From IMG/VR virus record IMGVR_UViG_3300029705_006930: DNA of 64,000 nucleotides; one strand, given 5' to 3'. This stretch comes from a virus. Its lineage: Duplodnaviria > Heunggongvirae > Uroviricota > Caudoviricetes. Made by a program: the position numbers and the translations under genes. Positions within the stretch are counted from its first letter, which is position 1. Each line of letters starts with the position of its first letter. The notes under the pieces were generated by a model, which was not told where the DNA came from, did no database searches, and worked only from the letters and a program-made list of their open reading frames with translations. This document shows positions 1 to 64,000 of the stretch, piece by piece.

Positions 1-71
1 TTGTATCTACCCCGCCACAAAATTCATACAGGGCGCAATTTTCACAATTGCAATATTCATCGAACAATATA
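1..71 (-). CDS. hypothetical Cys-rich protein, 5' part only (runs off window start)
   Basis: AAGGAGG (87-81, minus) is followed 9-12 nt later by ATA/TTG. The frame (L)FDEYCNCENCALYEFCGGVDT stays open to position 1. Confidence 0.3.
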
Positions 72-109
72 AGCAATTTCCTCCTTTGCTATATTTTTGT
101 ACTTTAACT

Positions 110-1441
110 CTATATCTCATTTTCAATCTCCTCATCTTCATCGTTATATCGTATCGGACTACCTACGGGAAGCATCTCTAAAAATGCTGCTCCAGGCAAC
201 CAATATTTACTTCCATCATTTGTTCTTTTTGCAACTGAAAAATGTATGTGTGCTATGCGTCCTAAATAATCATCTCTGTGTTCCCAAAATTCTTTGCGTT
301 CTTCATCGCTATATCCAAGAGGCAGCACGACGTTGCTACCTTTATAATCAACTATAAAACTCTGCAGTATATCTTCATTTTCTTTTTTTGTGTAATCAAC
401 TATCATCAAATCTGCTTCATGCATTTGTCTTAGGTATAAGAAACTTTCACTGTTCTGTCGGTATTTATATAAGTCATAATCAAGATTAACTAAAATTCCT
501 GCGTATCCTTTTTCTTTGGCTACTCTGAATGCTTTTAAAATATTTCCTCTGTAACGTCCATTAAATAAAATCGGGGCAAGTTGTATATGTTCGGTAGGTG
601 TAAAATTCGTCTCTAAAAATGTTCGTCGGTCTTTATATATGTTTTTACATGTCTTACGGTTAAATTCTTTCAAAGATAATATGTCATAGATATAAAATAT
701 AATGTCACTTTTATCGCGCTCTGGCAGTCGGACTATCCATCGCTCTTTCATTCGGCGGTCATAAGGGGAGAGGTCTTTTGCATCCTCACCTTTATAAACA
801 AGTTCGCCATCAAATACCACTTCATCAAACGGCAAGTCATTAAATTCCTGCAAGAGTTCATCGAAGCCCTCAAGGACAATGCCGAAGCGTGTATACATTC
901 TTGCTTCGCCACATTCTTTGATAACAGCGCAGCGGGTGCCATTGTACCAACCGGAAACTGTGAACTGTCGCTGACGCACATAGTCTTCGTTACCATAGTA
1001 CAGCCCCGGCATCATCAATGGGATTTCATAAACAGTTCCCGCGCCATATACTGTATTGACCTGTTTGGCTGAAACATTTATTTCAAGGTCTCTCAGCACC
1101 GCATCAATCAAAAAGTCGTGGAGCTCAGCGGGGTAGAGGGTAAGAGAACCATGTATCTTTGCCACAGCTTTTTTATTACCCGCCCCCATATATGTCAGAT
1201 ATTCAAGCAGGTCATCACCTTCGCCTGTCACAAACGGCACAACGTCTTCGGCTGTAATTTCGGACGGCGCCCATTTATCAAAGATAAGGAAACGGCTTAA
1301 CCCAAGACGCGTTTTCCCAAACTGATACAATAAAAAGTCTGTCCACTTGGTATTTGTTGCATTACGGCGCAATATGCGTATTTTTTCATCATAAGATGTT
1401 GTGGCCGCCAACGCATCTGCAATTTGTTTAATTTCGTGTAT
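110..1441 (-). CDS. ATP-dependent DNA ligase-like protein with degenerate catalytic motifs (pseudo-ligase paralog of 55427-56749)
   Basis: Collinear with the ligase at 55427. VVFDGELV (motif III), IIFYIYDIL and the OB-domain end LGYSDEERKEFW are kept. Motif I reads SGWYNGTR (Lys to Trp), motif IV AGILVN (Glu to Ala) and motif V FLYLR. Start is set at ATA 1441, which lies 8 nt after GGGGG; the track's TTG at 1411 has no SD. Confidence 0.6.
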   Translation of the reverse strand: MHEIKQIADALAATTSYDEKIRILRRNATNTKWTDFLLYQFGKTRLGLSRFLIFDKWAPSEITAEDVVPFVTGEGDDLLEYLTYMGAGNKKAVAKIHGSLTLYPAELHDFLIDAVLRDLEINVSAKQVNTVYGAGTVYEIPLMMPGLYYGNEDYVRQRQFTVSGWYNGTRCAVIKECGEARMYTRFGIVLEGFDELLQEFNDLPFDEVVFDGELVYKGEDAKDLSPYDRRMKERWIVRLPERDKSDIIFYIYDILSLKEFNRKTCKNIYKDRRTFLETNFTPTEHIQLAPILFNGRYRGNILKAFRVAKEKGYAGILVNLDYDLYKYRQNSESFLYLRQMHEADLMIVDYTKKENEDILQSFIVDYKGSNVVLPLGYSDEERKEFWEHRDDYLGRIAHIHFSVAKRTNDGSKYWLPGAAFLEMLPVGSPIRYNDEDEEIENEI

Positions 1442-1455
1442 TTATATCGCCCCCT

Positions 1456-2409
1456 TTAAAATAATTCATCATCTGATATATCAGCGGAAATCTCTGCGAC
1501 TGCTTTTTGCGCATCAAGATATTCCTTAATTTCTGGCGGTAACTGTGATGTTACATATGTACGTTCATCAACAGTCATATTTCCAAGCTGTTTTTTGAAT
1601 TGATGATAGAATGCATTACAGTATTCCTGCTGCCAACAATAATTAGGCCGCAACAGATTGCTTGTATTGACAAAAATTGTCTTATGATTATGAAAAACAC
1701 CTTGTACAACAGCACTCATTGGTTTACCAAAGAATATCAATCCAAGCTCTTTTAACAATCCACATATTTCAGAAGTTGTTGATGAACTGTTATAACCTAG
1801 CCCATCCGCAATTTCACCTCGTGATATATACGCATAACGAGGTTGTTTTGACTGTGACTTGCGTTCATCTGCTACTTTGCCCTGATATATTAAAAATTTA
1901 ATATAGATATAATGTAACAATAAAGCTCGAAAGCCATATTTTTTGCCGACACCTAAAGACGCCGTCATCAAAGTCATATATTCACCCTGGGTAATAACTC
2001 GAAAGAACACTTTTATATTCTTATCTGTTTGTCCATTAAAAAACACTGGATTAAGACGGACTATTATTGCGGAACGATTGTCCTGAAATTTTGCTGCATT
2101 TAGAATGACATTGTTAGCATAGAAAAAATCAAGTACAGCATTTAAATTTTCAATATGAGCTTTGCGCACACTCTGAGCATGAATCCCGATATAATTGCAT
2201 AATATTTCAGGATTCACAATACTGATATTGCCATGAGTTTTACAAAACTGTAATCCACAAAATACTGTCAAACTGTTTGGTATAGCTAATTCCGCATCAA
2301 TCATCATTTGCGGAATAAATATTTTTAAATCTTTACAATCGTCTTGAATTGCCTCAGATAATATCTTTAATTCTTCTGTCATAAACCCTCCTTCATTTTT
2401 AGATGTCAA
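1456..2409 (-). CDS. hypothetical winged-helix-like DNA-binding protein with acidic C-terminus ISDDELF (possible replication or lysogeny factor)
   Basis: 317-aa ORF with an HTH-like stretch RGEIADGLGYNSSSTTSEICGLLKELGLI. Direct repeats lie just upstream of its start. Confidence 0.5.
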   Translation of the reverse strand: MTSKNEGGFMTEELKILSEAIQDDCKDLKIFIPQMMIDAELAIPNSLTVFCGLQFCKTHGNISIVNPEILCNYIGIHAQSVRKAHIENLNAVLDFFYANNVILNAAKFQDNRSAIIVRLNPVFFNGQTDKNIKVFFRVITQGEYMTLMTASLGVGKKYGFRALLLHYIYIKFLIYQGKVADERKSQSKQPRYAYISRGEIADGLGYNSSSTTSEICGLLKELGLIFFGKPMSAVVQGVFHNHKTIFVNTSNLLRPNYCWQQEYCNAFYHQFKKQLGNMTVDERTYVTSQLPPEIKEYLDAQKAVAEISADISDDELF

Positions 2410-2441
2410 AAATCTGCGCCTGCGTCGAAGATATATATACC

Positions 2442-2489
2442 TATATAAAGAGATACGTATATAAAGAGAAACCTATATAAAGAGATACG
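2442..2489. repeat. three tandem 16-bp direct repeats TATATAAAGAGAWAC(G)
   Basis: Copies at 2442-2457, 2458-2472 and 2474-2489, read directly, between the start of the 1456-2409 gene and the integrase stop. Confidence 0.8.
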
Positions 2490-2620
2490 ATACTCATATT
2501 TTTTATAAATAAAAAATATTCGTCCTGTGCCGTTGTGTTGTTGTTTGTTGCGTCGTGTTTTTTGCCGTTGTCACTGTGCCTTGTATGGTTACTGTGGGCT
2601 TTGTCTGTGTTCCTGTGTGC

Positions 2621-3442
2621 CTACCCATTTAATGCGCTGTCAATACTGTCCGCCATCGCATTAATTTCGCCCTGTGTTATTGTAAGGTATGTTTTTGTTA
2701 CGCGCTGGTCACTGTGCTTGTACTTTGCCTGCAAGATGTCCATAACACTGTCGTTGTTCATTGTTTTGCGCGCTGTGTATCCGTATGTTTTGCGCAGTGT
2801 ATGTGTTGCCACGTTCTGTGTGAGGCCCGCCGCCTTTGCACCTTTCTTTAAAATGTCCCACATTTGGTGCAGGCTCATTTGCCCGCCATTGTCACTTTTC
2901 TGGGACTTGATAAGGTAGTCGCTCATTGTATAGTTGCCGTTGAGATGTTCAATGTACATTTCAATGGCTTTTTTTGCGCCCGCTGTTATTTTGTTGCGAT
3001 TGTACTTGCCGGTCTTTTGTTCGTACACATCATAGTAATCTTTTACTGTACCATCCTCATTGAGAACGTCACTGATGCGCGCTCTGAGCAGGTCACTGCC
3101 TCTGTCCCCAATGGTGCAGCCAAACACTACCATCATATAATTGCGGTACTTGTGTCGGCCCCCATGTTCAAGGAAGTAGTTTGCGAGACGCTGAAATTCG
3201 TCCGCGCTGTAAAGAGGCTCTGCACTCTGTGCCTTTTTCACGCCATTGCTTTTGTAAGGCGACGCTGTTCTTGGTGCACGCTGTTTTGGCGCTGGCTTTG
3301 CTGCGGCCATTGCCTGAGCCACTGCATTTGCTATGATGCTCTGGAGCTCGTCCTGTGTCATTTGGAGCTTTGGTGCTGCCGCCTGTGCAGGAAAGTTGAT
3401 TGTATTATTCTGTACGTTTTGTTCTTTTGGCTGAGCGTTCAT
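2621..3442 (-). CDS. int: tyrosine recombinase / phage integrase (small, 273 aa)
   Basis: Catalytic-domain motifs are present: GDRGSDLLRARISDV (Arg), ATHTLRKTYGY (H-x-x-R) and HSDQRVTKTYL (His and the Tyr nucleophile). GGAGG SD. Confidence 0.8.
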   Translation of the reverse strand: MNAQPKEQNVQNNTINFPAQAAAPKLQMTQDELQSIIANAVAQAMAAAKPAPKQRAPRTASPYKSNGVKKAQSAEPLYSADEFQRLANYFLEHGGRHKYRNYMMVVFGCTIGDRGSDLLRARISDVLNEDGTVKDYYDVYEQKTGKYNRNKITAGAKKAIEMYIEHLNGNYTMSDYLIKSQKSDNGGQMSLHQMWDILKKGAKAAGLTQNVATHTLRKTYGYTARKTMNNDSVMDILQAKYKHSDQRVTKTYLTITQGEINAMADSIDSALNG

Positions 3443-3589
3443 AGGTGCCTCCTTGTTTGGATTTTTGTTTCCTCTTTTATTGTCTATATTATACCATGAG
3501 AGGGGCTCTTTGATAACGGGGTTTTTGAAAAAACCAAAGAACTTTTTTAAATTTTTTGTGGCGCTTTATATATGTTAATGTATATAAGG

Positions 3590-4200
3590 AAAGGTTGATG
3601 CGGTTGTTGCGGGGCAGTGTGATTTGGCGCAAAATTAGGCGATTTTTAGGGTGTTTGCAATTGTGTAAGGTCTGGTGTTGGAAATTTGGAAAGGTGTCTT
3701 AATGCCTGAATTTGAGGCTCTGGTGGGGTTATTCTATCACAGTGCTGACGCACTGTGGCGTCGCTGTGCTCCTTTATCTTATCAACGATGAAATGTTTGT
3801 TATTATGTTGCGCGAGAGAGGGTGTGGGGCGCGAAATTTGGGGGCCGGAGAGGTGGGAGGCGCGGTTTTGGGGCGAAATTGGGGCCCGGGTGGCCGGGGC
3901 TAAAATGGGCGTTTCCGGGGGTGTTTTGAGGGGTGTTTGGATAAGTTGCACAAAAATAGAAAAGCCACAGCCGGCTCTGTATGGGGCTAGCTGTGGTTCT
4001 TGTTGTTTATGGGCGTGATTTTGTTGTTTTTATAGTGTTTTGTGGCAAAAATGGTGAAAAAATGTGTAAAAAGGCGCGAAAATGCGTCAAAATGTGTGAT
4101 TTTTGATGATTTTTGGGTGGATTTGGTGTGGAATCAGGGCGAAATGGTGTGGAATGTTGTGTTTGGAGGGTGTTGTGGGGGTGAAAAGTGGACAAATATT
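3590..4200 (+). repeat. GT-rich, C-poor non-coding tract with at least 10 degenerate GAAAWTGKG repeats and clustered G4-5 runs
   Basis: Repeat examples: gcgaaatttggggg (3832), gcgaaattgggg (3873), taaaatgggcg (3901), aaaaatggtg (4047), aaaaatgtg (4058), gaaaatgcg (4078), caaaatgtgtg (4088), gcgaaatggtgtgg (4139). Seven G runs of 4 or more fall between 3824 and 3935. Composition is unlike the flanks. Confidence 0.6.
3964..4010 (+). terminator. putative intrinsic terminator inside the GT-rich tract
   Basis: CCACAGC (3965-71) pairs with GCTGTGG (3990-96), followed by ttcttgttgttt. Confidence 0.45.
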
Positions 4201-4390
4201 GCTTTTTATGAGCCGAGAGTGAGATATAGCGACGCGTAGCTTATTATATACATTAAATCTGTCGCAAAGTCAAAATATCCCCCTACGGCAGTTTAAACCG
4301 CTTTATATCGGTAAATATCAACCTTTGTGAAAAGTTGATATTTTTTGTACAAAATTTTTCGATTTTTCAAAAATCGGACGCTTGTTGCTA

Positions 4391-4419
4391 TTGACAATCT
4401 GTCGCTCAGGATTTACAAT
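4391..4419 (+). promoter_or_regulatory. sigma-70-type promoter TTGACA-17 nt-TACAAT
   Basis: TTGACA at 4391-96, a 17-nt spacer, then TACAAT at 4414-19. Confidence 0.6.
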
Positions 4420-4424
4420 TTTAA

Positions 4425-4505
4425 GTGTAAACCGACAAGTTTACACCTACAATTCAATATATCTGTTGTGATTGTTCAAAGGGGGGTACAGATACACAAT
4501 CACAA
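4425..4505 (+). promoter_or_regulatory. two inverted repeats in the leader of the sigma-like gene (operator or 5'UTR hairpins)
   Basis: GTGTAAAC-N6-GTTTACAC (4425-46) sits at the predicted +1. TTGTGATTGT...ACAATCACAA follows at about 4464-4505. Confidence 0.5.
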
Positions 4506-4545
4506 AATCACACACTATTCAATATTTAAAGGAAGGTATTTATCT

Positions 4546-5241
4546 ATGAAAAAACTCACAAGAAAACAGCTTAAAGCAATAAAAAACACATCAAGCTACA
4601 AATATTTTGAACAATTGAAAACCCTTAAAGGCTCAATGCCGGCAGACAGCAAAAAAACCTATATAGAGCCAAATTCAGACCTTGAAAAATTCGCAAAATT
4701 GCAAGTTATGACCTTAAACAAATATATCCGCCAAGACGGCAAGGGACACAACTTGGCAGCACAAGTTTTGCAAGATTTACAACAGCAAGCTTGTTTGCTT
4801 ATTCTGGAAAACCCTTTAAGCCTTGACTGCTTTACAACAGAACAAGATAAACAGACAGAACAACAGCAACAAGCATTTAAGGCGGTTAAAAATGGTTTAT
4901 ATAGGTATTATTATCACAACTATACAAGCCGCAGCACATCTAAAATTCACAATAACCCGTCAAGTTACATTGCAACAGCTACATATCAAGCAACCGACGA
5001 TATCGGCAAAGATGCACGCGACAGCTATCAAATGGACCTTTACAAATTACATCTGGATGCAATTTTGACAATTTTAACAACGGATGAAAAATACATCTTT
5101 AATGGTTTATTTGTTGAAAACTTAACACAAAAACAACTTGCCGAAAAACTCAATAAATCACAAACTTATGTAGCAAAAACACTTGCAAATATCCGTAGCA
5201 AAATCAAAGCAAATGACCTTGATACACCGATAAACAATTAA
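4546..5241 (+). CDS. sigma-70 region-4-like HTH transcription factor (possible phage sigma factor)
   Basis: Start ATG 4546 after GGAAGG. The C-terminus LTQKQLAEKLNKSQTYVAKTLANIRSKIK resembles a region-4 HTH. Confidence 0.5.
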   Translation: MKKLTRKQLKAIKNTSSYKYFEQLKTLKGSMPADSKKTYIEPNSDLEKFAKLQVMTLNKYIRQDGKGHNLAAQVLQDLQQQACLLILENPLSLDCFTTEQDKQTEQQQQAFKAVKNGLYRYYYHNYTSRSTSKIHNNPSSYIATATYQATDDIGKDARDSYQMDLYKLHLDAILTILTTDEKYIFNGLFVENLTQKQLAEKLNKSQTYVAKTLANIRSKIKANDLDTPINN

Positions 5242-5255
5242 ACCATTATATAAAA

Positions 5256-5284
5256 GGCGGTCACATTTGTGACCGCTTTTTTGT
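5256..5284 (+). terminator. intrinsic terminator
   Basis: GCGGTCAC-attt-GTGACCGC followed by TTTTTT. Confidence 0.75.
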
Positions 5285-5399
5285 TGTTCAGGTTATCAAA
5301 AAACATATAAATTATGTACAATTGTTGTAAAATATGGATAAATAAACCATTTTAAACTTTTTGGTAATATTTTTGAGTTTTCATTCAATATATATGCGA

Positions 5400-5951
5400 C
5401 AGCTAATAGCGGTTAGCGGTTAGGGTGTTAAGCCTTGCCCGCTTGACCGCTTTTTGTCTGTCTGTTTTGCTATGCTTAATTTGTAAGTATAGGACAGGAC
5501 AACCTACCAAGTAGGGACAGCCCAAACGCACAATGTTAGCGTGTTTTGGTTGAAAAAATTTCGGTTTTTTCTTACCTATTGATTGTGTCCCTTTAAAAAA
5601 GGACAGCGGTTCACTCCGCAAGCAAGCCGTCGAGAGATAGTAGATGTTGACACCCTCTTATAAACTGCAAGTAAGGTAGTAAAACAAAAGCCGTAAACGG
5701 CTTGGCTCTTTAAGGTGCCGTTTAGCTAACGGATAAGCGGAAATTGTTCAAAAAAATAATTTTTGTTTGTGAGCGGTTCATTGTGAATATCCAAGGATGT
5801 ACACAACCAAAATGAATTGCCGTCATTACATCTTAGGATGTAAAGGTGGTTACGCAAACGAACAAAAACGAAATTTTCAACAAGAGTATGTGAGAATGTT
5901 TACGATATTTCCAAAGCCGACAGTGAAATGATATATCTGTCGGCTTTTCTT
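5400..5951 (+). ncRNA. candidate large structured non-coding RNA locus (about 0.55 kb)
   Basis: No SD-led ORF. Contains repeated words (AGCGGTT x4, GCGGTTCAYT x2, GGACAG x4) and several local hairpins, and ends at the terminator 5915-5951. Confidence 0.3.
5915..5951 (+). terminator. intrinsic terminator
   Basis: AGCCGACAG (5915-23) pairs with CTGTCGGCT (5937-45), followed by TTTTCTT. Confidence 0.7.
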
Positions 5952-6053
5952 GTAAGCGAATAAGCTCAATAAAAAGTTTGTTCTCTTACAAGATTGTACA
6001 CTCGGTACAGTCTCATTGTAAACATACGCTACATATTCCAAGGAGTAACAATT

Positions 6054-6920
6054 ATGAAACTTAACGAAAAGAAAAACGAAATTTTGTCCGCTATTTCCGC
6101 ACTTAACAAGTTGCTTGTAAACAACGAAAGCAAAAAAGCCGATATCGACAAGGCTCTTGAAAACATCCAGAGCGAAATCAAAGCCTACAATGCCGAAAGA
6201 ACAAGGCTCACTTTTGTTGGGTTGGCTCAGACTGATGAACCTGTTAAAAACGCAATCATTCAGTTGAATTTTGACATCATCAAACTGAAAACAAACAAAG
6301 ACAAGGACACAGATAAAGTGTCATATGAACTTGTAAATGCGAAAAAACAAATCGAATTGCTTGAATTTTCAAAGTATCTCGGTAAAGCAAGTTTTGCAGA
6401 CGAAAACTGGAAATACAAAGTGGAAAAATTCAATCAGCTTATCACATTCAAAGCGGTAAAAGATTTGAATGGCGATATGAACACAATCGCAAAAAGTTTC
6501 TACATCAGCAAACTTGCTGAAAGTGTTGATTTGGGCAAAACACCAACATCAAACACACAGGTTCTCAAACAGTTGCAGACTGTTGTGGACGCAATCATTC
6601 ACGAAAACAAAAGCGAGAATGATGACACAAACAAATTCAAAGTACTGTCTCACGATGTTGCATACATCGTAAAATTGATGTGTAAACGTGCCGACAGCGG
6701 AAAAATCGTAATGCCAAAAGTTTCCTCAATGCACACATTGGTGATGGATGTACTTCACCGTATTGTATGCGACCTCGATTACAAAATCGAATATTCCAAG
6801 AAAAAGGAAGAAGAAACTGCACAGGCTGAAGCCGAAAATGAAATCGAAGCAGCTCAGGAAGAACCAAAAGCTGTAGATGAAAATGCTGAAGAAAAAACAG
6901 CAAAACCAAAAGCGAAATAA
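6054..6920 (+). CDS. hypothetical protein with Glu/Lys/Ala-rich C-terminal tail
   Basis: ATG 6054 lies 7 nt after AAGGAG. Monocistronic, sitting between two terminators. Confidence 0.7.
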   Translation: MKLNEKKNEILSAISALNKLLVNNESKKADIDKALENIQSEIKAYNAERTRLTFVGLAQTDEPVKNAIIQLNFDIIKLKTNKDKDTDKVSYELVNAKKQIELLEFSKYLGKASFADENWKYKVEKFNQLITFKAVKDLNGDMNTIAKSFYISKLAESVDLGKTPTSNTQVLKQLQTVVDAIIHENKSENDDTNKFKVLSHDVAYIVKLMCKRADSGKIVMPKVSSMHTLVMDVLHRIVCDLDYKIEYSKKKEEETAQAEAENEIEAAQEEPKAVDENAEEKTAKPKAK

Positions 6921-6966
6921 TCGAAAACAAAAATCAAAAATGAATTCAAATCAAAGCTGAATGTGT

Positions 6967-7012
6967 CACAGCGGGCAAAAGCTCGCTGTGTATCATTGAG
7001 CTTTTATTTTTT
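6967..7012 (+). terminator. putative intrinsic terminator
   Basis: CACAGCG...CGCTGTG hairpin, then a T-rich run. Confidence 0.5.
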
Positions 7013-7075
7013 AAGGCACATCATAGACGCATATGGTGAGCGAAAATGGTTCAAAAAAATTTTTGGAGGTCAAAA

Positions 7076-7243
7076 ATGAAATCATCTTATAAACGCAAAC
7101 TGCGTAAACAAAAACGAGCTGGTTTATTTGCATTTGTTGCTGGCACAATCGGCAGCATCCTTGTAAGCAACTGGTTTGTCGCAATGCTTTTTTATCCATT
7201 GGCTTGGATATTGTTAACCACAAAGGAAATCATTTGGGAGTAA
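7076..7243 (+). CDS. small membrane protein (55 aa)
   Basis: GGAGG SD. Basic N-terminus followed by two hydrophobic segments. Confidence 0.5.
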   Translation: MKSSYKRKLRKQKRAGLFAFVAGTIGSILVSNWFVAMLFYPLAWILLTTKEIIWE

Positions 7244-7302
7244 AATGATTTGCAAATCTCTCTCATATATGATAAAATCTAAAACGAAAGGGGGAGATAA
7301 AA

Positions 7303-7845
7303 ATGTACAACGAAAATGAAAAACCATTGGGAATGTCCGATGAAGAATGGGACGAATTAAACAAGCAAGCCTTCTTTCAGCAATGTCCTGACGAAGTAAA
7401 AGAAATTATCCGTAAACAAGGCATAAATCTTACCGATGAAGAACATGAACAAATATGGCAAGATTTACCAAAGTATTTTGCACATCTGCGCAAAGAACAT
7501 AAAAAGAAAAAAATCATAACTATGTTTACACCAGATGGTTTAAATAAAATTTCGCAGTGCATTAGCATTATAAAAACCATAGGTACTCTAATCAATGAGG
7601 ATGTAAAGATTGAACTTGCTCCAATTGAAACAATTTATCGAGCAAACCAAACAGTTTCTCAATTGATTATCGTAGTAATAAACGAAATTAAGTTTGGACA
7701 AGAAGTTGTAGATGGCAAATGTGGCAATTTATTGTCACAGCTCAATGAAATTGCGGATGTAATTAGTTTGTCCACTGATTATAGTGGAGAAAATATTTCA
7801 ATGCACATTTATATAAACGATGCAGTTGTTGTAAAGGAAATATAA
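7303..7845 (+). CDS. hypothetical protein
   Basis: GGGGGAG SD. 180-aa ORF. Confidence 0.65.
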   Translation: MYNENEKPLGMSDEEWDELNKQAFFQQCPDEVKEIIRKQGINLTDEEHEQIWQDLPKYFAHLRKEHKKKKIITMFTPDGLNKISQCISIIKTIGTLINEDVKIELAPIETIYRANQTVSQLIIVVINEIKFGQEVVDGKCGNLLSQLNEIADVISLSTDYSGENISMHIYINDAVVVKEI

Positions 7846-7846
7846 A

Positions 7847-8071
7847 ATGGAATACGCAGATTTGATAAACAATTTAATTGCATATCGAAAAAGTCAGAAT
7901 ATTACAACTGTCGAACTTGCTCAAAAAATGAATGTAAGTCGACAATCAGTATATAATATTGAAACTTTGAAAAAAGCTGCACCAGATGAAACTTTGCAAA
8001 AAATGTGTCAAGCATTAAATTTGGAACTTGAAATTGTCCCAAAGCAATACAACATCAAATCCCAAAAATGA
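7847..8071 (+). CDS. XRE/Cro-type HTH transcriptional regulator
   Basis: ITTVELAQKMNVSRQSVYNIE is a typical HTH_3 motif. Confidence 0.7.
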   Translation: MEYADLINNLIAYRKSQNITTVELAQKMNVSRQSVYNIETLKKAAPDETLQKMCQALNLELEIVPKQYNIKSQK

Positions 8072-8093
8072 ATTTAATTCCAACAACAAGAAA

Positions 8094-8123
8094 AGCTCAC
8101 GGCTCAGGCTGTGGGCTTTTTTG
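8094..8123 (+). terminator. intrinsic terminator
   Basis: AGCTCACGGC-tcag-GCTGTGGGCT followed by TTTTTT. Confidence 0.7.
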
Positions 8124-8261
8124 GTTGCTGTAACAACCACAATGAAAACATCTCATTGAGCCATTAGGGTAAACTGCGACCTCTTTTGACCTCCTGTGTC
8201 GCAGTTCTCCTCAGTGCCTCAAGAATTTTTTCATATTTACTACCTCTTTCGTAATTGATTG

Positions 8262-8300
8262 GAGAGCCTATGACTACGGTTGTAGGCTCTCTTGTTTATT
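8262..8300 (+). terminator. putative second terminator or hairpin
   Basis: GAGAGCCTA...TAGGCTCTC followed by ttgtttatt. Confidence 0.45.
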
Positions 8301-8342
8301 ACGAACACACACACTACATCAACGCGAAAGGAGAATAAAAAA

Positions 8343-8639
8343 ATGAAACCAAAGCGTCTTAAAGCGCGCATCAGCTACGAGTCCGCAGCCGGTGTGCCAG
8401 TAACTTTTGACCGCAAAAATCTCAAAGCTTGGATAGACTTTGAAAATGAAACCTTTACATATACCATTCTTGAAGACGGTGACGTTATAGTGCCGGCTGA
8501 TTTCGGCAAAGACCACGACTACATCAGTGTGCTCACAGGGCAGGTATATGTTTTGGTGCACGAAGTAATTTGGAAACCAGGTGAAGAAATGCCACACGCA
8601 AGACTTATCGGCTATGCAACCGATTGGCAGTACATTTAA
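8343..8639 (+). CDS. hypothetical protein
   Basis: ATG 8343 after AAAGGAGAA. Confidence 0.65.
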   Translation: MKPKRLKARISYESAAGVPVTFDRKNLKAWIDFENETFTYTILEDGDVIVPADFGKDHDYISVLTGQVYVLVHEVIWKPGEEMPHARLIGYATDWQYI

Positions 8640-8651
8640 AGGGAGAAAACT

Positions 8652-8975
8652 ATGGAAGGAAAATTTTTGCTCAATCAGTACACAATTCTGATTGATAAAC
8701 ACGAACTTGCTGAACGCATTGCCGAGTGCGAAAGCACCGCTGTGCTCGAATGTGAACTTATCAACCGCGCCACAACTATGCAACCACAGATACTGCGTAG
8801 TGAAAATAGCTACAGAGAAGCAACAGAACACCACATATATTATCGCAACTCAATTAGCCTTGAACGCAATGCATATAAGGTCACTGTTGTTGGTCTGCAC
8901 AGTCCCGACGGGCTTGAAGAATATGCTATGTTCAACAACACCTTGCGAGATGTCTATATTTCGCTCAAGACATAG
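8652..8975 (+). CDS. hypothetical protein
   Basis: GGGAGAA SD. 107 aa. Confidence 0.6.
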   Translation: MEGKFLLNQYTILIDKHELAERIAECESTAVLECELINRATTMQPQILRSENSYREATEHHIYYRNSISLERNAYKVTVVGLHSPDGLEEYAMFNNTLRDVYISLKT

Positions 8976-8983
8976 GCGAGCGA

Positions 8984-9012
8984 TTGACAAGCAAAATTTT
9001 TTAGCATAAAAT
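8984..9012 (+). promoter_or_regulatory. sigma-70-type promoter TTGACA-17 nt-TAAAAT
   Basis: TTGACA at 8984-89 and TAAAAT at 9007-12. Confidence 0.55.
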
Positions 9013-9076
9013 ACAACCAATGGTTGTTAATATGCAAATATGCAATAGTTTTGCATAAATATTCATATGCAAAATG
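9013..9076 (+). promoter_or_regulatory. cluster of ATGCAAA half-sites and palindromes just downstream of the promoter (putative operators)
   Basis: ACAACCAATGGTTGT; ATGCAAA at 9032; ATGCAAT at 9040; inverted TTTGCAT at 9050; ATGCAAAA at 9067. Confidence 0.45.
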
Positions 9077-9172
9077 TCAACTTTGTGCACTTTGTACAGT
9101 TGATATTTCCATATATTACCAGCAACCAAGCGGTAATGTATACGTTATGATATATGAAAAGGGGGATTAAAT

Positions 9173-9622
9173 ATGGAAATTGAAAATGTAAATAAAAAGT
9201 CGGAGAAAACAACTCAGTATTACAAGGTAAGAGTAATCATATATAGACGTTTGCTGTTTGGATATTATGAAACTTACACAAATTTGATTGATGATGCAGT
9301 ACAGACTGCTGTCACTCAGATGTCGCCAGAGATAATGCATCAAATGTTAGGTGGCAAAGAATACAGTAAATTTTGTAAATGTGTTTATGATATCAAAGGG
9401 TGTAGATGCTATGACATTAATGATGCTCAGGGAATATATTGCTATATTGATTGTGTTGAACAGCCCCGAAAAGATATTGCAAGACAAATTGGTTGGCTTG
9501 AATGTCATTGCAAAGATGATAAAGAAAAAGCATTGCGCAAACATCTGCTTACAATAATCGATACATCAAGAATGAAAGATGGCTTGCGACCAATGTTTGC
9601 CAAACAAATATTAAAATTTTGA
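9173..9622 (+). CDS. hypothetical protein, paralog of 9640-10038
   Basis: Shares YYETYTNLIDDA with YYRTYTNTIDEA in the neighbour, plus a Cys/Trp-rich core. Confidence 0.65.
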   Translation: MEIENVNKKSEKTTQYYKVRVIIYRRLLFGYYETYTNLIDDAVQTAVTQMSPEIMHQMLGGKEYSKFCKCVYDIKGCRCYDINDAQGIYCYIDCVEQPRKDIARQIGWLECHCKDDKEKALRKHLLTIIDTSRMKDGLRPMFAKQILKF

Positions 9623-9639
9623 TAACGAGGTAAACAATT

Positions 9640-10038
9640 ATGGCAAATTCTATAAATGATGAAAAAGTAGTCAAAGTAGAAATGATAAAAAAATTACCTA
9701 ATCATTTTGCTTATTATAGAACATATACTAATACAATTGATGAAGCACAGAAAATAATGATAACAGATACGTACAATAGTATTTTGTATTGTATGATGAA
9801 TTATAAATCAGCGAGAACTATATTAAAACCGGGAGAAATTCATTGTTATACTTTGCATAACCTTCGTGGAAGTTGGTGTTGGTGTTCCATTGTTTCTAAA
9901 GAAGATGCTAATAATAATCCAGCAACAGAAGTAGATATCCCATCACTTAATCAAGAAGACATTGATAATTATTGGCATATAATATGTAAATTTGTAAAGC
10001 AACATAACAAAGAATTTAAGGAACAAATATTTGGTTAA
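9640..10038 (+). CDS. hypothetical protein, paralog of 9173-9622
   Basis: See 9173-9622. GAGG SD. Confidence 0.65.
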   Translation: MANSINDEKVVKVEMIKKLPNHFAYYRTYTNTIDEAQKIMITDTYNSILYCMMNYKSARTILKPGEIHCYTLHNLRGSWCWCSIVSKEDANNNPATEVDIPSLNQEDIDNYWHIICKFVKQHNKEFKEQIFG

Positions 10039-10087
10039 ATATAGCACTCATACTGAGTGCTCTTTTTATATAAAAAGGAGGTCAACT

Positions 10088-10339
10088 ATGAAAAATGTAA
10101 TTAGTCCAAACAATCACCTTGGTGATACAGCAGAACAGGCTCTTGCCAATGCAATCATTGTTAAGGCTGCTGAAGACTATCGTGCTGCAAAAACAATCTT
10201 GCAGAAACAGCCGGACAATAAGGGAGCACTGATTGAAATTGACAGTCTGCTGAAATTTTTCCGCAGTGATTGGTTTAAAGTACTCACAAAAGTCAAGGCT
10301 GAATTTCTTATCAGCAAACTTGATGCTGAATTTGCATAA
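10088..10339 (+). CDS. hypothetical small protein, distant paralog of 20291-20626
   Basis: AGGAGG SD before ATG 10088. Shares A-x-(E/R)-(D/E)-Y-R-x-A, FF-x-S and SKL-x-AE with 20291-20626. Confidence 0.6.
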   Translation: MKNVISPNNHLGDTAEQALANAIIVKAAEDYRAAKTILQKQPDNKGALIEIDSLLKFFRSDWFKVLTKVKAEFLISKLDAEFA

Positions 10340-10352
10340 GGGGGCGGTACCA

Positions 10353-10445
10353 ATGAAAATAAAACGTAAGCTCCTGAGGGCAATCCGCAAAACATACAAA
10401 CACTTGCACTATGCTTTTTGGGATGTATGCAATGCAGACTACTAA
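10353..10445 (+). CDS. possible 30-aa basic peptide
   Basis: GGGGG SD 9 nt upstream. Short ORF only. Confidence 0.25.
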   Translation: MKIKRKLLRAIRKTYKHLHYAFWDVCNADY

Positions 10446-10481
10446 TGTCACACACAATATGAGCAAAGGGGGAGAATAAAA

Positions 10482-11450
10482 ATGTTCACCAATATGACAG
10501 AGTTTGTGCGAGCGTACAGACAGGGCTGTCGATTTTTATATGCATCATTTGGTTTTGATTTTTCAAAGCCAGTAATTTTTTACAAGACGCGAGGGCCGAT
10601 AACAATTCGCAAACTGGTGCAAAACATTGGCATCTCACACGAGACACATAAAATCGTTATGATAATGCAACAGCCAAATGCAGGACGCACTTGGGAGCGG
10701 AGTCCAAGACTTATAGAAATAAATGCAGAAAACAATTTTGAAATCAATAATTTTAGGCGCAACTATTCTGACCGTCGTATCTCGTATCTGTTTGATAATT
10801 TTAACAGAAAAATAGATGCAAACACTTGGCGTCGTCTAGAAGAAACTATAATTTGGGTTGTAGCTCAACGCAAAGAGCATATTAAAGAAGCACAACCATA
10901 TAGAACACAGCCACAGCCAGAACCATATGTGCGTTATCAGCCGTATACATTGCGCAGTGCTACTAGTTACTCAAGTATAACATTGATACCATATGACAGA
11001 AACAAAGTGTCTGTTTATAAAGGTTTTCAGCCCGGAAAATGGCCACATAAATTGTCAGAAATACAAGACAAAAATGGCTACTACATATATGATATGCGCA
11101 CCAAGTATGCCAACAAAGTAGAAGAAATAAAAGCACAGCGTCGCAAACGCTTGGTTGACAATTATCCCTTTGACGGTATTATTGAAAAGTTTGAAGCTGA
11201 ATATATGGCAGCCAAAAATGAAGTAGCATATTGTATTTTATCGACAGATAACTATACAGTATTGTCTTTAGCTTCGACCGCATTGGGATACATATCATCG
11301 ACGAATAATGCAATCAATACGTTTAAATATCAGGTACAGAAGAAAGTATTCAAAGATATGGACGAAGCCAAACGACGTCGTGCAGATGTTGAAAATAAAA
11401 TAGTTTCGATGAAACGCAGTGTTGCAAATATGCGTTCAACAATGTACTAA
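10482..11450 (+). CDS. hypothetical protein (322 aa)
   Basis: GGGGGAG SD. Confidence 0.7.
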   Translation: MFTNMTEFVRAYRQGCRFLYASFGFDFSKPVIFYKTRGPITIRKLVQNIGISHETHKIVMIMQQPNAGRTWERSPRLIEINAENNFEINNFRRNYSDRRISYLFDNFNRKIDANTWRRLEETIIWVVAQRKEHIKEAQPYRTQPQPEPYVRYQPYTLRSATSYSSITLIPYDRNKVSVYKGFQPGKWPHKLSEIQDKNGYYIYDMRTKYANKVEEIKAQRRKRLVDNYPFDGIIEKFEAEYMAAKNEVAYCILSTDNYTVLSLASTALGYISSTNNAINTFKYQVQKKVFKDMDEAKRRRADVENKIVSMKRSVANMRSTMY

Positions 11451-11500
11451 AGCGCAAGCTTAAAATAAAAAATTTTATTCACATGAAGGAGAACACAACA

Positions 11501-11866
11501 ATGAATGATTTTATTCAGATGGCAGAAAATCTTATGAGAGAAAATGCTGAACTCAGAGCAGAAAATGCGCGCTATAGAGAGCGCTTGAACGAGGCGCACG
11601 AAGTGACTGCGCCAATTGAACCGCAGAAATGTCTGCGTGATATCATCGCACCACTTGTGGAAAAATACGATGACAAAACAATTCACAATGTAAGCACATT
11701 CCGTCGTGTCTATGAAGAAATGGACATTGACTGGTCGGCTGAAGTTGTGAACTGTATTAAGGCACACAACCTGACACGTATTCCACATAAGGCATACATA
11801 GTAGAAGTTTCACCAGTTTTGACCGCCGAGTTTGAACGCGTGGTGCATTTGCTCTTGGCACAGTAA
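11501..11866 (+). CDS. hypothetical protein with N-terminal coiled-coil-like segment
   Basis: ATG 11501 after GAAGGAG. Confidence 0.6.
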   Translation: MNDFIQMAENLMRENAELRAENARYRERLNEAHEVTAPIEPQKCLRDIIAPLVEKYDDKTIHNVSTFRRVYEEMDIDWSAEVVNCIKAHNLTRIPHKAYIVEVSPVLTAEFERVVHLLLAQ

Positions 11867-11913
11867 AGGAGAATACATATGAAAAAGATTTTTTAATTTT
11901 TTAAAAAAAGCTA

Positions 11914-11942
11914 TTGACAAATTGATATGTAAAGTGTATTAT
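11914..11942 (+). promoter_or_regulatory. sigma-70-type promoter TTGACA-17 nt-TATTAT
   Basis: TTGACA at 11914-19 and TATTAT at 11937-42. Confidence 0.6.
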
Positions 11943-11948
11943 GTAGTT

Positions 11949-12080
11949 GAAATAACATACAGCTCATCTTTTTGAGACTGCTTTATTTTTTACAATAATA
12001 ACATACAAATCATCTTTTGTAGCTTTTAATCCTTGATTAAGGAAATATTTTTTTTAAGCAAATAACACACAAATCATCTG
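11949..12080 (+). promoter_or_regulatory. three direct copies of the 19-nt motif ATAACAYACARMTCATCT(T)
   Basis: Copies at 11952-11970, 11998-12016 and 12062-12079. Two further copies lie at 39956-39974 and 40011-40029. Confidence 0.7.
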
Positions 12081-12098
12081 TCAAAAGGAGAAATTGCA

Positions 12099-12224
12099 AT
12101 GTTACGTATTGTTAATGATAGGGGACACCTCCTCGCATATTGCGGAAACAAATTTCTTGTTTCGGCAGACAACGAGCGCGAAATGCAAAAAGAACTTGCA
12201 GAGCTCGGTTACACAATGACATAA
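12099..12224 (+). CDS. hypothetical 41-aa protein
   Basis: AAAGGAGAA SD. First gene after the motif array. Confidence 0.45.
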   Translation: MLRIVNDRGHLLAYCGNKFLVSADNEREMQKELAELGYTMT

Positions 12225-12280
12225 AGGCAAGCCGGCCTTTATATATACAAACACTATTTTTTATAAAAGGAGATTTTAAA

Positions 12281-12727
12281 ATGGCAAAACTTAATCTTAC
12301 AGCAAATGTGCTGTCCCTTGAATCCGCACTTAAACTCGAAGATATCAAAAACGCAATGCGTTGGTGTCCAGATGCTCTCACAGTTATGGACGAAAAAGGC
12401 GAAGAAGAACTCTTCTCTGTTGCTGCAGGTACTTCAAAAGGTTATATCTCACCATACGGCATCACATTTGCTGCTGCAACAGTTCGTGGTGGTAAAGCTT
12501 GCTACACACGCGAAGTTGCACCAGGCACAGAAATGAAAGATATTGCTGAAGTTGTGCTCGCTGAATATGACAAACCAAAAGCATATCTTGAAGTTGTTGA
12601 AGCTCAGGTTGCTGAAGCTCTCGCAAAAGTTGCTGAACGTAGAACAGCTATTATGGCTGAACTTGCTGGCGAATGCGAATGTCCAGACTGCACACCAGAC
12701 TGTCCAACAGCACAGGGCGAAGAATAA
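12281..12727 (+). CDS. hypothetical protein with C-terminal CxCxxCxxxC cluster (first gene of Ubl/JAB/E1 cassette)
   Basis: ATG 12281 after AAAGGAG. C-terminus GECECPDCTPDCP. Confidence 0.65.
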   Translation: MAKLNLTANVLSLESALKLEDIKNAMRWCPDALTVMDEKGEEELFSVAAGTSKGYISPYGITFAAATVRGGKACYTREVAPGTEMKDIAEVVLAEYDKPKAYLEVVEAQVAEALAKVAERRTAIMAELAGECECPDCTPDCPTAQGEE

Positions 12728-12850
12728 TCTTCGCCCAACCTAAACAAACTTATCCGCAATTTAACCCAATATTTTCCATTAACATTAACAAACTTTTAAA
12801 CCGAAATCGTTAACAAACAAACTTAAACACATAAAAGGAGATTAAATATT

Positions 12851-13078
12851 ATGCTTAGAATTTATGTTGGTACAAACACAAACCGTACAGCTTACACACT
12901 TTCCCCAGAAACAACCCTCAGAGCAGCTTTTGAAACTGCAGGCGTGAACTATGAAATGGGTACCGCAACTCTTGATGGTTCCACACTTCAGCCGGGCGAC
13001 CTTGACAAGTCTTTTGCAGACTTCGGCATCACAGGTACAGCTTACCTCCTGAGCATTGTTAAAGCAAACAACGCTTAA
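12851..13078 (+). CDS. ubiquitin-like / ThiS-MoaD-like beta-grasp protein (75 aa), C-terminus KANNA
   Basis: Its size, alternating pattern and the LDGSTLQPGDLD...YLLSIVK segment resemble ThiS/MoaD. It sits in an operon with JAB and E1. There is no terminal GG. Confidence 0.5.
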   Translation: MLRIYVGTNTNRTAYTLSPETTLRAAFETAGVNYEMGTATLDGSTLQPGDLDKSFADFGITGTAYLLSIVKANNA

Positions 13079-13093
13079 TTGATTTTACCTATA

Positions 13094-13115
13094 GGGGCGG
13101 GAGCAATCCTGCCCC
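13094..13115 (+). other. stable 9-bp hairpin with GCAA tetraloop between the Ubl gene and the next gene
   Basis: GGGGCGGGA-gcaa-TCCTGCCCC. Confidence 0.7.
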
Positions 13116-13139
13116 AATCTTTAAAGAGAGGAGCTCAGT

Positions 13140-14540
13140 ATGGCACACACATTTAAAAAATGGATGATAAAAGCCATTCCATATGACAACTTGTTTGACA
13201 TATCGGTGGACTTTGAGAATCCATTCCCGACCGATAATCGTCGCGATGCTACACTCGCGGCTGCATTTCACTGTTTGATTAAAGACAGAATTCCAGAGGG
13301 GGTTAATCGCATTGTAGTGCGTGATATCCACTCATATGACTGCAACGTGAGAGACATTTTTGACTATTATGAGGTTGAAAATGGTTTCAAAAGTTGTATT
13401 TTTTACTACGCAGATTGGGACAATGTGAATCTGCAGAGCAAAATTACATTGCCAAATGAATGGGAAGCTCAGGAAATTGCAAGCAAATTTACTGGATGTT
13501 ATGTTACAAATCACGTATCAAAACAATTGATGGTTATCTTTATTCCGAGCAACTATAACCTTGAAACTTGGCATAGACTTGGTGCATTGTTACCAAAATA
13601 TCCAGTGCTCGAGGATATGTGGGCAGCAAAACCACTTACCGAAGATGAACTCAAGATGTTGAAATCACTGTCAACAGACGGTGTAGATTTTGACACATAT
13701 ATAAAAGCGTGGATTGCGACACTCGACCTGCGCACATCCGCAATCAAAAAAATGTTCAACAAATTCATTATTGATAACATCGAGGAACAGATACGCAATG
13801 CCGAAGATAGACGTAGAAGCCTTGAAAACAATATCACAGACTATGCTGCGAGACTGGCAAGGCTGTATAGCGACCTTGACGGTGTTATTGAAATGATAAA
13901 CCGTCTTATGATAGGTGATGACACTGTTGAAGAAAAAGAAAAGAGACTTATCGAATTCTTGTTAACAAACAAAAATGTTGAGCCAATCAGACGTCGCAAT
14001 GACCGCGTTGAATTCAATGTTCACGCAGCAATTGACTGTTGGGATAACGATATGTTCTCATCTTATATCAATAATCACAACAGTTTATTGTATCGCCATA
14101 CAAGCAGATATTCATATGACCAGTTGAAACGTTTTTATGAGCAGGCATTGTTTGCCGGTCGCTTTAAAATTCAGGGCATTGCTAAATTTGAAATTGCAGC
14201 AACAGGTAATGTGAGACCAATTTCAAAAAATGGGCATTGGCCATCAGCTGAAATCGAAAACTGTATTCCAAATACACATGTGGATAAATTCACTTGTATT
14301 GGTAATCACAGACGTATGCTGGATGATGCTGCAAAAATTCGTGACTATGAACAGGCAATTTTGATTGCTATTCAGATTACACAGTCAGTTAACTGGTCGG
14401 ATGGTGCAGTTATGAATCACTTTATTCCTGAAGTGTTGCACTGTGAACGTCCAATTCTTACAGACAGAACAGGCAATACATACACTGTTGCACAGGTAAT
14501 AAGCATACTTGATGCCGAAATAAAGGAGGTTGAAAAATAA
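13140..14540 (+). CDS. hypothetical 466-aa protein of the Ubl cassette (central coiled coil, function unknown)
   Basis: GAGAGGAG SD. Overlaps the JAB gene as ATAATG. Confidence 0.7.
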   Translation: MAHTFKKWMIKAIPYDNLFDISVDFENPFPTDNRRDATLAAAFHCLIKDRIPEGVNRIVVRDIHSYDCNVRDIFDYYEVENGFKSCIFYYADWDNVNLQSKITLPNEWEAQEIASKFTGCYVTNHVSKQLMVIFIPSNYNLETWHRLGALLPKYPVLEDMWAAKPLTEDELKMLKSLSTDGVDFDTYIKAWIATLDLRTSAIKKMFNKFIIDNIEEQIRNAEDRRRSLENNITDYAARLARLYSDLDGVIEMINRLMIGDDTVEEKEKRLIEFLLTNKNVEPIRRRNDRVEFNVHAAIDCWDNDMFSSYINNHNSLLYRHTSRYSYDQLKRFYEQALFAGRFKIQGIAKFEIAATGNVRPISKNGHWPSAEIENCIPNTHVDKFTCIGNHRRMLDDAAKIRDYEQAILIAIQITQSVNWSDGAVMNHFIPEVLHCERPILTDRTGNTYTVAQVISILDAEIKEVEK

Positions 14541-15475
14541 TGAAACCAATAAGATTGACCGATGATGTAAAAGCGGCTATTCTTGATAAATTTGCAAAAC
14601 AGCTGAGCACGGTTGTACGTGCTTCAACTATTACATTCACACATACGCCAACAGTGGTAAGCACACCGTTAGGCAAAGATGAAAAAGTGCTGATTACTTA
14701 TACAGCAGAAGCATTCCGCAAGCAGCAGATGCTTATTCAGAGTTTTGACAGTGAAGTGGCTTGGCACGGTGTTGTTGAACGTGAAGATGCAAAGCATTTT
14801 ATTATTACAGATATCGTAGTATATCCCCAGACTGTTACCGGCTCAACTGTTGAGATGGACGAAGACAAATATGCTCTTTGGACAATTCAGTTCGGTCGTG
14901 AACACGGCGAAGAAACATTCCAGAAACTGCGTATGCAGGGACATAGCCACGTGAATATGGAATGTTTTGCAAGTGGTACAGACTCTAAACACCAGGATGA
15001 CATCTTGGCAACAACTGACCCAAATGGGTTCTATATTTTCATTATTGCCAATAAAAAAGGCAAATTCTGGAGCACTATTTTCGACCTCGAAGCAAATGTT
15101 CAGTATGAAAATGCTGACATCGAAATCGAGTATGAGGAAGATGAGTACGATGAATTTGTAAGTGCAGCAGAAAGTGTGGTTGTAAAAAAGACTTATACAC
15201 CACCTTACAACTATGGCAATGGCTATCACAACAACGGAGCAGGGTATTCATACGGGGCAAGCGCTTATTCTCAGAAGCCACCTCAGACTCCGCCTATGCC
15301 AGTGCTTCCGACAAATACACAGCCAAAAACAAGCACAAACGAAACAAACACAAAGGCAAACACAAACACAAAAAAGGACGATAAATCCATTGAAGAAGAT
15401 ATCACCAATCTTATTCAGATGTCATTGAACGATATGGAATGGGATGAAGTTGGTGGATGGACAAGCAAAATGTAA
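14540..15475 (+). CDS. JAB/MPN+ (JAMM) metallopeptidase with Pro/Thr/Asn-rich C-terminal region
   Basis: DSEVAWHG (Glu) followed by HSHVNMECFASGTD, which fits H-x-H-x7-S-x2-D. Confidence 0.8.
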   Translation: MKPIRLTDDVKAAILDKFAKQLSTVVRASTITFTHTPTVVSTPLGKDEKVLITYTAEAFRKQQMLIQSFDSEVAWHGVVEREDAKHFIITDIVVYPQTVTGSTVEMDEDKYALWTIQFGREHGEETFQKLRMQGHSHVNMECFASGTDSKHQDDILATTDPNGFYIFIIANKKGKFWSTIFDLEANVQYENADIEIEYEEDEYDEFVSAAESVVVKKTYTPPYNYGNGYHNNGAGYSYGASAYSQKPPQTPPMPVLPTNTQPKTSTNETNTKANTNTKKDDKSIEEDITNLIQMSLNDMEWDEVGGWTSKM

Positions 15476-15484
15476 GGAGAAATT

Positions 15485-16174
15485 ATGGACTTAAGTAAAT
15501 CACTTGACTGGTTTAATCCAGACAGCGTTTCGGAACGCATACATATTATCGGATGCGGTAGTGTAGGTAGTACAGTTGTGGAACTGTTGGCAAGATTCGG
15601 TCTTACAAAGTTCACTCTGTATGATTTTGACCTTGTTGAACCTCACAATATCGCAAACCAGATGTTCAGAAAAACGGACATTGGTAAAACAAAAGTTGAA
15701 GCATTGCAGCAGATTGTATGTGAAATCAATCCAGAGGCGGGCAAAGATATTAAACTTGAACCAGAAGGTTGGCACGGACAGCAGTTGTCTGGCTATGTAG
15801 TTCTTGCTGTTGATAGCATTGAATTGCGTAAAAAGATTTGTGAAGGTTTGCAGATGAATATCTTTGTTAAAGCTGTGTTTGATTTCCGTACAAGTTTGCT
15901 CAACGCACAGCATTATGCAGCCAATTGGCAGGACAAAAAACATCGTGATGACCTCATTGCAACAATGCAGTTCACCGATGAAGAAGCTGCGGCTGAAAAC
16001 CCAGTATCAGCGTGTGGTGTAACACTTGGTGTCGCACCAACAGTAAGACTGATATGCACACTAGGCGTAAGCAATATGATGAACTTTTTCAGAGAAAAGA
16101 AATTGAAAAAAGTTGTATTGGCAGACGCATTTAATTTTGATGCTGACCCTATGGTATTACCTATGGGTCAATAA
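15485..16174 (+). CDS. ThiF/MoeB/E1-like adenylyltransferase
   Basis: IIGCGSVGSTVVELLARFGL...LYDFDLVEPHNIANQ is a Rossmann GxGxxG and adenylation motif. Confidence 0.8.
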   Translation: MDLSKSLDWFNPDSVSERIHIIGCGSVGSTVVELLARFGLTKFTLYDFDLVEPHNIANQMFRKTDIGKTKVEALQQIVCEINPEAGKDIKLEPEGWHGQQLSGYVVLAVDSIELRKKICEGLQMNIFVKAVFDFRTSLLNAQHYAANWQDKKHRDDLIATMQFTDEEAAAENPVSACGVTLGVAPTVRLICTLGVSNMMNFFREKKLKKVVLADAFNFDADPMVLPMGQ

Positions 16175-16216
16175 TACACAATAAGAGAAATGTTTATGGT
16201 GAATATTGCACATTGT

Positions 16217-16500
16217 ATGGCAAGCTTTTGCTGTTAGCAGAAGTAAAGAAATGGTAGAGAACATAGAGGCAGGCGCTTAAGGAGCACGCTGAGGTGATTC
16301 CTAAGTACTGCAGCTTCTTGCATCCGACGAGCTCTGAAAAGGTAGGTTTAACAGGAGGATTGGATTACTTACAAGTGAAATTAACCAGTTCAAACCGTAA
16401 AGCTCATCTGAAATTAACGATAAATCCCAGATTTGCATCTCTTTTATCCGGGAATGAAGGGCTTAAAACTATAGCTAGACCATAAACAAGATAGGGAGGA
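16217..16500 (+). ncRNA. structured non-coding leader upstream of the RT (module A)
   Basis: Hairpin at 16225-43, GAAATGGTAG at 16248, enclosing stem 16217-24/16317-23. No SD-led ORF. Confidence 0.5.
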
Positions 16501-16504
16501 CATT

Positions 16505-17860
16505 ATGGTTTATATCACATATCCAGCACCTAACAAATTTCATCAGATTACATTTGAAGAAATGATGTCGGGCAATGTTAATACAGATAAATTAAGAATT
16601 TTAGGCGGACATAATACGCTTACTTTGCATCTTAACGATGTACCTGCAAACTTAAAAGGTCAGACTTCTGTACGCAAAATGATTGCAGATTTGCAGTATT
16701 TTGTAGGTGTATATTATGACACACTGATGCCACAGATAAAAGAATTTGAGAAGCTTTCAGATGCTCAGCGTCGCAGCGTCAAACAGCGTGACAAGATTGA
16801 AAATTATTTTGAACAGATGGGCGCAACTGCAAATGATGAAGACTTGCAGAAAATCACTGAACAGGTAGATGCGCTGCAGTGTGAAGTTGCAGAACAGCAG
16901 TATAAATATGCTTACTATACATTCGATTTGCGCAAAAGTTCAGCGCCGGAACACATTCCATTGTGGCGACTGCCAAAAGAATACAGACGTACAATCAATG
17001 CTCCGAACATACATCTTAAAAATGCGCTATATGAACTTAAAGAACTGTTTGAAAATATGATGATACGTACATATCATACTGCATCATTTGCGTATGTTAA
17101 ACATCGTGGAACTTTGGATGCTGTAAAACGTCATCAGAGCTGGGAAAGCAAATGGTTTGCAAAGTTTGACTTTTCAGATTTCTTTGGTAGCACAACAATT
17201 GACTTTGTTATGCAACAGTTCTCTCAAATATATCCGTTTAATATGATTTGTGCATATAAAGATGGTAAAGAAGCTCTTTATAAAGCATTGCAGTTGTGTT
17301 TTTTGGACGGTGGACTTCCACAGGGCACACCTATTAGTCCTCTCATCACAAACATAATGATGATACCATTTGACCACGCAATGTCAAAAGCTCTTAAAGA
17401 ATTTAAATATCCAAACAAACACGGTAGTGAACGTTTTGTGTATACAAGATATGCTGATGACCTGCTTATCAGTTGCCGTGTGGATTTTAAAGTGGAAATT
17501 ATTCAGGCATTTATTCTGGAAACTTTAAAATCAATGAATGCGCCTTTTAGCCTTAACGTTAAGAAAACTCGTTACGGTTCTAGTGCAGGTAGCAACTGGA
17601 ATCTTGGGGTGATGCTTAACAAAGACAATAAAATTACAATCGGTGCAGAAAACAAGCGCAGACTTAAAGCTTCTTTGAATTCATTTATCCTTGATATGAA
17701 GAATGAAAAACCTTGGGATATTTCTATGGTGTATAGACTCAGAGGTCAGATTTCTTATTATCGTAATGTGGAAAGGGAAGCAACAAATAACATCATTGCA
17801 GCGATGAACACAAAATATGGTGTTGATGCAGAAGCAATGATGAAATCTATTATAAGTTAA
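16505..17860 (+). CDS. reverse transcriptase, retron/UG(DRT)/Abi-like, with about 190-aa N-terminal extension
   Basis: KFDFSDFF, LPQGTPISPLITN, YTRYADDLLIS, KKTRYG, LGVML and a thumb-like RLRGQISYYRNV occur in order. GGGAGGA SD. Confidence 0.85.
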   Translation: MVYITYPAPNKFHQITFEEMMSGNVNTDKLRILGGHNTLTLHLNDVPANLKGQTSVRKMIADLQYFVGVYYDTLMPQIKEFEKLSDAQRRSVKQRDKIENYFEQMGATANDEDLQKITEQVDALQCEVAEQQYKYAYYTFDLRKSSAPEHIPLWRLPKEYRRTINAPNIHLKNALYELKELFENMMIRTYHTASFAYVKHRGTLDAVKRHQSWESKWFAKFDFSDFFGSTTIDFVMQQFSQIYPFNMICAYKDGKEALYKALQLCFLDGGLPQGTPISPLITNIMMIPFDHAMSKALKEFKYPNKHGSERFVYTRYADDLLISCRVDFKVEIIQAFILETLKSMNAPFSLNVKKTRYGSSAGSNWNLGVMLNKDNKITIGAENKRRLKASLNSFILDMKNEKPWDISMVYRLRGQISYYRNVEREATNNIIAAMNTKYGVDAEAMMKSIIS

Positions 17861-17879
17861 TTTAATTTTTATATATTGA

Positions 17880-18790
17880 ATATCACAGTCATTGTGAAGT
17901 GTTGATGTTATCGGCACTAACGAAATGGTAAGAAAGTATGGCAGGAAGGCCCGCAGGTTCATGATGAAGACGCGTGCGAGCTTACAGCTCCAGCATAAAA
18001 ATTAGAAATGCTGGTACAATGAAAAGGAAGAAAATCATGAACGAAAGCCATACTTTCCAACATCCACAAAACCACGAATTTAAAACGCTTCATTACTCCG
18101 CGACCCTCCGCCAGGAGGGCCCGGGCGCGGTAAAGCGTCAAATAAATAATTGAGAATATATAAAAAAACTTTATTGAATATCTTTAAATTTGTACATAAA
18201 TTTAAGAACTGTTGCTGTTAGCAGCAGTGTCAAACGAACAGGATAAATAAAGAAATACAAATTTCTTTATTTAAATAACTTCTTAGCGTCGTAAGGCGCG
18301 ATGCTCCGACATCGCTCATGACGACGCCAAAGTTATTGAGAATAAAGTTAAAAAAATAATAAGAAAAATAAACAGTGTATATTTGCATAGCAAAGCTATT
18401 GATGTAATCAGTAGTACAGAAATGGTAGGAAAGATTACACGGGACGGTGTCGCCGGTGAGGAGCCACCTCCTTTGCAAACCCCTGCAATATTTCTAAAAC
18501 CTAATTAAAACTATGTCCGAATGGTCAAACATAACAGGAGGACTGAGAAACATCACCTGAAGGATACCAACTGAACCCCCAGTTCAGATGACACGACAGC
18601 TGGAGAAATCTAGACCCATGGGATGGTGATTCAACATTAAATTACAATTCAGACTGTTTATTGCTTTATAGTTTTTGCCAAGCTACGAAAACTCCAAATA
18701 ATGAGTAGTGTGTGACATAAAAGCCAAGCCTCGTCAACTCCCTTTCGGGGCTTGGTAAAGACTATAAAACAAACAATTTAAGTAAAGGAG
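17880..18790 (+). ncRNA. about 0.9 kb structured non-coding region downstream of the RT (modules B, D, C plus long hairpins)
   Basis: Module hairpins at 17899-917, 18209-27 and 18396-414. Long hairpins at 18086-18138, 18245-72 and 18273-18335. No convincing ORF. Confidence 0.5.
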
Positions 18791-18797
18791 AATATAT

Positions 18798-19187
18798 ATG
18801 ACAAAAGCAGAAAAAGCAGCTGGCAGGCTGTTAAGAAGAATGAATAAAGAATACTTGGGTGAGGTAGAAGCATTGATAAAAATGTGTCGACAGCCTAAAG
18901 TTGACCTTTCTGAAATCAGTATTCAGTCCTACAAAGTAACAGTTTTGGCAGAGCTCAAAGACGAATTTTTTGCAATCAAAATGACAGAAGATGAAATGGA
19001 GTATATTTATGACCTCTATGCTTGTCTTGATGCTCCTTTGAATTATTTGTGGGAATGTTGGCGTGATGATGAAGGCTATAACATTTCTGACTCCATTGGT
19101 GATTTAGTTTCTGATATTATAAGCCAGGATATCGAATGTATTTCAGAAGATAACTTAATCGAGGTGAATATGGATGAGACTGAATGA
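18798..19187 (+). CDS. hypothetical protein
   Basis: AAAGGAG SD. Confidence 0.65.
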   Translation: MTKAEKAAGRLLRRMNKEYLGEVEALIKMCRQPKVDLSEISIQSYKVTVLAELKDEFFAIKMTEDEMEYIYDLYACLDAPLNYLWECWRDDEGYNISDSIGDLVSDIISQDIECISEDNLIEVNMDETE

Positions 19188-19416
19188 TAAACTCACAATT
19201 TATTTAGACAATGGCAATAAATTGGTTGCTGAATTATATAATCATGCAGGTATAGAAAAAGAAATCTCCGTACATATTGAAAACGCTTCAGGTGTATGTA
19301 TTCAAGATATTTGCACCGTAAAAGCAGTAGAAGAAATTGAATGTTTAGTATGGGGAGATGAAAATTCTGAAGATTATACAGACGAGTTCTATATACCGCT
19401 TTATAAGGAGGTCTAG
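19174..19416 (+). CDS. hypothetical protein
   Basis: GAGGTG SD 7 nt upstream. Confidence 0.6.
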   Translation: MRLNDKLTIYLDNGNKLVAELYNHAGIEKEISVHIENASGVCIQDICTVKAVEEIECLVWGDENSEDYTDEFYIPLYKEV

Positions 19417-19418
19417 CT

Positions 19419-19832
19419 ATGATTTCAGATGAATATAGGCGTAGAACAACAGCCGAATTGCTAAATATGGCATCATCAGTGTGGAACAATATGGACACAT
19501 TTTTAAAAACAGTAGATGATTTTCAATATGATTGGATGAAAAATACGCAAATAAATGTATTTGCGCTTGAATTTATGGAACCAATCATGGTTTATGACGG
19601 TTTTTGTATTATGCGTGATAGAACCTATCGCGATTATTATTACATAAGCGAAGATAAAATCGTTAAAGTTATTCCTGAACATATTTTGGCATCAGCTCCA
19701 GATACCGAATACTATGATGAAAATAATAAATTGATTGATACTGAACAGTTGTTGCAGCTACACGACAGTGATGTTTGTGGTGAGACAGATGATTGCCAGT
19801 ATTATGTATGGTTCAGTGAGGTATCACAATGA
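19419..19832 (+). CDS. hypothetical protein
   Basis: AAGGAGG SD. Confidence 0.65.
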   Translation: MISDEYRRRTTAELLNMASSVWNNMDTFLKTVDDFQYDWMKNTQINVFALEFMEPIMVYDGFCIMRDRTYRDYYYISEDKIVKVIPEHILASAPDTEYYDENNKLIDTEQLLQLHDSDVCGETDDCQYYVWFSEVSQ

Positions 19833-19930
19833 GTACAACTAATGTAATTGCTGGACTGGTCGCAGTCGGACTGGTCTTGTTTCAAAGTATGAAAAGTATT
19901 GCGGAGGATGAAGAAAATGAAGAAAATTAA
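19829..19930 (+). CDS. 33-aa single-pass membrane peptide
   Basis: ATGA overlap with the previous stop. Hydrophobic core VIAGLVAVGLVLF. Confidence 0.4.
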   Translation: MSTTNVIAGLVAVGLVLFQSMKSIAEDEENEEN

Positions 19931-20294
19931 TTATGATGTTGCATTGCAGATGCGTAATGAAGGCATAACATATGCTGCAATTGCAGAGATGTTTGGAGTA
20001 TCAAAACAGGCCGTACAGCAATTATTGTCAAGGTCTAAGTTTGACCCAAATGATATGCATTCACGCCACAGAAAAGAATTGTTTGAAAGATGTGTTTTCC
20101 CCGGGTTGGCCAGTGCTATAAAAGAACGCTTTCCCAGTATTTCTGATTTTAGCCGTGCATCCGGCATTCCATATACAACTTTATACTATATTTTTATAGG
20201 CAATGTTGAACCGCGTACTTCAACAATCAATGCATTGTGTCAATATTTGGGAAAAACATATGAAGAACTTTTTACAAAGGAAGTGAATGTATGA
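19917..20294 (+). CDS. DNA-binding protein with two HTH motifs
   Basis: GITYAAIAEMFGVSKQAVQQLL and a C-terminal XRE-like STINALCQYLGKTYEELF. ATG lies 9 nt after GGAGG. Confidence 0.6.
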   Translation: MKKINYDVALQMRNEGITYAAIAEMFGVSKQAVQQLLSRSKFDPNDMHSRHRKELFERCVFPGLASAIKERFPSISDFSRASGIPYTTLYYIFIGNVEPRTSTINALCQYLGKTYEELFTKEVNV

Positions 20295-20626
20295 GGTTGA
20301 CAGAACAGACCCCAATAGAAGTTGCGCAGGCATTAAAAAATGCAGACATATCAATTATATATGGTTTAGCGGACGGTATTATGGCAGAAGCAGCTCGCGA
20401 ATATCGTAAAGCGCGAATAATAGTAGAGAGTAAGGCTGTTGTACTTGACAGTGAATTAAAGCGAGCAAAGAAAAAAATTGCAGCTCTGGACAGGTTTTTC
20501 AATTCAAATCGAGCAGTTGTTCTGTGTCGTGAAGAAAAAACCAGGGATTATATTGTATCAAAACTGAGGGCAGAAACGGTTTCAGAGATGCGTGAAAACT
20601 TATATACATATAAAAATAACAATTAA
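20291..20626 (+). CDS. hypothetical protein, distant paralog of 10088-10339
   Basis: ATGA overlap. Shared motifs as listed for 10088-10339. Confidence 0.6.
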   Translation: MRLTEQTPIEVAQALKNADISIIYGLADGIMAEAAREYRKARIIVESKAVVLDSELKRAKKKIAALDRFFNSNRAVVLCREEKTRDYIVSKLRAETVSEMRENLYTYKNNN

Positions 20627-20643
20627 AAAATTAGGAGGACAGT

Positions 20644-20883
20644 ATGGACGGATTAGTTAATATTATGCAAACAGACCTTGAACAGATTCCAACAGGAACA
20701 CTTATTGCATTTGGAAAAGAGTGCTGGAACAAGCGTTACTGTTCAAACTGTCCTCTTGATAAGTATTGCAGAGTCACCAACTGCGTAATGTTTCAGGATT
20801 CCTTTATGGGGTGTGATGATGTGTTGCGTATTGAATTGGCTAACAGACTTGAAAAATATCTTGGAAAGGAGACAAACATATGA
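20644..20883 (+). CDS. hypothetical Cys-rich protein
   Basis: AGGAGG SD. CWNKRYCSNCPLDKYCRVTNC. Confidence 0.6.
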   Translation: MDGLVNIMQTDLEQIPTGTLIAFGKECWNKRYCSNCPLDKYCRVTNCVMFQDSFMGCDDVLRIELANRLEKYLGKETNI

Positions 20884-21314
20884 GATACGAAGAGTGGAAC
20901 AATAAAAAGCAGAAAGCATTTGATGCACTTCCGATTAAATTTGCATTCAGTGAAGAACAGTTTGACCGTGTGTTGAGCGAGTTCGGATTGACAAGAGATA
21001 ATTGTGCTGAATATTTGGCTCGCATTACAGGTAATGGCTTTATGCTTAAAAAAGATGTGCATTTGCTGGGCGAAGTTAGTCAGCAGTATGAAGAAGAACT
21101 TAAAGAATTATTGAAGGATGATGTTTTCGTAGTTGATATGTTCGTCTACGAAATGAAAAATCACGAATATCAGTATACAGAAGAAGATGAGGAAATCACA
21201 GATGCGTGTGGAATAGGCTATGAGCAGTTTAAAGCAGATAAGCGTTTGCGGAAGTTGTTTGCAGAAGCTCGTACACAGTTTTGGAAATTCTGTGCTGATA
21301 ATGATTGGTTTTAA
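20880..21314 (+). CDS. hypothetical protein
   Basis: ATGA overlap. Confidence 0.65.
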   Translation: MRYEEWNNKKQKAFDALPIKFAFSEEQFDRVLSEFGLTRDNCAEYLARITGNGFMLKKDVHLLGEVSQQYEEELKELLKDDVFVVDMFVYEMKNHEYQYTEEDEEITDACGIGYEQFKADKRLRKLFAEARTQFWKFCADNDWF

Positions 21315-21326
21315 GGAGGACAGGCT

Positions 21327-21506
21327 ATGTACGATAAATATGTTGTTAAATATGTTGTAACAACTTTTGATAAAGAGGGCCAGGAATTATTTGAAAGATA
21401 TCATACAAATGAAGAGACTGCTGTTAAAGAAGCTAAGGCTGCTTTAGCATTAGGTCTTAGAGCTAAAATTATTCAGCATAGTGAACTGACTGGTTGGGAG
21501 GAATGA
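21327..21506 (+). CDS. hypothetical 59-aa protein (not in ORF track)
   Basis: AAGGAGG SD 7 nt upstream of ATG 21327. Confidence 0.5.
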   Translation: MYDKYVVKYVVTTFDKEGQELFERYHTNEETAVKEAKAALALGLRAKIIQHSELTGWEE

Positions 21507-21703
21507 ATGTGAAGTATTTAATTACAGCCATGTATAACGGTCATGAAGTATTTTCGGCAGACCTCACATTTGTTCCACGTCAACATGAACAGTTGAAAAT
21601 TGGAAGAAATTTGTTTGTTATAAGACATGTTCGTTATCACATAGAAGAAGGAACATCATTGTCAACAATGGCCGTAACTTTATATTTAGAGAAGGTTGCA
21701 TAG
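21503..21703 (+). CDS. hypothetical protein (start uncertain, ATG 21503 or GTG 21509)
   Basis: GGGAGG SD. Overlaps the previous stop. Confidence 0.5.
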   Translation: MNVKYLITAMYNGHEVFSADLTFVPRQHEQLKIGRNLFVIRHVRYHIEEGTSLSTMAVTLYLEKVA

Positions 21704-21715
21704 GGAGAATCATAT

Positions 21716-21895
21716 ATGAAATACGGAATATATACTGAAAATGGCTCAGGCCAAGAATTTTCTACAAAGGAAGCCATTCTTAAAGAAATTAGTCTTATGA
21801 TTGATGACTGTATCACAAACGGTGGTACACAGTTTGATATTGAGGTGTATGCTAATGCTTCATGTTTCAATACAGATGAGGAGGAAGAACAATGA
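21716..21895 (+). CDS. hypothetical 59-aa acidic protein (not in ORF track)
   Basis: GGGAGAA SD. ATGA overlap with the next gene. Confidence 0.5.
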   Translation: MKYGIYTENGSGQEFSTKEAILKEISLMIDDCITNGGTQFDIEVYANASCFNTDEEEEQ

Positions 21896-22242
21896 AATTT
21901 TATTTTGACGTAAAAGAAACACACACAAAAACAATTGCTATTGAAGCAGACAATCTTGCTGATGCAGAGAAACGAGTGCGCAATGCATATCAGTATAGAG
22001 AATTTGAAATTGATTATGACATAGCTGATGATGTACAGTTCATTTGTGTTGAAGAGGATGATATTTTCGAGGAAGAAAATGTTGAACACTTTGATTGTCA
22101 CAACGTCATTTATGACGAAGATGATGATTCTTATGTGTGTCCTATTTGCAGCACATATATTTGCTGCGGAGATACTATCAAAGATATGGACTGTTCATTA
22201 CCAAGCTATTGCGATACTTGCGGTGCTAAACTGCATTATTAA
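21892..22242 (+). CDS. hypothetical protein with C-terminal zinc-ribbon
   Basis: CPICSTYICCG...CDTCGAKL. Confidence 0.6.
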   Translation: MKFYFDVKETHTKTIAIEADNLADAEKRVRNAYQYREFEIDYDIADDVQFICVEEDDIFEEENVEHFDCHNVIYDEDDDSYVCPICSTYICCGDTIKDMDCSLPSYCDTCGAKLHY

Positions 22243-22268
22243 CATCTATGTCTGGACGGAGGTTTATT

Positions 22269-22457
22269 ATGAATAAAATCATTATTATCGAAGTTACAGA
22301 ACAACCTGATGAACAAAAATACTGGAGTTATCCTTTGGAAGAAATTCCATATTTAATGGCCGAAATTAAAAACGGAGATAGAGATAATAATTATATTTTC
22401 CACCTGTATGAAGGCAGACTTTATGAAACAGAGGAAACACATATAGGGTGGCCTTGA
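22269..22457 (+). CDS. hypothetical protein
   Basis: ATG 22269 after GGACGGAGG. Confidence 0.55.
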   Translation: MNKIIIIEVTEQPDEQKYWSYPLEEIPYLMAEIKNGDRDNNYIFHLYEGRLYETEETHIGWP

Positions 22458-22487
22458 TATAAAAATGTAATTTTATGAGGTGGTAAT

Positions 22488-22772
22488 ATGAACGAAGAAA
22501 TTAAGCAATACACTATTGAAGATGCCTATACTGATAATACTGAAATAAAAATGTATGAAAAAGGTAAGTTGGTTGATAGAAAGATTATTTCTAATTGGAA
22601 ATTATATGCTTATCTCGAAAGGTTGATAGATGAAGGTTATCAGCAAGCATATGATGTAAAAAAATATGAAAAAGCCGTTCAGAAAGCGAAAGAATCTCTT
22701 ATGCAAGCTGAACTGGAACTTGAAATGGCAAGAGCTAATAAATTATATAGTGAAGAAGAATTGGCTGAATAA
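22488..22772 (+). CDS. hypothetical protein
   Basis: GAGGTGG SD. Confidence 0.6.
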   Translation: MNEEIKQYTIEDAYTDNTEIKMYEKGKLVDRKIISNWKLYAYLERLIDEGYQQAYDVKKYEKAVQKAKESLMQAELELEMARANKLYSEEELAE

Positions 22773-22798
22773 ATGATAACTTTTACAGGTACAGATAT

Positions 22799-23164
22799 AT
22801 GAAAATTTATTTTGAAGATGGCGAATTAAAACATCATACACAAATTCCGTTTGAAGTGGATGTGGTAGTGCAAGCAAGTCGTGGTGTAACACAGAACATA
22901 AAAATGTTGGATGCGTTTGCTGAACATTCGTATGACGCAACGGTTTATACCAATTCAATTTTTGCATTTAATAATATATATGCTTGGAATGAAGAACTTG
23001 GAGTGCCGGAAATTTATATTCGTGAAGCTGACAATATGGTATTTACACGTATTGATAGATTAACCAATAGAAAGCTTAAACAAGGACATAATCTTGCAAA
23101 AATGTATGTTGCAGGAGAATTTGATAATGGTGTTGTAGATAAATTTAATCATATAAAAGAGTGA
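22799..23164 (+). CDS. hypothetical protein
   Basis: ORF track. Weak SD. Confidence 0.55.
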   Translation: MKIYFEDGELKHHTQIPFEVDVVVQASRGVTQNIKMLDAFAEHSYDATVYTNSIFAFNNIYAWNEELGVPEIYIREADNMVFTRIDRLTNRKLKQGHNLAKMYVAGEFDNGVVDKFNHIKE

Positions 23165-23206
23165 ATTTAAGAGGATATTAGAAAAAATATGTAGGGAGGA
23201 TTAATT

Positions 23207-23395
23207 ATGTCGCTTACTGAAATGAAAAGAGAAATCCTATTTAAATATCATAAAGATATAAATTACTGGTGGAAGTTGCTTGGCGAAATGTTTGAAGGGA
23301 CTGATGGGTTTACAAAAGAATATACAATTAAACGCACCCTTGATGGTTCAACTTGTCACATAACATGGAATAATTATAGCTGGACTATTGAATAA
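23207..23395 (+). CDS. hypothetical protein
   Basis: GGGAGG SD. Confidence 0.55.
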   Translation: MSLTEMKREILFKYHKDINYWWKLLGEMFEGTDGFTKEYTIKRTLDGSTCHITWNNYSWTIE

Positions 23396-23422
23396 ACAAG
23401 TGATAGTTGATGAGGTGATATT

Positions 23423-23593
23423 ATGGGCATACAGAAAAAATATCGTATGTATTACGCAAATATAAATAATGGTCGAGAATTTTACATTGAAGTAAATAAC
23501 TCTGCCGATATTCAAAAAGCTTTGAATAAAAGACCAGAGTATCTTGCTGACCCGGACAGCTGGGAATGCATTGACCAGGAAGAAATAAAATAA
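23423..23593 (+). CDS. hypothetical 56-aa protein (not in ORF track)
   Basis: GAGGTG SD 5 nt upstream. Confidence 0.5.
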   Translation: MGIQKKYRMYYANINNGREFYIEVNNSADIQKALNKRPEYLADPDSWECIDQEEIK

Positions 23594-23647
23594 CTGAGGT
23601 TTTTATGTTCAGTACAGATATCATATTGCAATGAAGTAGGTGATTTT

Positions 23648-24100
23648 ATGGATTATTACAAACAGATTACATTTGATGAATTTAATCGTCTTAAAGAAGG
23701 CGATGTTGTCTATGTCAAATGCGGTAATCAATTTTTCAAAAGCAAAATAGTCAGCGAACCATTTTTTAACTTTGGTACAGAAGAACCAGATTGGGAAGTA
23801 GAAACTACAAATGGTTTTTGTGACCAATACAGCTTGTACAACCCTTGTACATATACCATTTACACCCGCGACGAAGCAGCGCGTATTGTCGAACTTTTTG
23901 ATAATATTCTCTGTGAACATAACATCAAAGTTCCAAGCCCTGAAGATGCTGAACGTGAACCGGACAACAATGCTGCACTTTACGGCACAGTATACAGCGC
24001 CCTGCTGGATGATGTCGAACTTGCTCTAACCGAGATTATCTCACAGGCAAGGCGTGATGATGTCGGTGTTATTCCACACGAGTTTTCAGGAGATTTTTAA
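23648..24100 (+). CDS. hypothetical protein
   Basis: AGGTGA SD. Confidence 0.65.
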   Translation: MDYYKQITFDEFNRLKEGDVVYVKCGNQFFKSKIVSEPFFNFGTEEPDWEVETTNGFCDQYSLYNPCTYTIYTRDEAARIVELFDNILCEHNIKVPSPEDAEREPDNNAALYGTVYSALLDDVELALTEIISQARRDDVGVIPHEFSGDF

Positions 24101-24114
24101 ACAAGGAGACAATA

Positions 24115-24222
24115 ATGACAAAAATCATCATAACAGGTGTTGCAATTTTTATCATTGGTATTCTGATTGGTGCCTACGCAACAGTTAAAGCAGTGAATCA
24201 AATACACTTGGAGGACAGGTAA
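24115..24222 (+). CDS. 35-aa membrane peptide (not in ORF track)
   Basis: AAGGAG SD. Hydrophobic ITGVAIFIIGILIGAY. Confidence 0.45.
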   Translation: MTKIIITGVAIFIIGILIGAYATVKAVNQIHLEDR

Positions 24223-24224
24223 TT

Positions 24225-24536
24225 ATGAAGATATGGGTTGATGATATAAGACCTGCCCCAGAAGGATATGTATGGTGCAAAAGTGTAAACGAAGCAAAGA
24301 TAGTTATAAAACATCCTGACTTATACGCAACTAGAAGACAAAGGAATATTGAAGTTATAGATACAGACCATGACGCTGGGGCATATGCTTATGACGGAGG
24401 AGACTACATTAAACTTTTAGATTGGTTAGAGGAAACAAATAGGAATTATCCAATCAGAATTCACAGTATGAATCCTGTCGGAGTTGCAAATATGAGAGCC
24501 ATTATTCAGAAAAATGGTTGGAAGGAGATTTTATAA
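24225..24536 (+). CDS. hypothetical protein, possibly a receiver-fold (cREC-like) domain
   Basis: The pattern IWVDD...IDTDHD...IHSMNP recalls small receiver-like phage domains. Weak call. Confidence 0.55.
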   Translation: MKIWVDDIRPAPEGYVWCKSVNEAKIVIKHPDLYATRRQRNIEVIDTDHDAGAYAYDGGDYIKLLDWLEETNRNYPIRIHSMNPVGVANMRAIIQKNGWKEIL

Positions 24537-24871
24537 TGTTACAAGCCAAAGAAATCTATGAAAATGCCTTAGCCCTTAATCCGAAATCAAATCCTGATAA
24601 ACCATATAAAGAGAGTTATGTCGTTGATATGATAAATCAGGTTTTAGAACAATCACAGAGATACAATCAGCGTATAAGGACACTAAAGAGAAAAGATGAA
24701 CAACCGGGCGTGCCATATATTAAAGGCATACATAACGAGATTGATTTTGAAATCGAATTTTATGCCCCATTGAGTTATGGTCTAGCAGCATTGATTGCAG
24801 AAGACCTTGGCGATACGCGTCTTGGGCTATTGTATCAAAAACAATTTATGACTTTGCTTACGATGTTTTAA
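24536..24871 (+). CDS. hypothetical protein
   Basis: ATG 24536 after GGAAGGAG. Confidence 0.6.
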   Translation: MLQAKEIYENALALNPKSNPDKPYKESYVVDMINQVLEQSQRYNQRIRTLKRKDEQPGVPYIKGIHNEIDFEIEFYAPLSYGLAALIAEDLGDTRLGLLYQKQFMTLLTMF

Positions 24872-24908
24872 AATTTGTCACACAATAAAAAATGAAAGGG
24901 AGATTTAT

Positions 24909-25262
24909 ATGCAAGAGGTTAGATTTTTACTTGATTTTTATGTGCCTTTTAACAGGTGGAAAATAGCTTTGATGAATGTTCCCGAAGAACAATATAAAAT
25001 CAATCCAGGTTTAGGAATATCTCTTACACAGTTTGCATATGATGAACACTTGTCCGAAGGTGGTAATCATTATGAATTTGCGTGTCAGGTGCCAAAGCGA
25101 TTTTATAGATTGCTTAGATTACATCCGGATTGGGAGCCTGTAGATGCTGTAGAACTTGCGAGAATGCTTGAAGGTTATATTAAAGCTGATTGGTCTATTG
25201 AATATAATCCTCCAATTATTACATATGAAACAAGCTTTGAGGAACTGATGGGAGGAGTTTAG
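24909..25262 (+). CDS. tail-family member 1 of 13
   Basis: C-terminus ITYETSFEELMGGV. N-terminus LLDFYVPF. Confidence 0.7.
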   Translation: MQEVRFLLDFYVPFNRWKIALMNVPEEQYKINPGLGISLTQFAYDEHLSEGGNHYEFACQVPKRFYRLLRLHPDWEPVDAVELARMLEGYIKADWSIEYNPPIITYETSFEELMGGV

Positions 25263-25263
25263 T

Positions 25264-25590
25264 ATGGAAGAAATGAGTTCAACCAGACTAGCCATTACTC
25301 CGCTGATTGACAAAACACGATATGGATGCGGAGTTGTAGGTGCAGGATATCCATGCGAAATTACATCAGATGCCGTTGAATTTATTAGTAGCATAGCAAC
25401 AGAAACATATACGACGGGAACAGGCCGTGTGGATTATACAATATCACATCCAGCATCCATATATAATGATGTCGTCTCTGAAGGAAGATGTTTGACACAA
25501 GCAGTGTTAGATTATATTTTTAATCATGTATTAATCCAAGGTATTGATTATGAAATGAATTTTGAAGAACTTATGAAAGGAGAGCCATAA
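25264..25590 (+). CDS. tail-family member 2
   Basis: C-terminus IDYEMNFEELMKGEP. Confidence 0.7.
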   Translation: MEEMSSTRLAITPLIDKTRYGCGVVGAGYPCEITSDAVEFISSIATETYTTGTGRVDYTISHPASIYNDVVSEGRCLTQAVLDYIFNHVLIQGIDYEMNFEELMKGEP

Positions 25591-26057
25591 TGGAGATACA
25601 GAATTTTTGTGAATATTTTAATATTCCAACCAACGCAGATATCTCTGTACAACGTGCTGATGACCCATTTGAACGAATGCAGATAGTAGCAGAATATTTT
25701 TCAGGTGGTGGTTGTAAATGTGAACATATAATTAATTTCGATATGGCTCTTTTATATGCTCAACCAAATGAGGCAGTTTACTCTATTTTATATATTGCTA
25801 ATAATATGATACTGAATATTCCAAAACAGTTATTTGATGCAATATTTATTGAATCAAATAATTTTGAGACTGCATCAAATATACCACATTATATAGCTGT
25901 ATTCTCACAATCATCAATGAATTTAGCACAACGAAAAACACAAGTTGAGGAATTGATAAAAAAACATCAGGAGATATTGCATAATCATCATATACCAGAA
26001 ATTATATATGACTTGGATTTTGATAACTTAATGATAGGAGGTAATGCATCATGTTAG
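25590..26057 (+). CDS. tail-family member 3
   Basis: C-terminus IIYDLDFDNLMIGGNASC. N-terminus QNFCEYFNI. Confidence 0.7.
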   Translation: MEIQNFCEYFNIPTNADISVQRADDPFERMQIVAEYFSGGGCKCEHIINFDMALLYAQPNEAVYSILYIANNMILNIPKQLFDAIFIESNNFETASNIPHYIAVFSQSSMNLAQRKTQVEELIKKHQEILHNHHIPEIIYDLDFDNLMIGGNASC

Positions 26058-26473
26058 ATTTTTACGAGCATTTTGGATTATCTGAAGATGTTCGGGTAAC
26101 AGCTGAATCTGTAGATGATGAACTACGTATAGTTTGTTGGGATAATGAGACAAAATATATTGTTCCGTTTGATATGATTATCTTGCCAGAGTGGTGGGGT
26201 GATGAAAAAAATGCATATATCCTGACTAAAAATGATACATTTATTCGTATGCCTCATGGTTTGGCTGTAAATGTTTTTGAAAGAGCGCGTGGTGGTTATT
26301 GGCATTATGACAATGATAAATGGGTAGCTGTGTCCTCATGTTATTTAGGTTATGAAAGAATTCAGAAGAAAGCATCTATTTTGCTGCGAAATATAAATAA
26401 TATTTTAATGGAAGAAGATAGTCATAGAAGCTCAATATCTTATGATGTTGAGTTTGATGCATTATTTAAATAA
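26051..26473 (+). CDS. tail-family member 4
   Basis: C-terminus ISYDVEFDALFK. N-terminus MLDFYEHFGL. Confidence 0.7.
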   Translation: MLDFYEHFGLSEDVRVTAESVDDELRIVCWDNETKYIVPFDMIILPEWWGDEKNAYILTKNDTFIRMPHGLAVNVFERARGGYWHYDNDKWVAVSSCYLGYERIQKKASILLRNINNILMEEDSHRSSISYDVEFDALFK

Positions 26474-26483
26474 AGGAGAACAA

Positions 26484-26813
26484 ATGAATATAACATTTTA
26501 TATACATAGTACAGGGCGTCAATATTTTTTAACTGCGCTGGGCGGTGCAGCCGTGCGTATCAGTCAAAATATGTATACAAGATTACAAAGACATTCTGTG
26601 GATGCAGGCGATGAAATGGTTAACCGAAGAGTTCGCACCAAACGTATTTTAAATATTGAAGATTTAAATTTCGAGAACAATTATAACTACAATACATATC
26701 GTTTGTATGATTTCTTAGAAAGAAATTACAGGTCATGGCGTAACTACACCACAATCACCTCAGAAATTGTTTATGACGAAAATGCTCTATCTTGGGACGC
26801 TCTTTTTCAGTAA
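26484..26813 (+). CDS. tail-family member 5 (divergent tail)
   Basis: C-terminus IVYDENALSWDALFQ. ATG 26484 after AAAGGAG. Confidence 0.65.
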   Translation: MNITFYIHSTGRQYFLTALGGAAVRISQNMYTRLQRHSVDAGDEMVNRRVRTKRILNIEDLNFENNYNYNTYRLYDFLERNYRSWRNYTTITSEIVYDENALSWDALFQ

Positions 26814-26825
26814 AGGAGATAATAT

Positions 26826-27185
26826 ATGAACGAACATAAACGGATTTTACCAGAAGAGGGTGCCTATGAGGAACGATTTGCTGTTTATCCAAACCCTAAA
26901 GAACCAACTACATATGTGATGGATGTAAGGTCGCTGACAAGATACAATCCAGCGAGCAGTTTGGTTATTGATGATGCAGTTTTGGAATCACTCAGTATAT
27001 TGTCTTACCACAGTTTTGAAGCTGTACGTCCAGATACAACAGTATATTGCATGTTTATAAAAGATGCAGAAAAAGACAATTTTTTAAAAGACCCTGTGCA
27101 TTGGTTGCTACAAACACAAGTTATGAATACTCCAAGAATGGAATATGAGTTGGATTTTGACACACTGATAGGAGTGATAAAATGA
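26826..27185 (+). CDS. tail-family member 6
   Basis: C-terminus MEYELDFDTLIGVIK. Confidence 0.7.
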   Translation: MNEHKRILPEEGAYEERFAVYPNPKEPTTYVMDVRSLTRYNPASSLVIDDAVLESLSILSYHSFEAVRPDTTVYCMFIKDAEKDNFLKDPVHWLLQTQVMNTPRMEYELDFDTLIGVIK

Positions 27186-27646
27186 GAAACTTTGAAGAAG
27201 TTTTCCCAATTGATTCTAATATTGAGTGTTATATAGCGCATCAAACATTGGTGAATTTGAAGTTGGCAATAGCAAATAAATATGACACATCACAAATAAT
27301 GACGACAATAGCTTTTGATTATGTGATACGTATATTCCCGGCGTCCCATCTTGATAACCCAATTACAATTATTAGTATAAATGGGCGCAAATATTGGTTA
27401 TCTTATAAGTTATATACCAAAATATTTATGCGCAGCCGCAGAAATCAGCGTGTGTTGTTTAATGAAGACAATCAACAAGAGGATATTGGACTGGTTATTA
27501 TGATTAGCAATAGTCCGGTGCATTTAGACAACGTATCGGATATTGTAACGGAAATTATTGAGCAAAAATGGTCAGGGCCCATAGGCATAATGAATGAGTT
27601 ACAGCAAATTGAATATATAGGGAGTTTTGAAGATTTATTAAAGTAA
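27182..27646 (+). CDS. tail-family member 7
   Basis: C-terminus IEYIGSFEDLLK. N-terminus MRNFEEVFPI. Confidence 0.7.
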   Translation: MRNFEEVFPIDSNIECYIAHQTLVNLKLAIANKYDTSQIMTTIAFDYVIRIFPASHLDNPITIISINGRKYWLSYKLYTKIFMRSRRNQRVLFNEDNQQEDIGLVIMISNSPVHLDNVSDIVTEIIEQKWSGPIGIMNELQQIEYIGSFEDLLK

Positions 27647-27658
27647 GGAGATGATTTT

Positions 27659-28144
27659 ATGGCACACATAGATTTAGGCAATGAATATTATACACATGTT
27701 ATCTCGGAAATCAGAATTACGCCTCCAGAATCTGTAAATGATATGTTGATTCCAAGCAGAGCAATTCATTGTAACCCTTATACAGACAACGTATGGGCAC
27801 AAATCAGATTTCACTTACATAATCAATTATGTCACCGTGGCTATATATATTGGATTGAAAATGCAATATCTAAACCAGATGGTATGGTGTATTTAAATTT
27901 GTCTCCATATCCTGTATTAGGTCGTGATAAGCAATGTTGTATGAGTAAAGAATTGTTTGAAATGCTTCTTGAATATGCAAGAAATATCAAGCACTATGGT
28001 AGCTTACACAGTACTTGTGATTGGCAAAGCAGGGAATATACAATGCTGAAAGTGCGCGAGACAATTTCTGCAATGCTTAAAAAAATAGAATATGCAATGG
28101 ATTTTGATGAGCTCTTAGGAGGTCAGAAATATGACAGCGATTGA
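27659..28144 (+). CDS. tail-family member 8
   Basis: C-terminus IEYAMDFDELLGGQKYDSD. Confidence 0.7.
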   Translation: MAHIDLGNEYYTHVISEIRITPPESVNDMLIPSRAIHCNPYTDNVWAQIRFHLHNQLCHRGYIYWIENAISKPDGMVYLNLSPYPVLGRDKQCCMSKELFEMLLEYARNIKHYGSLHSTCDWQSREYTMLKVRETISAMLKKIEYAMDFDELLGGQKYDSD

Positions 28145-28499
28145 TTTATTAACACAAAAGGATGTACCTAAAGGAGCATATCGAGTATTGATAGTATGTG
28201 ATGCCACTATAGGTTTTGTGTGTAAGCATTATGCATTGATAGAAAATGAAAACAAAACTTGTCAATATATTATCGAGTGTCAAATACAAGGGGATTTGGA
28301 AAAGTTTTATAGTGCCACATATCAAGGCTTGAAGATGGAATTCTATCGGGTTACTACAGTTGAACAGCCTGCAATAACCGAGGATTCACTTGAAATTCAG
28401 AGGATGATAGATTTCTTATTTCAGGTATATCACATAAATTTAAAGTACGAAAATATGTGTTATGAAATTGATTTTGACCAGTTGATGGGAGGAATATAA
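28131..28499 (+). CDS. tail-family member 9
   Basis: C-terminus CYEIDFDQLMGGI. Confidence 0.7.
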   Translation: MTAIDLLTQKDVPKGAYRVLIVCDATIGFVCKHYALIENENKTCQYIIECQIQGDLEKFYSATYQGLKMEFYRVTTVEQPAITEDSLEIQRMIDFLFQVYHINLKYENMCYEIDFDQLMGGI

Positions 28500-28951
28500 T
28501 GTTTGCAACAATGGTAAATGGTGAAAAACATCTGATAACGCAAGTTGATTGGAGGCCTATATTTAATGATGATGGAAAATGTATTGAAAGAGAAATTTCT
28601 ATAAAGTTCGACTATGATGAATCATTGCGAGCAGCAAAATATAGAGTTGGCTGGTTTGTTGATGAGCATGTAAATAACGAAATACAAGTACATTTAAAAT
28701 TGCGTAATGATAAAACAATTCCAGTTATGATTCCTACGATACTCGCAGAAGCAATGGTGGAATATCAACGCAAATTGCAAAAAGAAGGGTTCTGTGGTTT
28801 GGCTACAGGAGCTCCAGAGTGGTTGTTGACATGGTATTCTGAACAACAACTGAAATTTGGAACTGAAAATGTATTTCATTTTAATAGAACAAATGAAATT
28901 AAGACAATGACTTATGAAGTGGATTTATTTGAGGAGTTGATAAACAGTTGA
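28499..28951 (+). CDS. tail-family member 10
   Basis: C-terminus MTYEVDLFEELINS. Confidence 0.7.
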   Translation: MFATMVNGEKHLITQVDWRPIFNDDGKCIEREISIKFDYDESLRAAKYRVGWFVDEHVNNEIQVHLKLRNDKTIPVMIPTILAEAMVEYQRKLQKEGFCGLATGAPEWLLTWYSEQQLKFGTENVFHFNRTNEIKTMTYEVDLFEELINS

Positions 28952-29238
28952 ACAAACAAGATGAAGGATATGCCACACTGGGTGATATGACTGCAATATT
29001 TGCAACCATAAATGACCGGACAGACTATTTGGAACATCTGGCGAATTCATCAGCAGCCCGTATTATGGATATAGAGTCAAAAAGTGATTGTTATATAACT
29101 CAATCTTCGCTATATTGTATGCGCGATGACCTCTTACAGCAGATTAGTGAGCTTCGAGAGACAGTGAACATTTTGCTGGACAAGTATAATGCACTAAACC
29201 CACCTATCAGCTTTGATGAAATGATGGAAGGAGAATAA
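28948..29238 (+). CDS. tail-family member 11 (TTG start)
   Basis: C-terminus PISFDEMMEGE. Confidence 0.6.
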   Translation: MNKQDEGYATLGDMTAIFATINDRTDYLEHLANSSAARIMDIESKSDCYITQSSLYCMRDDLLQQISELRETVNILLDKYNALNPPISFDEMMEGE

Positions 29239-29239
29239 T

Positions 29240-29530
29240 ATGCATTTTAATGAACATCTTCGTAGGGTATGGGAGCGAACTACTGCTGCAATAACTACAT
29301 CTGACCATACGGAAAATACAGTGACTTCGTATGTTACAACAAGAAGTGTTCCTGATTATTGTACTACAAGCTGGACAGCACAACCATCATATAAACAATG
29401 GGTACATAAAGATGATTTGGATGCATTAAGATATTCCCTTGGCTGGGCAACGTCAAATCCGGCAGTAAAAGAGCCAGTATCACCGAAATACGATATGGAG
29501 TTTGAAGATTTGTTCAAGGAGGAGACATAA
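29240..29530 (+). CDS. tail-family member 12
   Basis: C-terminus KYDMEFEDLFKEET. Confidence 0.7.
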   Translation: MHFNEHLRRVWERTTAAITTSDHTENTVTSYVTTRSVPDYCTTSWTAQPSYKQWVHKDDLDALRYSLGWATSNPAVKEPVSPKYDMEFEDLFKEET

Positions 29531-29763
29531 TGCCGCCGAGACCAACATTTTTTGATGAGTTTACAGAAAATATAGTGCACAACACAATGCGAGAATTATC
29601 TGAATATGCAGCCCACTCCACGTTATCAATGGAAGACTCATTAGCTGATTTGAAAGAAACGTTGAAACGACTAAACATAAGTATTAATTTTGTAGAAACA
29701 GAATCTTTGACAGAAATTACATATGAGGCAGAATTTGAAGATTTAATGAAAGGAGATAAGTAA
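29530..29763 (+). CDS. tail-family member 13
   Basis: C-terminus ITYEAEFEDLMKGDK. Confidence 0.7.
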   Translation: MPPRPTFFDEFTENIVHNTMRELSEYAAHSTLSMEDSLADLKETLKRLNISINFVETESLTEITYEAEFEDLMKGDK

Positions 29764-30311
29764 TGTATTTTATTGGTGATACACATTTTGGCCATAAAAA
29801 TATTTTGGCCTATGATAACAGGCCTTTTAGTTCTATTGAACATCATGATGGCGAAATAATTCGACGCTGGAATAATAAGGTTACAGATATGAATGCAGAC
29901 GTTTATATGCTTGGTGATGTATCTTGGTATGGCGTTGAAAAAACAGTTGAAATTTTGAATCAGTTGAATGGTAAGAAGCATTTGATTGTGGGCAACCATG
30001 ACCATGCATTGCTTAAATCTAAAGCATTTAGAGATTGCTTTGTTGAAATTGCGGACTATAAAGAATTATATCTTGACAAAAAGACCGCAATTGTTTTGTC
30101 ACATTATCCAATTCCTACATATCGTAACTGTTACCACGGTTGGTATCATTTTTATGCTCATGTACATAACGGTTATAAACATAATATGATTTTAAAAATT
30201 AAGCAGCAGATGTGTGACTTGTATCAGAAACCACATAATATGTTTAATGTTGGAGCAATGATGCCGTGTTGTAATTTTGCACCGGTCGCCTTGGACGAAA
30301 TTGTGAGGTAA
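29763..30311 (+). CDS. calcineurin-like metallophosphoesterase
   Basis: GDTHFGH, GDVSWYG, VGNHDH, SHYP and HVHNG occur in order. Confidence 0.8.
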   Translation: MYFIGDTHFGHKNILAYDNRPFSSIEHHDGEIIRRWNNKVTDMNADVYMLGDVSWYGVEKTVEILNQLNGKKHLIVGNHDHALLKSKAFRDCFVEIADYKELYLDKKTAIVLSHYPIPTYRNCYHGWYHFYAHVHNGYKHNMILKIKQQMCDLYQKPHNMFNVGAMMPCCNFAPVALDEIVR

Positions 30312-30317
30312 TTACAT

Positions 30318-30671
30318 ATGATTAAACTTACTTTGACAGATGAGCAGGCACAGATTGTTGCTCAAGCTTGTGAATTTTATGCACGTGTAAGATATGGCCA
30401 GTTTAATGAAATCATTATAACAACATTGGAATGTGAACGTCCTTTTCCAAAAGATTTTAATGAGAGACGTGATGCCGCGCAGACATTGCTATTTGAGGCA
30501 CGCAAGTATTTACTTCCTGAATTGCACGGAGTTGGGCACAGCTATGGACTGGGACACGATGAAGTAAGTGATAAAGCCTATGACGTATATCAGGTTCTAA
30601 GAAAAGAACTTGGTGACAGTAGAGAACCATTTAGCTATTATGATTTGCCCAAAACAGAACGTTGTGAATAA
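30318..30671 (+). CDS. hypothetical protein
   Basis: GAGGTAA SD. Confidence 0.65.
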   Translation: MIKLTLTDEQAQIVAQACEFYARVRYGQFNEIIITTLECERPFPKDFNERRDAAQTLLFEARKYLLPELHGVGHSYGLGHDEVSDKAYDVYQVLRKELGDSREPFSYYDLPKTERCE

Positions 30672-30684
30672 GAGGTGATGGTTT

Positions 30685-31164
30685 ATGAAAAAATCATTTA
30701 ATCATTTAAGTTGGGTTGTTGTTTATTATGATTGCAATGCACAAAAAATCAAACCTTATGATATTTTAAAAAGTCGCGAAGACTTTATTAAACAGCTCAA
30801 AAAGAGATGTGCAACCAAAGAAGAGTTTTCAGAGCGTATGCGCGGCGAAATGATGTATCGTTATTGGTCTAAATGTGAGTGGGAACTTATCATTGAAATT
30901 GATGAAAATGACCACATTTGGTTAAAACCCTGGGTAGGATGTCGAGACCCCGAAAATTGTAACATTGATGTAACGGATTGGGAAAATGGATTTGACTGGC
31001 GAAAATTTGCTAAAAAACATATTGGTGACCAGGTGTACCGAAATAAAGCTAAAATTGATGTTTATGACCAGCTACGATGGCGATGGGACGAATTCATTGA
31101 TTATTGCTGGTATACAAGACTTAGATATGAACGTGACGATGCAAAGTTTCATAGAGAGCTATAA
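30685..31164 (+). CDS. hypothetical Trp-rich protein
   Basis: GAGGTGA SD. Confidence 0.65.
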   Translation: MKKSFNHLSWVVVYYDCNAQKIKPYDILKSREDFIKQLKKRCATKEEFSERMRGEMMYRYWSKCEWELIIEIDENDHIWLKPWVGCRDPENCNIDVTDWENGFDWRKFAKKHIGDQVYRNKAKIDVYDQLRWRWDEFIDYCWYTRLRYERDDAKFHREL

Positions 31165-31167
31165 ATT

Positions 31168-31395
31168 ATGAATTTATATGGTGATTATATGAATAAAAAG
31201 ATGGAAGGAAAGATTGAAGAATCTTATAGGCATATTAAACCGTATCTTAAAGACCAAGAAATTTTAAAAGATATGTGTGAGCGTTGCGAGAGGTATTGTG
31301 GTAGGCAGCACGATTATGAAGAATGTTTGGATATGCCTTGTTTCAAATGTTTCTTGGGATATTCATATCTTCAATGGGAAACATCATGGGAATAA
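31168..31395 (+). CDS. hypothetical Cys-rich protein (start uncertain)
   Basis: Candidate ATGs at 31168, 31186 and 31198. Confidence 0.5.
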   Translation: MNLYGDYMNKKMEGKIEESYRHIKPYLKDQEILKDMCERCERYCGRQHDYEECLDMPCFKCFLGYSYLQWETSWE

Positions 31396-31419
31396 AAACA
31401 AACTTTTATGAGGTGAATT

Positions 31420-31725
31420 ATGGAAGTAAAAGAAGCAATTAAATACATTAATGATATTTTATCCTCTGATTATCATTATGATGAAACATTGGGATATCAA
31501 CTAACTTCAGATGATATTGAATGGTTAGAGATAGCAAAAGAAGCTCTTGAAAAACAGATTCCAAAGAAGCCTGAGAAGCTGACGTATAAGTTGCTGATTG
31601 ATGATGGTTGGATGTATGGATGTCCTACTTGTGGGTGTGCTTGTGGAGAAAACAAGTATCATCCAGACGTTACCAAAGGTGATATTTATTGTACACAGTG
31701 TGGGCAGATGTTGGATTGGAAGTAA
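31420..31725 (+). CDS. hypothetical protein with zinc-ribbon
   Basis: CPTCGCACG...CTQCGQ. Confidence 0.6.
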   Translation: MEVKEAIKYINDILSSDYHYDETLGYQLTSDDIEWLEIAKEALEKQIPKKPEKLTYKLLIDDGWMYGCPTCGCACGENKYHPDVTKGDIYCTQCGQMLDWK

Positions 31726-31752
31726 TAAAAATAAAATTTTAAGAGGTTGATT

Positions 31753-31971
31753 ATGGTTAAAGCGTATTCAAGAGGTTGGGAAATTTATTATGATGGCGAG
31801 AACTGGAGATATGTAGACAACAACGAAATCGAAAACGATTCTCGTCCTTGTAAGAAATGTGGATGTGTGCCGACAAAAGAAGGTTATGATGCTTGTTTAG
31901 GGCATATCAAAGGAGCAAAGTCTGCTTGTTGTGGGCATGGTGCAGAAGAACCATATATTATATATGAATAA
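31753..31971 (+). CDS. hypothetical Cys-rich protein
   Basis: AAGAGG SD 6 nt upstream. CKKCGC...CCGHG. Confidence 0.6.
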   Translation: MVKAYSRGWEIYYDGENWRYVDNNEIENDSRPCKKCGCVPTKEGYDACLGHIKGAKSACCGHGAEEPYIIYE

Positions 31972-32000
31972 TAAAAATAGAGTTTTAATTGAGGCAATTT

Positions 32001-32174
32001 ATGAAATACATAGCGACTATACGAATCCCAACACAAATTCCAAATAAAAATAGGATGGTATTTTCAGTAGAATGTGCATTTAAACAATTAGAAGATATAA
32101 AGAAACAATATAATGTGTTGCGGTCAAAATGGATTGACGGCGATTTAGTGGTAGAGTTTGAGGTAGAAATATGA
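32001..32174 (+). CDS. hypothetical protein
   Basis: TTGAGG SD 6 nt upstream. Confidence 0.5.
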   Translation: MKYIATIRIPTQIPNKNRMVFSVECAFKQLEDIKKQYNVLRSKWIDGDLVVEFEVEI

Positions 32175-32440
32175 AGTATAAAGTAATTAATATTTGTACA
32201 AATGAAGATGTAACAAATAAATATCCTTGGGTTATCACACCAAATGGAAATCTTTATTATCTGGATGGCGGAGATTTAACAGGTGATTTTGACGCTGAAT
32301 ATATTATTGAAGGAATTTATTTGCCTAATGATAAAATCCCAGAAAAAGATGAGTATTATCTTGACATGTCTGAAACTTCTGCTGCTTATGTTAATGGCTG
32401 GAATGATTGTCTTGAAGAAATTTTGGAGAGAAGCAAATAA
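32171..32440 (+). CDS. hypothetical protein
   Basis: ATGA overlap. Confidence 0.6.
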   Translation: MKYKVINICTNEDVTNKYPWVITPNGNLYYLDGGDLTGDFDAEYIIEGIYLPNDKIPEKDEYYLDMSETSAAYVNGWNDCLEEILERSK

Positions 32441-32466
32441 AAATGAAGTTTTAAGAGGTGGAAAAT

Positions 32467-32736
32467 ATGTTTGATATGAGTAAAGTATGCGAATATGCGT
32501 GTGATAGATATTATCAGGTGGTATATAGTTTAGGTCAGTACGATGTCGAGCAAAGCGTTCATGGTCTACTTCTGAATTATTATAGTGGCAATGTGGTTTT
32601 ATTGTCTGAAAAGGGAATATATCATATTAAGTATAAAGACATTGTTTTTATGAGACCAGTTGAACCACTCACAAATAAACTTAGTAAAGAGTTTAATGAG
32701 CTATTGGAATCTTTTAGAGAAGATAATATATCTTAA
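32467..32736 (+). CDS. hypothetical protein
   Basis: GAGGTGG SD. Confidence 0.6.
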   Translation: MFDMSKVCEYACDRYYQVVYSLGQYDVEQSVHGLLLNYYSGNVVLLSEKGIYHIKYKDIVFMRPVEPLTNKLSKEFNELLESFREDNIS

Positions 32737-32761
32737 AACATACATTTATATGGTGATGAAT

Positions 32762-33109
32762 ATGAAATATATAATTGATTTAGATGCATTTAAAGATTGT
32801 TTGCATTTGCTAAGACACCCGATATTAAAATATGGCATTATAGACGCAGTCTATGTGAATGATGTAATCGAATTACTCGATAAATTCCCAAAAGAAAAAT
32901 ATGGCAATGAATGTATGGATATGCTTGAAAAGTTAGCTGATATTAATGAAGAAAATAATAATGATAAGTCAGAAAATTCACCAATTACAGCAATGAAATG
33001 TTGTGAATCAGAATCTGAGCATGAGTGGGTAGAATTAGTGTCATTATCTTATCCGCAGACAAGCGAAACCTATTGTAAAAAATGTGGTAAAAGGAGAGAT
33101 AATTTATGA
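32762..33109 (+). CDS. hypothetical protein with C-terminal zinc-ribbon-like CxxC pair
   Basis: ATG 32762 after GGTGATG. Confidence 0.55.
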   Translation: MKYIIDLDAFKDCLHLLRHPILKYGIIDAVYVNDVIELLDKFPKEKYGNECMDMLEKLADINEENNNDKSENSPITAMKCCESESEHEWVELVSLSYPQTSETYCKKCGKRRDNL

Positions 33110-33360
33110 AAAAGATTTTAGTAATTATTTCAATGATAGCAATGTTCTTATTTGGTGCTTGCAGTGCTACAAATGTAGGTGCCGAACAGGATAATCCAAT
33201 TAAGATTTGGTTTGAAAATCATAATGGTAACCTTCTAACCTGTAAAGTTGTTGATGATAATACTGGAGTTAATTATATAGTTGTTGCATCAAATTACGAT
33301 GGAAGTGTAACAATCACACCACGCCTTAATGCTGATGGTACTTTGTATGTAAGTAAATAA
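33106..33360 (+). CDS. lipoprotein
   Basis: Signal peptide with lipobox: MKKILVIISMIAMFLFGAC. Confidence 0.7.
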   Translation: MKKILVIISMIAMFLFGACSATNVGAEQDNPIKIWFENHNGNLLTCKVVDDNTGVNYIVVASNYDGSVTITPRLNADGTLYVSK

Positions 33361-33370
33361 AGGAGAATTC

Positions 33371-33658
33371 ATACATGAAAAGGCACCATCGGAACAACAA
33401 AGTAAATATGTCAGAGATATTATTAGATGGTTAGGCAAGGAGCCTCCTCACGAATTTTCTGCAGCGGCATATTATCAGTTTATAAGAGAAAATATTGACG
33501 AGCTGAAAAAAGTTCAGGCACATTATTACGAAGAACGTGGTAAAACATTGTGGGTAAGTCCATATAAAAAGAGCGGACAAAGTAAACATCATTATTATTC
33601 TGTTATGGATGAAGAAGAGGATGCTGATTGGCGAGCCAGCATGGATTTTGATTGGTAG
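33371..33658 (+). CDS. hypothetical protein lacking a canonical start (putative ATA start)
   Basis: The frame 33353-33658 is protein-like (SEQQSKYVRDIIRWLGKEPP...). AGGAG lies 5 nt before ATA 33371. The only nearby ATG (33375) is out of frame and gives 19 codons. Confidence 0.5.
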   Translation: MHEKAPSEQQSKYVRDIIRWLGKEPPHEFSAAAYYQFIRENIDELKKVQAHYYEERGKTLWVSPYKKSGQSKHHYYSVMDEEEDADWRASMDFDW

Positions 33659-33668
33659 GTGATTTCTG

Positions 33669-33962
33669 ATGAATATTATTGAAAATGTTATAGTTGGCAA
33701 TCCAACTTTGAACCCAGCAACTGTTTTTGCTTATGATACAGAAGATTGGGAGCTGATTGAAAAGCCTAAAACTTTGTTCACAGCAGAACGTTATCTGCCC
33801 AAAATTATGAAAGATGTTGGCATTGTAAACAGCATTTCAGAGGTTAGACGAAATCAGCCCGGCCTCTGCATAACATTGGAGCAAGAAGAATTCCGGACTA
33901 TAAAATGGGGCAAAAAATTTTTATTCATCCTTGTTGGAGAGGAAACTGATGGAAACCATTAG
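33669..33962 (+). CDS. hypothetical protein
   Basis: AGGTGA SD. Confidence 0.6.
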   Translation: MNIIENVIVGNPTLNPATVFAYDTEDWELIEKPKTLFTAERYLPKIMKDVGIVNSISEVRRNQPGLCITLEQEEFRTIKWGKKFLFILVGEETDGNH

Positions 33963-34203
33963 AGATATCTTATATGAATATATTTTAGATTTAAAACAGC
34001 GGAAACGTATATATAAAGTACCAAGTGTTCAAAGTCCTACAATTACATTTTATACTTCAGACTTTAAAAGAATGTTGAATCTCATTGATAAATATATAGA
34101 TGAAATCAAATGTCGAGATTCACTTTATTGCGAATATTTCTGCAATAAGAAAGGAAACAAAAATGCCCGAAGAAAAGAAACAAAATCCATGCGAGACTTG
34201 TGA
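33949..34203 (+). CDS. hypothetical protein
   Basis: GGAGAGGAA SD. Confidence 0.55.
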   Translation: METIRDILYEYILDLKQRKRIYKVPSVQSPTITFYTSDFKRMLNLIDKYIDEIKCRDSLYCEYFCNKKGNKNARRKETKSMRDL

Positions 34204-34300
34204 ACGCAGTTGTGATGGTTGGGAGGCTATGTTTTGTTGCGCTCGTTGCCATTATTTAGGCATTGAAGATTGTGACAGATGCGACCCATGGGATATATAG
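34163..34300 (+). CDS. 45-aa Cys-rich protein
   Basis: CETCERSCDGW...CCARCHY...CDRC. Confidence 0.45.
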   Translation: MPEEKKQNPCETCERSCDGWEAMFCCARCHYLGIEDCDRCDPWDI

Positions 34301-34308
34301 GAGGAAAT

Positions 34309-34518
34309 ATGAAACAAGAAAAAACAATTTCAGAAATGATTGCTGAATACACAGCTAAAGGATATACGATGTATACAAAAGGCGAAGGAGACAACATTAT
34401 TGGCTATCGTTTTGGTGAACCTATTGAAGCTATGGCCCTATGGGTTGATGATGGCTTTAAAACACCTGAAGAAGCTTTTATGTATTGGTACAATCAACAT
34501 AAGGAGAAGAAATCATGA
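34309..34518 (+). CDS. hypothetical protein
   Basis: AGGAGGAA SD. Confidence 0.6.
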   Translation: MKQEKTISEMIAEYTAKGYTMYTKGEGDNIIGYRFGEPIEAMALWVDDGFKTPEEAFMYWYNQHKEKKS

Positions 34519-35006
34519 TAGGATTAATACTCACAATTTTTAGCATTGGTTTTATATATATGACAATTTGTGTCATTGCTTCATATAACCGCTTACACAA
34601 GAAATGGCGTAAATTTGAAAAAACACCGTATGTAAGATATGCAGTATATGATGCAGGAGATTTGCATCTCAAATATTCGCAGATTGATAATTTGCTTGAA
34701 TACTTCTATGACGGCGGAGAAGCTGAGATGATTGTATCAGGTAATATTGGTGTTATCAAACCAACTCAAATGAATTGTGATGCGTTTCATCTCAATTATC
34801 ATACTAGAGGTAATATGGTGGCACCTGTAACAAAGCAGTATAAAGTAAGATTTTCATTTATAGATTATCTAAAATATTGCAATAAGATTACCAAAATTGA
34901 ACAGATGCGAAAGCATGAAGAAGCAGTCCGTGAAAAAAATAAAAATAATGAAACGGTTGAATTGATTGCTATTTTAAACCAAGGAAAAGCCAAAATGAAA
35001 GGATGA
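34515..35006 (+). CDS. membrane-anchored hypothetical protein
   Basis: N-terminal TM segment GLILTIFSIGFIYMTICVIA. Confidence 0.65.
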   Translation: MIGLILTIFSIGFIYMTICVIASYNRLHKKWRKFEKTPYVRYAVYDAGDLHLKYSQIDNLLEYFYDGGEAEMIVSGNIGVIKPTQMNCDAFHLNYHTRGNMVAPVTKQYKVRFSFIDYLKYCNKITKIEQMRKHEEAVREKNKNNETVELIAILNQGKAKMKG

Positions 35007-35010
35007 TTGT

Positions 35011-35412
35011 ATGAGCTCCTGGACACATATTGTTGCAGCAATGGCGGTTAATACATATGAGCGGAAAGACGATATTGCTGCTTATGTTCGTCACATTATG
35101 CGCGACGCTCCTAAAATTACAGGTAGTGAAAGTGATGCTGACATTTTTGTAGTCGAAAGACCGGGCCATGATATTGGCTGCTATCCTGATTGTGGACGGT
35201 GTCCATATGAAAATAGTGAAGGATGTAATCCACCTGAAGAATATGTATGCAAGAATGGGCATTATACAACTACGGTAATCATTACTGTTTTTGGTAATTT
35301 AAGAGACCGTCTAAAAGACCGTACCAAGCAAGAATATAAGGAGTTCAAAAAATATATCAAACAGCAAGGATGGTCTATTGAATATCAAACTTGCAATATT
35401 GAAGGATGGTAA
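35011..35412 (+). CDS. hypothetical protein
   Basis: AAAGGA SD. Confidence 0.6.
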   Translation: MSSWTHIVAAMAVNTYERKDDIAAYVRHIMRDAPKITGSESDADIFVVERPGHDIGCYPDCGRCPYENSEGCNPPEEYVCKNGHYTTTVIITVFGNLRDRLKDRTKQEYKEFKKYIKQQGWSIEYQTCNIEGW

Positions 35413-35413
35413 T

Positions 35414-35770
35414 ATGATAACACGAGAGAAATCTGTAGCAGAACTTTATCCTAACCTTGATGCTATTTGGACTGTTATGGTTATGGAAAAAGTAGAAAAA
35501 GATAAAGTTACTGGGCTAATTGATACTGGTTGTACAGTTGTTTGGGGCTGGTATAAAAATTACGAAGATGCTAAGCGAGCTGTAATAAATAATATTACTG
35601 ACATTTGGGAAGGTATTTATCACTATGCAGTCGTCCAGCGCATCACAGAAGGTATCATTCCTGTACCTCTTGATGAGGAGCACTGGTTTAAATATAATCG
35701 TTACACTCATCAGTACGATGAGATTAAAACGCCCGACCTTGGGCACTGTATGATTAGGTCAATAGGATAA
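35414..35770 (+). CDS. hypothetical protein
   Basis: ATG lies 2 nt after the previous stop. Confidence 0.6.
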   Translation: MITREKSVAELYPNLDAIWTVMVMEKVEKDKVTGLIDTGCTVVWGWYKNYEDAKRAVINNITDIWEGIYHYAVVQRITEGIIPVPLDEEHWFKYNRYTHQYDEIKTPDLGHCMIRSIG

Positions 35771-35785
35771 ACGGAGGTGAATCCA

Positions 35786-36598
35786 ATGATAGATTGTAAA
35801 TTTAATGTTGAAAGACGACTTCAGCATCTTGCTGATTATGTAAAGGTAAATGACTTGACGGATAAAAAGCTTGCAGTTTTGCAGGTGGGAGATAATCCAG
35901 CTTCTAATTCTTACATAAAAGGCAAGAAAAAAGATGCGGACAAAGTAGGAATAACAGTACATCATATTAAATACGAGAACGACATCACGACTGATAAAAT
36001 TATTGAAGATATCAAACAGCTCAATAATAATGATGATGTGCTGGGCATTATTGTTCAGATGCCAATTCCAGAACATCTGGACAAAGAAAAGATTATTTCA
36101 ACTATTATTGACAATAAAGACGTTGACGGTTTTAAAAAGACAAGTCCATTCTTGCCATGCACACCGCTTGGTATTATATCAATTTTGGACGACATTAAGT
36201 ATGATGTTAAAGGCAGGACTGTATGCATTTTAGGACAGGGTCATGTGGGACGACCATTGACTCAGCTTCTGATGGATAGAGGGGCAACAATTGTTAGCTG
36301 TAATAGCAAGACACCTTTGCTGCAACGCAATTGTTATATGCGAACAAGTGATGTCCTTATTAGTGCAGTTGGACGCAAAGATTTGGTATTGCCAGGTAAT
36401 TTTTGGGATATGTTTTCTCAACGTTATGAATTTCCAGAAGTAATGATTGATGTTGGCATTAATCGCGATGAAAATGGTAAATTGTGCGGAGACTTTAGCC
36501 CAGAACTTTATGATTATGTAGAGAAAATTACTCCAGTGCCAGGTGGAGTCGGTCTTTATACAAGAGTCTCACTGCTTGAGAACACTATATATAAATAA
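35786..36598 (+). CDS. folD: bifunctional methylene-THF dehydrogenase / methenyl-THF cyclohydrolase
   Basis: LAVLQVGDNPASNSYIKGKKK, GIIVQMPIP, KDVDGF, CTPLG, ILGQGHVGRPL, DVGIN and PVPGGVG occur in order. Confidence 0.85.
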   Translation: MIDCKFNVERRLQHLADYVKVNDLTDKKLAVLQVGDNPASNSYIKGKKKDADKVGITVHHIKYENDITTDKIIEDIKQLNNNDDVLGIIVQMPIPEHLDKEKIISTIIDNKDVDGFKKTSPFLPCTPLGIISILDDIKYDVKGRTVCILGQGHVGRPLTQLLMDRGATIVSCNSKTPLLQRNCYMRTSDVLISAVGRKDLVLPGNFWDMFSQRYEFPEVMIDVGINRDENGKLCGDFSPELYDYVEKITPVPGGVGLYTRVSLLENTIYK

Positions 36599-36619
36599 GT
36601 ATATAAAGGGGGAATGTCA

Positions 36620-36811
36620 ATGAGTGTAATGCAGTGTAAAAATCCAAACTGCAACATTGAATTTGAAGCTGGAAATAATTCAAGAAATACTAAATATTGT
36701 GAACGCTGCAGAAAAGAGATGCGGGATGCATATATGAAACAGTATCGTGCAACCCATCGACAGAAGAATATTGAGTATCAAAAACTGTATCGACGACATG
36801 CGGCACTTTAA
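36620..36811 (+). CDS. small basic zinc-ribbon protein
   Basis: CKNPNC...CERC. The second ATG lies 7 nt after AAGGGGG. Confidence 0.55.
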   Translation: MSVMQCKNPNCNIEFEAGNNSRNTKYCERCRKEMRDAYMKQYRATHRQKNIEYQKLYRRHAAL

Positions 36812-36876
36812 TTTGTTCTTGCAAAGAAAGTATGAAAAGAGTACTATGGAAGTAAGAACAGAAATGAGGTGTAGTT

Positions 36877-37770
36877 ATGATATTTGATTGGATTTTGGCA
36901 ACTGGGTTGGGAGCAGCATTGTTTGGCAAGACAATCAGTGAACAAGCTAATAAAAAAATAATCATGCAATCACAAATTGATAAGGAAAAGAAAATTGCAG
37001 ATGCTAAAGCCAGTTTGAAAGATGAATACATTAAGACATTTCATCATTATTGGTCTCATCCAGAATTGGCACCAGTTTATTTAGGCCGCTATTTTGTTAG
37101 AGCAACAACTAAGGAAGAAATATGTGAAATTCTGAATAAAGAACTCAAAGATTTTATTCTAAGTTATGCAAAAGGCAACCATAAAAATTGTGTTGTGGAT
37201 TCAGTATTGTATCCTGAAAATACATCAGCTATTTATATTTTAGAATCTATGCCTTTGATTATGACCAAAGAAGAACAAGAAAGAATCTTACAAGAAACCA
37301 ATTACAATCCTCCTGCATTAAGACGCAGAGATTTTCTAACGCCAGATTTTTTTTCAGAAGAATATCCAGATGATATCATTATAGATATGAATGAATATTG
37401 TTATTATGGAGCACAGCCTTGGAAATATATGAAATTTACCACAGGTTCACCATATGCTATGTATCATCAAAAGCACTGTATAAAAACAAAAATATATTTA
37501 CAGCATGAAAATGACCCCAAGTTTCGCCGGGCGGCCAATGGGTTAGGCAGAATGCCTCTTACACCAGAAGAAATGAGAACGCCTAAAGATATAAAACGGT
37601 CATATCCATACAATAGAAATAATCAAGAAGAACGCAAGTTTTACGCTGTTGCTCTTACAGATGAATATTATCGTTTAAAAGGGGAAACTATATCGATAGC
37701 TGACCTGAAACTACTATTGCGTTATGCAAATATTAGTGAGGAATATCAGAAACAACACATTATTTGGTAA
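36877..37770 (+). CDS. membrane-anchored hypothetical protein (297 aa)
   Basis: GAGGTG SD. N-terminal TM segment. Confidence 0.65.
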   Translation: MIFDWILATGLGAALFGKTISEQANKKIIMQSQIDKEKKIADAKASLKDEYIKTFHHYWSHPELAPVYLGRYFVRATTKEEICEILNKELKDFILSYAKGNHKNCVVDSVLYPENTSAIYILESMPLIMTKEEQERILQETNYNPPALRRRDFLTPDFFSEEYPDDIIIDMNEYCYYGAQPWKYMKFTTGSPYAMYHQKHCIKTKIYLQHENDPKFRRAANGLGRMPLTPEEMRTPKDIKRSYPYNRNNQEERKFYAVALTDEYYRLKGETISIADLKLLLRYANISEEYQKQHIIW

Positions 37771-37905
37771 ACATTTCCAGTTGAAATTGGATAATTTAGG
37801 AAGATAATTAGAATATACAATGCTGGCAGTATCGTAAATAATTTTAACAACTATTGGTTGTGAGGTTTTATCACACAGCCTTCTAAAATTATGAGGTGAG
37901 CCAAA

Positions 37906-38322
37906 ATGTGTATTCTAATTATTATTTTTCTATTGAATTTTGGCAGTAAAAGGTATAATATTAGTTATACAATAACAACTAATGGTTGTAAAATTTCTAT
38001 GAAAGGAAAACACAATATGCCGAAATACTGTCTCAAAGATGTTTTTGCATCAATTACAGGTTGCATAAATGCAAACAATAAAAATTCAGCCACCAGTTGT
38101 TTATTGCGAGTCTTATTATTTTGTAATGAAGATTGTTGTGTAGAATTATATATTGATAATATAATTTATAATTCAGCTTCATACATAGAAAATGAGCATT
38201 TAATATTTACAGCAGGTAAAATGAATCAATTAAAAATATTTAAAATAAATAAATTTGAAACTAAAGGCGACAAAATATTTCTACAGGTAAACGATAATAC
38301 CGATATTATAATTTGCACATAA
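37906..38322 (+). CDS. hypothetical Cys-rich protein with hydrophobic N-terminus
   Basis: GAGGTGA SD 6 nt upstream. Confidence 0.55.
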   Translation: MCILIIIFLLNFGSKRYNISYTITTNGCKISMKGKHNMPKYCLKDVFASITGCINANNKNSATSCLLRVLLFCNEDCCVELYIDNIIYNSASYIENEHLIFTAGKMNQLKIFKINKFETKGDKIFLQVNDNTDIIICT

Positions 38323-38330
38323 ATTATTTA

Positions 38331-38353
38331 AAAAAGTTCTTCGGAACTTTTTA
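38331..38353 (+). terminator. intrinsic terminator
   Basis: AAAAGTTC-ttcg-GAACTTTT followed by T. Confidence 0.65.
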
Positions 38354-38420
38354 AAAACCTATTATCAAAAGATGGTTTGTGTGTTATTATTATAGTAGAA
38401 AACAGGAAAGGAGAAAGTGT

Positions 38421-38861
38421 ATGGGATTTAAGTTTATACCTACAACAACAATTCCAAAGTCGGGCGAAATTCGGCTTGGATATGTAAATGCAGATAATGG
38501 CAACCATAAATATACTGGTATCAGACCATATTTGATTGTATCAAACAATGTGTACAATAACACATCAAACCACGCGGAAGTAATTCCTTTTACAACACGT
38601 AGATTTGACAGTAAAAATCCTGTACACATTCAGTTTCCAAAGGGTGAAGTTAAAGGCTTAAATGAAAATTCAACATTAGTAATTGAAGGCCGCACAACTC
38701 TGCCACATAACCAATTAACCGAACCAATTGGTTATTTCAATAGTGATAATTGGAAGAAGGCTGCGACTGGTCTTCTGTATCAGAATCCTCATATTAAATA
38801 TGCCTTTGATGAAGGAGTGCACAATACATTATTTTTTAATCATTTATTGACTGCTAAATAA
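38421..38861 (+). CDS. MazF/PemK-like endoribonuclease toxin fold
   Basis: GIRPYLIVSNNVYN...VIPFTT...PVHI...GLNENSTLVIEG matches the PemK pattern. Confidence 0.7.
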   Translation: MGFKFIPTTTIPKSGEIRLGYVNADNGNHKYTGIRPYLIVSNNVYNNTSNHAEVIPFTTRRFDSKNPVHIQFPKGEVKGLNENSTLVIEGRTTLPHNQLTEPIGYFNSDNWKKAATGLLYQNPHIKYAFDEGVHNTLFFNHLLTAK

Positions 38862-38883
38862 AACGACATCACCATATTTCATC

Positions 38884-38919
38884 TTGAAAAATTTACATAT
38901 TATTGTTATTATGTAAATT
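38884..38919 (+). promoter_or_regulatory. promoter TTGAAA-17 nt-TATTAT overlapped by a 10-bp inverted repeat
   Basis: TTGAAA at 38884-89 and TATTAT at 38907-12. AATTTACATA (38890-99) pairs with TATGTAAATT (38910-19). Confidence 0.55.
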
Positions 38920-38938
38920 ATAAGATGAGGTGAAATAC

Positions 38939-39931
38939 ATGGATTATACTCGATTAATTGATGAATTTTTAGATGCAGTTGCAAGAAATGAAAATCCAAA
39001 ACAGCATTATAATTATATAAAAGTATTTTCTATCATTAAGAACTATGTTATTGAGAAAAATAAAAGCCTGGAAGAAATGAACCTAAAAGAGCTGGATGAA
39101 TTATTTTTCACTCGCTTCACAGGCAGAGCAGATAGTATCAAGCGCATAGTCACTTATTGTCGTCGATATATAAGATGGCTGCAAACAACGGGCCATTTAT
39201 CTTTTAGGGACGCTGAAAGTCATATTTTATTTGACTTAAGATATTATAATACAAGTTATATTACATCACATAAATTGTATCGTGCAGCTAAATTAAGCAG
39301 TGTGTTTTTTAGTACCGAAGAATATGTTGATTATATGTCTACTGTTTTCGATGAAAAATTAACACAAGGCGACAACACTCGTTATTATACCGATATCGCA
39401 GTTTTTTATTTAAGCTGGTTGGGATTTACAATTGATGAAATGCTGAAATTGAAGAAAAATGATTTTGATTTTTCATCGCGAACTATTGCCGGCAAATATA
39501 TCTCTGATGAGCGAATGCTTACCTTTTTAAACAAGTATAACCAATCTGATACTTATGAAAAATTACGCAAAGGCCATAATTTCACAACAGAAGAATATGT
39601 TTATAATGAATATGAGTTTTTAAAAGGGAAAACGACAGCTTTAAATGAGATGGCCATTTATAACATATTCCGAACAACACGACAACGTATCAATGAATTT
39701 AACAGGGATAATATAGATAATCAAATTGAAAATAAAGTTGATTTCAACAATATTAAAAAATCTGCACTGTTTGAATATATTTATACAGTCCAGAAGATTT
39801 CATATTTTGAAACAACAACTTCTGGTGTTGCTCTTTTCGCTTCGTTTATTAAAGATGAAATACCGACAAGTGCAATTATGCCGTTAATTGAAGATTATAA
39901 TCTATGGGTAGAAATTAGAGGCTCGCTGTAA
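38939..39931 (+). CDS. integrase-like protein lacking catalytic residues (SAM-like N-domain; likely DNA-binding or regulatory)
   Basis: The N-terminus resembles a tyrosine-recombinase core-binding domain. LSWLGFTIDEMLKLKKNDFD aligns to the box I region but with Thr in place of Arg. No HxxR or Tyr motif follows. Confidence 0.5.
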   Translation: MDYTRLIDEFLDAVARNENPKQHYNYIKVFSIIKNYVIEKNKSLEEMNLKELDELFFTRFTGRADSIKRIVTYCRRYIRWLQTTGHLSFRDAESHILFDLRYYNTSYITSHKLYRAAKLSSVFFSTEEYVDYMSTVFDEKLTQGDNTRYYTDIAVFYLSWLGFTIDEMLKLKKNDFDFSSRTIAGKYISDERMLTFLNKYNQSDTYEKLRKGHNFTTEEYVYNEYEFLKGKTTALNEMAIYNIFRTTRQRINEFNRDNIDNQIENKVDFNNIKKSALFEYIYTVQKISYFETTTSGVALFASFIKDEIPTSAIMPLIEDYNLWVEIRGSL

Positions 39932-39955
39932 AGGCGAGCTTCTAAATCACTCAAA

Positions 39956-40029
39956 TAACATACAAACCATCTTTTAATATAGGTTATGTATGTTCTTTTT
40001 TAAAACTTGTATAACATACAAATCATCTT
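39956..40029 (+). promoter_or_regulatory. two more copies of the 19-nt ATAACATACAAAYCATCTT motif
   Basis: Copies at 39956-39974 and 40011-40029. GTATGTT (39988-94) can pair with the first copy. Confidence 0.7.
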
Positions 40030-40060
40030 GGGAAAAGGGGCTGACAATATGAAATGAACC

Positions 40061-40738
40061 ATAAGAAGAGGAAGACGATTTTCCTCATGTATTTTATGTA
40101 CGTTTTTAATTTTAATATTTTCAATTTGTCCCACAGTTAATGCTTACGCATACAATGAGGGCACAAATTCAGATGTATATTCATTATATGGCAATTTTGA
40201 TATCAAGTTGAAGAAATATGCTTATTTGCAATGTCGACAAAATAATTTGTCATACTCCATGTTTTTAGCAGTCGTATACAACGAAAGCAGATTTCAGACA
40301 GATGCCGTGCACATAAATCAAAATGGTTCGATAGATAGAGGATTGTGTCAGATTAATGATGCTTGTTTTGACTTTTTATATAACAAGGGTGTTTTGAATT
40401 CAAAAGAAGAATTATTTAATCCTTATATAAATATCGACTGTTATATAGCACTGATGAAGTATCACAAAACGTATACAAGAGACGATAGCAAGGCATTACT
40501 TAGATATCAGGTAGGCGAAGGTAAATATCGCCGTAAATATAATGAAGGCACACTGACTAACCCAACACATCAAAGGGTTTTAGATTTGGAATTAAAATAT
40601 CGTACATATTTAAATTCTCTTTCAGCACAGTTAGAACTTCAGAATGTTATTACAACACCTTATTTGTTGAATGATTATCCGGAGTTAAATCGATTGTTGC
40701 TTTTTAAAATATATGACACACATAACATACTAATTTGA
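40061..40738 (+). CDS. secreted lytic transglycosylase (SLT domain); start unresolved
   Basis: SLT motifs VVYNESRF and GSIDRGLCQIN. The frame is open from 40058 and encodes the signal peptide RRGRRFSSCILCTFLILIFSICPTVNAYA. See the finding at 40034-40738. Confidence 0.7.
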   Translation: MRRGRRFSSCILCTFLILIFSICPTVNAYAYNEGTNSDVYSLYGNFDIKLKKYAYLQCRQNNLSYSMFLAVVYNESRFQTDAVHINQNGSIDRGLCQINDACFDFLYNKGVLNSKEELFNPYINIDCYIALMKYHKTYTRDDSKALLRYQVGEGKYRRKYNEGTLTNPTHQRVLDLELKYRTYLNSLSAQLELQNVITTPYLLNDYPELNRLLLFKIYDTHNILI

Positions 40739-40756
40739 AGGGATAGGTGACACAAA

Positions 40757-40945
40757 ATGTTAACAGGAAAAGTATATTGCGCTAATTGTGGTAAAGAACT
40801 CACAGAAATTGAAATAATGAATATGCAGCCAATGCAAATAACATTTCCTTTTGGAACTGAACATGATAGTGAGAATTTTACATTTAGTTTTTGCCATACT
40901 TGTTTAGACCATTTTGCTGATACATATTGTTCAATACCTAATTAA
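40757..40945 (+). CDS. small zinc-ribbon protein
   Basis: CANCGK...CHTC. Confidence 0.55.
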   Translation: MLTGKVYCANCGKELTEIEIMNMQPMQITFPFGTEHDSENFTFSFCHTCLDHFADTYCSIPN

Positions 40946-41006
40946 TTTACTCTTTGTTTTTTCGGCAAAAGCCTGAAAATAAATATTTTAAATGAAAAGG
41001 AGATTT

Positions 41007-42227
41007 ATGGAAACAAGATTTAGTTTTACCGGGAAACTTGTATTCCCAAAAGAAGGCTCTAAACAGCCTTTTGTGGTGTCCTCATCATACAAAGATGCTG
41101 GCTCACAGAAAGAAATTCCATCTTTGCGAATGAATGTCGGCATCCGCGAAGGTGAAGCAAATACTGCTTATATCAGTGCGTTTGGTTCAGCAGATAATGG
41201 CAGAGATATTTTCTCAATAGACAAAGACAATAACAAGATTTCGGTTGCTTGGAAAGACCGATTTGATGCAGATGTTATTGAATCTGTAGCTTCTTATCGT
41301 CTTTATACTGTTGACTTAGCTGACCCAGAACAGAAGGCAGATTTGCGAGAAGCACTTAAAACCGATGACTATTCTATTGTGTCTGAAAAATATGGTGTAA
41401 CAAATAAAGATGGTGCTGATGCAATGCTTAAAGCTTTGCAGTCAGAACGTAAACAGTTTATTACTTCATATGATTTTATTGAATACCTGTCAAAAGAACT
41501 TCCTAAATGCAAACACAAAGTAACTGCAACAGGTCGAGTACGTAAAAGATTTTATAAGGACAGATATTCTGATAATTTTGAAGTTACAGCTATTTATGCT
41601 GTAACCAATGACACAAAAGAAAAACTGAGTCTCACAATGGACTTGTACTACAACAAAGATTGTGTTGATGCAACTGACCTGGAAACTGAAAAACGTATTT
41701 ATGTAAACGGTTATGTGCAGCAGTACATCAATAAAGATGAGGGTAACAAAATGATGCCTCAGCAGGCAATTCTTGATTTGTCAAAGTATCAGCTTGAAAC
41801 AAACCCGCGACATAAACAGTTGGCTGACTATAAACGTAGCTATCTTGAAGGCTTAGACGAAGAATATGTACATATGAATTGGGAAGTGCGCTATCTCAAT
41901 GGTGCAGATGTGGTTGAGTTTACAAAAGATTTGCTTACTCCGGCACAGCTTGCTCAGGTGGAACTTGGCATAAAAAATGTGGAAGATTTTAAACCACGCG
42001 GAAACATTTTTGGTGAACGAGTTGTCGAATATCGTCTTGCTGACCCAAAACTTATGGGTGATTTTGCTGATGGTTTGGTAAAAACAGGTGAGTATCCAAA
42101 TGAATTTGAAGCTCAGATTTATGTTCCTAACAAGACAGTAAATATTGAAGCAGAAGTTGCAAAAGTTACAGCACCTAAAGAAACTAAAAAAGCAATTGAC
42201 GAAATCAGTGAAGAAGACCTCTTTTAA
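41007..42227 (+). CDS. putative ssDNA-binding protein (acidic EEDLF C-terminus)
   Basis: Sits at the head of the replication module. The N-terminus FSFTGKLVFPKEG is OB-like and the tail is EISEEDLF. No firm domain call. Confidence 0.35.
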   Translation: METRFSFTGKLVFPKEGSKQPFVVSSSYKDAGSQKEIPSLRMNVGIREGEANTAYISAFGSADNGRDIFSIDKDNNKISVAWKDRFDADVIESVASYRLYTVDLADPEQKADLREALKTDDYSIVSEKYGVTNKDGADAMLKALQSERKQFITSYDFIEYLSKELPKCKHKVTATGRVRKRFYKDRYSDNFEVTAIYAVTNDTKEKLSLTMDLYYNKDCVDATDLETEKRIYVNGYVQQYINKDEGNKMMPQQAILDLSKYQLETNPRHKQLADYKRSYLEGLDEEYVHMNWEVRYLNGADVVEFTKDLLTPAQLAQVELGIKNVEDFKPRGNIFGERVVEYRLADPKLMGDFADGLVKTGEYPNEFEAQIYVPNKTVNIEAEVAKVTAPKETKKAIDEISEEDLF

Positions 42228-42238
42228 GGAGAAAGTAA

Positions 42239-43393
42239 ATGGGATTTGGTAAAAAGAACAGAGTGGACTTGAATCCGCTTCATTATAATATAGGCCTTTT
42301 GGGTGAAGGTGGTATCGGTAAAACTACATTGTTTAAAGAAGTTTGTGAAACTCTTGCGCCAGAAGTAAATGGTGCAAGCGGATATCTTCATTTGGACATT
42401 GGTAAAGAGGATGGTTCAGAAGCGCTCGAAGGTCTTAATTCAGAAAAGGTTCGTAATTGGGCAAAATTTGCAGCAGTTGTAGATGATATTGTAAAGAATA
42501 AATATACTGACCCTGATTATGCCAATTTGCAAACAGTTATTGTGGATACATGGGATGAACTTATTAAAATTACAGAACCTGAAGTAATCCGTTTACACAA
42601 TAAAGAAAATCCAGATAAACCTAAAATTACTTCTATTAAACAGGCATATGGTGGATTCTCTGGTGGCCCGGATAAAGTAACTGAGCTCATTTTGGATAAA
42701 CTTTGGGAACTTAAAGAAGTTGATGTGCACTTTATGACAATTATCCACACAAAATCTAAGGAAGTAGATGACCCTGTTACTGGTGCATCATATTCAATTC
42801 TGACATCAGATACTACTCAGAGATATTTCAATGCTCTGAAAAATAAACTGCATTTCCTTGGTGTTGCTTATGTCGACAGAACCATTGTCAAGGAAAAAAC
42901 TGGCAAGAAAGATATTATGACTAAGAAGGATATTGAACGTAGTATTGTAACAGATGAAAAGCGTGTAATTAAATTCAGAGATAATAACTATAGTGTGGAT
43001 GCAAAATCACGTTTTGCAGAAATTACAGATAGTGTACCTTTTGATAAAGATGAATTCATTAAAGCTATCCAGGATGCAATCCTTGCTGAAAGTGCAAAAG
43101 GTAATCGTACAGAAGAAGAAAATAAAAAGCTACAGAAGGAAGCAGACGCAAAGAAAACAGAACAGGCAAAATCATATGCAAAATCTAAGGTGGAAGCTGA
43201 AGACTATGCTGAAAAATCCAATGAATATATTGCATATATCAAAGACAATTTCACCAAATGTACTGCTGCAACCAAAGCAGAAGTAAAAGCAACTATGGCT
43301 GAATACAACTTTGAAAAATTTACTGATGACAATATTCCGCTTGAGGCATTGGAAAAGATTACCAATATTATTTCAGCTTCATTGAAAGGTTAA
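42239..43393 (+). CDS. P-loop ATPase, RecA-superfamily (Sak4/AAA_24-like)
   Basis: Walker A GEGGIGKTT and Walker B VIVDTWDE. Confidence 0.55.
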   Translation: MGFGKKNRVDLNPLHYNIGLLGEGGIGKTTLFKEVCETLAPEVNGASGYLHLDIGKEDGSEALEGLNSEKVRNWAKFAAVVDDIVKNKYTDPDYANLQTVIVDTWDELIKITEPEVIRLHNKENPDKPKITSIKQAYGGFSGGPDKVTELILDKLWELKEVDVHFMTIIHTKSKEVDDPVTGASYSILTSDTTQRYFNALKNKLHFLGVAYVDRTIVKEKTGKKDIMTKKDIERSIVTDEKRVIKFRDNNYSVDAKSRFAEITDSVPFDKDEFIKAIQDAILAESAKGNRTEEENKKLQKEADAKKTEQAKSYAKSKVEAEDYAEKSNEYIAYIKDNFTKCTAATKAEVKATMAEYNFEKFTDDNIPLEALEKITNIISASLKG

Positions 43394-43397
43394 AAGA

Positions 43398-43916
43398 ATG
43401 GCAAGAATAGTTACTTGTGCTGTGACAAAAGAAAAAGGAACCAGTGATGTTTTTTATAAGGCGGACAATGGAAAATGGTATAAGAGCGAATCTGTATTTC
43501 GTCAGTTTCAGAAAGATAAACACACCAGAGAAACTATTCAACGTGTTTTACTTACATATCTTGGATATCAGAAAGGAGAGCCATTTCCGGCTCTCCTCAA
43601 CAAAAAGATAAAAGAATATTCTTTTTATTCACCAGAAGTATTGCTTGAAACAATTACAAAGTGTGAAAAAGACATTACATGGGCATTCAATAATAAAGAA
43701 TTTTCTTCTACACAAGGCAAAATATTTTATATGTTTGCAATCATTTCAAATCATATCAGTGATGTGAATAGACAAAACAATAAAGTGAATGAGCTAAGAA
43801 ATAAACAAACTCAAAAACACATCGATACCATCCAAGAAATGGACATTTCAACCATCGGCACATCAAAAAAAGGTAAAGATATTACGGATTTCTTGGAGGA
43901 TGATTTATGGAATTAG
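43398..43916 (+). CDS. hypothetical protein (C-terminus FLEDDLWN)
   Basis: ORF track. Sits in the replication module. Confidence 0.6.
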   Translation: MARIVTCAVTKEKGTSDVFYKADNGKWYKSESVFRQFQKDKHTRETIQRVLLTYLGYQKGEPFPALLNKKIKEYSFYSPEVLLETITKCEKDITWAFNNKEFSSTQGKIFYMFAIISNHISDVNRQNNKVNELRNKQTQKHIDTIQEMDISTIGTSKKGKDITDFLEDDLWN

Positions 43917-45379
43917 ATGTATTGTTGCAAAAAATTAATGAACATCGTGGTGAAATTGAAGCCCCATTTGTTTTTTGTTTATGGAAGAATCCGGATTTAT
44001 ATGATGATTATAAATTTGTAAACGAAAAAGAAGACGATATCATTCGTAATCCTGATGCACAGTTTTATTTCAATTTAGGTAGAGCACTGTATAAAGCTGG
44101 ATATCGCAATTTTGACCATATTGCTGTCTACACTTTTCTTCAAGACAAAGAAACAATAAAAAAGCAGTTTGACAGTTATGGTGGTTTCAAAGAAGTTGAA
44201 GAATTTAAAGGCTTAGTCAGCATAGAGAATGTTAATGCATATTTTGATAAAGTAGCAAGACTTAATATTCTTGATGAAATGTGCAAGATGATGTTTTCAT
44301 CATTTGATAAACTTGAAAAGTTTGATAGGATGACAAGTCAGCAGATTTACGATTATTTTGAGTACAAATTAAATGACATTAGTATCACCGCAACGCATGA
44401 TGTTGAAGAAGAAAGTTTGGTCATTGATGATGCTTTTATTGAAGAGTGCAATAGCGGTGATACTGTTGGAATCAGTTATGGCAAGCAGTGCCCATTATTG
44501 AATTATTTAACATTAGGAGTTCCACTTGGTGAAATGTATATGATTGCTGGACATAGTGGTGCAGGCAAATCTAGTTTTGCATTTGAAAATATGGCTATTC
44601 CAATGGCCCAAGACGGCATAAAGGTAGCTATTGTTTCTAATGAAATGCGAAGCAAAGATTATAAAGTAATGTTACTTGCCCATATATTAACAAAAGACCT
44701 AAATTATTGGGGCTTGACACGCAAACAAATAAAAATAGGCCACTTTACAGACGAACAAAAGATAATGATTGCCAAGGCACAAAAAATTAGTAAAGAAAAA
44801 TATAGCAATCTCAAATTTGTGAAACTGTTTGATAATGATGTTTCTAAAGTTATGAAATACATCAAGATGAACGCCAAAAAAGGTTATCAGGTTTTTCTAT
44901 GGGACACAATGAAGAGTGATGATAGTCTTGATGAAAAAATGTTTTTGCAATTATTAGTCAATAGCAGAAAGGTTTTTCAGTTGGCATCAAAAGAAAACAT
45001 TGCAATTATTACAACTTATCAGTTGGCACTATATACCGTTAATCAAAGATATTTGGATGCGGGATGTCTTGCAAATGGTAAACAGATAAAAGAAGTGTTT
45101 TCTGAAATGGTTTACATGCGTACTTTATGGGATGACGAATACACAGGCAAAAAATTTGATTGTCGACCATACAATTTACAGCGTAATGCAGAGGGCAAAT
45201 ATACTGGTGTTAAGCAATATGTTGAATTAAACCCAGATAATAAATATATAGTTGTCTTTTTGGATAAGACTCGCAATGATGAAGACAAGCAGCAGGTTTT
45301 ATACGAAGTAAACGGTCGTTTTAATAGCTGGAAAGAAATTGGCCGTTGCAACATAGTTAATGAACATGGAAGGTATTAA
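43907..45379 (+). CDS. dnaB: replicative DNA helicase, DnaB family
   Basis: Walker A GHSGAGKSS, then VSNEMRS and IITTYQL. Size and N-domain are consistent with DnaB. Confidence 0.75.
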   Translation: MELDVLLQKINEHRGEIEAPFVFCLWKNPDLYDDYKFVNEKEDDIIRNPDAQFYFNLGRALYKAGYRNFDHIAVYTFLQDKETIKKQFDSYGGFKEVEEFKGLVSIENVNAYFDKVARLNILDEMCKMMFSSFDKLEKFDRMTSQQIYDYFEYKLNDISITATHDVEEESLVIDDAFIEECNSGDTVGISYGKQCPLLNYLTLGVPLGEMYMIAGHSGAGKSSFAFENMAIPMAQDGIKVAIVSNEMRSKDYKVMLLAHILTKDLNYWGLTRKQIKIGHFTDEQKIMIAKAQKISKEKYSNLKFVKLFDNDVSKVMKYIKMNAKKGYQVFLWDTMKSDDSLDEKMFLQLLVNSRKVFQLASKENIAIITTYQLALYTVNQRYLDAGCLANGKQIKEVFSEMVYMRTLWDDEYTGKKFDCRPYNLQRNAEGKYTGVKQYVELNPDNKYIVVFLDKTRNDEDKQQVLYEVNGRFNSWKEIGRCNIVNEHGRY

Positions 45380-45381
45380 CA

Positions 45382-46188
45382 ATGAGCAGAAAAGTAAGAA
45401 ACAAAACTGGAGCTGTTTGTTTTAACACCGATGGTAAAGAATTTACATATCTTGATGATGGCACTCGTGATAGACATAACAATATTTTATATAAGGTGAT
45501 ATTCAAAAGTGGATATTCAACTTATGTTCAGGCTAACAAAATAGTCACTGGAAATATTCATGATTATGGCAGTCCAACAATACATGGCGTTGGATGTACT
45601 GATTACAAAGGCGCGTCTTACGAGCCAGAATATAAACTGTGGATTAAAATTTTTCACAGATGTTACAGTACTTCATATCATAAGAGATTTCCATCATACA
45701 CTAATTGTTCAGTTGATTTAAGATGGCATCACTATTCTCATTTTAAAAATGACATCAATAAAATTTGTAATTATAAAGAATGTTTACAATATAATGATGG
45801 GAAACGCCTTGTTATTGATAAAGATATCTTAGTTTATAAAAATAAACAATACTCATTACAAACTTGTTGTATAGTTCCTGAGCCCATCAATATTTTTATC
45901 ACTAATGTTAAATCTGACAATACATCTGGTTTAATCGGAGTGCATAAACGTCATAGTCACTATGTTGTCGTGTTTTCATATAAAAATCAGACAATACAGG
46001 GAGGAACATATAGCAATCCTGTTGATGCTGTCAATGCATATTATCAGCATAAATTATGCAAACTAGCAGATTTGTTAATTCAATATGATTGGATTGATGA
46101 CCGAGTAAAAACAGGATTATATGCATATTTTGATAAACAAAAAGAAGAGCAGCTTCGCATTGCTTTAGCACTTCAAAAAATCAGATAA
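45382..46188 (+). CDS. AP2-domain DNA-binding protein, probable free-standing homing endonuclease
   Basis: NTSGLIGVHKRHSHYVVVFSYKNQTIQGGTYSNPVDAVNAYY resembles an AP2 domain. It is inserted between the helicase and primase genes. Confidence 0.5.
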   Translation: MSRKVRNKTGAVCFNTDGKEFTYLDDGTRDRHNNILYKVIFKSGYSTYVQANKIVTGNIHDYGSPTIHGVGCTDYKGASYEPEYKLWIKIFHRCYSTSYHKRFPSYTNCSVDLRWHHYSHFKNDINKICNYKECLQYNDGKRLVIDKDILVYKNKQYSLQTCCIVPEPINIFITNVKSDNTSGLIGVHKRHSHYVVVFSYKNQTIQGGTYSNPVDAVNAYYQHKLCKLADLLIQYDWIDDRVKTGLYAYFDKQKEEQLRIALALQKIR

Positions 46189-46217
46189 GGCGGTGAGGCT
46201 TTATCAATGTATTACAA

Positions 46218-47234
46218 TTGAATGATTATCTGCAAGCACGTCCGGACGACGTACTTAAAGTCCTTAATTCATTGGGATTACCTAATTTGTCACATAACAG
46301 AGGACGAAATGAAATCAGATATTCATCAAGAGTAGGTAGCAATCCTACCTCAAATATTTTTTATTTAGATACACTTAGGTATTACAGCTTTTCAATGGGT
46401 GAAAGTGGAAATCTTTACACATTGGTGATGAACAATCAGAATTGTAATTTCCCGCAAGCCTTAGAATATGTGGCGCAAGTAGTTGGACTTTCCAAAAATG
46501 AATTCAATACTGAAATCAAATTACCATTTGGTGGCTTCTATAAAAAACTCATAAAACAACAGCGCGAACCTGAGTTGGACATACCTACATATCCTGATTC
46601 GCTCCTTGAGGAATACAACGGGCAGCTAAGTCTACAATTTTTTAATGATGGCATCAATTTCCAAACACAAGAAAAATATCATATTGGGGTTGATTTTTCT
46701 GCAATGCGCATAGCAATTCCACAATGGACAATTAATGGTCAGTTATGCGGAATTATGGGCAGAGCAATGGGAAAAGATGTACCGCATGAAGAACGTTGGC
46801 TACCTATTATTCCGTGCACGAAAAGCTACACATTATTTGGCTATCATCAAAACTATCATAAAATTCAAGAAAAAAATATGTGCATTGTATTTGAAAGTGA
46901 AAAAGCTGTATGTCAGCTTGATAGTTTTGGTTGTTATATTGGACTTGCAACAGGGGGATGTCATATTTCTTCAACACAAGCCAAATATTTGCGTGCATTA
47001 AGAGTTGAAAAAATTATTATTGCTTATGATGAGGGCCTTGATGAAGAACATATTATTGCCCAGGCACAAAGACTTCGCAGTAATGAAAATCAGCTTGTTA
47101 GAGGAGCGAAGATAGGATATATCTGGGACGATAATAATACATATTTGCCACTTGGCAGCAAAATGAATGCAGCTGATGTTGGTAAAGAAAAATTTATAAA
47201 ATTAATCAAAGAAAAAGTGAGGTGGCTCGAATAG
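46218..47234 (+). CDS. dnaG: DNA primase (DnaG-like, Toprim)
   Basis: VFESEKAV...IIAYDEGLDEE (Toprim E and DxD). The TTG start overlaps the stop of a 4-codon leader ORF. Confidence 0.7.
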   Translation: MNDYLQARPDDVLKVLNSLGLPNLSHNRGRNEIRYSSRVGSNPTSNIFYLDTLRYYSFSMGESGNLYTLVMNNQNCNFPQALEYVAQVVGLSKNEFNTEIKLPFGGFYKKLIKQQREPELDIPTYPDSLLEEYNGQLSLQFFNDGINFQTQEKYHIGVDFSAMRIAIPQWTINGQLCGIMGRAMGKDVPHEERWLPIIPCTKSYTLFGYHQNYHKIQEKNMCIVFESEKAVCQLDSFGCYIGLATGGCHISSTQAKYLRALRVEKIIIAYDEGLDEEHIIAQAQRLRSNENQLVRGAKIGYIWDDNNTYLPLGSKMNAADVGKEKFIKLIKEKVRWLE

Positions 47235-48325
47235 CTGTAAGAGAAAAAGATATAACACTTGAAGAATTACAAAAACAAGGTAAAAAATTATATTCAATTT
47301 CAAAAGCAGACACAATTGACCAGTGTCATTATCAGGCATATCTTGCATACATCGTACACAGTAAATCGGTTCCTAATATTTATTCATTAATGGGTTCTAA
47401 AATTCATGACACTTTAGAAGGCATTATGAATCAGAAAAATACAACGGAAGATTTGATTGTAGCTCTAGATAATGAGCTTGAAGATATGCAAATGCTTGGA
47501 TTTGATTTTCCTCGCGATAGCAGAGGAAAAACATCTATCCGTGATAATTGGATAAAAAATATGCGTCATTTCTGTAGCAATTTTATACCGCCACGAGGCG
47601 AGTTTGAAACTGAACAGTTATTTATATATCCACTCACAAAAGACAGATATGTACGAGGTTATATTGACCTTGTTCAGCATCTGGATAAAGATACAAAAAC
47701 AATTTCAATTTGGGACTGGAAAACTTCCTCACAATTTTCTCAGGAAACATTATTGGAACACGGCAGACAGCTTGTTATATATGCCATTGCAAAAGAAGCA
47801 GAAGGCTATACCGTCAAAGACGTAGGCTGGATAATGCTTAAATATGTTGAAATTGTTTTTCAAGGCAAATTGCGCAGAAATTCTAAAGAAAAAACTAAGA
47901 TTACCAAAGTTTGTGACCGTTATAAGATAGTACAAACATTGCAGCCATATTTAGAGCAAGAGCTGATAGAAGCTGGCTATGATGATATAGATATTGAAAT
48001 GTTTATGATAGATGCACTGGAAAATAATTCATTGGATAAGCTTCCAAATGAAATTCGTTCCAAATTTATCATTAAACCATATGTAAGGCGCTATCCGATA
48101 ACCGAAAAGCTCAAACAGGAAACCTTAGATTACATAAATCATCAGGCTGATATTTTTGAGTCATTGCCTAAAAATGATAAATCAGCCTGGAAGCCTAAAG
48201 TGATTGATAAAGGCAATGAATTTTTCTGCAATTATCTTTGTGATTATAAGTCTTCTTGCGAATATATTGCCAGATATAATCTTGAAAAACAGTTGGCAAA
48301 AACTTCAGATGAAGAATTATTTTAG
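47231..48325 (+). CDS. PD-(D/E)XK exonuclease with Cas4/AddB-like Cys cluster; C-terminus SDEELF
   Basis: GYIDLV...IWDWKTS. Cys in DQCHY plus CNYLCDYKSSC. Start is ATA 47231, or GTG 47222 which lies inside the SD. Confidence 0.7.
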   Translation: MAVREKDITLEELQKQGKKLYSISKADTIDQCHYQAYLAYIVHSKSVPNIYSLMGSKIHDTLEGIMNQKNTTEDLIVALDNELEDMQMLGFDFPRDSRGKTSIRDNWIKNMRHFCSNFIPPRGEFETEQLFIYPLTKDRYVRGYIDLVQHLDKDTKTISIWDWKTSSQFSQETLLEHGRQLVIYAIAKEAEGYTVKDVGWIMLKYVEIVFQGKLRRNSKEKTKITKVCDRYKIVQTLQPYLEQELIEAGYDDIDIEMFMIDALENNSLDKLPNEIRSKFIIKPYVRRYPITEKLKQETLDYINHQADIFESLPKNDKSAWKPKVIDKGNEFFCNYLCDYKSSCEYIARYNLEKQLAKTSDEELF

Positions 48326-48333
48326 GAGGAAAT

Positions 48334-49006
48334 ATGCAGAATTATCATTGCCATACCAGTTATAGTAATTTGTTTTCATTTGACTCTATTGCATCTTATG
48401 AAGATTATGCAAAACGAGCTCAGGAACTTGGGCACAAAGTTATTTCATCTGTCGAACACGGCTGGCAATGTAATTATTATGTACCATATGGCATAGCTCA
48501 AAAATATGGATTGAAATTTGTTTTTGGTACAGAAGCATATTGGGTAAAAGACAGGATAGAAAAAGATAATAAGAATAACCATATTATTATTCTTGCAAAA
48601 AATGAAAACGGCAGACAAGCCATAAATGATATTTTAGCAGAAGCTAATATTACAGGTTACTATTATAAACCACGTTTGGATACAAAACTGATTCTGTCTT
48701 TACCCGCCAATGATGTCTTTATTACAACAGCATGTGTTGGATTTTATGGATATGGTTTTGAAGAAAGTGAAAAATTTATTGTTCAGTTGCATAAGCACTT
48801 TAAAAATAATTTTATGCTTGAAATTCAAAATCATAATACTGACAAGCAAAGAGAATTAAATAACCAAATTAAAAAGTGGTCAAAAAAATACAATATTGAA
48901 ATGATTGTTGGGTTAGATAGTCATTATATATATCCAGAGGATGCTGGTCTTCGTGATGAAGCTCTTAAATCAAAAGGCATTATTTATGAAGATGAATCTG
49001 GTTGGT
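48334..49006 (+). CDS. dnaE: DNA polymerase III alpha (DnaE-type), exon 1 / PHP domain
   Basis: YHCHTSYSN, SSVEHG and HIIILAKNENG. The frame stops 8 codons after the proposed splice site. Confidence 0.8.
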
Positions 49007-49275
49007 ATTCTAAATGCCGTTTAATTTAGTAATAAATTAAATAATTACTGGGGAAAATCGGTGAAGTCCTCCAATGATATAGGATAATACCGAGGTAAAC
49101 AATAAAATTGCGTAAGGTTTATTGTCACCGTAGAGCATAGATAGTGAATAAATATAATCTATCCAAGAGTCTCCAGCATCCCACCTAAATATAGAGGATG
49201 AAAATATATGCCGAGCTTACATAATGGAAAAATGTAAGAACTATGGGGTAAAAAACCTATAGGATAACAAAACTG
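49007..49275 (+). mobile_element. putative ORF-less group I intron (3' boundary 49263 or 49275)
   Basis: P1-like hairpin 49004-49018 with a U-G wobble at 49006/49016. Several internal hairpins. A G precedes both candidate 3' sites, and either one restores the TAT codon and the frame. Confidence 0.5.
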
Positions 49276-51809
49276 ATATGGACTATCCCTCTGACAATGA
49301 ATGCATAAAGCGTTTTTTAGACCAAGGAATTTTTACTGAGACAGAAATTCAACGTGCAATGGATAACACAGATATCTGCTTAACATTTGAGAATTTTTAT
49401 TTTAGTAAAGATATTAAACTACCAACTTTATATCCAGACAAGACTCAAGAGGAAAAGAACAAGATATATTCAAGACTGATTACAAAAAAGTTTAAAGAAT
49501 ATATGAAATATGTTCCTGCTGAAGACTATGACAGATATTATCAAGGTGTTAAAGAAGAAGTTCAGGTATATAAAGATACTGGTATGGTTGACTATCCGCT
49601 AATCAACTATGAAGTTATTAAGCGCGGGATTGAATTGGGCGGGGTAATTACAGATAGTGGACGTGGTTCCGCTGTTGGCTTCTTCACAAACACATTGTGT
49701 GGATTCTCAAAAGTTGACCGTTTTACATCTGCAATTCATCTTTATCCAGAGCGCTTTATGTCAACAAGCCGAATATTAGAGTCCGGCTCCCTACCAGATA
49801 TTGACTTTAACGTAGCTAATACTGAGCCTTTTGAACGAGCACAAAAAGAAATACTTGGAGAAGAACATTCATATCCAATGATTGCATTTGGCACTTTGAA
49901 AAAGAAATCTGCTTTTAAGCTTTATGCAAGAGCAAAAGATGTGCCAGCTGCCATTGCAAATGAAATCACAAAACAGATTGAAAAATATGAAAATGATTTA
50001 AAACATGCCGATGATGATGACAGGCGCGATATAAATATCTATGACTATGTAGATGAACAGTATCATGACCATTTGAGACAGAGTGAATCATATTGGGGTA
50101 TCATTTCTGACCGCAAAAAAGCTCCATCGGCACATCTCTTATATCAAGGCAATATTCGTAAAGAAATTGGGCTCATTAAATGTAAGAGTGAAAGTACCAA
50201 GAAGGAATGCATCACTTGTGTTATTGATGGTGCAGTCGCAGAAGAATATAAATTTTTGAAAAATGACCTGCTCACTGTAAATGTGGTGGATATTATTGAC
50301 CGTGTTTTTAAACGTATTGGCATTGAGCATTTTAATGTAAATACATTGTTGGGACTTATTAAAAATGATAAACCGACTTGGGATATTTATGCTAAAGGTT
50401 TGACTATAGGTGTTAACCAATGTGAAAAAGCCTCAACAACAAAAAAAGCAATGCGATATAAACCACGAAACCCATCTGAGCTCTCGGCATTTATAGCAGG
50501 TATTCGTCCAGGCTTTAAATCAATGTATCCGATTTTTGAAAGTAGACAGCCGTTCTCATATGGAGTTGCTACACTGGATAATCTGCTGATTACCGAAGAA
50601 CTTCCGATTCCCTTTATGATTTTCCAGGAACAGACAATGAAAGTCCTTAACTATGCTGGATTTCCAATGGACGAATGCTATGGTCTTATTAAAGCTATCA
50701 GTAAAAAGAAACCAGAAAAGGTAAAAGCAATCAAAGATGATTTTATTAAAAATTTCTGCAAACAAATTCAAGAAGATAATGGACTTGATTTTGAAATTGC
50801 ACAAAATAACAGTGAAAAAGTATGGACAGTAGTAAATGATAACTCAGGTTATGCATTTAACAGTTCTCATGCATACTGTATGGCGTTGGATAGCTTATAT
50901 TGTGCTTATCTCAAATCTCACTATCCTTATGAATTTTATGAGGTACTTCTCACATTTTATTCCAACAAAGGCAACAAAGATAAAGTTGCTGAACTGAAAA
51001 GAGAAATGCTCCAAGGTTTTGGTATCAGAGAAGGCAAGTTTAAGTTTGGCAATGATAATCGCAGCTTTAAAGCCGACAAAGAAAACGGTGTTATATATTC
51101 ATCACTATTATCATTAAAAAATATGAACCAGAAATGTTCTGAGGACTTATATGCTTTATCACAAAAAAAACAATATACAAACTTTTTTACACTGCTCAAA
51201 GATATTAAACAACTTAAGAGTCTGAAATCTGACCAGCTTAATATTTTGATTAATATTGGATATTTTGATGATTTTGGTACAGTCCCACAGATTCAGACAT
51301 TTGTAAAAGCATATGACGACCTTTATGGACGAGCTCAATTTTCCAAAGATAATCTGGATGCTAATTATGCAGCACTTATTGCTGCTGACAGTACGCAGAC
51401 TGAAAAACAATATCGCAACTTTGATTATGAAAATGCATTGCATAAATTGTGGATGCAAATTCCGCCAATTAAATTAGGTTTGCATCAGAAAATTAAAAAC
51501 GAACTTGAATATTTTGGATACATACAAACAATCATACCAAAGCTCTCAGATGAATATGTAGTCGTAACTGATAAGATTGACAAATATTCGAAACTGACGG
51601 TCACGGTTTATGTATTACAGACTGGAGCAATTCATACTTATCGAATGCGAAGCAGAGTTGCAGAGCAATGCGGAACAATTAATGTGGGCGATATTATTAA
51701 ACTGATGAAGTTTAGCGAAGAAAAGAAATGGACAAAAAATGTCAACGGAGATTGGGTACACACAGATGAAACCGAAACACTCATTAAAAAATATGCACTG
51801 ACAAGATGA
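49276..51809 (+). CDS. dnaE: DNA polymerase III alpha (DnaE-type), exon 2 / polymerase core
   Basis: GRGSAVGFF...VDRF...PDIDFNV (palm), then the finger and OB-like regions. Confidence 0.85.
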
Positions 51810-51820
51810 GGTGATATTGT

Positions 51821-52339
51821 ATAGCATTTACAGCAAAAGAAATTGAATATTTACAACAACATATTACAGTGCTTGTCGATACACGTGAAAAGGTATGGGA
51901 ACATATTAGGCAATATCTTATTGCAAATGATATTCCATATAAAATGCAAACACTGCAAAGTGGTGATTATTCCTTCATTTTGGAATATGACGACCAAGTA
52001 CATATATTTGTAAAGCAGATAGTAATTGAACGCAAGAATTCTTTAACAGAACTAGCAGCTTGTTTTTCTACAGAGCGAGCCAGATTTGAACGTGAATTTG
52101 AACGACTTAAAAAATCTAAAACCATGTGTTTTTTACTTGTAGAGAATAGTTCATTCGATGGTATATACAAGGGCAACTATCGCACACAAATGAATCCGAA
52201 ATCATATGAAGCCAGCTTAATATCTTGGCTTACAAAGTATAATATCATTCCAATTTTTTGTGATAAAGAAAATAGTGGACGGGTTATTCATAATATTTTT
52301 AAACAATACTTGCGGAATTACTTGTTAGATAAAATTTAA
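51821..52339 (+). CDS. ERCC4/Mus81-type nuclease (putative structure-specific endonuclease or resolvase)
   Basis: VDTREK...GDYSF...IERKN. GAGGTGA lies 6 nt before ATA 51821, whereas GTG 51869 has no SD. Confidence 0.65.
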   Translation: MAFTAKEIEYLQQHITVLVDTREKVWEHIRQYLIANDIPYKMQTLQSGDYSFILEYDDQVHIFVKQIVIERKNSLTELAACFSTERARFEREFERLKKSKTMCFLLVENSSFDGIYKGNYRTQMNPKSYEASLISWLTKYNIIPIFCDKENSGRVIHNIFKQYLRNYLLDKI

Positions 52340-52358
52340 TCATAAAGGAGCAATCACT

Positions 52359-52592
52359 ATGGGAAGAAGAATGGTCAACAATAATGATTTATTTAGCAAC
52401 ACTATACCGATGGAAACTATGTTTCATACTGTTGATGATGAAACTGTTCGGCCATTATATATGATAAGACGAAATCAGATGGGAGAATATTCCTTCTGGG
52501 TTCCTCTTGATGAAACCTGTACAGGATGGAAACACATCAATTCTTCCTATAGCGGTGCTTTTGAAAAGGAGAGAATTAAGTGGGGAAAATAA
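52359..52592 (+). CDS. hypothetical protein
   Basis: AAAGGAG SD. Confidence 0.6.
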   Translation: MGRRMVNNNDLFSNTIPMETMFHTVDDETVRPLYMIRRNQMGEYSFWVPLDETCTGWKHINSSYSGAFEKERIKWGK

Positions 52593-52798
52593 TAATTTTC
52601 AAAGAAGCAGTCTTTGATACTGTTGTAACTGATACCGAAGAATTTGAAGCACTGATATGGATTGCTAATAAAAAATATAAAGTTTGTGATGAACATAAAT
52701 ATTTTTACATATTGGAAAATGATTTTGATGATACAAAACGTGGTATTTCAAAAGATTTTGAAAACGAACTATATGATGTAATGGAGGTAGATAAATGA
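52580..52798 (+). CDS. hypothetical protein (GTG start)
   Basis: GGAGAG SD 7 nt upstream. Confidence 0.55.
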   Translation: MGKIIIFKEAVFDTVVTDTEEFEALIWIANKKYKVCDEHKYFYILENDFDDTKRGISKDFENELYDVMEVDK

Positions 52799-53475
52799 AA
52801 GTAACATTGATTGCACATACGCCAAATCCAGAAAATGTTGTGGCAACTGCAGCAAAGCTTTGTTATAGCTCTAAAACTTTAACAGAGCTATATGACGAAA
52901 CAATCAATAAAGACAACGAAAAATATTTAAACAAACTTGCAGAACTGGGACATACAAGCCCATTGGAACATGCGACTTTCACCTTTGGCATCGAAGGTGT
53001 TTCCCGCGCTTTGCTTGCACAGATAACACGCCACAGAATTGCATCCTACAGTGTTAAATCTCAACGTTATGTGTCTGAAGTAAATAGTCACTATGTAATT
53101 CCAGATGAAATTATGAAATCATCAGAAGCCCGAATTATCTATGCTGACGCTCTTGATAAAGTTTCAAAAGCCTATGACCAACTTTCAAAACTTGGTATCG
53201 AAAAAGAAGATGCTCGTTTTGTGCTTCCAAATGCAACAGCTACTCAGATGATTGTCACAATGAATGCCCGTAGTTTGTTAAATTTCTTTGGATTGCGTTG
53301 TTGTAACCGAGCACAGTGGGAAATACGAGCACTCGCTGATGAAATGTTGAAATTGTGCCTTGAGGTTGCACCAACATTGTTTGGTAAAGCAGGAGCTTCC
53401 TGTGTGTACGGTACCTGTTCAGAAGGAGCTATGTGTTGTGGCCATCCAAGAAAGGCAGAAGAATATGCAAGATAA
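52795..53475 (+). CDS. thyX: flavin-dependent thymidylate synthase
   Basis: ThyX signature RHRIASYSVKSQRY. Confidence 0.9.
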   Translation: MKVTLIAHTPNPENVVATAAKLCYSSKTLTELYDETINKDNEKYLNKLAELGHTSPLEHATFTFGIEGVSRALLAQITRHRIASYSVKSQRYVSEVNSHYVIPDEIMKSSEARIIYADALDKVSKAYDQLSKLGIEKEDARFVLPNATATQMIVTMNARSLLNFFGLRCCNRAQWEIRALADEMLKLCLEVAPTLFGKAGASCVYGTCSEGAMCCGHPRKAEEYAR

Positions 53476-54025
53476 TTTTATTATTCTTCTTGTTGGTAAA
53501 AGTGGTTCTGGCAAATCAACTATTGCAAATGAACTGGACAATCAGTTTGGTTGGACACAGGTTCAGTCATATACTACACGTCCAAGACGCCATCAGAATG
53601 AAACAGGACATATATTTGTTAACGACGAACAATTTGATAAATTATCTGATTTTGTAGCTTATACAGAATTCAATGGTTTTAGATATGGGGCTACTCAACA
53701 GCAAGTCGAAGATAACCAGATTTATGTTATTGACCCTGCCGGAATCAAATATTTTCAAGAACAATATACAGGCAAAAAAAATATTTACATATATTACATT
53801 GATGTACCCGTACAGACTCGTCTTGAAAGAATGATAAAACGAGGAGACTCTGCAGGTAAGGCATTAAGTCGTCTTAAACATGATAAAGAAGCATTTAAAA
53901 CAATTGATGATATTGAGAATGTAATTTATATCAACAATGAAAATTTATATGATGCTGTATCAAAAGTTCATATTTCTGTTGTGGTACAACAGTGTATGCA
54001 AGATATACAAAAAGAAAAAGACTAA
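53465..54025 (+). CDS. guanylate-kinase-like nucleotide/dNMP kinase
   Basis: P-loop GKSGSGKST and SYTTRPRRHQNETGHIFV. Confidence 0.7.
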   Translation: MQDNFIILLVGKSGSGKSTIANELDNQFGWTQVQSYTTRPRRHQNETGHIFVNDEQFDKLSDFVAYTEFNGFRYGATQQQVEDNQIYVIDPAGIKYFQEQYTGKKNIYIYYIDVPVQTRLERMIKRGDSAGKALSRLKHDKEAFKTIDDIENVIYINNENLYDAVSKVHISVVVQQCMQDIQKEKD

Positions 54026-54040
54026 CTTTGGAGGAATTAT

Positions 54041-54289
54041 ATGCGCTATACAATTAAAAACATTGAGCGTGATGATGCAATGAGACATATACATAAGATG
54101 ATACTTGGGTGTGAATGCGAATTTGATATCAGAATGTTTGATGTAGGTGAAAGTCTGTATTTTAAAGTTTTTACCGAAGATGAAATTCATCGTGAAATCG
54201 TCACAAGCCATATCGAATCAATTACTGAATATGACAATAAACTCATTGTTCAGACACGTAATACAAAATACACTTTTGAAAAAGTTTAA
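54041..54289 (+). CDS. hypothetical protein
   Basis: GGAGG SD. Confidence 0.6.
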   Translation: MRYTIKNIERDDAMRHIHKMILGCECEFDIRMFDVGESLYFKVFTEDEIHREIVTSHIESITEYDNKLIVQTRNTKYTFEKV

Positions 54290-54300
54290 GGAAAATAATA

Positions 54301-54480
54301 ATGAATATATTTTTTTGGCTGCTTGTAATTATTGCAGCAATCATATTGTGGTTTACCCTGCGCAAAATCTTCACTTGCACAGGCAAATATATCAATAAGG
54401 TTTTAGATGACACAAAAGAAATTATGTCATTTGAAGATAAAGAAGATAAAGAAGAAACAAAGAAAAAGGAGATTAACTAA
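54301..54480 (+). CDS. 59-aa membrane protein (not in ORF track)
   Basis: N-terminal TM segment FFWLLVIIAAIILWF. TAATG junction with the SPFH gene. Confidence 0.5.
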   Translation: MNIFFWLLVIIAAIILWFTLRKIFTCTGKYINKVLDDTKEIMSFEDKEDKEETKKKEIN

Positions 54481-55373
54481 TGAAGAAAAACGGTTTTGTT
54501 GGTGGTGTTCTTGCCGCAGCAATTATTGTAATTGCGCTTTTAGGGATAATCACTTGTATTGAAAAAATTCCAACAGGGTACGTTGGCGTTGTATATAAAA
54601 TGTCCGGTGGTGTGCAGGACGAAATTCTCACACAGGGCTGGCATATTGTTTCTCCAACCAAAAAGGTTAAGGAATTTACTGTTGGTAATGAGCAGATTGT
54701 TATGACAAAAGACGAACGCGATGGCAGCAAAGGTGATGACAGCTTTGCTGTAGCTACAGCAGATAATGCAAATATTGATATTAGTTTTCAGATGTTATAC
54801 AGATATGATGCTCAAACAGTTGTGAATACATTTAAAGATTATAAAGGCATGAGCGGTGAAGATATTGTTAATAACCGAGTGCGTACATTACTTAAATCTA
54901 AAATTTCCGAAGTTACAACCGATTACACAATGATGGATATTTACTCTGGTGACAGAACGACAATCAATCAGGAAATCACAGAACATCTCAATGAAGAATT
55001 CCATCGTCAGTTTGGTATCAATGTTTTGGATGCTTCTATTGTTGATGTACATCCAAGCGAACAACTGCAGGACACAATTAACAAACGTGTAGATGCAATC
55101 CAGAAAAAACAGGAGGCAGAAGCAAATCAGGAACGTATTAAAGTAGAAAAAGAAACAGAACTTATTCAGGCAGAAGCAGATGCAAAAATTGCCGAAGCAA
55201 AAGCACAGGCAGAAGCACGAGTAATCGAAATTGAAGCACAGGCAGAAGCCGAAGCAAATCGTCTTATTGCACAGAGTATTACCCCAGAACTTATCGCTAT
55301 GAAAGAAGCCGAAGCTCGTCTTGTTCACGGCTGGGTGGAAATCACAGGCTCAGAAGCCGTAGTAGTTAAATAA
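54480..55373 (+). CDS. SPFH/band-7 (prohibitin/HflC-like) membrane protein
   Basis: TM segment, then TGYVGVVYKMSGG...GWHIVSP, and an Ala/Glu-rich coiled coil. Confidence 0.75.
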   Translation: MKKNGFVGGVLAAAIIVIALLGIITCIEKIPTGYVGVVYKMSGGVQDEILTQGWHIVSPTKKVKEFTVGNEQIVMTKDERDGSKGDDSFAVATADNANIDISFQMLYRYDAQTVVNTFKDYKGMSGEDIVNNRVRTLLKSKISEVTTDYTMMDIYSGDRTTINQEITEHLNEEFHRQFGINVLDASIVDVHPSEQLQDTINKRVDAIQKKQEAEANQERIKVEKETELIQAEADAKIAEAKAQAEARVIEIEAQAEAEANRLIAQSITPELIAMKEAEARLVHGWVEITGSEAVVVK

Positions 55374-55426
55374 TAAATTGAATAACAATCTCCGCAGGGG
55401 AAACTCTGTGGAGAACAAGGATAACT

Positions 55427-56749
55427 ATGAGACAAATATTAAATATGAGAGAAACATTAACGCGAGTAAGTTTTTTATTTAAGACTATTGCGAGTACACC
55501 AAGGACAACTGAAAAGAAACGATTGTTGCGTTATATCAACAGCTCAGAACCAGAGAATGTATGTGAAATGTTTCTGTATACTTTACGATTTTTATTGGAT
55601 AACAATGTAACAACAGGTATCGATAAAAAGAAACTCAAAGCTCAAATTAATATGCCTGATATTAATTTTCCAATGAAATGGTCACATATGTTGGAATATA
55701 TCAAAGAAAACAATACAGGAAGGCATGAAGATATTCGCAGAGCACAGCTCTTTATCGAAGATAATCCCGAGAATGCGGAATTTATTGCTGATATTATAAC
55801 AAAATCATATAGGTTAGGACTGACAGCCAAAACAGTAAATGAAGTTTATGAAGATTTTATTCCTGTTTGGTCAGTACAGCAGGCATATCCTTTGGAAAAA
55901 TATCCGCTTAAGGACGGAGAATGGTTTTCTTTATCACAAAAGCTTAATGGGTTCCATGCCTCATATTACAAGGGTAAATTAATAAGCCGACAAGGAAAAG
56001 AAATCAAAGGTTGTAAGCACGTTATTAACGCAATAAACAACTTTAAACTTCAAGATTTCTTTATTGATGGCGAGCTTATCCGGCGTAATGATATTGAACC
56101 TCATCTCTCAGACGAAGAAAATTTTCGACAGACTGTTTCAATTGCGAATTCTGATTCTGACGACAAAACAGACCTGTGTTTTATTTATTATGATATCATT
56201 CCAGCTGATGATTTTGACAAAGGCAAATGTGAAATAACATATCGCCAACGTCTTAATGACATGCATAAATTAAACAGTATAATTCTGCAGACTCCATTTT
56301 ATAAAACGTTTCATATGGTGAAATGGTTTTATCACGGCAATGACCAAAAGAAAATTCAGTTTTGGCTTGATTATGCAAATGAAAATGATATGGAGGGTCT
56401 TATGTTAAATAAGGATACTGTATATCAATGCAAACGTAATTCAGGCATTTTAAAGGTAAAAAGTTGGAAACATTGTGACCTTAGAGTAACGGGCGTTGAA
56501 GAAGGCGATGGCAAATACAAAGGAACCCTTGGAAAACTGATTGTGGACTATAAAGGAAATACTTTGGGATTAAGTGGAATGAGCGATGAGGAACGTTATA
56601 TATTTTGGAATAATCCACAGGACATAGTTGGGAAGATTGTGCTCGTTAAATATAAACAGGAAACAAAAGACAAAACAGGTAAACGTAGTTTGCAGTTCGC
56701 AACCTACCAAGGTGTTAGAACTGATAAAGATGAAGTCAGCTACAATTAA
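55427..56749 (+). CDS. ATP-dependent DNA ligase
   Basis: Motif I SQKLNGFH, motif III FIDGELI, motif IV EGLMLNK, motif V ILKVK, plus an OB domain. Confidence 0.8.
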   Translation: MRQILNMRETLTRVSFLFKTIASTPRTTEKKRLLRYINSSEPENVCEMFLYTLRFLLDNNVTTGIDKKKLKAQINMPDINFPMKWSHMLEYIKENNTGRHEDIRRAQLFIEDNPENAEFIADIITKSYRLGLTAKTVNEVYEDFIPVWSVQQAYPLEKYPLKDGEWFSLSQKLNGFHASYYKGKLISRQGKEIKGCKHVINAINNFKLQDFFIDGELIRRNDIEPHLSDEENFRQTVSIANSDSDDKTDLCFIYYDIIPADDFDKGKCEITYRQRLNDMHKLNSIILQTPFYKTFHMVKWFYHGNDQKKIQFWLDYANENDMEGLMLNKDTVYQCKRNSGILKVKSWKHCDLRVTGVEEGDGKYKGTLGKLIVDYKGNTLGLSGMSDEERYIFWNNPQDIVGKIVLVKYKQETKDKTGKRSLQFATYQGVRTDKDEVSYN

Positions 56750-56765
56750 TAGATGGGGGAATAAA

Positions 56766-58065
56766 ATGAACGTAAAAGATTGGCTTGGAGAAGAAAATCA
56801 GCTCGGCATTGATATTGCTACAAAAAAATATATTAAAAACGAATCCTTTGATGAATTTATCGGAAGAATTTCAAATAATAATCCAGAAATTAAAAGAATT
56901 ATTTTAGAAAAGAAATATCTGCATGGTGGCAGAACACTCAGTAACTACAATACGGGTAATGGTGCATCCACATCCAACTGTTATTCAAGTGGTTACTGCC
57001 CGGATGATACAGCAGGTATTCTGGAGCTAAATAAAAATATAGGTCTTACATATAAAGCACAGGGTGGGCAGGGTTTATCTCTGAGTAAAATCCGTCCAAA
57101 GGGCTGTAAAATCAGCAAAGGTGGATATGAAACTGATGGCATCATTCCATTTATGCAGATGTTTGATACTACAACAGCAAGTATTTCACAGGGCGGTTCA
57201 AGAAAAGGAGCTCTGATGATGTCTCTTGACTGCTGGCATAAAGAGGTTAAAGATTTTATCACAATCAAAACCGATACAAATCTTATTACAAAAGCAAATC
57301 TGTCAGTTGAAATTGACGATGAATTTATGACCTGTGTCAGAAAATATTATGATGAAGGCTTGGTATTTGAAAAACAAGTAAACTTTACTTATGATGGCGG
57401 TGAAACCAGATATATGGTGAAACCTATTGAAGTATATCAGCTGATTTGTAAAACGGCTCATGAATATGCTGAGCCAGGCATTATCTATACTGAGCAGTTT
57501 CGCAACTATAATTTAATGCAGTACGATGATGAATATCAGATTGTAACTGGTAACCCATGTGGAGAACAGCCTTTGCCACAGAATGGGGCGTGCAATCTGG
57601 GCAGTATTAACCTTGCAGAATTTGTAAAACACCCATATTCATCAGAATCAGAGTTTGATTTTGTAGATTTCCGCAATACAGTAGAAATTGCAATCAGAGC
57701 ATTGGATGACGTACTGGATTATGGTGCTGAACTTCATGCTTTGCCAGAACAGAGAGAAATGGCAAAGAATTATCGCAATATAGGTCTTGGCATTATGGGC
57801 CTTGCTTCAATGCTTTTTAAGATGGGCATTAAATATGGCAGTGATGAATCTCTCCATCTTGTAGATACCATTGGCTATACAATGTTTAGAACTGCTTTGG
57901 AGACATCTACTGAGCTCGCAAAAGAAAAAGGAACTTTCCCAAAATATAAAGATGTTGTTTTTGATGCAGAAATTATTAAGGCACATTTTAATGCAGACGA
58001 AATCGCAGAGCTCCGCAAATATGGTCTTCGCAACTGCTCATTGCTTTCAATCGCTCCAAGTGGGT
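56766..58065 (+). CDS. nrdJ: class II (B12-dependent) ribonucleotide reductase, exon 1
   Basis: GGRTLSN, NPCGEQPL and LLSIAPSG. ATG 56766 after GGGGGAA. Confidence 0.85.
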
Positions 58066-59266
58066 TGACTAACTGGCTCACATAAAACATTTTTAATTGC
58101 TGGAACATCCTTAGAGCTTCATAAACTACAACATAATGATGAAATATACATAAGTGTGAATGTTTGAAAATTATGAAGATTGGATAATCAGCAGCGAAGC
58201 TCTGAATAGGAGAACGTTCAACGACTATCCCTTAATGGGAGTACACTGCAAGTGATTGGCAGTGGAAATAAAATGTACTAATTATTTATAAACTTAGGTA
58301 AAAGTAATAATAGAATTAAAAAATATAACATATGACGACATATATAATTTATATATAACACAACAAAAATCACAGCGACAAGTAGCAAACATACTTCACA
58401 TTGGGCAAACATCGGTTAGAAGGTTGTTACAAAAATATAATATTCCATCTAGGACTTCAGAAGAAAGCAAACAAACTCCAGATTTCATTGCTCGTCAAGC
58501 AGAACTTGCTCATAGATATCAAAATGAGTATAGAAAAATAATTGTCAAACAGTGTAAATGGTGTGGAAAAGATTTCGAAGTAGATGGTGAACATAAAAGA
58601 AAAAAATATTGCTCCCCAGAATGTGTTTCTATGTCTCAAAAATCTAAAACCAAAACACAATTTTGCCAGCGTTGTGGTAAAGAAATAAAAATATCATCTG
58701 GAAGACATTATAAAAGAATCTATTGTGATGAATGTAATGTTGTTGGCAGAAGTGAAAAGCAAATTAATAAGATACAAACTACTTGTGGATATTGTGATGC
58801 AAAAATCGAAGTAATTCCAAGTGTATATAAGGCAAATCGTTTTTGTTATTGCGATATGAATTGCATGGCTAAGCATTACGCAGAAATATATAGCGGGGAA
58901 AATAATCCCTCTTGGAAAGGTGGAAAATCACATCATTACACAGGTGGGTTTTATAATGCTCGGCAAAAGGCAAGAGAAAGAGATAAATATACTTGTCAAA
59001 TATGTGGAATTACGGAAACTGACTTTGGTCAACAAATGAGTGTGCACCATATCAAAAATTATAGATTATTTGAAGATAAGGCTGAAGCAAATAAACTTGA
59101 TAATTTAATATGTCTATGTGAACCTTGTCACCGATTTGTACATTCGAACAATAATAAAGAAGGATTGTTTATAAATAATTAGTAAAGATATAGTCTCAAC
59201 TTATATGAAAATATAAGCAGCCAGAAGATGGCGGCGATGGTGTAGCGAACCATCGCGAAGACATTG
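58066..59266 (+). mobile_element. group I intron carrying an HNH homing-endonuclease ORF
   Basis: P1 forms between exon GTGGGT (58060-65) and GCTCAC (58076-81), with a U-G wobble at 58065/58076. The intron ends in G59266. Splicing yields APSG-S-IGTMLNVTTGCEP and a total length of 2280 nt (760 codons). Confidence 0.7.
58424..59182 (+). CDS. HNH homing endonuclease (intron-encoded); the N-terminal HTH extends upstream to about 58325
   Basis: Several CxxC pairs and CQICG...VHHI...CEPCHRFVH (HNH). The upstream in-frame ITQQKSQRQVANILHIGQTSVRRLLQKYNI is an HTH with no canonical start codon. Confidence 0.75.
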   Translation: MLQKYNIPSRTSEESKQTPDFIARQAELAHRYQNEYRKIIVKQCKWCGKDFEVDGEHKRKKYCSPECVSMSQKSKTKTQFCQRCGKEIKISSGRHYKRIYCDECNVVGRSEKQINKIQTTCGYCDAKIEVIPSVYKANRFCYCDMNCMAKHYAEIYSGENNPSWKGGKSHHYTGGFYNARQKARERDKYTCQICGITETDFGQQMSVHHIKNYRLFEDKAEANKLDNLICLCEPCHRFVHSNNNKEGLFINN

Positions 59267-60246
59267 CAATTGGCACAATGCTCAATGTGACAACAGGATG
59301 TGAACCTGCATTTAGATTGTCATATAAACGTAAAACAGAAAGCTTACATAAAGATAAAGAAGTTTATTACGATGTATTTCTTCCGGAAATAGAAGAATTT
59401 AAACGTCTTTACCCAAACAAAGAATTGCCAGAGTACTTTGTATCAAGTGAAAATATTTGCTGGGCAGACCGAGTAAAAATGCAGTCAGTATTGCAGGAAC
59501 ATATTGATACAGCTATTTCATCAACAGTAAATCTGCCAAATTCAGCAACAATTGAAGATGTTGAAGACCTGTATTTGTATGCTTGGGAACAAGGTCTTAA
59601 GGGTATTACAATCTACCGTGATGGCTGTGCAAGAACTGGTATTCTCACAACAGATAAAACTGGTAAAAAAGAATCACCTGAAACATCGGAAAAGATAATA
59701 TCAGCTGAATTGCCAAGAGGCTACATTATGGATGTAAGTGACGACCTTATTGGTTATAAACGTAAACTTAATACAGGTTGTGGTTCAATTCATATGGAAG
59801 TATATTTCGATGAAATATCTGGTGAACCACAAGAAACCTTTGTCAACATTGGCTCTAGCGGCGGCTGTGAACGTAATTATCAACTCATCTCACGCCTTAT
59901 ATCTCTTGCATTAAGAGGTGGTGTTCCAATTGAATCTATCATTGACCAAACAATGAGTATTCGCCCTTGCACAGCTTATATCAACAGAACAAAAGCAAAA
60001 GGGGATACTTCAAAGGGAACTTCTTGCCCGAGCGCCATAGGCTATGCTTTACAAGAATTACAAAAGAAAATTAATGATAGGTGTTTTGGTTGCGAAGAAG
60101 AAATTGCAGAATCAGAATGCAATTGTAATATAGAAGACAAAGCAAGAATAAGTACATATACACCTTGTCCAGAATGTTCATCCCAATTGCAATTTGAAGG
60201 TGGTTGTATTATCTGTAAAAATTGTGGGTGGTCAAAATGCGATTAA
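59267..60246 (+). CDS. nrdJ: class II ribonucleotide reductase, exon 2
   Basis: TTGCEPAF, TGCGSIHMEVYFDE and a C-terminal zinc ribbon CPECS...CKNCGWSKC. Confidence 0.85.
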
Positions 60247-60773
60247 AGCAATGTAAAAAATGTAAACAAGAACTACCTACTTCTATGTTCTATAAAAGTT
60301 CTTACACAAAAGATGGATTTAGAGATTATTGTAAAGAATGTTGTAAACAAAACAATAAAAATTATTATGTAAAACATAGAACAGAGATAATTGAAAGAAC
60401 TAAACAGTATGTTGACAACAATAAAGAAAAAATTAAAGAGTATCAGAATCAATATTCTTATGTACATAGAGATGATAGAAAAGAATATCAAAAAATATTA
60501 TTTGATGATAAAAGAGAATTTTTAAATTCTTTAAAATACCCTTGTGTAAAATGTGGAGAGGACAGGCCATGGATAATTGATTTTCATCATATAAATCCTA
60601 AAAATAAATGTTTTACGGTTGGAAATAAATATCGTGGAAATATAGAAGTAATACAAGCAGAAGTTGAAAAATGTATATGCTTATGTAGAAATTGTCATGC
60701 TGAATTTCATTGGATATATGGCGCTGTTCCAAAATATCCTGAATTAGCATTAAATGAATATTTAGCGCAATAA
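60237..60773 (+). CDS. free-standing HNH endonuclease
   Basis: CKKCK...CKEC, then DFHHINP...CRNCHAEFH. Overlaps the nrdJ stop. Confidence 0.75.
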   Translation: MRLKQCKKCKQELPTSMFYKSSYTKDGFRDYCKECCKQNNKNYYVKHRTEIIERTKQYVDNNKEKIKEYQNQYSYVHRDDRKEYQKILFDDKREFLNSLKYPCVKCGEDRPWIIDFHHINPKNKCFTVGNKYRGNIEVIQAEVEKCICLCRNCHAEFHWIYGAVPKYPELALNEYLAQ

Positions 60774-60781
60774 ACAATACA

Positions 60782-60804
60782 GAGGGCTGGGAACTCCAGC
60801 CCTC
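60782..60804 (+). other. 9-bp GC-rich hairpin (possible terminator or stabiliser; no T-run)
   Basis: GAGGGCTGG-gaact-CCAGCCCTC. Confidence 0.5.
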
Positions 60805-60819
60805 CCAAAAGGAGAAATA

Positions 60820-61197
60820 ATGTATATAGTTTTAGTATATATCGGCGTTTTCATTGTGATATGGAGTATTCTTTTCGTCATCTTGAAATTATGTGCTGAT
60901 ATTGATAAGCAATGGCGTATAAGCTATCCAGTCATTAATTTTAATATATTTATGAATGCATATACGTTAGCCTCTGAACAATGGGAACTAGATGAGCGTA
61001 CAGTAACCTTTTGGGATATGAGGTACTACGGAACATTTAGAACTACGTTCAAATTTAATTATTTGGATTATAGAAAATATAAAAAATGGAGAGAAACCTG
61101 TAAAACCGAAGAATGGAACAATAAACAGTATCAGGTTTTAGACCAGATTATTCAAAAATATAAGGAGAATAATAATGCATCAGCATATAAAGGTTAA
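60820..61197 (+). CDS. membrane-anchored hypothetical protein
   Basis: N-terminal TM segment. AAAGGAG SD. Confidence 0.6.
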
Positions 61198-61609
61198 ATA
61201 CTTTACAGATAAAATTGATAATCTTGCAAGCATTAAAAAAGGTAATTGGATTGATTTGCGAGCAGCTGAGGATGTAGAACTGAAAGCTGGCGAATTTAAG
61301 CTTATTCCACTTGGTATTGCAATGCAGCTTCCAGAGGGCTACGAAGCACATATTGTCCCTCGCAGTTCTACATTTAAAAACTTTGGCATAATTCAGACAA
61401 ACCATTGTGGTATTATCGACAACTCATACTGCGGAGACAATGACCAGTGGCTTTTCCCTGCATATGCGTTGCGTGACACTGTAATTAAAACAAATGACCG
61501 TATTTGTCAGTTTCGTATAATGGAAATTCAGCCAGAAATTACTTTTGAAGAAATATCAGTACTGAGCGGCCCAAACCGTGGTGGATTCGGTTCAACAGGA
61601 ATTAATTAA
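61175..61609 (+). CDS. dut: dUTP diphosphatase (trimeric dUTPase)
   Basis: [20 protein letters not shown] and RGGFGSTG. Confidence 0.9.
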
Positions 61610-61620
61610 GGAGAAAGAAT

Positions 61621-62118
61621 ATGAGTGTTGTAGCCGCAAAAGTTTATCCCGATAAGGTTGTTATCGCAGCTGACTCTATTATGATAAAAGGCTGGTCAAA
61701 ACGCAATACAAATGTGACAAAATTAGCAGAAATCAATGAAATGATTATTGGTGGTGTGGGCACCGCACAGGAAGACAGTTTGATGTGGCACTATATGCGC
61801 ACCCATAAACCACTATCCGCGACCGAAAAAGATATCCTTGCCTTTATTATTGAATTCTCTCAGTGGAAAAATACTATGATAGGGAACAGCAATATTGAAA
61901 ATGAATATTTGCTAATTTTCCAAGGACATTTATTCCAGATTGATAATATGTTTGTAAATGAAATAACAGACTATTCAGCAATTGGTGCAGGTGAAGACTA
62001 TGCGTTGGCAGCACTTTACCTTGGGCATACCCCTAAAGAGGCCACAAAAGTTGCCTGTGAATTGTCTTGTTATGTTTGTGAACCTATTATTGAATATGAA
62101 ATGAAAAAGGAAAAATAA
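61621..62118 (+). CDS. HslV / proteasome-beta-like Ntn-hydrolase peptidase
   Basis: Collinear with HslV: MSVVAAKV..KVVIAADS...IIGGVGTAQED...YSAIGAGEDYALAAL. The predicted N-terminal nucleophile is Ser2. Confidence 0.6.
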   Translation: MSVVAAKVYPDKVVIAADSIMIKGWSKRNTNVTKLAEINEMIIGGVGTAQEDSLMWHYMRTHKPLSATEKDILAFIIEFSQWKNTMIGNSNIENEYLLIFQGHLFQIDNMFVNEITDYSAIGAGEDYALAALYLGHTPKEATKVACELSCYVCEPIIEYEMKKEK

Positions 62119-62203
62119 AATAATTACTGCAAAAAAATATATGTCCGTGAACTTTGTTTGGTGAACACGAGGCTCCCTTTATTCACCTTCATATGATTTA
62201 GCA

Positions 62204-62233
62204 ATAGAGCCGTCAGATAAGCGGCGGCTCTAT
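62204..62233. other. 9-bp perfect inverted repeat upstream of the serine recombinase (terminator or candidate recombination site)
   Basis: ATAGAGCCG-N12-CGGCTCTAT. Direct GTGAAC repeats at 62147 and 62161. Confidence 0.5.
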
Positions 62234-62267
62234 AATATAATACATTATTATACAAGGAGGTATTTTT

Positions 62268-62411
62268 ATAGGAGAAGATTTTAATTATACATATCAAAAT
62301 AATTACACACTTGTTACTTTTGACGATGAAACTAATTTACATATCATTTTAAAATTTACCGATGACTCCAACGATATGTTCGACATGTTTGTCGAGGAGC
62401 TTATATCATAG
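62268..62411 (+). CDS. 47-codon ORF with putative ATA start
   Basis: AAGGAGG lies 7 nt before ATA 62268. The sequence GEDFNYTYQNNYTLVTFDDETNLHIILKFTDDSNDMFDMFVEELIS is protein-like. No canonical in-frame start. Confidence 0.4.
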   Translation: MGEDFNYTYQNNYTLVTFDDETNLHIILKFTDDSNDMFDMFVEELIS

Positions 62412-62419
62412 GAGGCTAT

Positions 62420-64000
62420 ATGAAAAGAGTTGCATGTTTATATCGTGTTTCAACAAAAGGACAAGTTGATAAAGATGACATTCCTATGCAGCGTAAAGAA
62501 TGCAGTGAATTTATTAAAAAACAGGGATGGCAATTAGTCAATGAATATTATGAAAAAGGTGTCAGTGGCTATAAAAAATCAGCAGACCAACGTGATGTAT
62601 TGCAAACAATCAAGAATGATGCTTTAAATAATCAGTTTGACATTCTGCTTGTCTATATGTTTGACAGATTAGGACGACGCGAAGATGAAACTCCATTTAT
62701 TCTTGAATGGTTTACAAAACAAGGTATAGAAATGTGGAGTGTTAAAGAAGGCCAACAGTCCTTTTCACAACATATTGATAAATTACTTAACTACATACGT
62801 TTCTGGCAAGCCAGCGGTGAAAGTCATAAGACTTCTATGCGTGTTGATAGTAGCCATAGGCAAATGGCTGAAGAAGGCAAATTTAGAGGCGGCGATGCAC
62901 CATATGGATATATGCTTGTAAAAACAGGTGTATTCAATAAAAAGAAAAAAGAATTATTAAAATTAGTCATCAATACCATTGAGGCCCCTATTGTGCAGCT
63001 TATATATAAGTTAGCTTTGGAGGGATATGGTCAAACAAAAATAGCCAAATATTTAAATGAGCACGGCATAAAAACTCGAAACAATAAAATGTGGAATAGT
63101 GGTACAATTGGTTATATCCTAAAAAATCCAATTTATAAAGGTTATCCTGCATATAGAAAGAAAACAGGACAAGGAGAGGGAGTTCATAATTTGCCAAGTT
63201 CAGAATGGATATTATCTTCGGCACAGCAAATTGAGCTTGTTATAATTTCAGAGAATGATTGGGATAGAGTGCAGGAATTACGTACACAACATCATAATTC
63301 TCCTAATCATAACACAATCACAAATTCACCATTATTATTAGTTGGGTTGACTTACTGTGGATGCTGTAAAAGTCCATTGACTACCACTTATTCATATAAG
63401 TACAATAAAGATAAAACAAAGGTATATCAGCGACCAAAATATCGTTGCTCTGGTAAGGCAAATGCAAAAGCACTCTGTGATGGACAAACCGTTTATAGCG
63501 CAGAGAAATATGAAAAAGCTGTTTTAAATCAGATTGATATTTATTTAAATAAAATCAAAAATACACCACAATCTCAACAAGATACAACAGCTAATGATTT
63601 TCAAAAAAATATTAAATCTCTCGAGCATAAATTAGCAAAAATCAATAATATGATAGAAATATTATCTGATGAAGTTGGTAATGCCTTGATAGGAGAAAGT
63701 CGATTTACACCAGAAGTTTTGGCAGAACAAATTAACAAAAAACAACAAGATAAAATTTTAATACAAAATGAACTTGACAAAATAAAACAAGAGGCAGATA
63801 ATTATAACCATGAACAAATCAATACACAGCAATTAAACCAAGTTATTCCAATCTGGAAAGAAAGGTTTGACGGATTTTCAACTGAAAAGAAAAAACGTTT
63901 ATTGCGTATCTTGATTTCACGCATTGAATTTAATAGAGATACAATTATTATAGATTTTAATACAACTATTCAATGCTTTTTAGATGCTATCACTGCATAA
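62420..64000 (+). CDS. large serine recombinase (integrase type)
   Basis: N-terminal resolvase domain CLYRVSTKGQ...DILLVYMFDRLGRR, a recombinase domain, the zinc-ribbon Cys pairs GLTYCGCCKS and YRCSGK...CDG, and a C-terminal coiled coil. The stop falls at 63998-64000. Confidence 0.9.
   Translation: MKRVACLYRVSTKGQVDKDDIPMQRKECSEFIKKQGWQLVNEYYEKGVSGYKKSADQRDVLQTIKNDALNNQFDILLVYMFDRLGRREDETPFILEWFTKQGIEMWSVKEGQQSFSQHIDKLLNYIRFWQASGESHKTSMRVDSSHRQMAEEGKFRGGDAPYGYMLVKTGVFNKKKKELLKLVINTIEAPIVQLIYKLALEGYGQTKIAKYLNEHGIKTRNNKMWNSGTIGYILKNPIYKGYPAYRKKTGQGEGVHNLPSSEWILSSAQQIELVIISENDWDRVQELRTQHHNSPNHNTITNSPLLLVGLTYCGCCKSPLTTTYSYKYNKDKTKVYQRPKYRCSGKANAKALCDGQTVYSAEKYEKAVLNQIDIYLNKIKNTPQSQQDTTANDFQKNIKSLEHKLAKINNMIEILSDEVGNALIGESRFTPEVLAEQINKKQQDKILIQNELDKIKQEADNYNHEQINTQQLNQVIPIWKERFDGFSTEKKKRLLRILISRIEFNRDTIIIDFNTTIQCFLDAITA

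Follow-up and report, generated by a model that had tools for sequence, protein, structure and literature searches.

Thirteen tandem genes with divergent bodies and a shared C-terminal peptide in an SPbeta-like prophage

Introduction

Between positions 24909 and 29763 of the window, the whole 64 kb stretch of viral DNA that was analysed, thirteen consecutive genes encode small, acidic proteins with dissimilar bodies and nearly the same C-terminal end. Why should proteins otherwise so unlike keep one short terminal peptide, and is it the peptide or the underlying DNA that is kept? The original prediction read the tail as a docking, targeting or degradation signal recruiting a diversified family to one hub. 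The array lies in what appears to be the early region of a large prophage of the SPbeta type, whose lineage probably comes from a rumen Firmicute.

Results

The thirteen genes are tightly packed on the + strand, and all open reading frames and tails were confirmed. The first two, g1 (24909-25262, 117 aa) and g2 (25264-25590, 108 aa), end in ITYETSFEELM (25218-25250) and IDYEMNFEELM (25543-25575), after which GGV and KGEP, respectively, precede the stop codon. They are followed by g3 (25590-26057, 155 aa), with the tail IIYDLDFDNLM at 26001-26033 and the trailing residues IGGNASC, and by g4 (26051-26473, 140 aa), with ISYDVEFDALF at 26435-26467 and a single trailing K. The tail of g5 (26484-26813, 109 aa) is degenerate and reads VYDENALSWDALF, with the core at 26775-26807 and a final Q. 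The longest reading frame of g5 begins at 26442, but the true start is most likely 26484, because an AAAGGAG Shine-Dalgarno sequence lies upstream of it and the same start was called in some related contigs. Further along, g6 (26826-27185, 119 aa) carries MEYELDFDTLI at 27138-27170 before GVIK, g7 (27182-27646, 154 aa) carries IEYIGSFEDLL at 27608-27640 before K, and g8 (27659-28144, 161 aa) carries a chimeric tail, IEYAMDFDELL, at 28085-28117 before GGQKYDSD. The tail is MCYEIDFDQLM at 28455-28487, then GGI, in g9 (28131-28499, 122 aa); TYEVDLFEELI at 28910-28942, with one additional residue, then NS, in g10 (28499-28951, 150 aa); and NPPISFDEMM at 29194-29226, lacking the tyrosine, then EGE, in g11 (28948-29238, 96 aa), which starts with TTG. 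The last two genes, g12 (29240-29530, 96 aa) and g13 (29530-29763, 77 aa), end in PKYDMEFEDLF (29483-29515) with KEET and ITYEAEFEDLM (29716-29748) with KGDK.

The neighbouring genes, likewise on the + strand, do not have the tail. Upstream are a gene for a cyclic-phosphate-processing receiver-like (cREC) protein (24225-24536) and a 111-aa reading frame (24536-24871), and downstream is a gene for a calcineurin-like phosphoesterase (29763-30311), the start of which overlaps the stop codon of g13. The cREC protein, whose role has been predicted previously (PMC7824862), and the phosphoesterase are both predicted counter-defence enzymes.

Distances between adjacent genes range from -14 to +12 nucleotides: the genes overlap at 8 junctions, are one base apart at 2 and are separated by 10-12 nucleotides at 3. 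Every one of these tight junctions has a good Shine-Dalgarno sequence, consistent with translational coupling. The phenylalanine codon of the tail lies 26-33 nucleotides (20 in g10) 5′ of the next start regardless of where the stop codon falls, and the motif core in every case directly abuts the Shine-Dalgarno sequence of the next gene, so that tail, Shine-Dalgarno sequence and ATG make up one junction module of fixed layout. The variable residues after the core arise from reading on through the Shine-Dalgarno sequence and start of the next gene, and in g10 the codons GAGGAG double as the Shine-Dalgarno sequence of g11.

The tail had been described as Y-[ED]-x-x-F-[ED]-x-L-[MFLI] on all thirteen proteins. 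A tail is indeed present on each, but the motif is longer, 11 residues with the consensus [IM]-x-Y-[ED]-x-x-F-[ED]-x-[LM]-[MFLI] followed by 1-8 residues and the stop. The hydrophobic I or M two residues N-terminal of the tyrosine is found in 10 of the 13; in g5 the tyrosine is displaced by a two-residue insertion, g10 has a one-residue insertion and g11 is without the tyrosine. When the 64 kb were translated in six frames, the strict form Y[ED]xxF[ED]x[LM][MFLI] matched eight times, always inside the array and 1-7 residues from a stop. When the loose core [FLWIM][ED]x[LM][MFLIV] was sought in the last 18 aa, exactly the thirteen array genes were recovered out of 175 + strand reading frames of at least 45 aa, and none on the - strand of the window. 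A DNA-level version of the motif gave 3 matches against 0.00 expected, and a neutral scan for C-terminal similarity gave degrees as high as 9 for array genes, whereas no degree above 2 was seen elsewhere in the window, in SPBc2 or in MT835469.1. At the other end of the proteins, an N-terminal (D/N)F-x-E-x-F motif had been proposed for at least four members; it is clear in g3 (NFCEYF), g4 (DFYEHF) and g7 (NFEEVF), but only approximate in g1 and g13. Some members have a tail-like copy at the N-terminus, and the DNA encoding NFEEVF in g7 resembles the tail of g2.

Three known kinds of C-terminal signal were rejected for the tail. An ssrA-type degron (LAA-COOH-like) does not fit residues after the core that vary in number and sequence. 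The type VII secretion signal YxxxD/E does not fit either, since no member has D or E at position Y+4, where 10 of them have F, and the g3 model is beta-rich and not a WXG-type hairpin. Ubiquitin-like or double-glycine processing was discarded because GG follows the core in 4 of 13 members only, where it coincides with the GGAGG Shine-Dalgarno sequence of the next gene.

That the bodies are hardly alignable was borne out by profile comparison: hhalign detected body homology for g3-g4 only (78%, E 1.7e-5), and 89 of 91 member pairs were without detectable body similarity. An HMM search did not show enrichment of family members. Judged by sequence, the bodies are unrelated, or related beyond recognition. 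They are also diversifying, as had been supposed. The pN/pS of the bodies is about 0.5 (0.46-0.52) compared with 0.08-0.18 in flanking genes; alleles of g3 are 53% identical with identical tails, the g10 allele in L135 is 47% identical with the tail unchanged, P0042 is a hybrid variant of g4 that retains the tail, and one gene occurs in some variants and is missing from others.

The tandem order of the genes would also be expected of a single paralogue family that arose by tandem duplication and diverged greatly. In that case the tail, like [DN]FxExF at the N-terminus, would be one of the last recognisable remnants of a common fold: a terminal beta-hairpin or helix that the members need in order to fold or to form homo- or hetero-oligomers, with no outside hub. 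Besides the g3-g4 homology, the starts of g1 and g4 are 77% identical in DNA and the C-terminal 50 aa of g1 and g9 are alike. AlphaFold2 models g3 as a beta-rich protein (pLDDT 75) in which the tail is a beta-hairpin, so that the tail may belong to the fold, though its pLDDT of about 60 is below that of the core. The models of g3 and g8 present the same order of elements (five strands, a helix, a strand that is not constant, a long helix and the tail), although the g8 model is poor and of low confidence. This order, together with a helix motif, defined post hoc, that 5 of 14 members share and none of 118 other reading frames has, hints at one common fold. The lengths of 77-161 aa are difficult to reconcile with it, as three short members are too small for a g3-type fold, and so is the lack of similarity in nearly all pairs; a terminal element that outlives every element of the core would moreover be unusual for a purely structural segment. 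We regard this explanation, the main rival to a shared docking peptide, as possible, if somewhat unlikely.

A degradation or timing signal, by which a host or phage protease or an adaptor would clear early effectors together late in infection, amounts to a special case of docking with the protease as the hub. The motif is common, C-terminal, hydrophobic and acidic, and occurs on many presumably early proteins, and the original prediction names putative peptidase-like genes in the window; the genes examined revealed no link to a protease. In bacteria, the C-terminal degrons that are known rely on the final residues and a free carboxylate, whereas the core here is trailed by 1-8 unrelated residues set by the next Shine-Dalgarno sequence and start, which makes this reading improbable.

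Whether the tail is kept as peptide or as DNA can be read from its codons. At the conserved E/D and L codons the third position has an entropy of 1.7-1.95 bits, which is near maximal. The wobble positions are near-random, and the conserved leucine is drawn from both Leu codon families. In the divergent alleles of g3 and g10, the bodies differ by about 115-120 non-synonymous changes, whereas the 11 tail codons contain no non-synonymous change and 0-2 synonymous ones, with P(0) of about 1e-4 for each of the two genes. Variable alignment columns make up 6.3% of the tail and 19.4% of the body (Fisher p = 3e-5), and all substitutions at constrained tail positions are within class (I/M, D/E, L/F). 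On these codon patterns the tail is shown to be conserved at the peptide level, and not as DNA or as the overlapping ribosome-binding site of the next gene, which agrees with the selection on the peptide that had been proposed from the varying Leu and Asp/Glu codons.

Relatives carry a 14th gene, g8b (139 aa), which is absent from the window. The tail of g8 is a chimera formed from those of g8' and g8b, and the deletion of g8b is a crossover within the two tails, at TTTGATGA; the window is thereby shown to have lost g8b through tail-to-tail recombination. This event, the fixed distance from motif to next start and the 62-73% identity of the tail-coding DNA copies would suit a unit that acts as nucleic acid, either as the boundary of a recombination cassette or as a translational-coupling element, with the peptide as a by-product. 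Such a role is very improbable in view of the wobble positions, the Leu codons and the alleles described above. Conservation of the tail DNA follows codon periodicity, the pS of the tail is only slightly below that of the body, the junctions have no excess of RNA structure (mean z 0.22 compared with 0.32 in control junctions) and no Rfam match was obtained.

The family had not been recognised from its sequence, and the database searches agree. None of the 13 window members or g8b reached the curated cut-off in Pfam-A or PHROGs (best E about 0.001-0.1). Searches with g3, g10 and g8b of 5.8 billion proteins found relatives only in the prophage's own lineage, a g3/g4 profile against 1.84 billion representatives gave 3 matches, all from that lineage, and IMG/VR yielded no relatives. 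For the members searched (g3, g4, g10 and g8b), the array is by these matches shown to be restricted to one prophage lineage, and no homologue lacking the tail was found in other phages for the members queried. This is a new, lineage-restricted protein family.

It is scarcely credible that the tail directs the proteins into the capsid or another phage-built compartment for delivery to the next host, since the array sits in the early/replication arm, distant from any structural genes, and the window is without capsid or scaffold genes, even though a short terminal peptide common to unrelated small proteins is the hallmark of such systems, as in encapsulin cargo-loading peptides and the T4 capsid-targeting sequence.

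Discussion

The reading that we infer, with a probability of roughly 45%, is that the thirteen genes form a tandem, cassette-like family encoding early accessory proteins, with the tail as a shared interaction peptide for one partner. It is supported by the presence of the tail in 13 of 13 array genes and in no other reading frame, by selection on the peptide, by the fast-evolving, dissimilar bodies and the modular junctions, and by the predicted counter-defence enzymes on either side of the array. Small, acidic and presumably early, these proteins of a temperate SPbeta-like phage would most likely be a host-takeover or counter-defence accessory set, with bodies that change rapidly and come, go and are exchanged while the 11-residue C-terminal peptide stays constant. 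The tail most likely attaches these fast-evolving proteins to one common partner, by acting as a protein-protein interaction module; the partner may be a hub of the host or the phage, possibly also a protease or an assembly. Recombination inside the unit of tail, Shine-Dalgarno sequence and ATG would add or remove whole genes and leave a functional tail behind. Some observations count against docking, the hints at one common fold among them. The tail of g3 was modelled as a hairpin and not as a free peptide, and the segment preceding the tail is, by its composition and alignment, not clearly more disordered or variable than the body (proline 5.4% compared with 3.6%; variable columns 16.5% compared with 19.4%).

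A stronger version of the interaction reading, rather unlikely in our estimate, is a 'tool-belt', in which the plug-in junction gives any inserted reading frame the same docking peptide, and 13-14 rapidly changing effectors are recruited to a single hub of host or phage, for which a clamp-like hydrophobic cleft, RNA polymerase or a protease adaptor would be candidates. If true, the effector set would have a built-in means of being shuffled, through recombination of one tail-coding repeat with another.

Among known systems, the Bacillus phage SPbeta (SPBc2) has early operons that consist of numerous small genes of unknown function, but no array in it shares a C-terminal tail, and it has no homologue of the queried proteins. 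It resembles the present prophage in the long co-directional runs of small reading frames ahead of a Sak4-like, DnaB, primase and DnaE module, in an HNH-encoding insert that splits the RNR gene, and in the dUTPase, the terminal large serine recombinase and a MrpR-like regulator. The hyperplastic regions of T4-type phages contain modular shuffling cassettes with promoter-stem-loop repeats. There, as in the array, short conserved junctions between small accessory genes allow gain, loss and swap, and one such event, the deletion of g8b, was seen here; the T4 repeats are non-coding regulatory DNA, whereas the repeat of the array is coding and kept as a peptide.

The bacterial beta-clamp motif, QL[SD]LF or Q-L-x-L-x-L, and the PIP box, QxxLxxFF, are likewise short, hydrophobic and often C-terminal peptides by which many proteins bind one hub, and the F-x-x-L-hydrophobic spacing of the tail (i, i+3, i+4) resembles that of the PIP box. 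The array tail differs from them in having no glutamine and another spacing, and its acidic residues and upstream tyrosine are foreign to those motifs. As a bacterial beta-clamp-binding motif it was rejected, since no tail has Q or the L-x-L-F spacing. The phage polymerase is of the DnaE type, which implies a beta-type and not a gp45-type clamp. The unmatched bacterial consensus counts against a clamp as the hub, and so does the absence of a clamp gene among the scanned reading frames of the window.

[quoted passage not shown] T4 has three scattered carriers and a gp45-type clamp, compared with 13-14 tandem carriers in the array; the array motif is longer, with I/M-x-Y-[ED] upstream, and its middle residue is polar where that of T4 is aromatic. 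In both, a short hydrophobic-acidic peptide stands near the C-terminus of unrelated bodies and is followed by few non-conserved residues, gp43 ending in SLDFLFG and gp55 in SLDFLYEAND. The general order hydrophobic, acidic, x, L, hydrophobic is also alike, but the sequences differ, with L-D-F-L-[FY] in T4 and F-[ED]-x-L-[MFLI] in the array. By analogy, the interchangeable clamp-binding tails of gp43 and gp55, which are borne on variable linkers, provide a precedent for reading the array tail as an interaction peptide.

The C-terminal tail in the array and its surroundings

Thirteen consecutive plus-strand open reading frames (g1 to g13, window 24909-29763) encode proteins of 77-161 aa, and their C-termini were as given in the original prediction. 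A six-frame translation of the 64 kb has eight matches to the strict pattern Y[ED]xxF[ED]x[LM][MFLI], all of them in the array and 1-7 residues before a stop. With a loose core, [FLWIM][ED]x[LM][MFLIV], required in the 18 C-terminal residues, 13 of the 175 plus-strand ORFs of at least 45 aa were recovered, exactly the array members, and none of the minus-strand ORFs of the window. The DNA form of the pattern gave 3 matches versus 0.00 expected. As a test that uses no motif, the last 18 residues of each ORF were compared with those of its neighbours and scored by the best ungapped match over 9 residues. Members of the array had up to nine partners each, and the other ORFs of the window, the Bacillus phage SPbeta genome (SPBc2) and the best DnaE relative (MT835469.1) at most two.

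The edges of the array are sharp, as both the preceding 111-aa ORF and the following phosphoesterase are without the tail. Ten of the 13 members have an I or M two positions N-terminal to the Y, which extends the motif upstream. Small insertions were present in the tails of g5, whose start is most likely at 26484, and g10, and the Y is missing from g11. A (D/N)F-x-E-x-F-type N-terminal motif, first noticed in at least four members, was present in g3, g4 and g7 and only roughly so in g1 and g13; this motif is itself tail-like.

Relatedness and predicted structure of the bodies

The rest of each protein, the body, was compared with the last 16-20 residues cut off. The bodies proved mostly unalignable, as had been predicted, and the sole homologous pair was g3 and g4 (hhalign 78%, E 1.7e-5; full-length identity 22%). 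An HMM of this pair ranked the other members no higher than unrelated ORFs of the window. The gene starts of g1 and g4 share 77% DNA identity, and g1 and g9 have their last 50 residues in common. A helix motif, defined post hoc from the sequences, was found in 5 of 14 members, counting g8b (a member carried by relatives and missing from the window), versus 0 of 118 other ORFs.

The AF2 model of g3 was usable (pLDDT 75, pTM 0.72). In it, five strands are followed by a helix, a further strand and a long helix, and the tail is modelled as a hairpin (pLDDT about 60). The model of g8 was poor (pLDDT 40), with its elements in the same order. The main rival to a shared docking peptide is a structural or oligomerisation role for the tail within a single diverged paralogue family. 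The predicted g3 hairpin and the like element order in g3 and g8 speak for this alternative, which is also compatible with there being no obviously disordered linker before the tail; a Pro-rich disordered linker in that position found no statistical support. It is plausible that the longer members share an ancestor; the three short ones (77-96 aa) cannot have the g3-type fold.

Junction geometry and selection on the tail

In all 13 members the codon of the core F is located 26-33 nt (20 in g10) 5′ of the next start codon. This spacing is independent of the stop, which lies before the SD in g4, g5 and g7 and 7-14 nt inside the next gene in g3 and g8. The SD directly abuts the five-codon core. 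Because the geometry is fixed, the 1-8 residues that follow the core (GGV, KGEP, IGGNASC, GGQKYDSD etc.) are a read-through of SD, spacer and next start, which is also why their columns vary least (2.2%). Tail, SD and ATG are one fixed junction unit.

A tail repeated in this arrangement might act at the nucleotide level, a less likely explanation. The original prediction had argued from variable Leu and Asp/Glu codons that the peptide is what selection acts on, and this was upheld by codon periodicity and by tails free of non-synonymous change in divergent alleles. In the conserved tail columns, codon positions 1 and 2 are fixed, and position 3 carries 1.7-1.95 bits of entropy in the E/D and Leu codons, the Leu codons being drawn from both CTN and TTR. 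Other assemblies yielded three variants of the array (L124, L135 and L138), among which g3 and g10 occurred as divergent alleles of 53% and 47% identity, respectively, with about 115-120 non-synonymous differences in the bodies. Their 11 tail codons held 0 non-synonymous and 0-2 synonymous differences, where about 9-10 non-synonymous changes were expected (P(0) about 1e-4 each). Across all orthologue sets, 6.3% of the tail columns were variable versus 19.4% of the body columns (Fisher p = 3e-5). Changes in the nine tail columns that varied were I/M at −6, D/E at acidic sites and L/F or I/M at the final site, or fell on unconstrained positions. The junction RNA showed no excess of structure over shuffled sequences or other operon junctions and no match in an Rfam scan, which removed RNA structure as an explanation. 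The codon periodicity, the allele comparison and the lack of excess structure in the junction RNA together show that the tail is kept as a peptide, and selection at this level is well supported.

Loss, recombination and fast evolution in the array

In L124 and L135, g8b (139 aa) is located between g8 and g9 and ends in ...YDVEFDELLGGKKYDSD, and g8 ends in ...YEIDFDDLSIM. The g8 of the window ends in ...YAMDFDELLGGQKYDSD, a precise chimera of the g8 and g8b tails with the crossover in the common TTTGATGA. A whole gene was therefore lost by tail-tail recombination, leaving a working tail. In the short contig L140 (positions 1-575), the N-terminal 45 residues of g4 are unrelated to g4, the C-terminal half and tail are unchanged and the upstream neighbour is without tail; the contig represents a recombinant array or else a chimeric assembly. 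In L124 (9280-9673) g1 is frameshifted to a 63-aa ORF with the tail retained at its end, which points to a pseudogene or to an error in the assembly.

The pN/pS of the bodies was 0.46-0.52, or about 0.35 without the divergent alleles, compared to 0.08-0.18 for flanking genes of similar pS. The bodies evolve fast and single members are dispensable. A diversity-generating retroelement was rejected for the hypervariable g3, since no template/variable repeat pair joins the reverse transcriptase of the window to the array and the enzyme is retron-like. Between the variants, the cREC gene beside the array (window 24225-24536; L135 6993-7340) displayed only 74% identity (pS 0.64), its neighbours showing 95-99%, which suggests allelic replacement.

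Genomic context

The window corresponds to the early/replication arm of an SPbeta-like prophage and encodes a Sak4-like ATPase, DnaB, primase, PHP, DnaE, ThyX, a split RNR, dUTPase and a terminal large serine recombinase (62420-64000), arranged as in SPBc2. The RNR large subunit (56628-58085 and 59278-60246) is split by an insert encoding an HNH endonuclease (58424-59182), similar to the intron-interrupted RNR genes of SPbeta. A MazF/PemK-like toxin (38379-38861) adjoins an MrpR-like regulator (38930-39931; N-terminal core-binding domain match, E 7e-5), MrpR being a regulator of the SPbeta type. In a 208-kb contig (L142 10800-20498) the recombinase is followed by the ordinary bacterial genes PTS EIIC, M28 peptidase, RluA-like, MerR/TipAS and RecD2, which makes the window a section of an integrated prophage rather than of a free jumbo phage. 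Two separate ATP-dependent DNA ligase genes (110-1411, minus strand; 55427-56749, plus strand) and, near the left end, a tyrosine integrase (2621-3442, minus strand) were also noted.

The array is flanked by cREC and the phosphoesterase, both predicted counter-defence enzymes. Upstream are a retron-type reverse transcriptase (16505-17860; best PADLOC model RT_II-A, E 2e-41) and a ThiF/E1-like protein (15485-16174) matching the E1 part of PADLOC E1-E2 models. Judging from these neighbours, the array belongs to an accessory or conflict region. Two large ORFs directly 5′ of the E1-like gene (13140-14540 and 14540-15475) had no family match. Around the reverse transcriptase there are three copies of a 43-nt repeat (16222, 17896 and 18393; region 16222-18797), and after it a 937-nt stretch without ORFs or Rfam match; stretch and repeats may represent an unannotated retron non-coding RNA.

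Distribution

No member matched Pfam or PHROGs. Searches with g3, g10 and g8b against 5.8 billion proteins, and an exhaustive search of 1.84 billion representatives with the g3/g4 profile, gave matches within their own lineage only. No relative of the array proteins was found in IMG/VR, a profile of three close tails had no match there, and the DNA of the region matched none of 50,697 phage records. A degenerate DNA pattern of the tail gave at least 120 IMG/VR matches; those listed were single and chance-like, and among them only one ORF (in L103, unrelated) had a tail-like end. Generic motif scans of large collections were uninformative for this tail, and the first tail-alignment query was too degenerate.

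By the downstream phosphoesterase (49% identity), relatives were identified in an IMG/VR contig and in a rumen Erysipelotrichaceae MAG, the latter being the nearest genome-derived relative. The array is absent from both, and no shared-tail array is present in SPBc2. The array family is new and confined to one prophage lineage. The IMG/VR relative (L001 70-2074), of the same type as the Erysipelotrichaceae locus (L144), harboured a different six-gene array encoding proteins of 93-128 aa that have another C-terminal stretch in common, approximately Y-[DN]-x-L-x-x-x-x-x-D-V-[ML]. Shared-ending arrays may be recurrent in this phage group.

Possible roles of the tail and comparison with known systems

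The tail may be a common interaction peptide on fast-changing early accessory proteins. A shared interaction peptide fits the data and a common hub is a reasonable idea, and the junction module suggests a simple genetic route by which new genes could gain hub targeting. A capsid-targeting peptide or a degron is less likely, and the motif positions rule out an ssrA-like degron in particular, as they do a GG-processing/ubiquitin-like element and a type VII secretion signal. The bacterial beta-clamp consensus is likewise not matched in its motif positions.

Should the tail be merely a structural remnant, the array would be a clear case of extreme divergence in tandem phage paralogues, of limited wider interest. 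Should it be a docking peptide, one short sequence would open access to a whole set of phage effectors and their common hub, which a single peptide pull-down could reveal. Short linear motifs are well known from eukaryotic viruses and also occur in the clamp-binding tails of T4, and docking would imply that they can organise, in a temperate phage of gut/rumen Firmicutes, a large set of effectors that keeps evolving.

The closest documented parallel is found in phage T4, where the unrelated gp43 (...SLDFLFG) and gp55 (...SLDFLYEAND) carry interchangeable hydrophobic-acidic C-terminal motifs which tether them to the sliding clamp, and where, according to a review, gp33 has a motif of the same type (PMC2988020; PMC7892883). 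The pattern hydrophobic-acidic-x-L-hydrophobic is common to these tails and those of the array, although the sequences differ, and no clamp gene was found among the scanned ORFs of the window; the likeness is one of analogy and not of membership. Conceptually, the array is a variation on two known themes, shared terminal docking motifs and tandem arrays of phage paralogues.

What the first reader, a model, noticed from the sequence alone, without database searches (positions are those of the whole stretch)
41007..42227. Shared acidic [DE][DE][DE]-L-F extreme C-termini on replication-module proteins, echoing the 13-gene family tail
Three proteins end the same way:
- the putative SSB (41007-42227) ends EISEEDLF
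- the Cas4-like nuclease (47231-48325) ends TSDEELF
- the minus-strand winged-helix protein (1456-2409) ends ISDDELF

In addition, 43398-43916 ends FLEDDLWN.

Bacterial SSB uses an acidic tail ending in Phe (DDDIPF) as a hub-binding peptide, and several phage replisome proteins use C-terminal acidic/Phe tails. The same chemistry (F-[ED]-[ED]-L-[FM]) closes the 13-gene family. That family might therefore compete for, or be recruited to, the same binding pocket.
Basis: partly seen in the sequence, partly recalled or inferred. Interest (0 to 1): 0.55.

Follow-up and report, generated by a model that had tools for sequence, protein, structure and literature searches.

The report
Shared acidic docking tail on phage replication proteins
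Three unrelated DNA-handling proteins of this gut phage (a two-OB-fold single-strand-binding protein, a recombination nuclease and a plasmid-Rep-like initiator) all end in the same flexible acidic "...S-D/E-D/E-D/E-L-F" peptide, which is kept and co-varies across more than 100 related phages, so it is most likely a common address tag that docks them onto one replication/recombination partner, as SSB tails do in bacteria and phage T7.

Summary
In the window, [DE][DE][DE]LF occurs four times in about 18,500 proteome positions, and three of those are exact C-termini. Codon usage differs between the three.

- **41007-42227.** No Pfam or PHROG hit, but a confident AF2 model shows tandem OB folds closest to Thermus SSB, then a disordered linker and the tip. 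It sits upstream of a Sak4-like annealase. Most of about 110 orthologs in 129 loci end acidic-[LIM]-F. Orthologs in Bacillus-type and Lactococcus phages end in the canonical SSB tip DDLPF.
- **PD-(D/E)XK nuclease.** It keeps the same tip, and the tip co-varies with the SSB tip in four independent variants.
- **Third protein (true start 2382).** It has a π/RepA/RepE-like two-winged-helix initiator fold and iteron-like repeats upstream. It lies in a conserved recombinase–Rep–ligase cassette. Four of six distant homologs keep an acidic-L-(P)-F/Y tip.
- **43398 protein.** It carries a different conserved tail.
- **13-gene family.** Its motif is a distinct, longer, orphan motif. A link to the tails is untested.

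Best reading: an SSB-Ct-class docking peptide shared by three proteins, following the logic of T7 gp2.5 and gp4. The partner pocket is not identified. This is a new variant of a known kind, of moderate interest.

The parts
41007..42227 (+). Tandem-OB-fold SSB-like protein (406 aa): folded body to about residue 387, disordered linker 388-403, tip ...ISEEDLF
42204..42224 (+). Tail tip ISEEDLF of the SSB-like protein
   Evidence: 40 of 43 homologs end [DE]x[DE/x][LIM]F, with or without 1-3 extra residues.
42239..43393 (+). Sak4-like AAA_24 ssDNA-annealing ATPase (candidate docking partner; no tail)
   Evidence: PF13479, 1.1e-20. (phrog_124, 3.4e-21). The precedent for a Sak4 to SSB-tail dependence is (PMC5928155).
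43398..43916 (+). Small conserved protein (phrog_6344; a relative hits Pfam Phage_SPbeta_YorH). Its gene overlaps the helicase gene start. It has its own conserved tail ...DITDFLEDDLWN.
   Evidence: No PDB or Pfam match.
43907..45379 (+). DnaB-like replicative helicase (candidate docking partner; no tail)
46218..47234 (+). DnaG-type primase (no tail)
47222..48325 (+). Cas4-like PD-(D/E)XK exonuclease. A linker of about 20 residues follows the last Cys, then the tip ...TSDEELF (tip = 48302-48322).
   Evidence: (PF12705, 8.7e-15). (phrog_1218). (tip conserved; linker variable).
48334..51809 (+). Phage PolIIIα-type polymerase, split into a PHP part (48334-49029) and a core (49278-51809). Candidate docking partner; no tail.
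1456..2382 (-). Rep (π/RepA/RepE)-like two-winged-helix protein (308 aa) with linker and tip ...ISDDELF (tip = 1459-1479)
2437..2489 (.). Iteron-like tandem repeat (16-nt unit, 3.2 copies) directly upstream of the Rep-like gene
   Evidence: There is an analogous 14-nt x 4.5 array upstream of the homolog in L087.
110..1411 (-). ATP-dependent DNA ligase, downstream partner of the Rep-like gene in a conserved cassette
   Evidence: PF01068. The cassette is conserved in L087 and L088.
2621..3442 (-). Small tyrosine recombinase, first gene of the recombinase-Rep-ligase cassette
   Evidence: PF00589..
24909..29763 (+). 13 tandem paralogs that share only a near-C-terminal motif, Y-[ED]-x-x-F-[DE]-x-L-[MFLI]. 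The relation to the tails is unproven.

Best explanation
The S-[DE]3-L-F ends are copies of one short linear docking motif of the SSB C-terminal-tip class. Each is an acidic run ending in Leu-Phe, held on a disordered, fast-evolving linker.

**The three carriers mark three kinds of DNA.**
- The tandem-OB SSB marks ssDNA gaps.
- The Cas4-like 5'-3' exonuclease marks resected ends.
- The Rep-like initiator marks the origin (iterons).

**Proposed mechanism.** All three tips fit one basic/hydrophobic pocket on a shared, conserved partner of the replication-recombination module, so that partner is brought to each of these DNA structures. This is the logic of phage T7, where the acidic Phe-terminated tails of gp2.5 and gp4 use the same basic patch of the polymerase. 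It is also the logic of HK620, where Sak4 needs the last six residues of its cognate SSB.

**Most likely partner.** In order: the adjacent Sak4-like ATPase; the DnaB-like helicase or its putative small loader (43398); the PolIIIα-type polymerase; a host protein.

**What is shown.** The motif, its conservation, its co-variation, the folds and the synteny.

**What is inferred.** That it is a docking peptide, and which protein holds the pocket.
For: 1. **Non-random and at protein level.**
2. **Tip-on-a-linker architecture.**
   - SSB-like residues 388-403 have pLDDT below 50, and the upstream linker is hypervariable and K/E/D-rich while the tip is fixed.
   - The nuclease linker after the last Cys is 4-26 residues and variable, while the tip is fixed.
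   - In the Rep-like family the body ends at P-x-E-I-x-E-Y-L, followed by a variable linker and the tip.
3. **Conservation at 23-63% identity in three unrelated families.**. Only 3 of 1551 other ORFs have such an end.
4. **Co-variation of SSB-like and nuclease tips within genomes.**

   | SSB-like tip | Nuclease tip | Where |
   |---|---|---|
   | DDLF | [DEN]DLF | most loci |
   | TLEDLLG | EDLESFL / EDIDQFI | L006, L076, L077, L083 |
   | DIDTMF | GIDDLF | MT835556 |
   | DDDFFSDLAL | DVDSFFNF | TR-TP2 |

5. **SSB identity.** Fold. Orthologs ending in the canonical DDLPF. A conserved position upstream of the Sak4-like gene.
6. **Literature.** Sak4 genes usually sit next to an SSB gene, and Sak4 binding to SSB-coated ssDNA needs the SSB's last six residues (PMC5928155). 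The T7 gp2.5 tail anchors on the polymerase front basic patch, the site where a gp4-tail peptide (DTDF) is seen in PDB 6P7E (PMC12339929).
7. **RecJ-type exonuclease.** Where the exonuclease is RecJ-like, the SSB tip is canonical and the nuclease has no tail (Lactococcus 949). RecJ is known to bind SSB tips through its own pocket; that point rests on my own knowledge.
Against: - No binding partner was identified, and no interaction was modelled or measured.
- Several orthologs carry 1-3 residues after the Phe (DDLFS, DDLFG, DLFN, DDLFGNL). That is unlike canonical SSB tips, whose terminal carboxylate is read by the partner.
- The window tip lacks the Pro of DDD[IL]PF.
- In Perkons and LC76P1 the SSB-like protein has DDLPF but the nuclease ends in basic ...KKIGF / ...RKSF, so sharing is not universal.
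- The Rep-like family could be paired with an SSB only in this one genome.
Confidence: 0.68

Rival explanations
1. The tips are sliding-clamp-binding motifs. The tail ...D-L-F equals the last three residues of the optimal bacterial clamp-binding pentapeptide QL-D-L-F. The nuclease, initiator and SSB would be tethered to the host β clamp, which the clamp-less phage PolIIIα must borrow.
For: - DLF/DMF ends resemble QLDLF and QADMF (own knowledge of clamp-binding motifs).
- The motif tolerates extra C-terminal residues, as clamp motifs do.
- No phage clamp or clamp loader is seen in the window or in the annotated replication region of TR-TP2.
- Plasmid initiators such as RK2 TrfA carry a clamp-binding motif, and T4 uses shared C-terminal clamp-binding tails (own knowledge).
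Against: - The defining Gln and the hydrophobic position 2 are replaced by Asp/Glu in nearly all orthologs.
- An SSB carrying a clamp motif is unprecedented.
- Orthologous SSB-like proteins switch to the canonical SSB tip DDLPF, not to QLxLF, and one Rep-like homolog ends DEELPF.
- No clamp-motif-like Qxx[LM]F is conserved in the phage polymerase.
Confidence: 0.14
2. The tips mimic the host SSB tail. The phage proteins would then hijack, or compete for, the host SSB interactome (PriA, RecJ, RecQ, RecO, DnaE, Ung and others) and not dock on a phage-encoded partner.
For: - The close relation of DDLF to the Firmicutes SSB tip DDDLPF.
- Orthologs with exact DDLPF.
- Many SSB-like homologs carry an additional internal ...D-E-P-P-F-D... 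motif about 15 residues before the end, which suggests two separate docking sites.
Against: - The tip diverges in lineage-specific ways and the nuclease tip follows it (TLEDLLG/EDLESFL, DDDFF/DSFF). That is expected for a co-evolving phage partner, not for a strongly conserved host interactome.
- The consistent loss of the Pro argues for discrimination from the host tip.
Confidence: 0.12
3. The tips act in cis or on the SSB itself. As ssDNA mimics, they would fold back into the OB-fold DNA groove (autoinhibition, as in T7 gp2.5 and E. coli SSB). The nuclease and Rep tails would bind the phage SSB groove.
For: Acidic-aromatic tails of gp2.5 and E. coli SSB are reported to bind their own DNA-binding sites.
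Against: - This does not explain why a nuclease and an initiator need the same tip.
- It would sequester them on DNA-free SSB.
- No precedent is known to me for a partner using such a tail to bind an SSB groove.
Confidence: 0.06

Closest known systems
Phage T7 gp2.5 (SSB) and gp4 (helicase-primase) acidic C-terminal tails ending in Phe
   Same: An SSB and a second replisome protein of the same phage both end in an acidic stretch plus a terminal Phe on a flexible tail. The T7 tails use the same basic patch on the polymerase (PMC12339929; Ghosh 2009 and Marintcheva 2009 as cited there).
   Different: - Here the carriers are a tandem-OB SSB, a PD-(D/E)XK nuclease and a Rep-like initiator, not the helicase.
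- The polymerase is PolIIIα-type, not Pol A.
- The tip is D-L-F, not D-F.
- The partner is unknown.
Bacterial SSB C-terminal tip (SSB-Ct, DDDIPF / DDDLPF) and the SSB interactome
   Same: OB-fold body, disordered linker and an acidic tip ending in a hydrophobic residue plus Phe. Orthologs in Perkons, LC76P1 and Lactococcus 949 carry DDLPF itself.
   Different: - No Pfam SSB match.
- Two OB folds per chain, as in Thermus/Deinococcus SSB.
- The Pro is missing.
- Extra residues after the Phe are tolerated.
- The same tip is also present on non-SSB proteins.
HK620 Sak4 and its cognate SSB (Hutinet et al. 2018, PMC5928155)
   Same: The SSB gene is adjacent to a Sak4-family gene. There, the last six SSB residues are needed for Sak4 loading on SSB-coated ssDNA and for stimulating annealing.
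   Different: - The HK620 SSB is a classical one-OB SSB ending NDYPPF.
- The Sak4-like protein here is about 130 residues longer.
- No exonuclease or initiator with the same tail is reported there.
Iteron-binding plasmid initiators (R6K π, pPS10 RepA, F RepE; Rep_3 type)
   Different: - No sequence-level match.
- It carries an SSB-tip-like tail.
- It is embedded in a recombinase-Rep-ligase cassette of a large temperate phage.
SPP1 replication/recombination set (G38P organizer, G39P loader, G40P helicase, G35P annealase, G34.1P exonuclease, G36P SSB)
   Same: The same functional cast in a Firmicutes phage. The exonuclease, annealase and SSB cooperate in the theta-to-sigma switch (PMC5615212).
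   Different: The protein families differ (RecT-type annealase, classical SSB). No shared tail has been described.

Membership tests
OB-fold SSB with disordered linker and acidic tip | OB-fold ssDNA-binding core | tested here: met
OB-fold SSB with disordered linker and acidic tip | Sequence match to the Pfam SSB family or a PHROG SSB family | tested here: not met
   0 Pfam families at E<=0.01 and 0 PHROGs at E<=0.001.
OB-fold SSB with disordered linker and acidic tip | Disordered C-terminal linker ending in a conserved acidic tip with terminal Phe | tested here: met
   Residues 388-403 have pLDDT below 50. The tip [DE][DE]DLF is conserved in about 40 of 43 homologs while the linker varies.
OB-fold SSB with disordered linker and acidic tip | Canonical tip D-D-D-[IL]-P-F | tested here: not met
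   The window tip is EEDLF, without Pro. The canonical tip is met only in distant orthologs: Perkons ENDLPF, LC76P1 EDDLPF, phage 949 DSDLPF.
OB-fold SSB with disordered linker and acidic tip | Binds ssDNA | not testable with these tools
   Needs EMSA or fluorescence titration with purified protein.
T7-type shared acidic/Phe tails | The SSB and another replisome protein of the same phage share an acidic, Phe-terminated tail | tested here: met
T7-type shared acidic/Phe tails | The tails bind one site on a common partner and are interchangeable | not testable with these tools
   Only indirect support: co-variation of SSB and nuclease tips in four variants.
β-clamp-binding motif QL[SD]LF / QLxLxL | Gln at position 1 and hydrophobic residue at position 2 | tested here: not met
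   Positions -5 and -4 are Asp/Glu in the window and in nearly all orthologs.
β-clamp-binding motif QL[SD]LF / QLxLxL | Leu/Met-Phe at positions 4-5, with or without trailing residues | tested here: met
   DLF, DMF and NLF ends, some followed by 1-3 residues.
Rep_3-type iteron initiators (π, RepA, RepE) | Two winged-helix domains (WH1-WH2) | tested here: met
Rep_3-type iteron initiators (π, RepA, RepE) | Sequence match to a Rep family profile | tested here: not met
   No Pfam or PHROG hit. The PDB profile search found nothing relevant.
Rep_3-type iteron initiators (π, RepA, RepE) | Iterons next to the gene | tested here: inconclusive
   A 16-nt x 3.2 array lies at 2437-2489, and a 14-nt x 4.5 array lies upstream of the L087 homolog, with a shared TATAAAG core. 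The arrays are short, and binding was not tested.
Cas4-like PD-(D/E)XK exonuclease | PDDEXK_1 domain and C-terminal Cys cluster | tested here: met
   PF12705 at 8.7e-15 and phrog_1218 at 6.4e-29. The Cys-rich C-terminus FFCNYLCDYKSSCEY is seen.
Sak4 annealase | AAA_24 RecA-like core next to an SSB gene | tested here: met
   PF13479 at 1.1e-20 and phrog_124 at 3.4e-21. Synteny.

The most novel reading that the evidence does not exclude
The tail is a phage-private address code. A single pocket on the helicase-loading or annealing machinery (Sak4-like ATPase, DnaB-like helicase or the small 43398 protein) would read the same peptide on the origin initiator, on the SSB and on the end-resecting nuclease. 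Origin-dependent, gap-dependent and recombination-dependent replisome assembly would then be unified by one SLiM. The 13 tandem orphan proteins, whose F-[DE]-x-L-[MFLI] ends resemble it, would be competitors or adaptors that plug or exploit the same pocket.
Probability: 0.12. Interest if true: 0.75.

Novelty: new variant of a known kind. Interest (0 to 1): 0.52.

Why it matters
**A testable interaction hypothesis.** Acidic, Phe-terminated tails are the main wiring principle of bacterial and T7 replisomes. Here the same principle appears in a large, uncharacterized lineage of temperate phages of gut Firmicutes. The lineage shows one conserved gene order: SSB-like, Sak4-like, small protein, DnaB, primase, nuclease, PolIIIα. 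In this lineage the tail sits on a previously unannotated tandem-OB SSB family, on a recombination nuclease and on a Rep-like initiator. The co-variation data point to one pocket and three clients. Cultured relatives exist in which to test this: Thomasclavelia phage TR-TP1/TP2, Lactococcus 949-group phages, Psychrobacillus phage Perkons and Lysinibacillus phage LC76P1.

**Annotation gains.** A family of about 400-aa 'hypothetical proteins' upstream of Sak4-like genes gets a functional label (SSB). An orphan protein next to a phage ligase also gets one (Rep-like initiator).

Tried and rejected
- **Chance, or a DNA-level repeat:** rejected.
- **Word-indexed homolog search for the Rep-like protein:** it found only a 98% copy. 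The exhaustive HMMER search was needed.
- **Near-identity DNA search in the phage collection:** no match.
- **Close relation to Bacillus SPβ:** tblastn with the SSB-like and Sak4-like proteins does not hit SPβ. The only SPβ links are precomputed Pfam hits (YorH family, MrpR) on relatives, so I do not claim membership of the SPβ group.
- **Identifying the small 43398 protein:** a profile of 18 orthologs against PDB and Pfam gave nothing usable.
- **Tracing the 13-gene family in other phages to test co-variation:** the alignment was too divergent for a locus scan. The protein search returned only near-identical variants of the same phage, and no family-like motif occurs in the other loci.
- **A clamp-binding motif in the phage polymerase:** none convincing.
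- **RNA elements or tRNAs in the window:** none.
- **Literature on yorF/yorK of SPβ:** nothing useful.
- **Degron or secretion-signal readings of the tail:** considered and dropped. The carriers are all DNA-replication or recombination proteins, and the SSB-like orthologs switch to the canonical SSB tip.
Full report
**1. The observation**

- 41007-42227 ends AIDEISEEDLF.
- The nuclease ORF ending at 48325 ends AKTSDEELF.
- The minus-strand ORF ending at 1456 ends ADISDDELF.
- 43398-43916 ends DFLEDDLWN.

Two coordinates need correcting.
- 47231 is an ATA codon. The nuclease ORF opens at GTG 47222.
- The minus-strand gene most likely starts at ATG 2382, six bases behind GGAGG, and not at TTG 2409. 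A 98% identical database protein is 308 aa.

The pattern is not chance.
- In a crude gene set of 111 ORFs, [DE][DE][DE]LF occurs four times in 18,516 positions, and three of the four are exactly at a C-terminus.
- The expected number of terminal hits is 0.006, giving P about 4e-8 for this post-hoc pattern.
- In a motif-agnostic control, three proteins share a reduced-alphabet pentamer class in only 6 of 2000 random draws.
- The three tails use different synonymous codons. The similarity is therefore at the protein level and is not a repeated DNA segment.
- All three window tails extend to [IT]-S-[DE]3-L-F.

**2. What the carriers are**

The window (35% GC) carries a replication-recombination module, established.

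| Window position | Protein |
|---|---|
| 41007 | unannotated protein (see below) |
| 42239 | Sak4-like AAA_24 ATPase |
| 43398 | small unknown protein (phrog_6344) |
| 43907 | DnaB-like helicase |
| 45382 | HNH endonuclease |
| 46218 | primase |
| 47222 | PD-(D/E)XK exonuclease |
| 48334 + 49278 | PHP part and PolIIIα core |

- A 16-nt tandem array (3.2 copies, 2437-2489) lies just upstream of its start.
- A 14-nt x 4.5 array with a similar TATAAAG core lies upstream of the homolog in L087.
- The gene sits between a small tyrosine recombinase (2621-3442) and an ATP-dependent ligase (110-1411). The same three-gene order recurs in L087, and the Rep-ligase pair recurs in L088.

**3. Conservation of the tails**

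*SSB-like family.* Of 43 homologs down to 31% identity, almost all end [DE][DE]DLF, and a few have 1-3 extra residues. One subclade ends TLEDLLG. The 20-40 residues before the tip are hypervariable and K/E/D-rich.

*129 related loci.* The loci come from IMG/VR, GenBank phages, MAGs and assemblies. Both the SSB-like and the nuclease orthologs end acidic-[LIM]-F in nearly every case, with 57 distinct tail combinations.

*Specificity.* In the first 87 loci, 64/71 SSB-like and 52/62 nuclease orthologs carry such an end, against 3/1551 other ORFs. Sak4-like, DnaB-like, primase and polymerase orthologs never carry it.

*Nuclease.* The tip follows the last Fe-S-type Cys by 4-26 variable residues.

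*Rep-like family.* Tips are AADELF, PVDELF, IIDEELPF and DYSELY in four of six distant homologs. In the other two, one has no tail and one ends EHPF.

The finding passes it.

**4. Co-variation**

Within genomes, the SSB-like tip and the nuclease tip change together.

| SSB-like tip | Nuclease tip | Where |
|---|---|---|
| DDLF | [DEN]DLF | majority of loci |
| TLEDLLG | EDLESFL / EDIDQFI | L006, L076, L077, L083 |
| DDDIDTMF | VGIDDLF | MT835556 |
| DDDFFSDLAL | DVDSFFNF | Thomasclavelia phage TR-TP2 |

There are two informative exceptions.
- In Perkons and LC76P1 the SSB-like protein carries the canonical bacterial tip (ENDLPF, EDDLPF), and the nuclease ends in basic KKIGF / RKSF.
- In Lactococcus phage 949 the SSB-like protein ends DSDLPF, and the exonuclease is RecJ-like and has no tail.

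The switch between LF and LPF forms occurs in both the SSB-like and the Rep-like families. This ties the DDLF tip to the SSB-Ct class and away from clamp motifs. The clade with TLEDLLG/EDLESFL also lacks the small 43398-type gene between Sak4 and DnaB. That is a single evolutionary event, so it is only a hint.

**5. Mechanism**

The best-supported reading is a shared docking peptide. An acidic run plus Leu-Phe on a flexible linker fits one pocket on a conserved partner.

Two precedents support this.
- Sak4 genes usually lie next to an SSB gene. HK620 Sak4 needs the last six residues of its SSB to load on SSB-coated ssDNA and to anneal efficiently (PMC5928155).
- In T7, the gp2.5 tail anchors on the front basic patch of the polymerase. 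That is the site where a gp4-tail peptide is seen (PMC12339929).

The three carriers mark three substrates on which a phage replisome or recombination machine must assemble. The Rep-like protein marks the origin, the SSB marks ssDNA, and the exonuclease marks resected ends. This parallels the SPP1 cast of organizer, SSB, exonuclease, annealase, loader and helicase (PMC5615212).

I cannot say which protein holds the pocket. I rank the candidates in this order:
1. Sak4-like ATPase
2. DnaB-like helicase or the 43398 protein
3. PolIIIα
4. a host protein

Three rival readings remain.
- **Host β clamp.** For: the DLF end matches the end of QLDLF, trailing residues are tolerated, and no phage clamp is seen. 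Against: the defining Gln-Leu is missing, and orthologs switch to SSB-type tips.
- **Mimicry of the host SSB tail.** Against: the tip shows lineage-specific co-variation, which a conserved host interactome would not produce.
- **Cis or ssDNA-mimic binding to the OB groove.**

**6. The 43398 tail and the 13-gene family**

*43398.* Its orthologs share their own motif, D-I-[ST]-x-[FW]-L followed by an acidic run and a hydrophobic end. Some stop right after FL. It is a separate conserved tail, not a copy of DDLF.

*13 paralogs (24909-29763).* They align only in Y-[ED]-x-[DESN]-F-[DE]-x-L-[MFLI].
- Synonymous codon variation shows protein-level selection.
- The residues after the motif (G-G, K-G; GGAGG-like codons) look like the ribosome-binding site of the next, tightly packed gene. 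The motif is therefore about as C-terminal as gene packing allows.
- It shares [DE]-x-L-Φ with the tails, and some nuclease tips (DEFADLF, DEFSDIF) resemble it.
- It has two extra anchored aromatics.
- The family was found only in near-identical variants of this phage and in none of the other loci.
- The 'same pocket' idea is therefore neither supported nor excluded. I give it about 0.1-0.2.

**7. Comparison and novelty**

It works like SSB-Ct and like the T7 gp2.5/gp4 tails.
- It is not a sequence-level member of the Pfam SSB family.
- It lacks the canonical Pro.
- It does not meet the clamp-motif definition.

The combination is not described in anything I could find. The combination is a tandem-OB SSB, a PD-(D/E)XK nuclease and a Rep-like initiator, all with a co-varying tip, across a large lineage of gut and soil Firmicutes phages. 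I rate it a new variant of a known kind, with interest about 0.5.

Noticed in passing
window 48334-51809 (gap 49009-49278): The PolIIIα-type polymerase is split exactly at residue 223/224 of the contiguous 1073-aa ortholog of L004. About 270 nt and a frame change lie between the PHP part and the core. No Rfam intron was found. In LC76P1 and TR-TP2 the polymerase is also in pieces, with HNH genes nearby.
   Followed up: partly
window 110-3442 (minus strand); L087 8902-12284; L088: A conserved cassette: small tyrosine recombinase, then Rep-like two-WH protein, then ATP-dependent DNA ligase, with iteron-like tandem repeats (window 2437-2489) in front of the Rep-like gene. It looks like a plasmid-type origin/resolution module inside a phage that also has a large serine integrase (62420-64000).
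   Followed up: partly
homologs P0022-P0032, P0042 of the 41007 protein; Perkons ORF106: Many SSB-like homologs carry a second, internal SSB-tip-like motif (…D-D-E-P-P-F-D… / …A-P-F-D…) about 15-20 residues before the terminal DDLF. This suggests two separate docking sites. The window protein lacks it.
   Followed up: no
window 24909-29763: Thirteen tandem, tightly packed paralogs (77-161 aa) have unalignable bodies and one conserved near-C-terminal motif, Y-E-x-D-F-D-E-L-M. They are an orphan family. One database variant (P0053) is a recombinant carrying the body of one paralog and the tail of another. The trailing Gly codons coincide with the next gene's Shine-Dalgarno.
   Followed up: partly
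window 16505-17860: A 451-aa protein matches PHROG 'polymerase' / reverse-transcriptase families (phrog_2825 at 1.1e-30; phrog_1423 at 4.9e-15). This may be a phage-borne RT.
   Followed up: no
window 55427-56749: A second ATP-dependent DNA ligase-like gene (phrog_114, 4.3e-64), in addition to the ligase at 110-1411. The neighbouring ribonucleotide-reductase ORFs (56628-60246) look fragmented.
   Followed up: no
window 38930-39931 and relatives L004, L006: An MrpR-like (SPβ master-repressor-type, tyrosine-recombinase-fold) gene lies a few kb upstream of the replication module, in the window and in relatives. FolD (35777-36598) and an SLT lysozyme (40208-40738) lie between. The gene order is conserved across the lineage.
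   Followed up: no
L089-L091 (genome contigs): The closest nuclease relatives in genome assemblies lie in MAGs labelled Christensenella sp. UBA941 and uncultured Lachnospiraceae. One family member (P0054) is recorded on a 326-kb contig. This suggests a prophage of gut Clostridia.
   Followed up: no
L006, L076, L077, L083: The clade with the variant tails (TLEDLLG / EDLESFL) has no 43398-type small gene between Sak4-like and DnaB-like.
   Followed up: no

Follow-up and report, generated by a model that had tools for sequence, protein, structure and literature searches.

The region at 62254–62411 of the plus strand opens with the SD sequence AAGGAGG (62254..62260) and continues, after 7 nt, with an ORF of 47 codons whose first codon is ATA (s1, 62268..62411). 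The stop codon of s1 (TAG, 62409–62411) forms part of the SD (TAGGAGG) that precedes the gene for a large serine recombinase of 526 aa (62420..64000, plus strand), and an identical called gene gave Pfam matches to Resolvase, Recombinase and Zn_ribbon_recom. The recombinase occupies the right end of a prophage, and the host gene PTS_EIIC_2 begins 193 nt beyond it.

The window (the whole stretch of DNA analysed, 64,000 nucleotides) has a GC content of ~35% and closely packed plus-strand genes. By gene content it belongs to an SPbeta-like temperate phage, with a YorJ/YorI/YorH/PolIII-alpha module, a YonO-type RNA polymerase and the serine recombinase at the end. The replication module, of the SPbeta type, contains YorH, a YorJ-type primase, a DnaB-family helicase, AAA_24 and PolIII-alpha (Pfam matches Phage_SPbeta_YorH, DnaB_C, AAA_24 and DNA_pol3_alpha); in phage c-st, homologues of the helicase carry a YorI-type annotation and the primase homologue is annotated as 'YorJ-homolog'. 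The YonO-like RdRP gene (PF05183) lies just left of the window. The nearest cultured phages have hosts among the Bacillales and Clostridia, and a scan of GTDB genomes with the polymerase yielded a single, distant relative, from a Christensenella sp. MAG (53% identity). No match to phage genomes was obtained by megablast with the window end, and Rfam at the gathering threshold gave no hit over the whole window, including its two intron-like inserts.

SD-positioned AUH codons in the window

In a gene-centric table, nearly all of the ~105 genes start with ATG, with SD duplexes of dG ~−8 to −15 kcal/mol, and ~8 genes are left without any SD-served canonical start. ATA, which makes up 2.15% of the codons of the window, was found at four of these eight genes (P ~2e-4 to 9e-4). 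The initial annotation had listed five ORFs in which ATA is the only codon at a proper distance from a strong SD (1441 on the minus strand, 33371, 47231, 51821 and 62268), together with three weaker cases. The sequence had been read correctly at all five, and the ATA starts at 51821, 47231 and 1441 are supported by the comparisons below, that at 62268 is probable, and 33371 lies in a frameshifted gene with an ATG start.

A crude genome-wide scan for SD 5-mers and a scan for the codon with the best SD proved too noisy and were replaced with an SD-anchored scan, in which the strongest SD of each of 109 ORFs was located blind to codon identity and the in-frame codons 5–12 nt downstream were then read. 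In exactly five ORFs, a strong SD (dG ≤ −12.6) was followed by an in-frame codon of the AUH class (ATA, ATT or ATC) and no canonical start was available; these are 1441 (minus strand), 46203, 47231, 51821 and 62268. Their SDs have dG values of −12.6 to −14.8 and aligned spacings of 6–9 nt, calculated here and throughout with an assumed Bacillus-type anti-SD, which may not be that of the host. A canonical competitor for the SD is absent at 1441, 46203, 51821 and 62268 and present at the weaker site 71 (TTG, 12 nt). The other ~100 genes of the window start canonically, and the unusual starts do form the discrete minority class that had been proposed (5 of the 109 ORFs); the class is nevertheless AUH and not ATA alone, as the ATC of the primase gene at 46203 had been overlooked.

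Start columns of the replication and repair genes

The gene for an ERCC4-type nuclease comprises 172 codons from ATA 51821 (51821..52339, plus strand) and is preceded by an extended SD, GAGGTGAT (51808..51815), which overlaps the polymerase stop codon TGA (51807–51809) and has a dG of −13.4 at an aligned spacing of 9 nt with the Bacillus-type anti-SD. Gene callers start this protein at GTG 51869 (156 aa), a codon without an SD (dG +1.3). The alignment with distant homologues begins at the third residue after the ATA, upstream of GTG 51869, in agreement with the start first proposed from the sequence. An alignment-based scan of IMG/VR retrieved 80 ERCC4 loci, most of them on contigs of 100–160 kb. 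These were anchored at the D of the VDTRE motif, the strongest SD was located blind to the codon, and the in-frame codon at an aligned spacing of 7–10 nt was taken as the start column. After reclassification of two rows (L053 and L116), AUH codons occupied this column in 32 of the 61 distinct contexts (ATT 16, ATA 15, ATC 1), canonical codons in 28, and one context was disrupted. In contexts of the YKYTD type, ATA, ATT, ATC or ATG alone stood in the start column, as judged by reading the codon strings by eye and not by a per-column tally. Ten AUH contexts, for example L104, offer no canonical in-frame codon upstream of the catalytic domain, and a TTG lies one codon ahead of the ATT in L001 and L002. 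One close pair (L049 and L054) shows a switch between ATA and ATT, and no difference involving ATG was found in the start column among the close pairs examined.

The mean SD dG was −13.4 for the AUH ERCC4 genes vs −9.3 for the canonical ones (Mann–Whitney p=1e-5, Bacillus-type anti-SD assumed). Many of the SDs of the AUH genes are of the extended GGAGGTGAT type, and the SD of many relatives contains a stop codon. Every AUH ERCC4 ORF is intact, with 173–178 codons; pairwise dN/dS for close pairs ranged from 0.01 to 0.16 (lowest value 0.013), and ATA is kept between relatives at a dS of ~1–1.5. To judge from their sequences, the AUH ERCC4 genes are constrained and probably expressed, with AUH as the start codon.

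The DNA primase gene, a homologue of SPbeta YorJ (46203..47234, plus strand), follows the SD AAGGCGGTGAGG (46187..46198; dG −13.9 and aligned spacing 9 nt with the Bacillus-type anti-SD) and starts with ATC 46203, giving a protein of 343 aa. The ATG at 46207 is out of frame, and the TTG at 46218, which corresponds to the 338-aa version of the gene callers, lies 19 nt from this SD and has none of its own (dG −1.1). The ATC AAT GTA (I-N-V) of the window lines up with the ATG AAT GTA (M-N-V) of the cultured phages Perkons and LC76P1. In relatives L001–L003, L004 and L005, the codon is ATT and the SD is very strong (dG ~−19 in L004 and L005), and L004, L005 and L168 have no canonical codon on offer. 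Across 31 distinct IMG/VR contexts, the start column held AUH in 13 and a canonical codon in ~18. The ATC start was absent from the list in the initial annotation.

The next gene encodes a PD-(D/E)XK (Cas4-like) nuclease (47231..48325, plus strand), whose ATA 47231 overlaps the primase stop codon (ATAG) and lies 5 nt after the SD GTGAGGTGG (47217..47225; dG −14.8, Bacillus-type anti-SD). Gene callers place the start at GTG 47222 (367 aa), an in-frame codon three codons upstream of the ATA that falls within the SD itself, as had been remarked, and that is also conserved in L001–L003, so that it is a possible alternative start. In L134 and L139, the ATG occupies the exact column of the ATA of the window, 20 residues ahead of the 'YSIS' motif, and in L134 an in-frame TAA comes before it. 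In L140, the codon next to an in-frame TAA is ATT, with GAGGTGG and 5 nt ahead of it, in the same geometry as in the window and with no canonical codon available. ATA is kept in L001–L003 and L138, such that ATA or ATT is present in three distinct lineages (window/L028, L001–L003/L138 and L140).

On the minus strand, an ATP-dependent DNA ligase paralogue (110..1441) comprises 443 codons from ATA 1441–1439, the first codon past an in-frame TAA, and its SD, AAAGGGGG (1450..1457, minus strand), has a dG of −14.5 at a spacing of 8 nt with the Bacillus-type anti-SD. Gene callers start at TTG 1411 (433 aa), and the earlier observation that this codon lacks an SD was borne out (dG −0.8). In tblastn searches of phage genomes, many ligases matched from query residue 1, and the start codons (ATG or TTG) annotated for Brevibacillus phage Sundance, Bacillus phage Thrax1, Geobacillus virus E3 and a Staphylococcus phage SPbeta-like lie 0–2 codons from the ATA column (example pair: MQELYEILQEIKNTNSK vs IHEIKQIADALAATTSY). 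The distant ligase of L001 has ATT behind AAGGAGAG, and two ligases that are 91% identical read TAA-ATA (L002) and TAA-ATG (L003). Most other ligase relatives have ATG or GTG, and an IMG/VR search for close relatives of the window ligase returned the same phage only. By homology, the position of the ligase start is secure; the conservation of AUH at this position is weak and sporadic (window, L001 and L002), and it could be the result of recent start-codon damage.

Overall, ~150 related phage loci were examined for their start columns. The alignment of orthologues recommended in the initial annotation placed the AUH codon in the start column of the homologues for the ligase, primase, PD-(D/E)XK and ERCC4 genes by N-terminal homology. 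AUH is conserved among diverged relatives under purifying selection for ERCC4 (32/61), primase (13/31) and PD-(D/E)XK (three lineages), but not for the ligase. When related loci of 22 kb were scanned, the primase and PD-(D/E)XK genes alone stood out, the 10–19 other genes per locus being canonical; the ERCC4 gene of L002 counted as canonical here owing to the TTG at a 4-nt spacing.

s1 and the remaining candidate sites

The SD of s1 has a dG of −12.6 and an aligned spacing of 7 nt with the Bacillus-type anti-SD, and the first canonical in-frame codon is found at codon +36. No ORF lies upstream, where there is a hairpin and a gap of 150 nt. The codon-usage score of s1 (14.6) is close to that of real genes (13.6 ± 5.3; off-frame −31 ± 15); the other two frames at this position scored −20.5 and −41.7, and none of 152 off-frame windows reached the score of s1. 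No homologue was found in the protein collection search or in a scan of metagenome DNA, and Pfam returned nothing for s1. A search for a diverged copy of the region, through exact-protein look-ups of three neighbouring genes, yielded identical contigs only. Related recombinases are also preceded by a conserved small ORF, with a TTG or ATG start, but hhalign detected no similarity between s1 and these small ORFs, so that the likeness is positional only. The arrangement claimed for 62268 (AAGGAGG, 7 nt, ATA, 47 codons) is therefore present and goes with gene-like codon usage, although no homologue backs it. We consider s1 to be a probable ATA-initiated gene, and it may possibly tune recombinase translation via coupling. 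As it has no homologues, s1 is the least verifiable member of the set, although its codon usage is that of a gene.

At 33371, the sequence reads as described, with AGGAG, 5 nt and ATA opening 95 codons in which the first canonical codon is at +59. An ATA start at this position was nonetheless rejected, as a 96%-identical relative has ACA there and the true start, ATG 33375, has a 1-nt deletion behind it. The gene (33375..33658, plus strand) is frameshifted in the A-run at 33378–33381, which has four A residues here and five in relatives. L026, L027 and L028 (96% identical DNA) read ...ttcACAcATGAAAAAGGTA and aaggagaattcACAcATGAAAAAGGTA, giving a protein (P0002) that begins MKKVPSEKQ; in L029, L031 and L032, assemblies of the window type, the run has four A residues. 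The protein search with the 33371 ORF identified two relatives, and L026 bears an independent frameshift of its own further on in the gene. The 33375 gene has the loss of constraint of a pseudogene and, as read from both lineages, is an accessory gene decaying in each of them.

The three weaker cases fared differently. The ATA at 40061 is 20 nt from an SD that belongs to ATG 40049, and 40061 can no longer be counted among the SD-positioned codons. The two in-frame codons next to ATG 40049 are AAA and TGA. After the TGA, ACC ATA and a textbook signal peptide (SLT) follow, and this layout is kept in a 94%-identical lineage; UGA read-through or reinitiation is possible for the SLT gene. At 58325, there is no SD, contrary to the pattern claimed, and ATA 58307 lies behind a weak AGGT. 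Distant HNH homologues match from residue 15 of the open frame, which places the N-terminus of this intron ORF upstream of TTG 58424; the initial annotation had put its HTH upstream of the first canonical start. The only candidate codons upstream of this TTG are ATA (58307, 58310 and 58325), and an ATA start for the HNH ORF is possible from this homology. Site 71 (minus strand) belongs to an uncalled Cys-rich ORF of ~60 aa that ends with TAAATG at the YonO-like gene. An ATA does lie there, 9 nt from AAAGGAGG, but an in-frame TTG competes with it at 12 nt, and the choice of start is ambiguous.

Probable near-cognate initiation and its alternatives

We consider it likely, from the comparisons above, that a small set of genes in this SPbeta-like prophage starts at AUH codons behind a strong, often 3'-extended SD, with attenuated translation. 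The set appears to comprise the primase (ATC 46203), the PD-(D/E)XK nuclease (ATA 47231), the ERCC4 nuclease (ATA 51821) and the ligase (ATA 1441, minus strand), and probably s1 (ATA 62268), and related phages seem to keep this weak-start design for the same genes. In S. aureus, Ribo-Ret mapped initiation to AUA in infC, ccpN and citZ and to AUU in cvfC1, extended SD motifs were predicted for the infC, cvfC1 and ccpN sites, and reporters for cvfC1, ccpN and citZ, in which only the initiation context was fused, gave ~10–30% of the AUG level (Nat Commun 2026, PMC13009471). It is because the prophage sites share the anatomy of these sites, a strong or 3'-extended SD (GGAGGUGAU-like) ahead of AUA or AUU and a codon kept among relatives, that we would read them as attenuators; the attenuation was measured in S. 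aureus and is suggested here by likeness. The S. aureus sites belong to chromosomal regulatory and metabolic genes, ~4 per genome, with Ribo-Ret and reporter evidence, whereas those of the prophage belong to replication and repair genes (~5 per 64 kb), are shared throughout a group of uncultured phages and are known from sequence comparison. The initial annotation had raised deliberate low-level translation, and this probably applies to the ERCC4, PD-(D/E)XK and ligase genes and to the overlooked primase, in view of the homologue N-termini, the AUH codons kept in the start column by many related phages, SDs stronger than those of ATG orthologues and purifying selection; it is wrong for 33371 and unsupported or ambiguous for the weaker cases.

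The class IIA start codons and the proofreading of start codons by IF3, together with the S. aureus data, form the basis of the mechanism that we propose. The SD/anti-SD helix would hold a 30S subunit above the AUH codon, or a ribosome that has just terminated upstream would be held there; the initiator fMet-tRNA would pair with a third-position mismatch, and IF3 would reject part of these complexes. The protein would begin with Met and would be made at perhaps 1/10 to 1/3 of the AUG rate. A low output would in this way be set for enzymes that are harmful in excess or needed sparingly (primase, nucleases, ligase), the operon transcript being unchanged. Reinitiation may contribute, since four of the five sites lie 0–14 nt from an upstream stop.

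In a variant of this explanation, the AUH codons would serve only ribosomes that come straight from the stop codon of the upstream gene, by termination–reinitiation or 70S scanning and maybe with laxer proofreading, and not by free 30S subunits. The ATAG overlap at 47231, the polymerase TGA in the SD at 51808, the 14-nt gaps at 46203 and 1441 and the SD-embedded stop codon of many relatives are consistent with such an exclusive route. However, s1 has no upstream ORF from which ribosomes could arrive, the S. aureus AUA and AUU reporters, with the initiation context alone, still gave ~10–30% of the AUG level (PMC13009471), and strong SDs favour SD-led positioning either way. We regard this variant as possible but rather unlikely.

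Start-codon decay would mean that changes of ATG to ATA knocked out genes in a degenerating prophage, the ORFs being as yet intact. Lesions do occur in the same prophage (the frameshift after ATG 33375 and the in-frame TGA two codons past ATG 40049), G-to-A is the commonest mutation in AT-rich genomes, and the first codon of the ligase is polymorphic between L002 and L003, AUH not being kept in the other ligase relatives. For the ERCC4, primase and PD-(D/E)XK genes, however, AUH recurs in the same column in dozens of diverged phages with full-length ORFs, dN/dS is low (0.01–0.16), ATA is kept at a dS above 1, and the SDs are stronger than those of the ATG orthologues. Moreover, ATT and ATC require transversions, so that a G-to-A bias is no explanation for them, and ACG, AAG and AGG were never seen in the start column. 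The signs of a pseudogene (lost constraint, SD decay or a lineage-private lesion) are lacking in these three genes, and decay is an improbable account of the set. General G-to-A hypermutation was rejected by argument: a rate that hits 5% of the start codons would fill long ORFs with nonsense codons, and the ORFs are intact. We also discarded A-to-I editing of AUA to AUI by TadA, the editing target of which is a UACG loop motif; the sites have contexts of ATAG or ATAC-A and lack this motif.

The genes might instead start at the nearest canonical codon (GTG 51869, TTG 1411, GTG 47222 or TTG 46218), the AUH codon being a plain isoleucine codon or untranslated. This is how the gene calls of JGI, ENA and Logan treat them (156, 433, 367 and 338 aa), and the conservation of GTG 47222 in L001–L003 fits with it. 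But GTG 51869, TTG 1411 and TTG 46218 have no SD and would remove N-terminal residues that match those of homologues, GTG 47222 sits within the SD, and no canonical codon is available in ten ERCC4 relatives, in L140 (PD-(D/E)XK) or in L004, L005 and L168 (primase), which makes canonical starts distinctly improbable.

Altered initiation machinery of the phage or the host (an initiator tRNA, an IF3 variant or an inhibitor) could in principle render AUH codons efficient, and phage-modified initiation had been put forward in the initial annotation. The frequency of AUH starts here (~5 of 105 genes, far above the four AUA or AUU starts of the whole S. aureus genome) points in this direction. Nevertheless, ARAGORN detected no tRNA gene, and hence no special phage tRNA, in the 64-kb window of the longer prophage, and in S. 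aureus the same design needs nothing beyond the machinery of the host (PMC13009471). A dedicated initiation system is very unlikely because AUH is restricted to a few gene families with AUG neighbours, sister phages have ATG orthologues and the window has no tRNA gene. Errors of sequencing or assembly as the source of the AUH codons are excluded, because at least 10 independent assemblies (JGI, ENA and Logan, from different samples and pipelines; 99.97–100% identical to the window) are identical at the ATA codons examined, which settles the concern over read errors raised with the initial list.

The design that we favour, attenuation through a near-cognate start behind a strong SD, has partial counterparts elsewhere. 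The AUU codons of infC and pcnB in E. coli are IF3-sensitive class IIA start codons. As in the prophage, a near-cognate AUH codon limits translation there and is conserved since low output is selected; however, efficiencies are lower, long SDs are not a feature of these genes, and infC is autoregulatory via IF3, a feedback loop that is not evident in the prophage. Of the two, pcnB figures among the references of the S. aureus study (PMC13009471). The start/stop coupling of phage operons (ATGA, TAATG) resembles the ATAG overlap at 47231 and the upstream stop in the SD at 51808, but the restart codon of the prophage is AUH and not AUG or GUG. Bacterial dnaG, in the rpsU-dnaG-rpoD operon, is expressed at a low level through poor initiation signals. 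In both cases, it is at translation that primase would be held below the level of the other operon products, dnaG with a weak RBS and rare codons and the prophage primase with a strong RBS and a near-cognate start.

It is conceivable, though we hold it to be improbable, that the AUH codons form a coordinated set wired to start-codon proofreading, with the primase, the two nucleases, the ligase and the integrase-coupled small ORF as members. If so, the output of the AUH genes would rise jointly when IF3 runs short or when initiation fidelity is lowered by a factor of the phage or the host (e.g. on induction, under stress or with a change in growth rate), and the phage would have a translational timing switch that works without a transcription factor.

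The mechanism itself is already known; that the replication genes of phages keep it across a whole lineage, and that annotation goes systematically wrong as a result, appears to be undescribed in the searchable literature. Gene callers shorten the proteins (from 172 to 156 aa for ERCC4, from 443 to 433 for the ligase and from 343 to 338 for the primase), put the PD-(D/E)XK start in the wrong place and miss s1, and in protein databases about half of the members of these families would have an incorrect N-terminus or be absent. The families also supply natural pairs of AUG and AUH orthologues with matched changes in the SD, in which the trade-off between SD strength and start codon can be followed. 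Across the phage group, the design returns in the same three or four genes for replication and repair, and conserved near-cognate starts would thus reach beyond chromosomal curiosities such as infC; in a widespread group of large temperate Firmicutes phages, they may be a recurring feature that is under selection.

Start-codon regions of the ligase, lytic transglycosylase and accessory genes

The ligase genes of two related phage loci, L002 (14670) and L003 (13089), are 91% identical but differ at the codon that directly follows the upstream TAA, which reads ATA in L002 and ATG in L003. Six codons on, behind GAAGGT, both genes also have an internal ATA that is another candidate start. In the window, the gene for the SLT lytic transglycosylase (40049–40738) contains an in-frame ATG AAA TGA, after which come ACC ATA and a signal peptide of classic type (RRGRRFSSCILCTFLILIFSICPTVNA). 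This ATG-AAA-TGA is kept in a 94%-identical lineage, and the UGA may be read through or may close a mini-ORF, with reinitiation after it.

The 95-aa accessory gene at 33375–33658 carries a frameshift, in which one A has been lost from the run directly after the ATG (A4 vs. A5). In the relative L026 (96% identical), the start is intact and a separate frameshift is found at a later A-run, the protein of this locus (P0002) ending in ...DELKKFRHIITTNVVKHCG. The two frameshifts arose independently, as separate decay events in this gene.

Intron-like inserts

A 269-nt insert (49009–49277) interrupts the PolIII-alpha gene of the window, leaving a PHP part of 225 codons and a polymerase part of 843 codons, whereas in the locus L028 (97–99% identical) it is unbroken, as a single gene of 1068 aa (225+843). 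The insert is probably an ORF-less self-splicing intron, and Rfam yielded no match to it at the gathering threshold. As PolIII-alpha is one gene split by this insert, ATG 49278, which has a weak SD, is an internal methionine rather than a start. Another intron-like insert (58086–59277) lies within the ribonucleotide reductase gene (exons 56766–58085 and 59278–60246) and encodes an HNH ORF, with a helix-turn-helix at its N-terminus, upstream of the first canonical codon; no group I intron was identified in this insert by Rfam at the gathering threshold.

Left end of the window and the recombinase genes

Between the ligase gene and the one that follows is a Cys-rich ORF (about 60 aa; …LFDEYCNCENCALYEFCGGVDTTDVKGCELFEPSEYYW…) not called by any gene caller. 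It occupies window positions 1–87 (−) and runs on into positions 4830–4995 of the locus L224, where it ends in TAAATG, at the start of the following gene. Left of the window and directly after the ligase operon, L224 has a 623-aa gene (4996–5927; Pfam PF05183, RdRP), reminiscent of the single-subunit RNA polymerase YonO of SPbeta.

Besides the large serine recombinase (62420–64000, +), the window encodes a 273-aa tyrosine-recombinase-like protein (Phage_integrase; 2621–3442, −), the gene for which was split into two calls (123 and 135 aa) in one assembly, L222 (1443–2262). A GC-rich 7-bp hairpin (AGAGCCG…CGGCTCT; 62205–62235), without a U-tract, lies just 5′ of the SD (62254–62260) of the ATA-opened 47-codon ORF preceding the serine recombinase. 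This hairpin overlaps TATAAT-like sequences, and a scan found no consensus promoter or terminator at this place. The recombinases of L241–L320, loci from human-gut metagenome contigs, are 41–42% identical to that of the window, and in 49 of these 80 loci a conserved 60-aa ORF (LNENYINENNIDSEHRIESVINDCKVTIYFSK…) lies upstream of the recombinase gene, at a distance of about 250 nt, with a TTG start behind AGGTGATAA. This ORF represents an unannotated small protein family tied to the recombinase clade of these loci.
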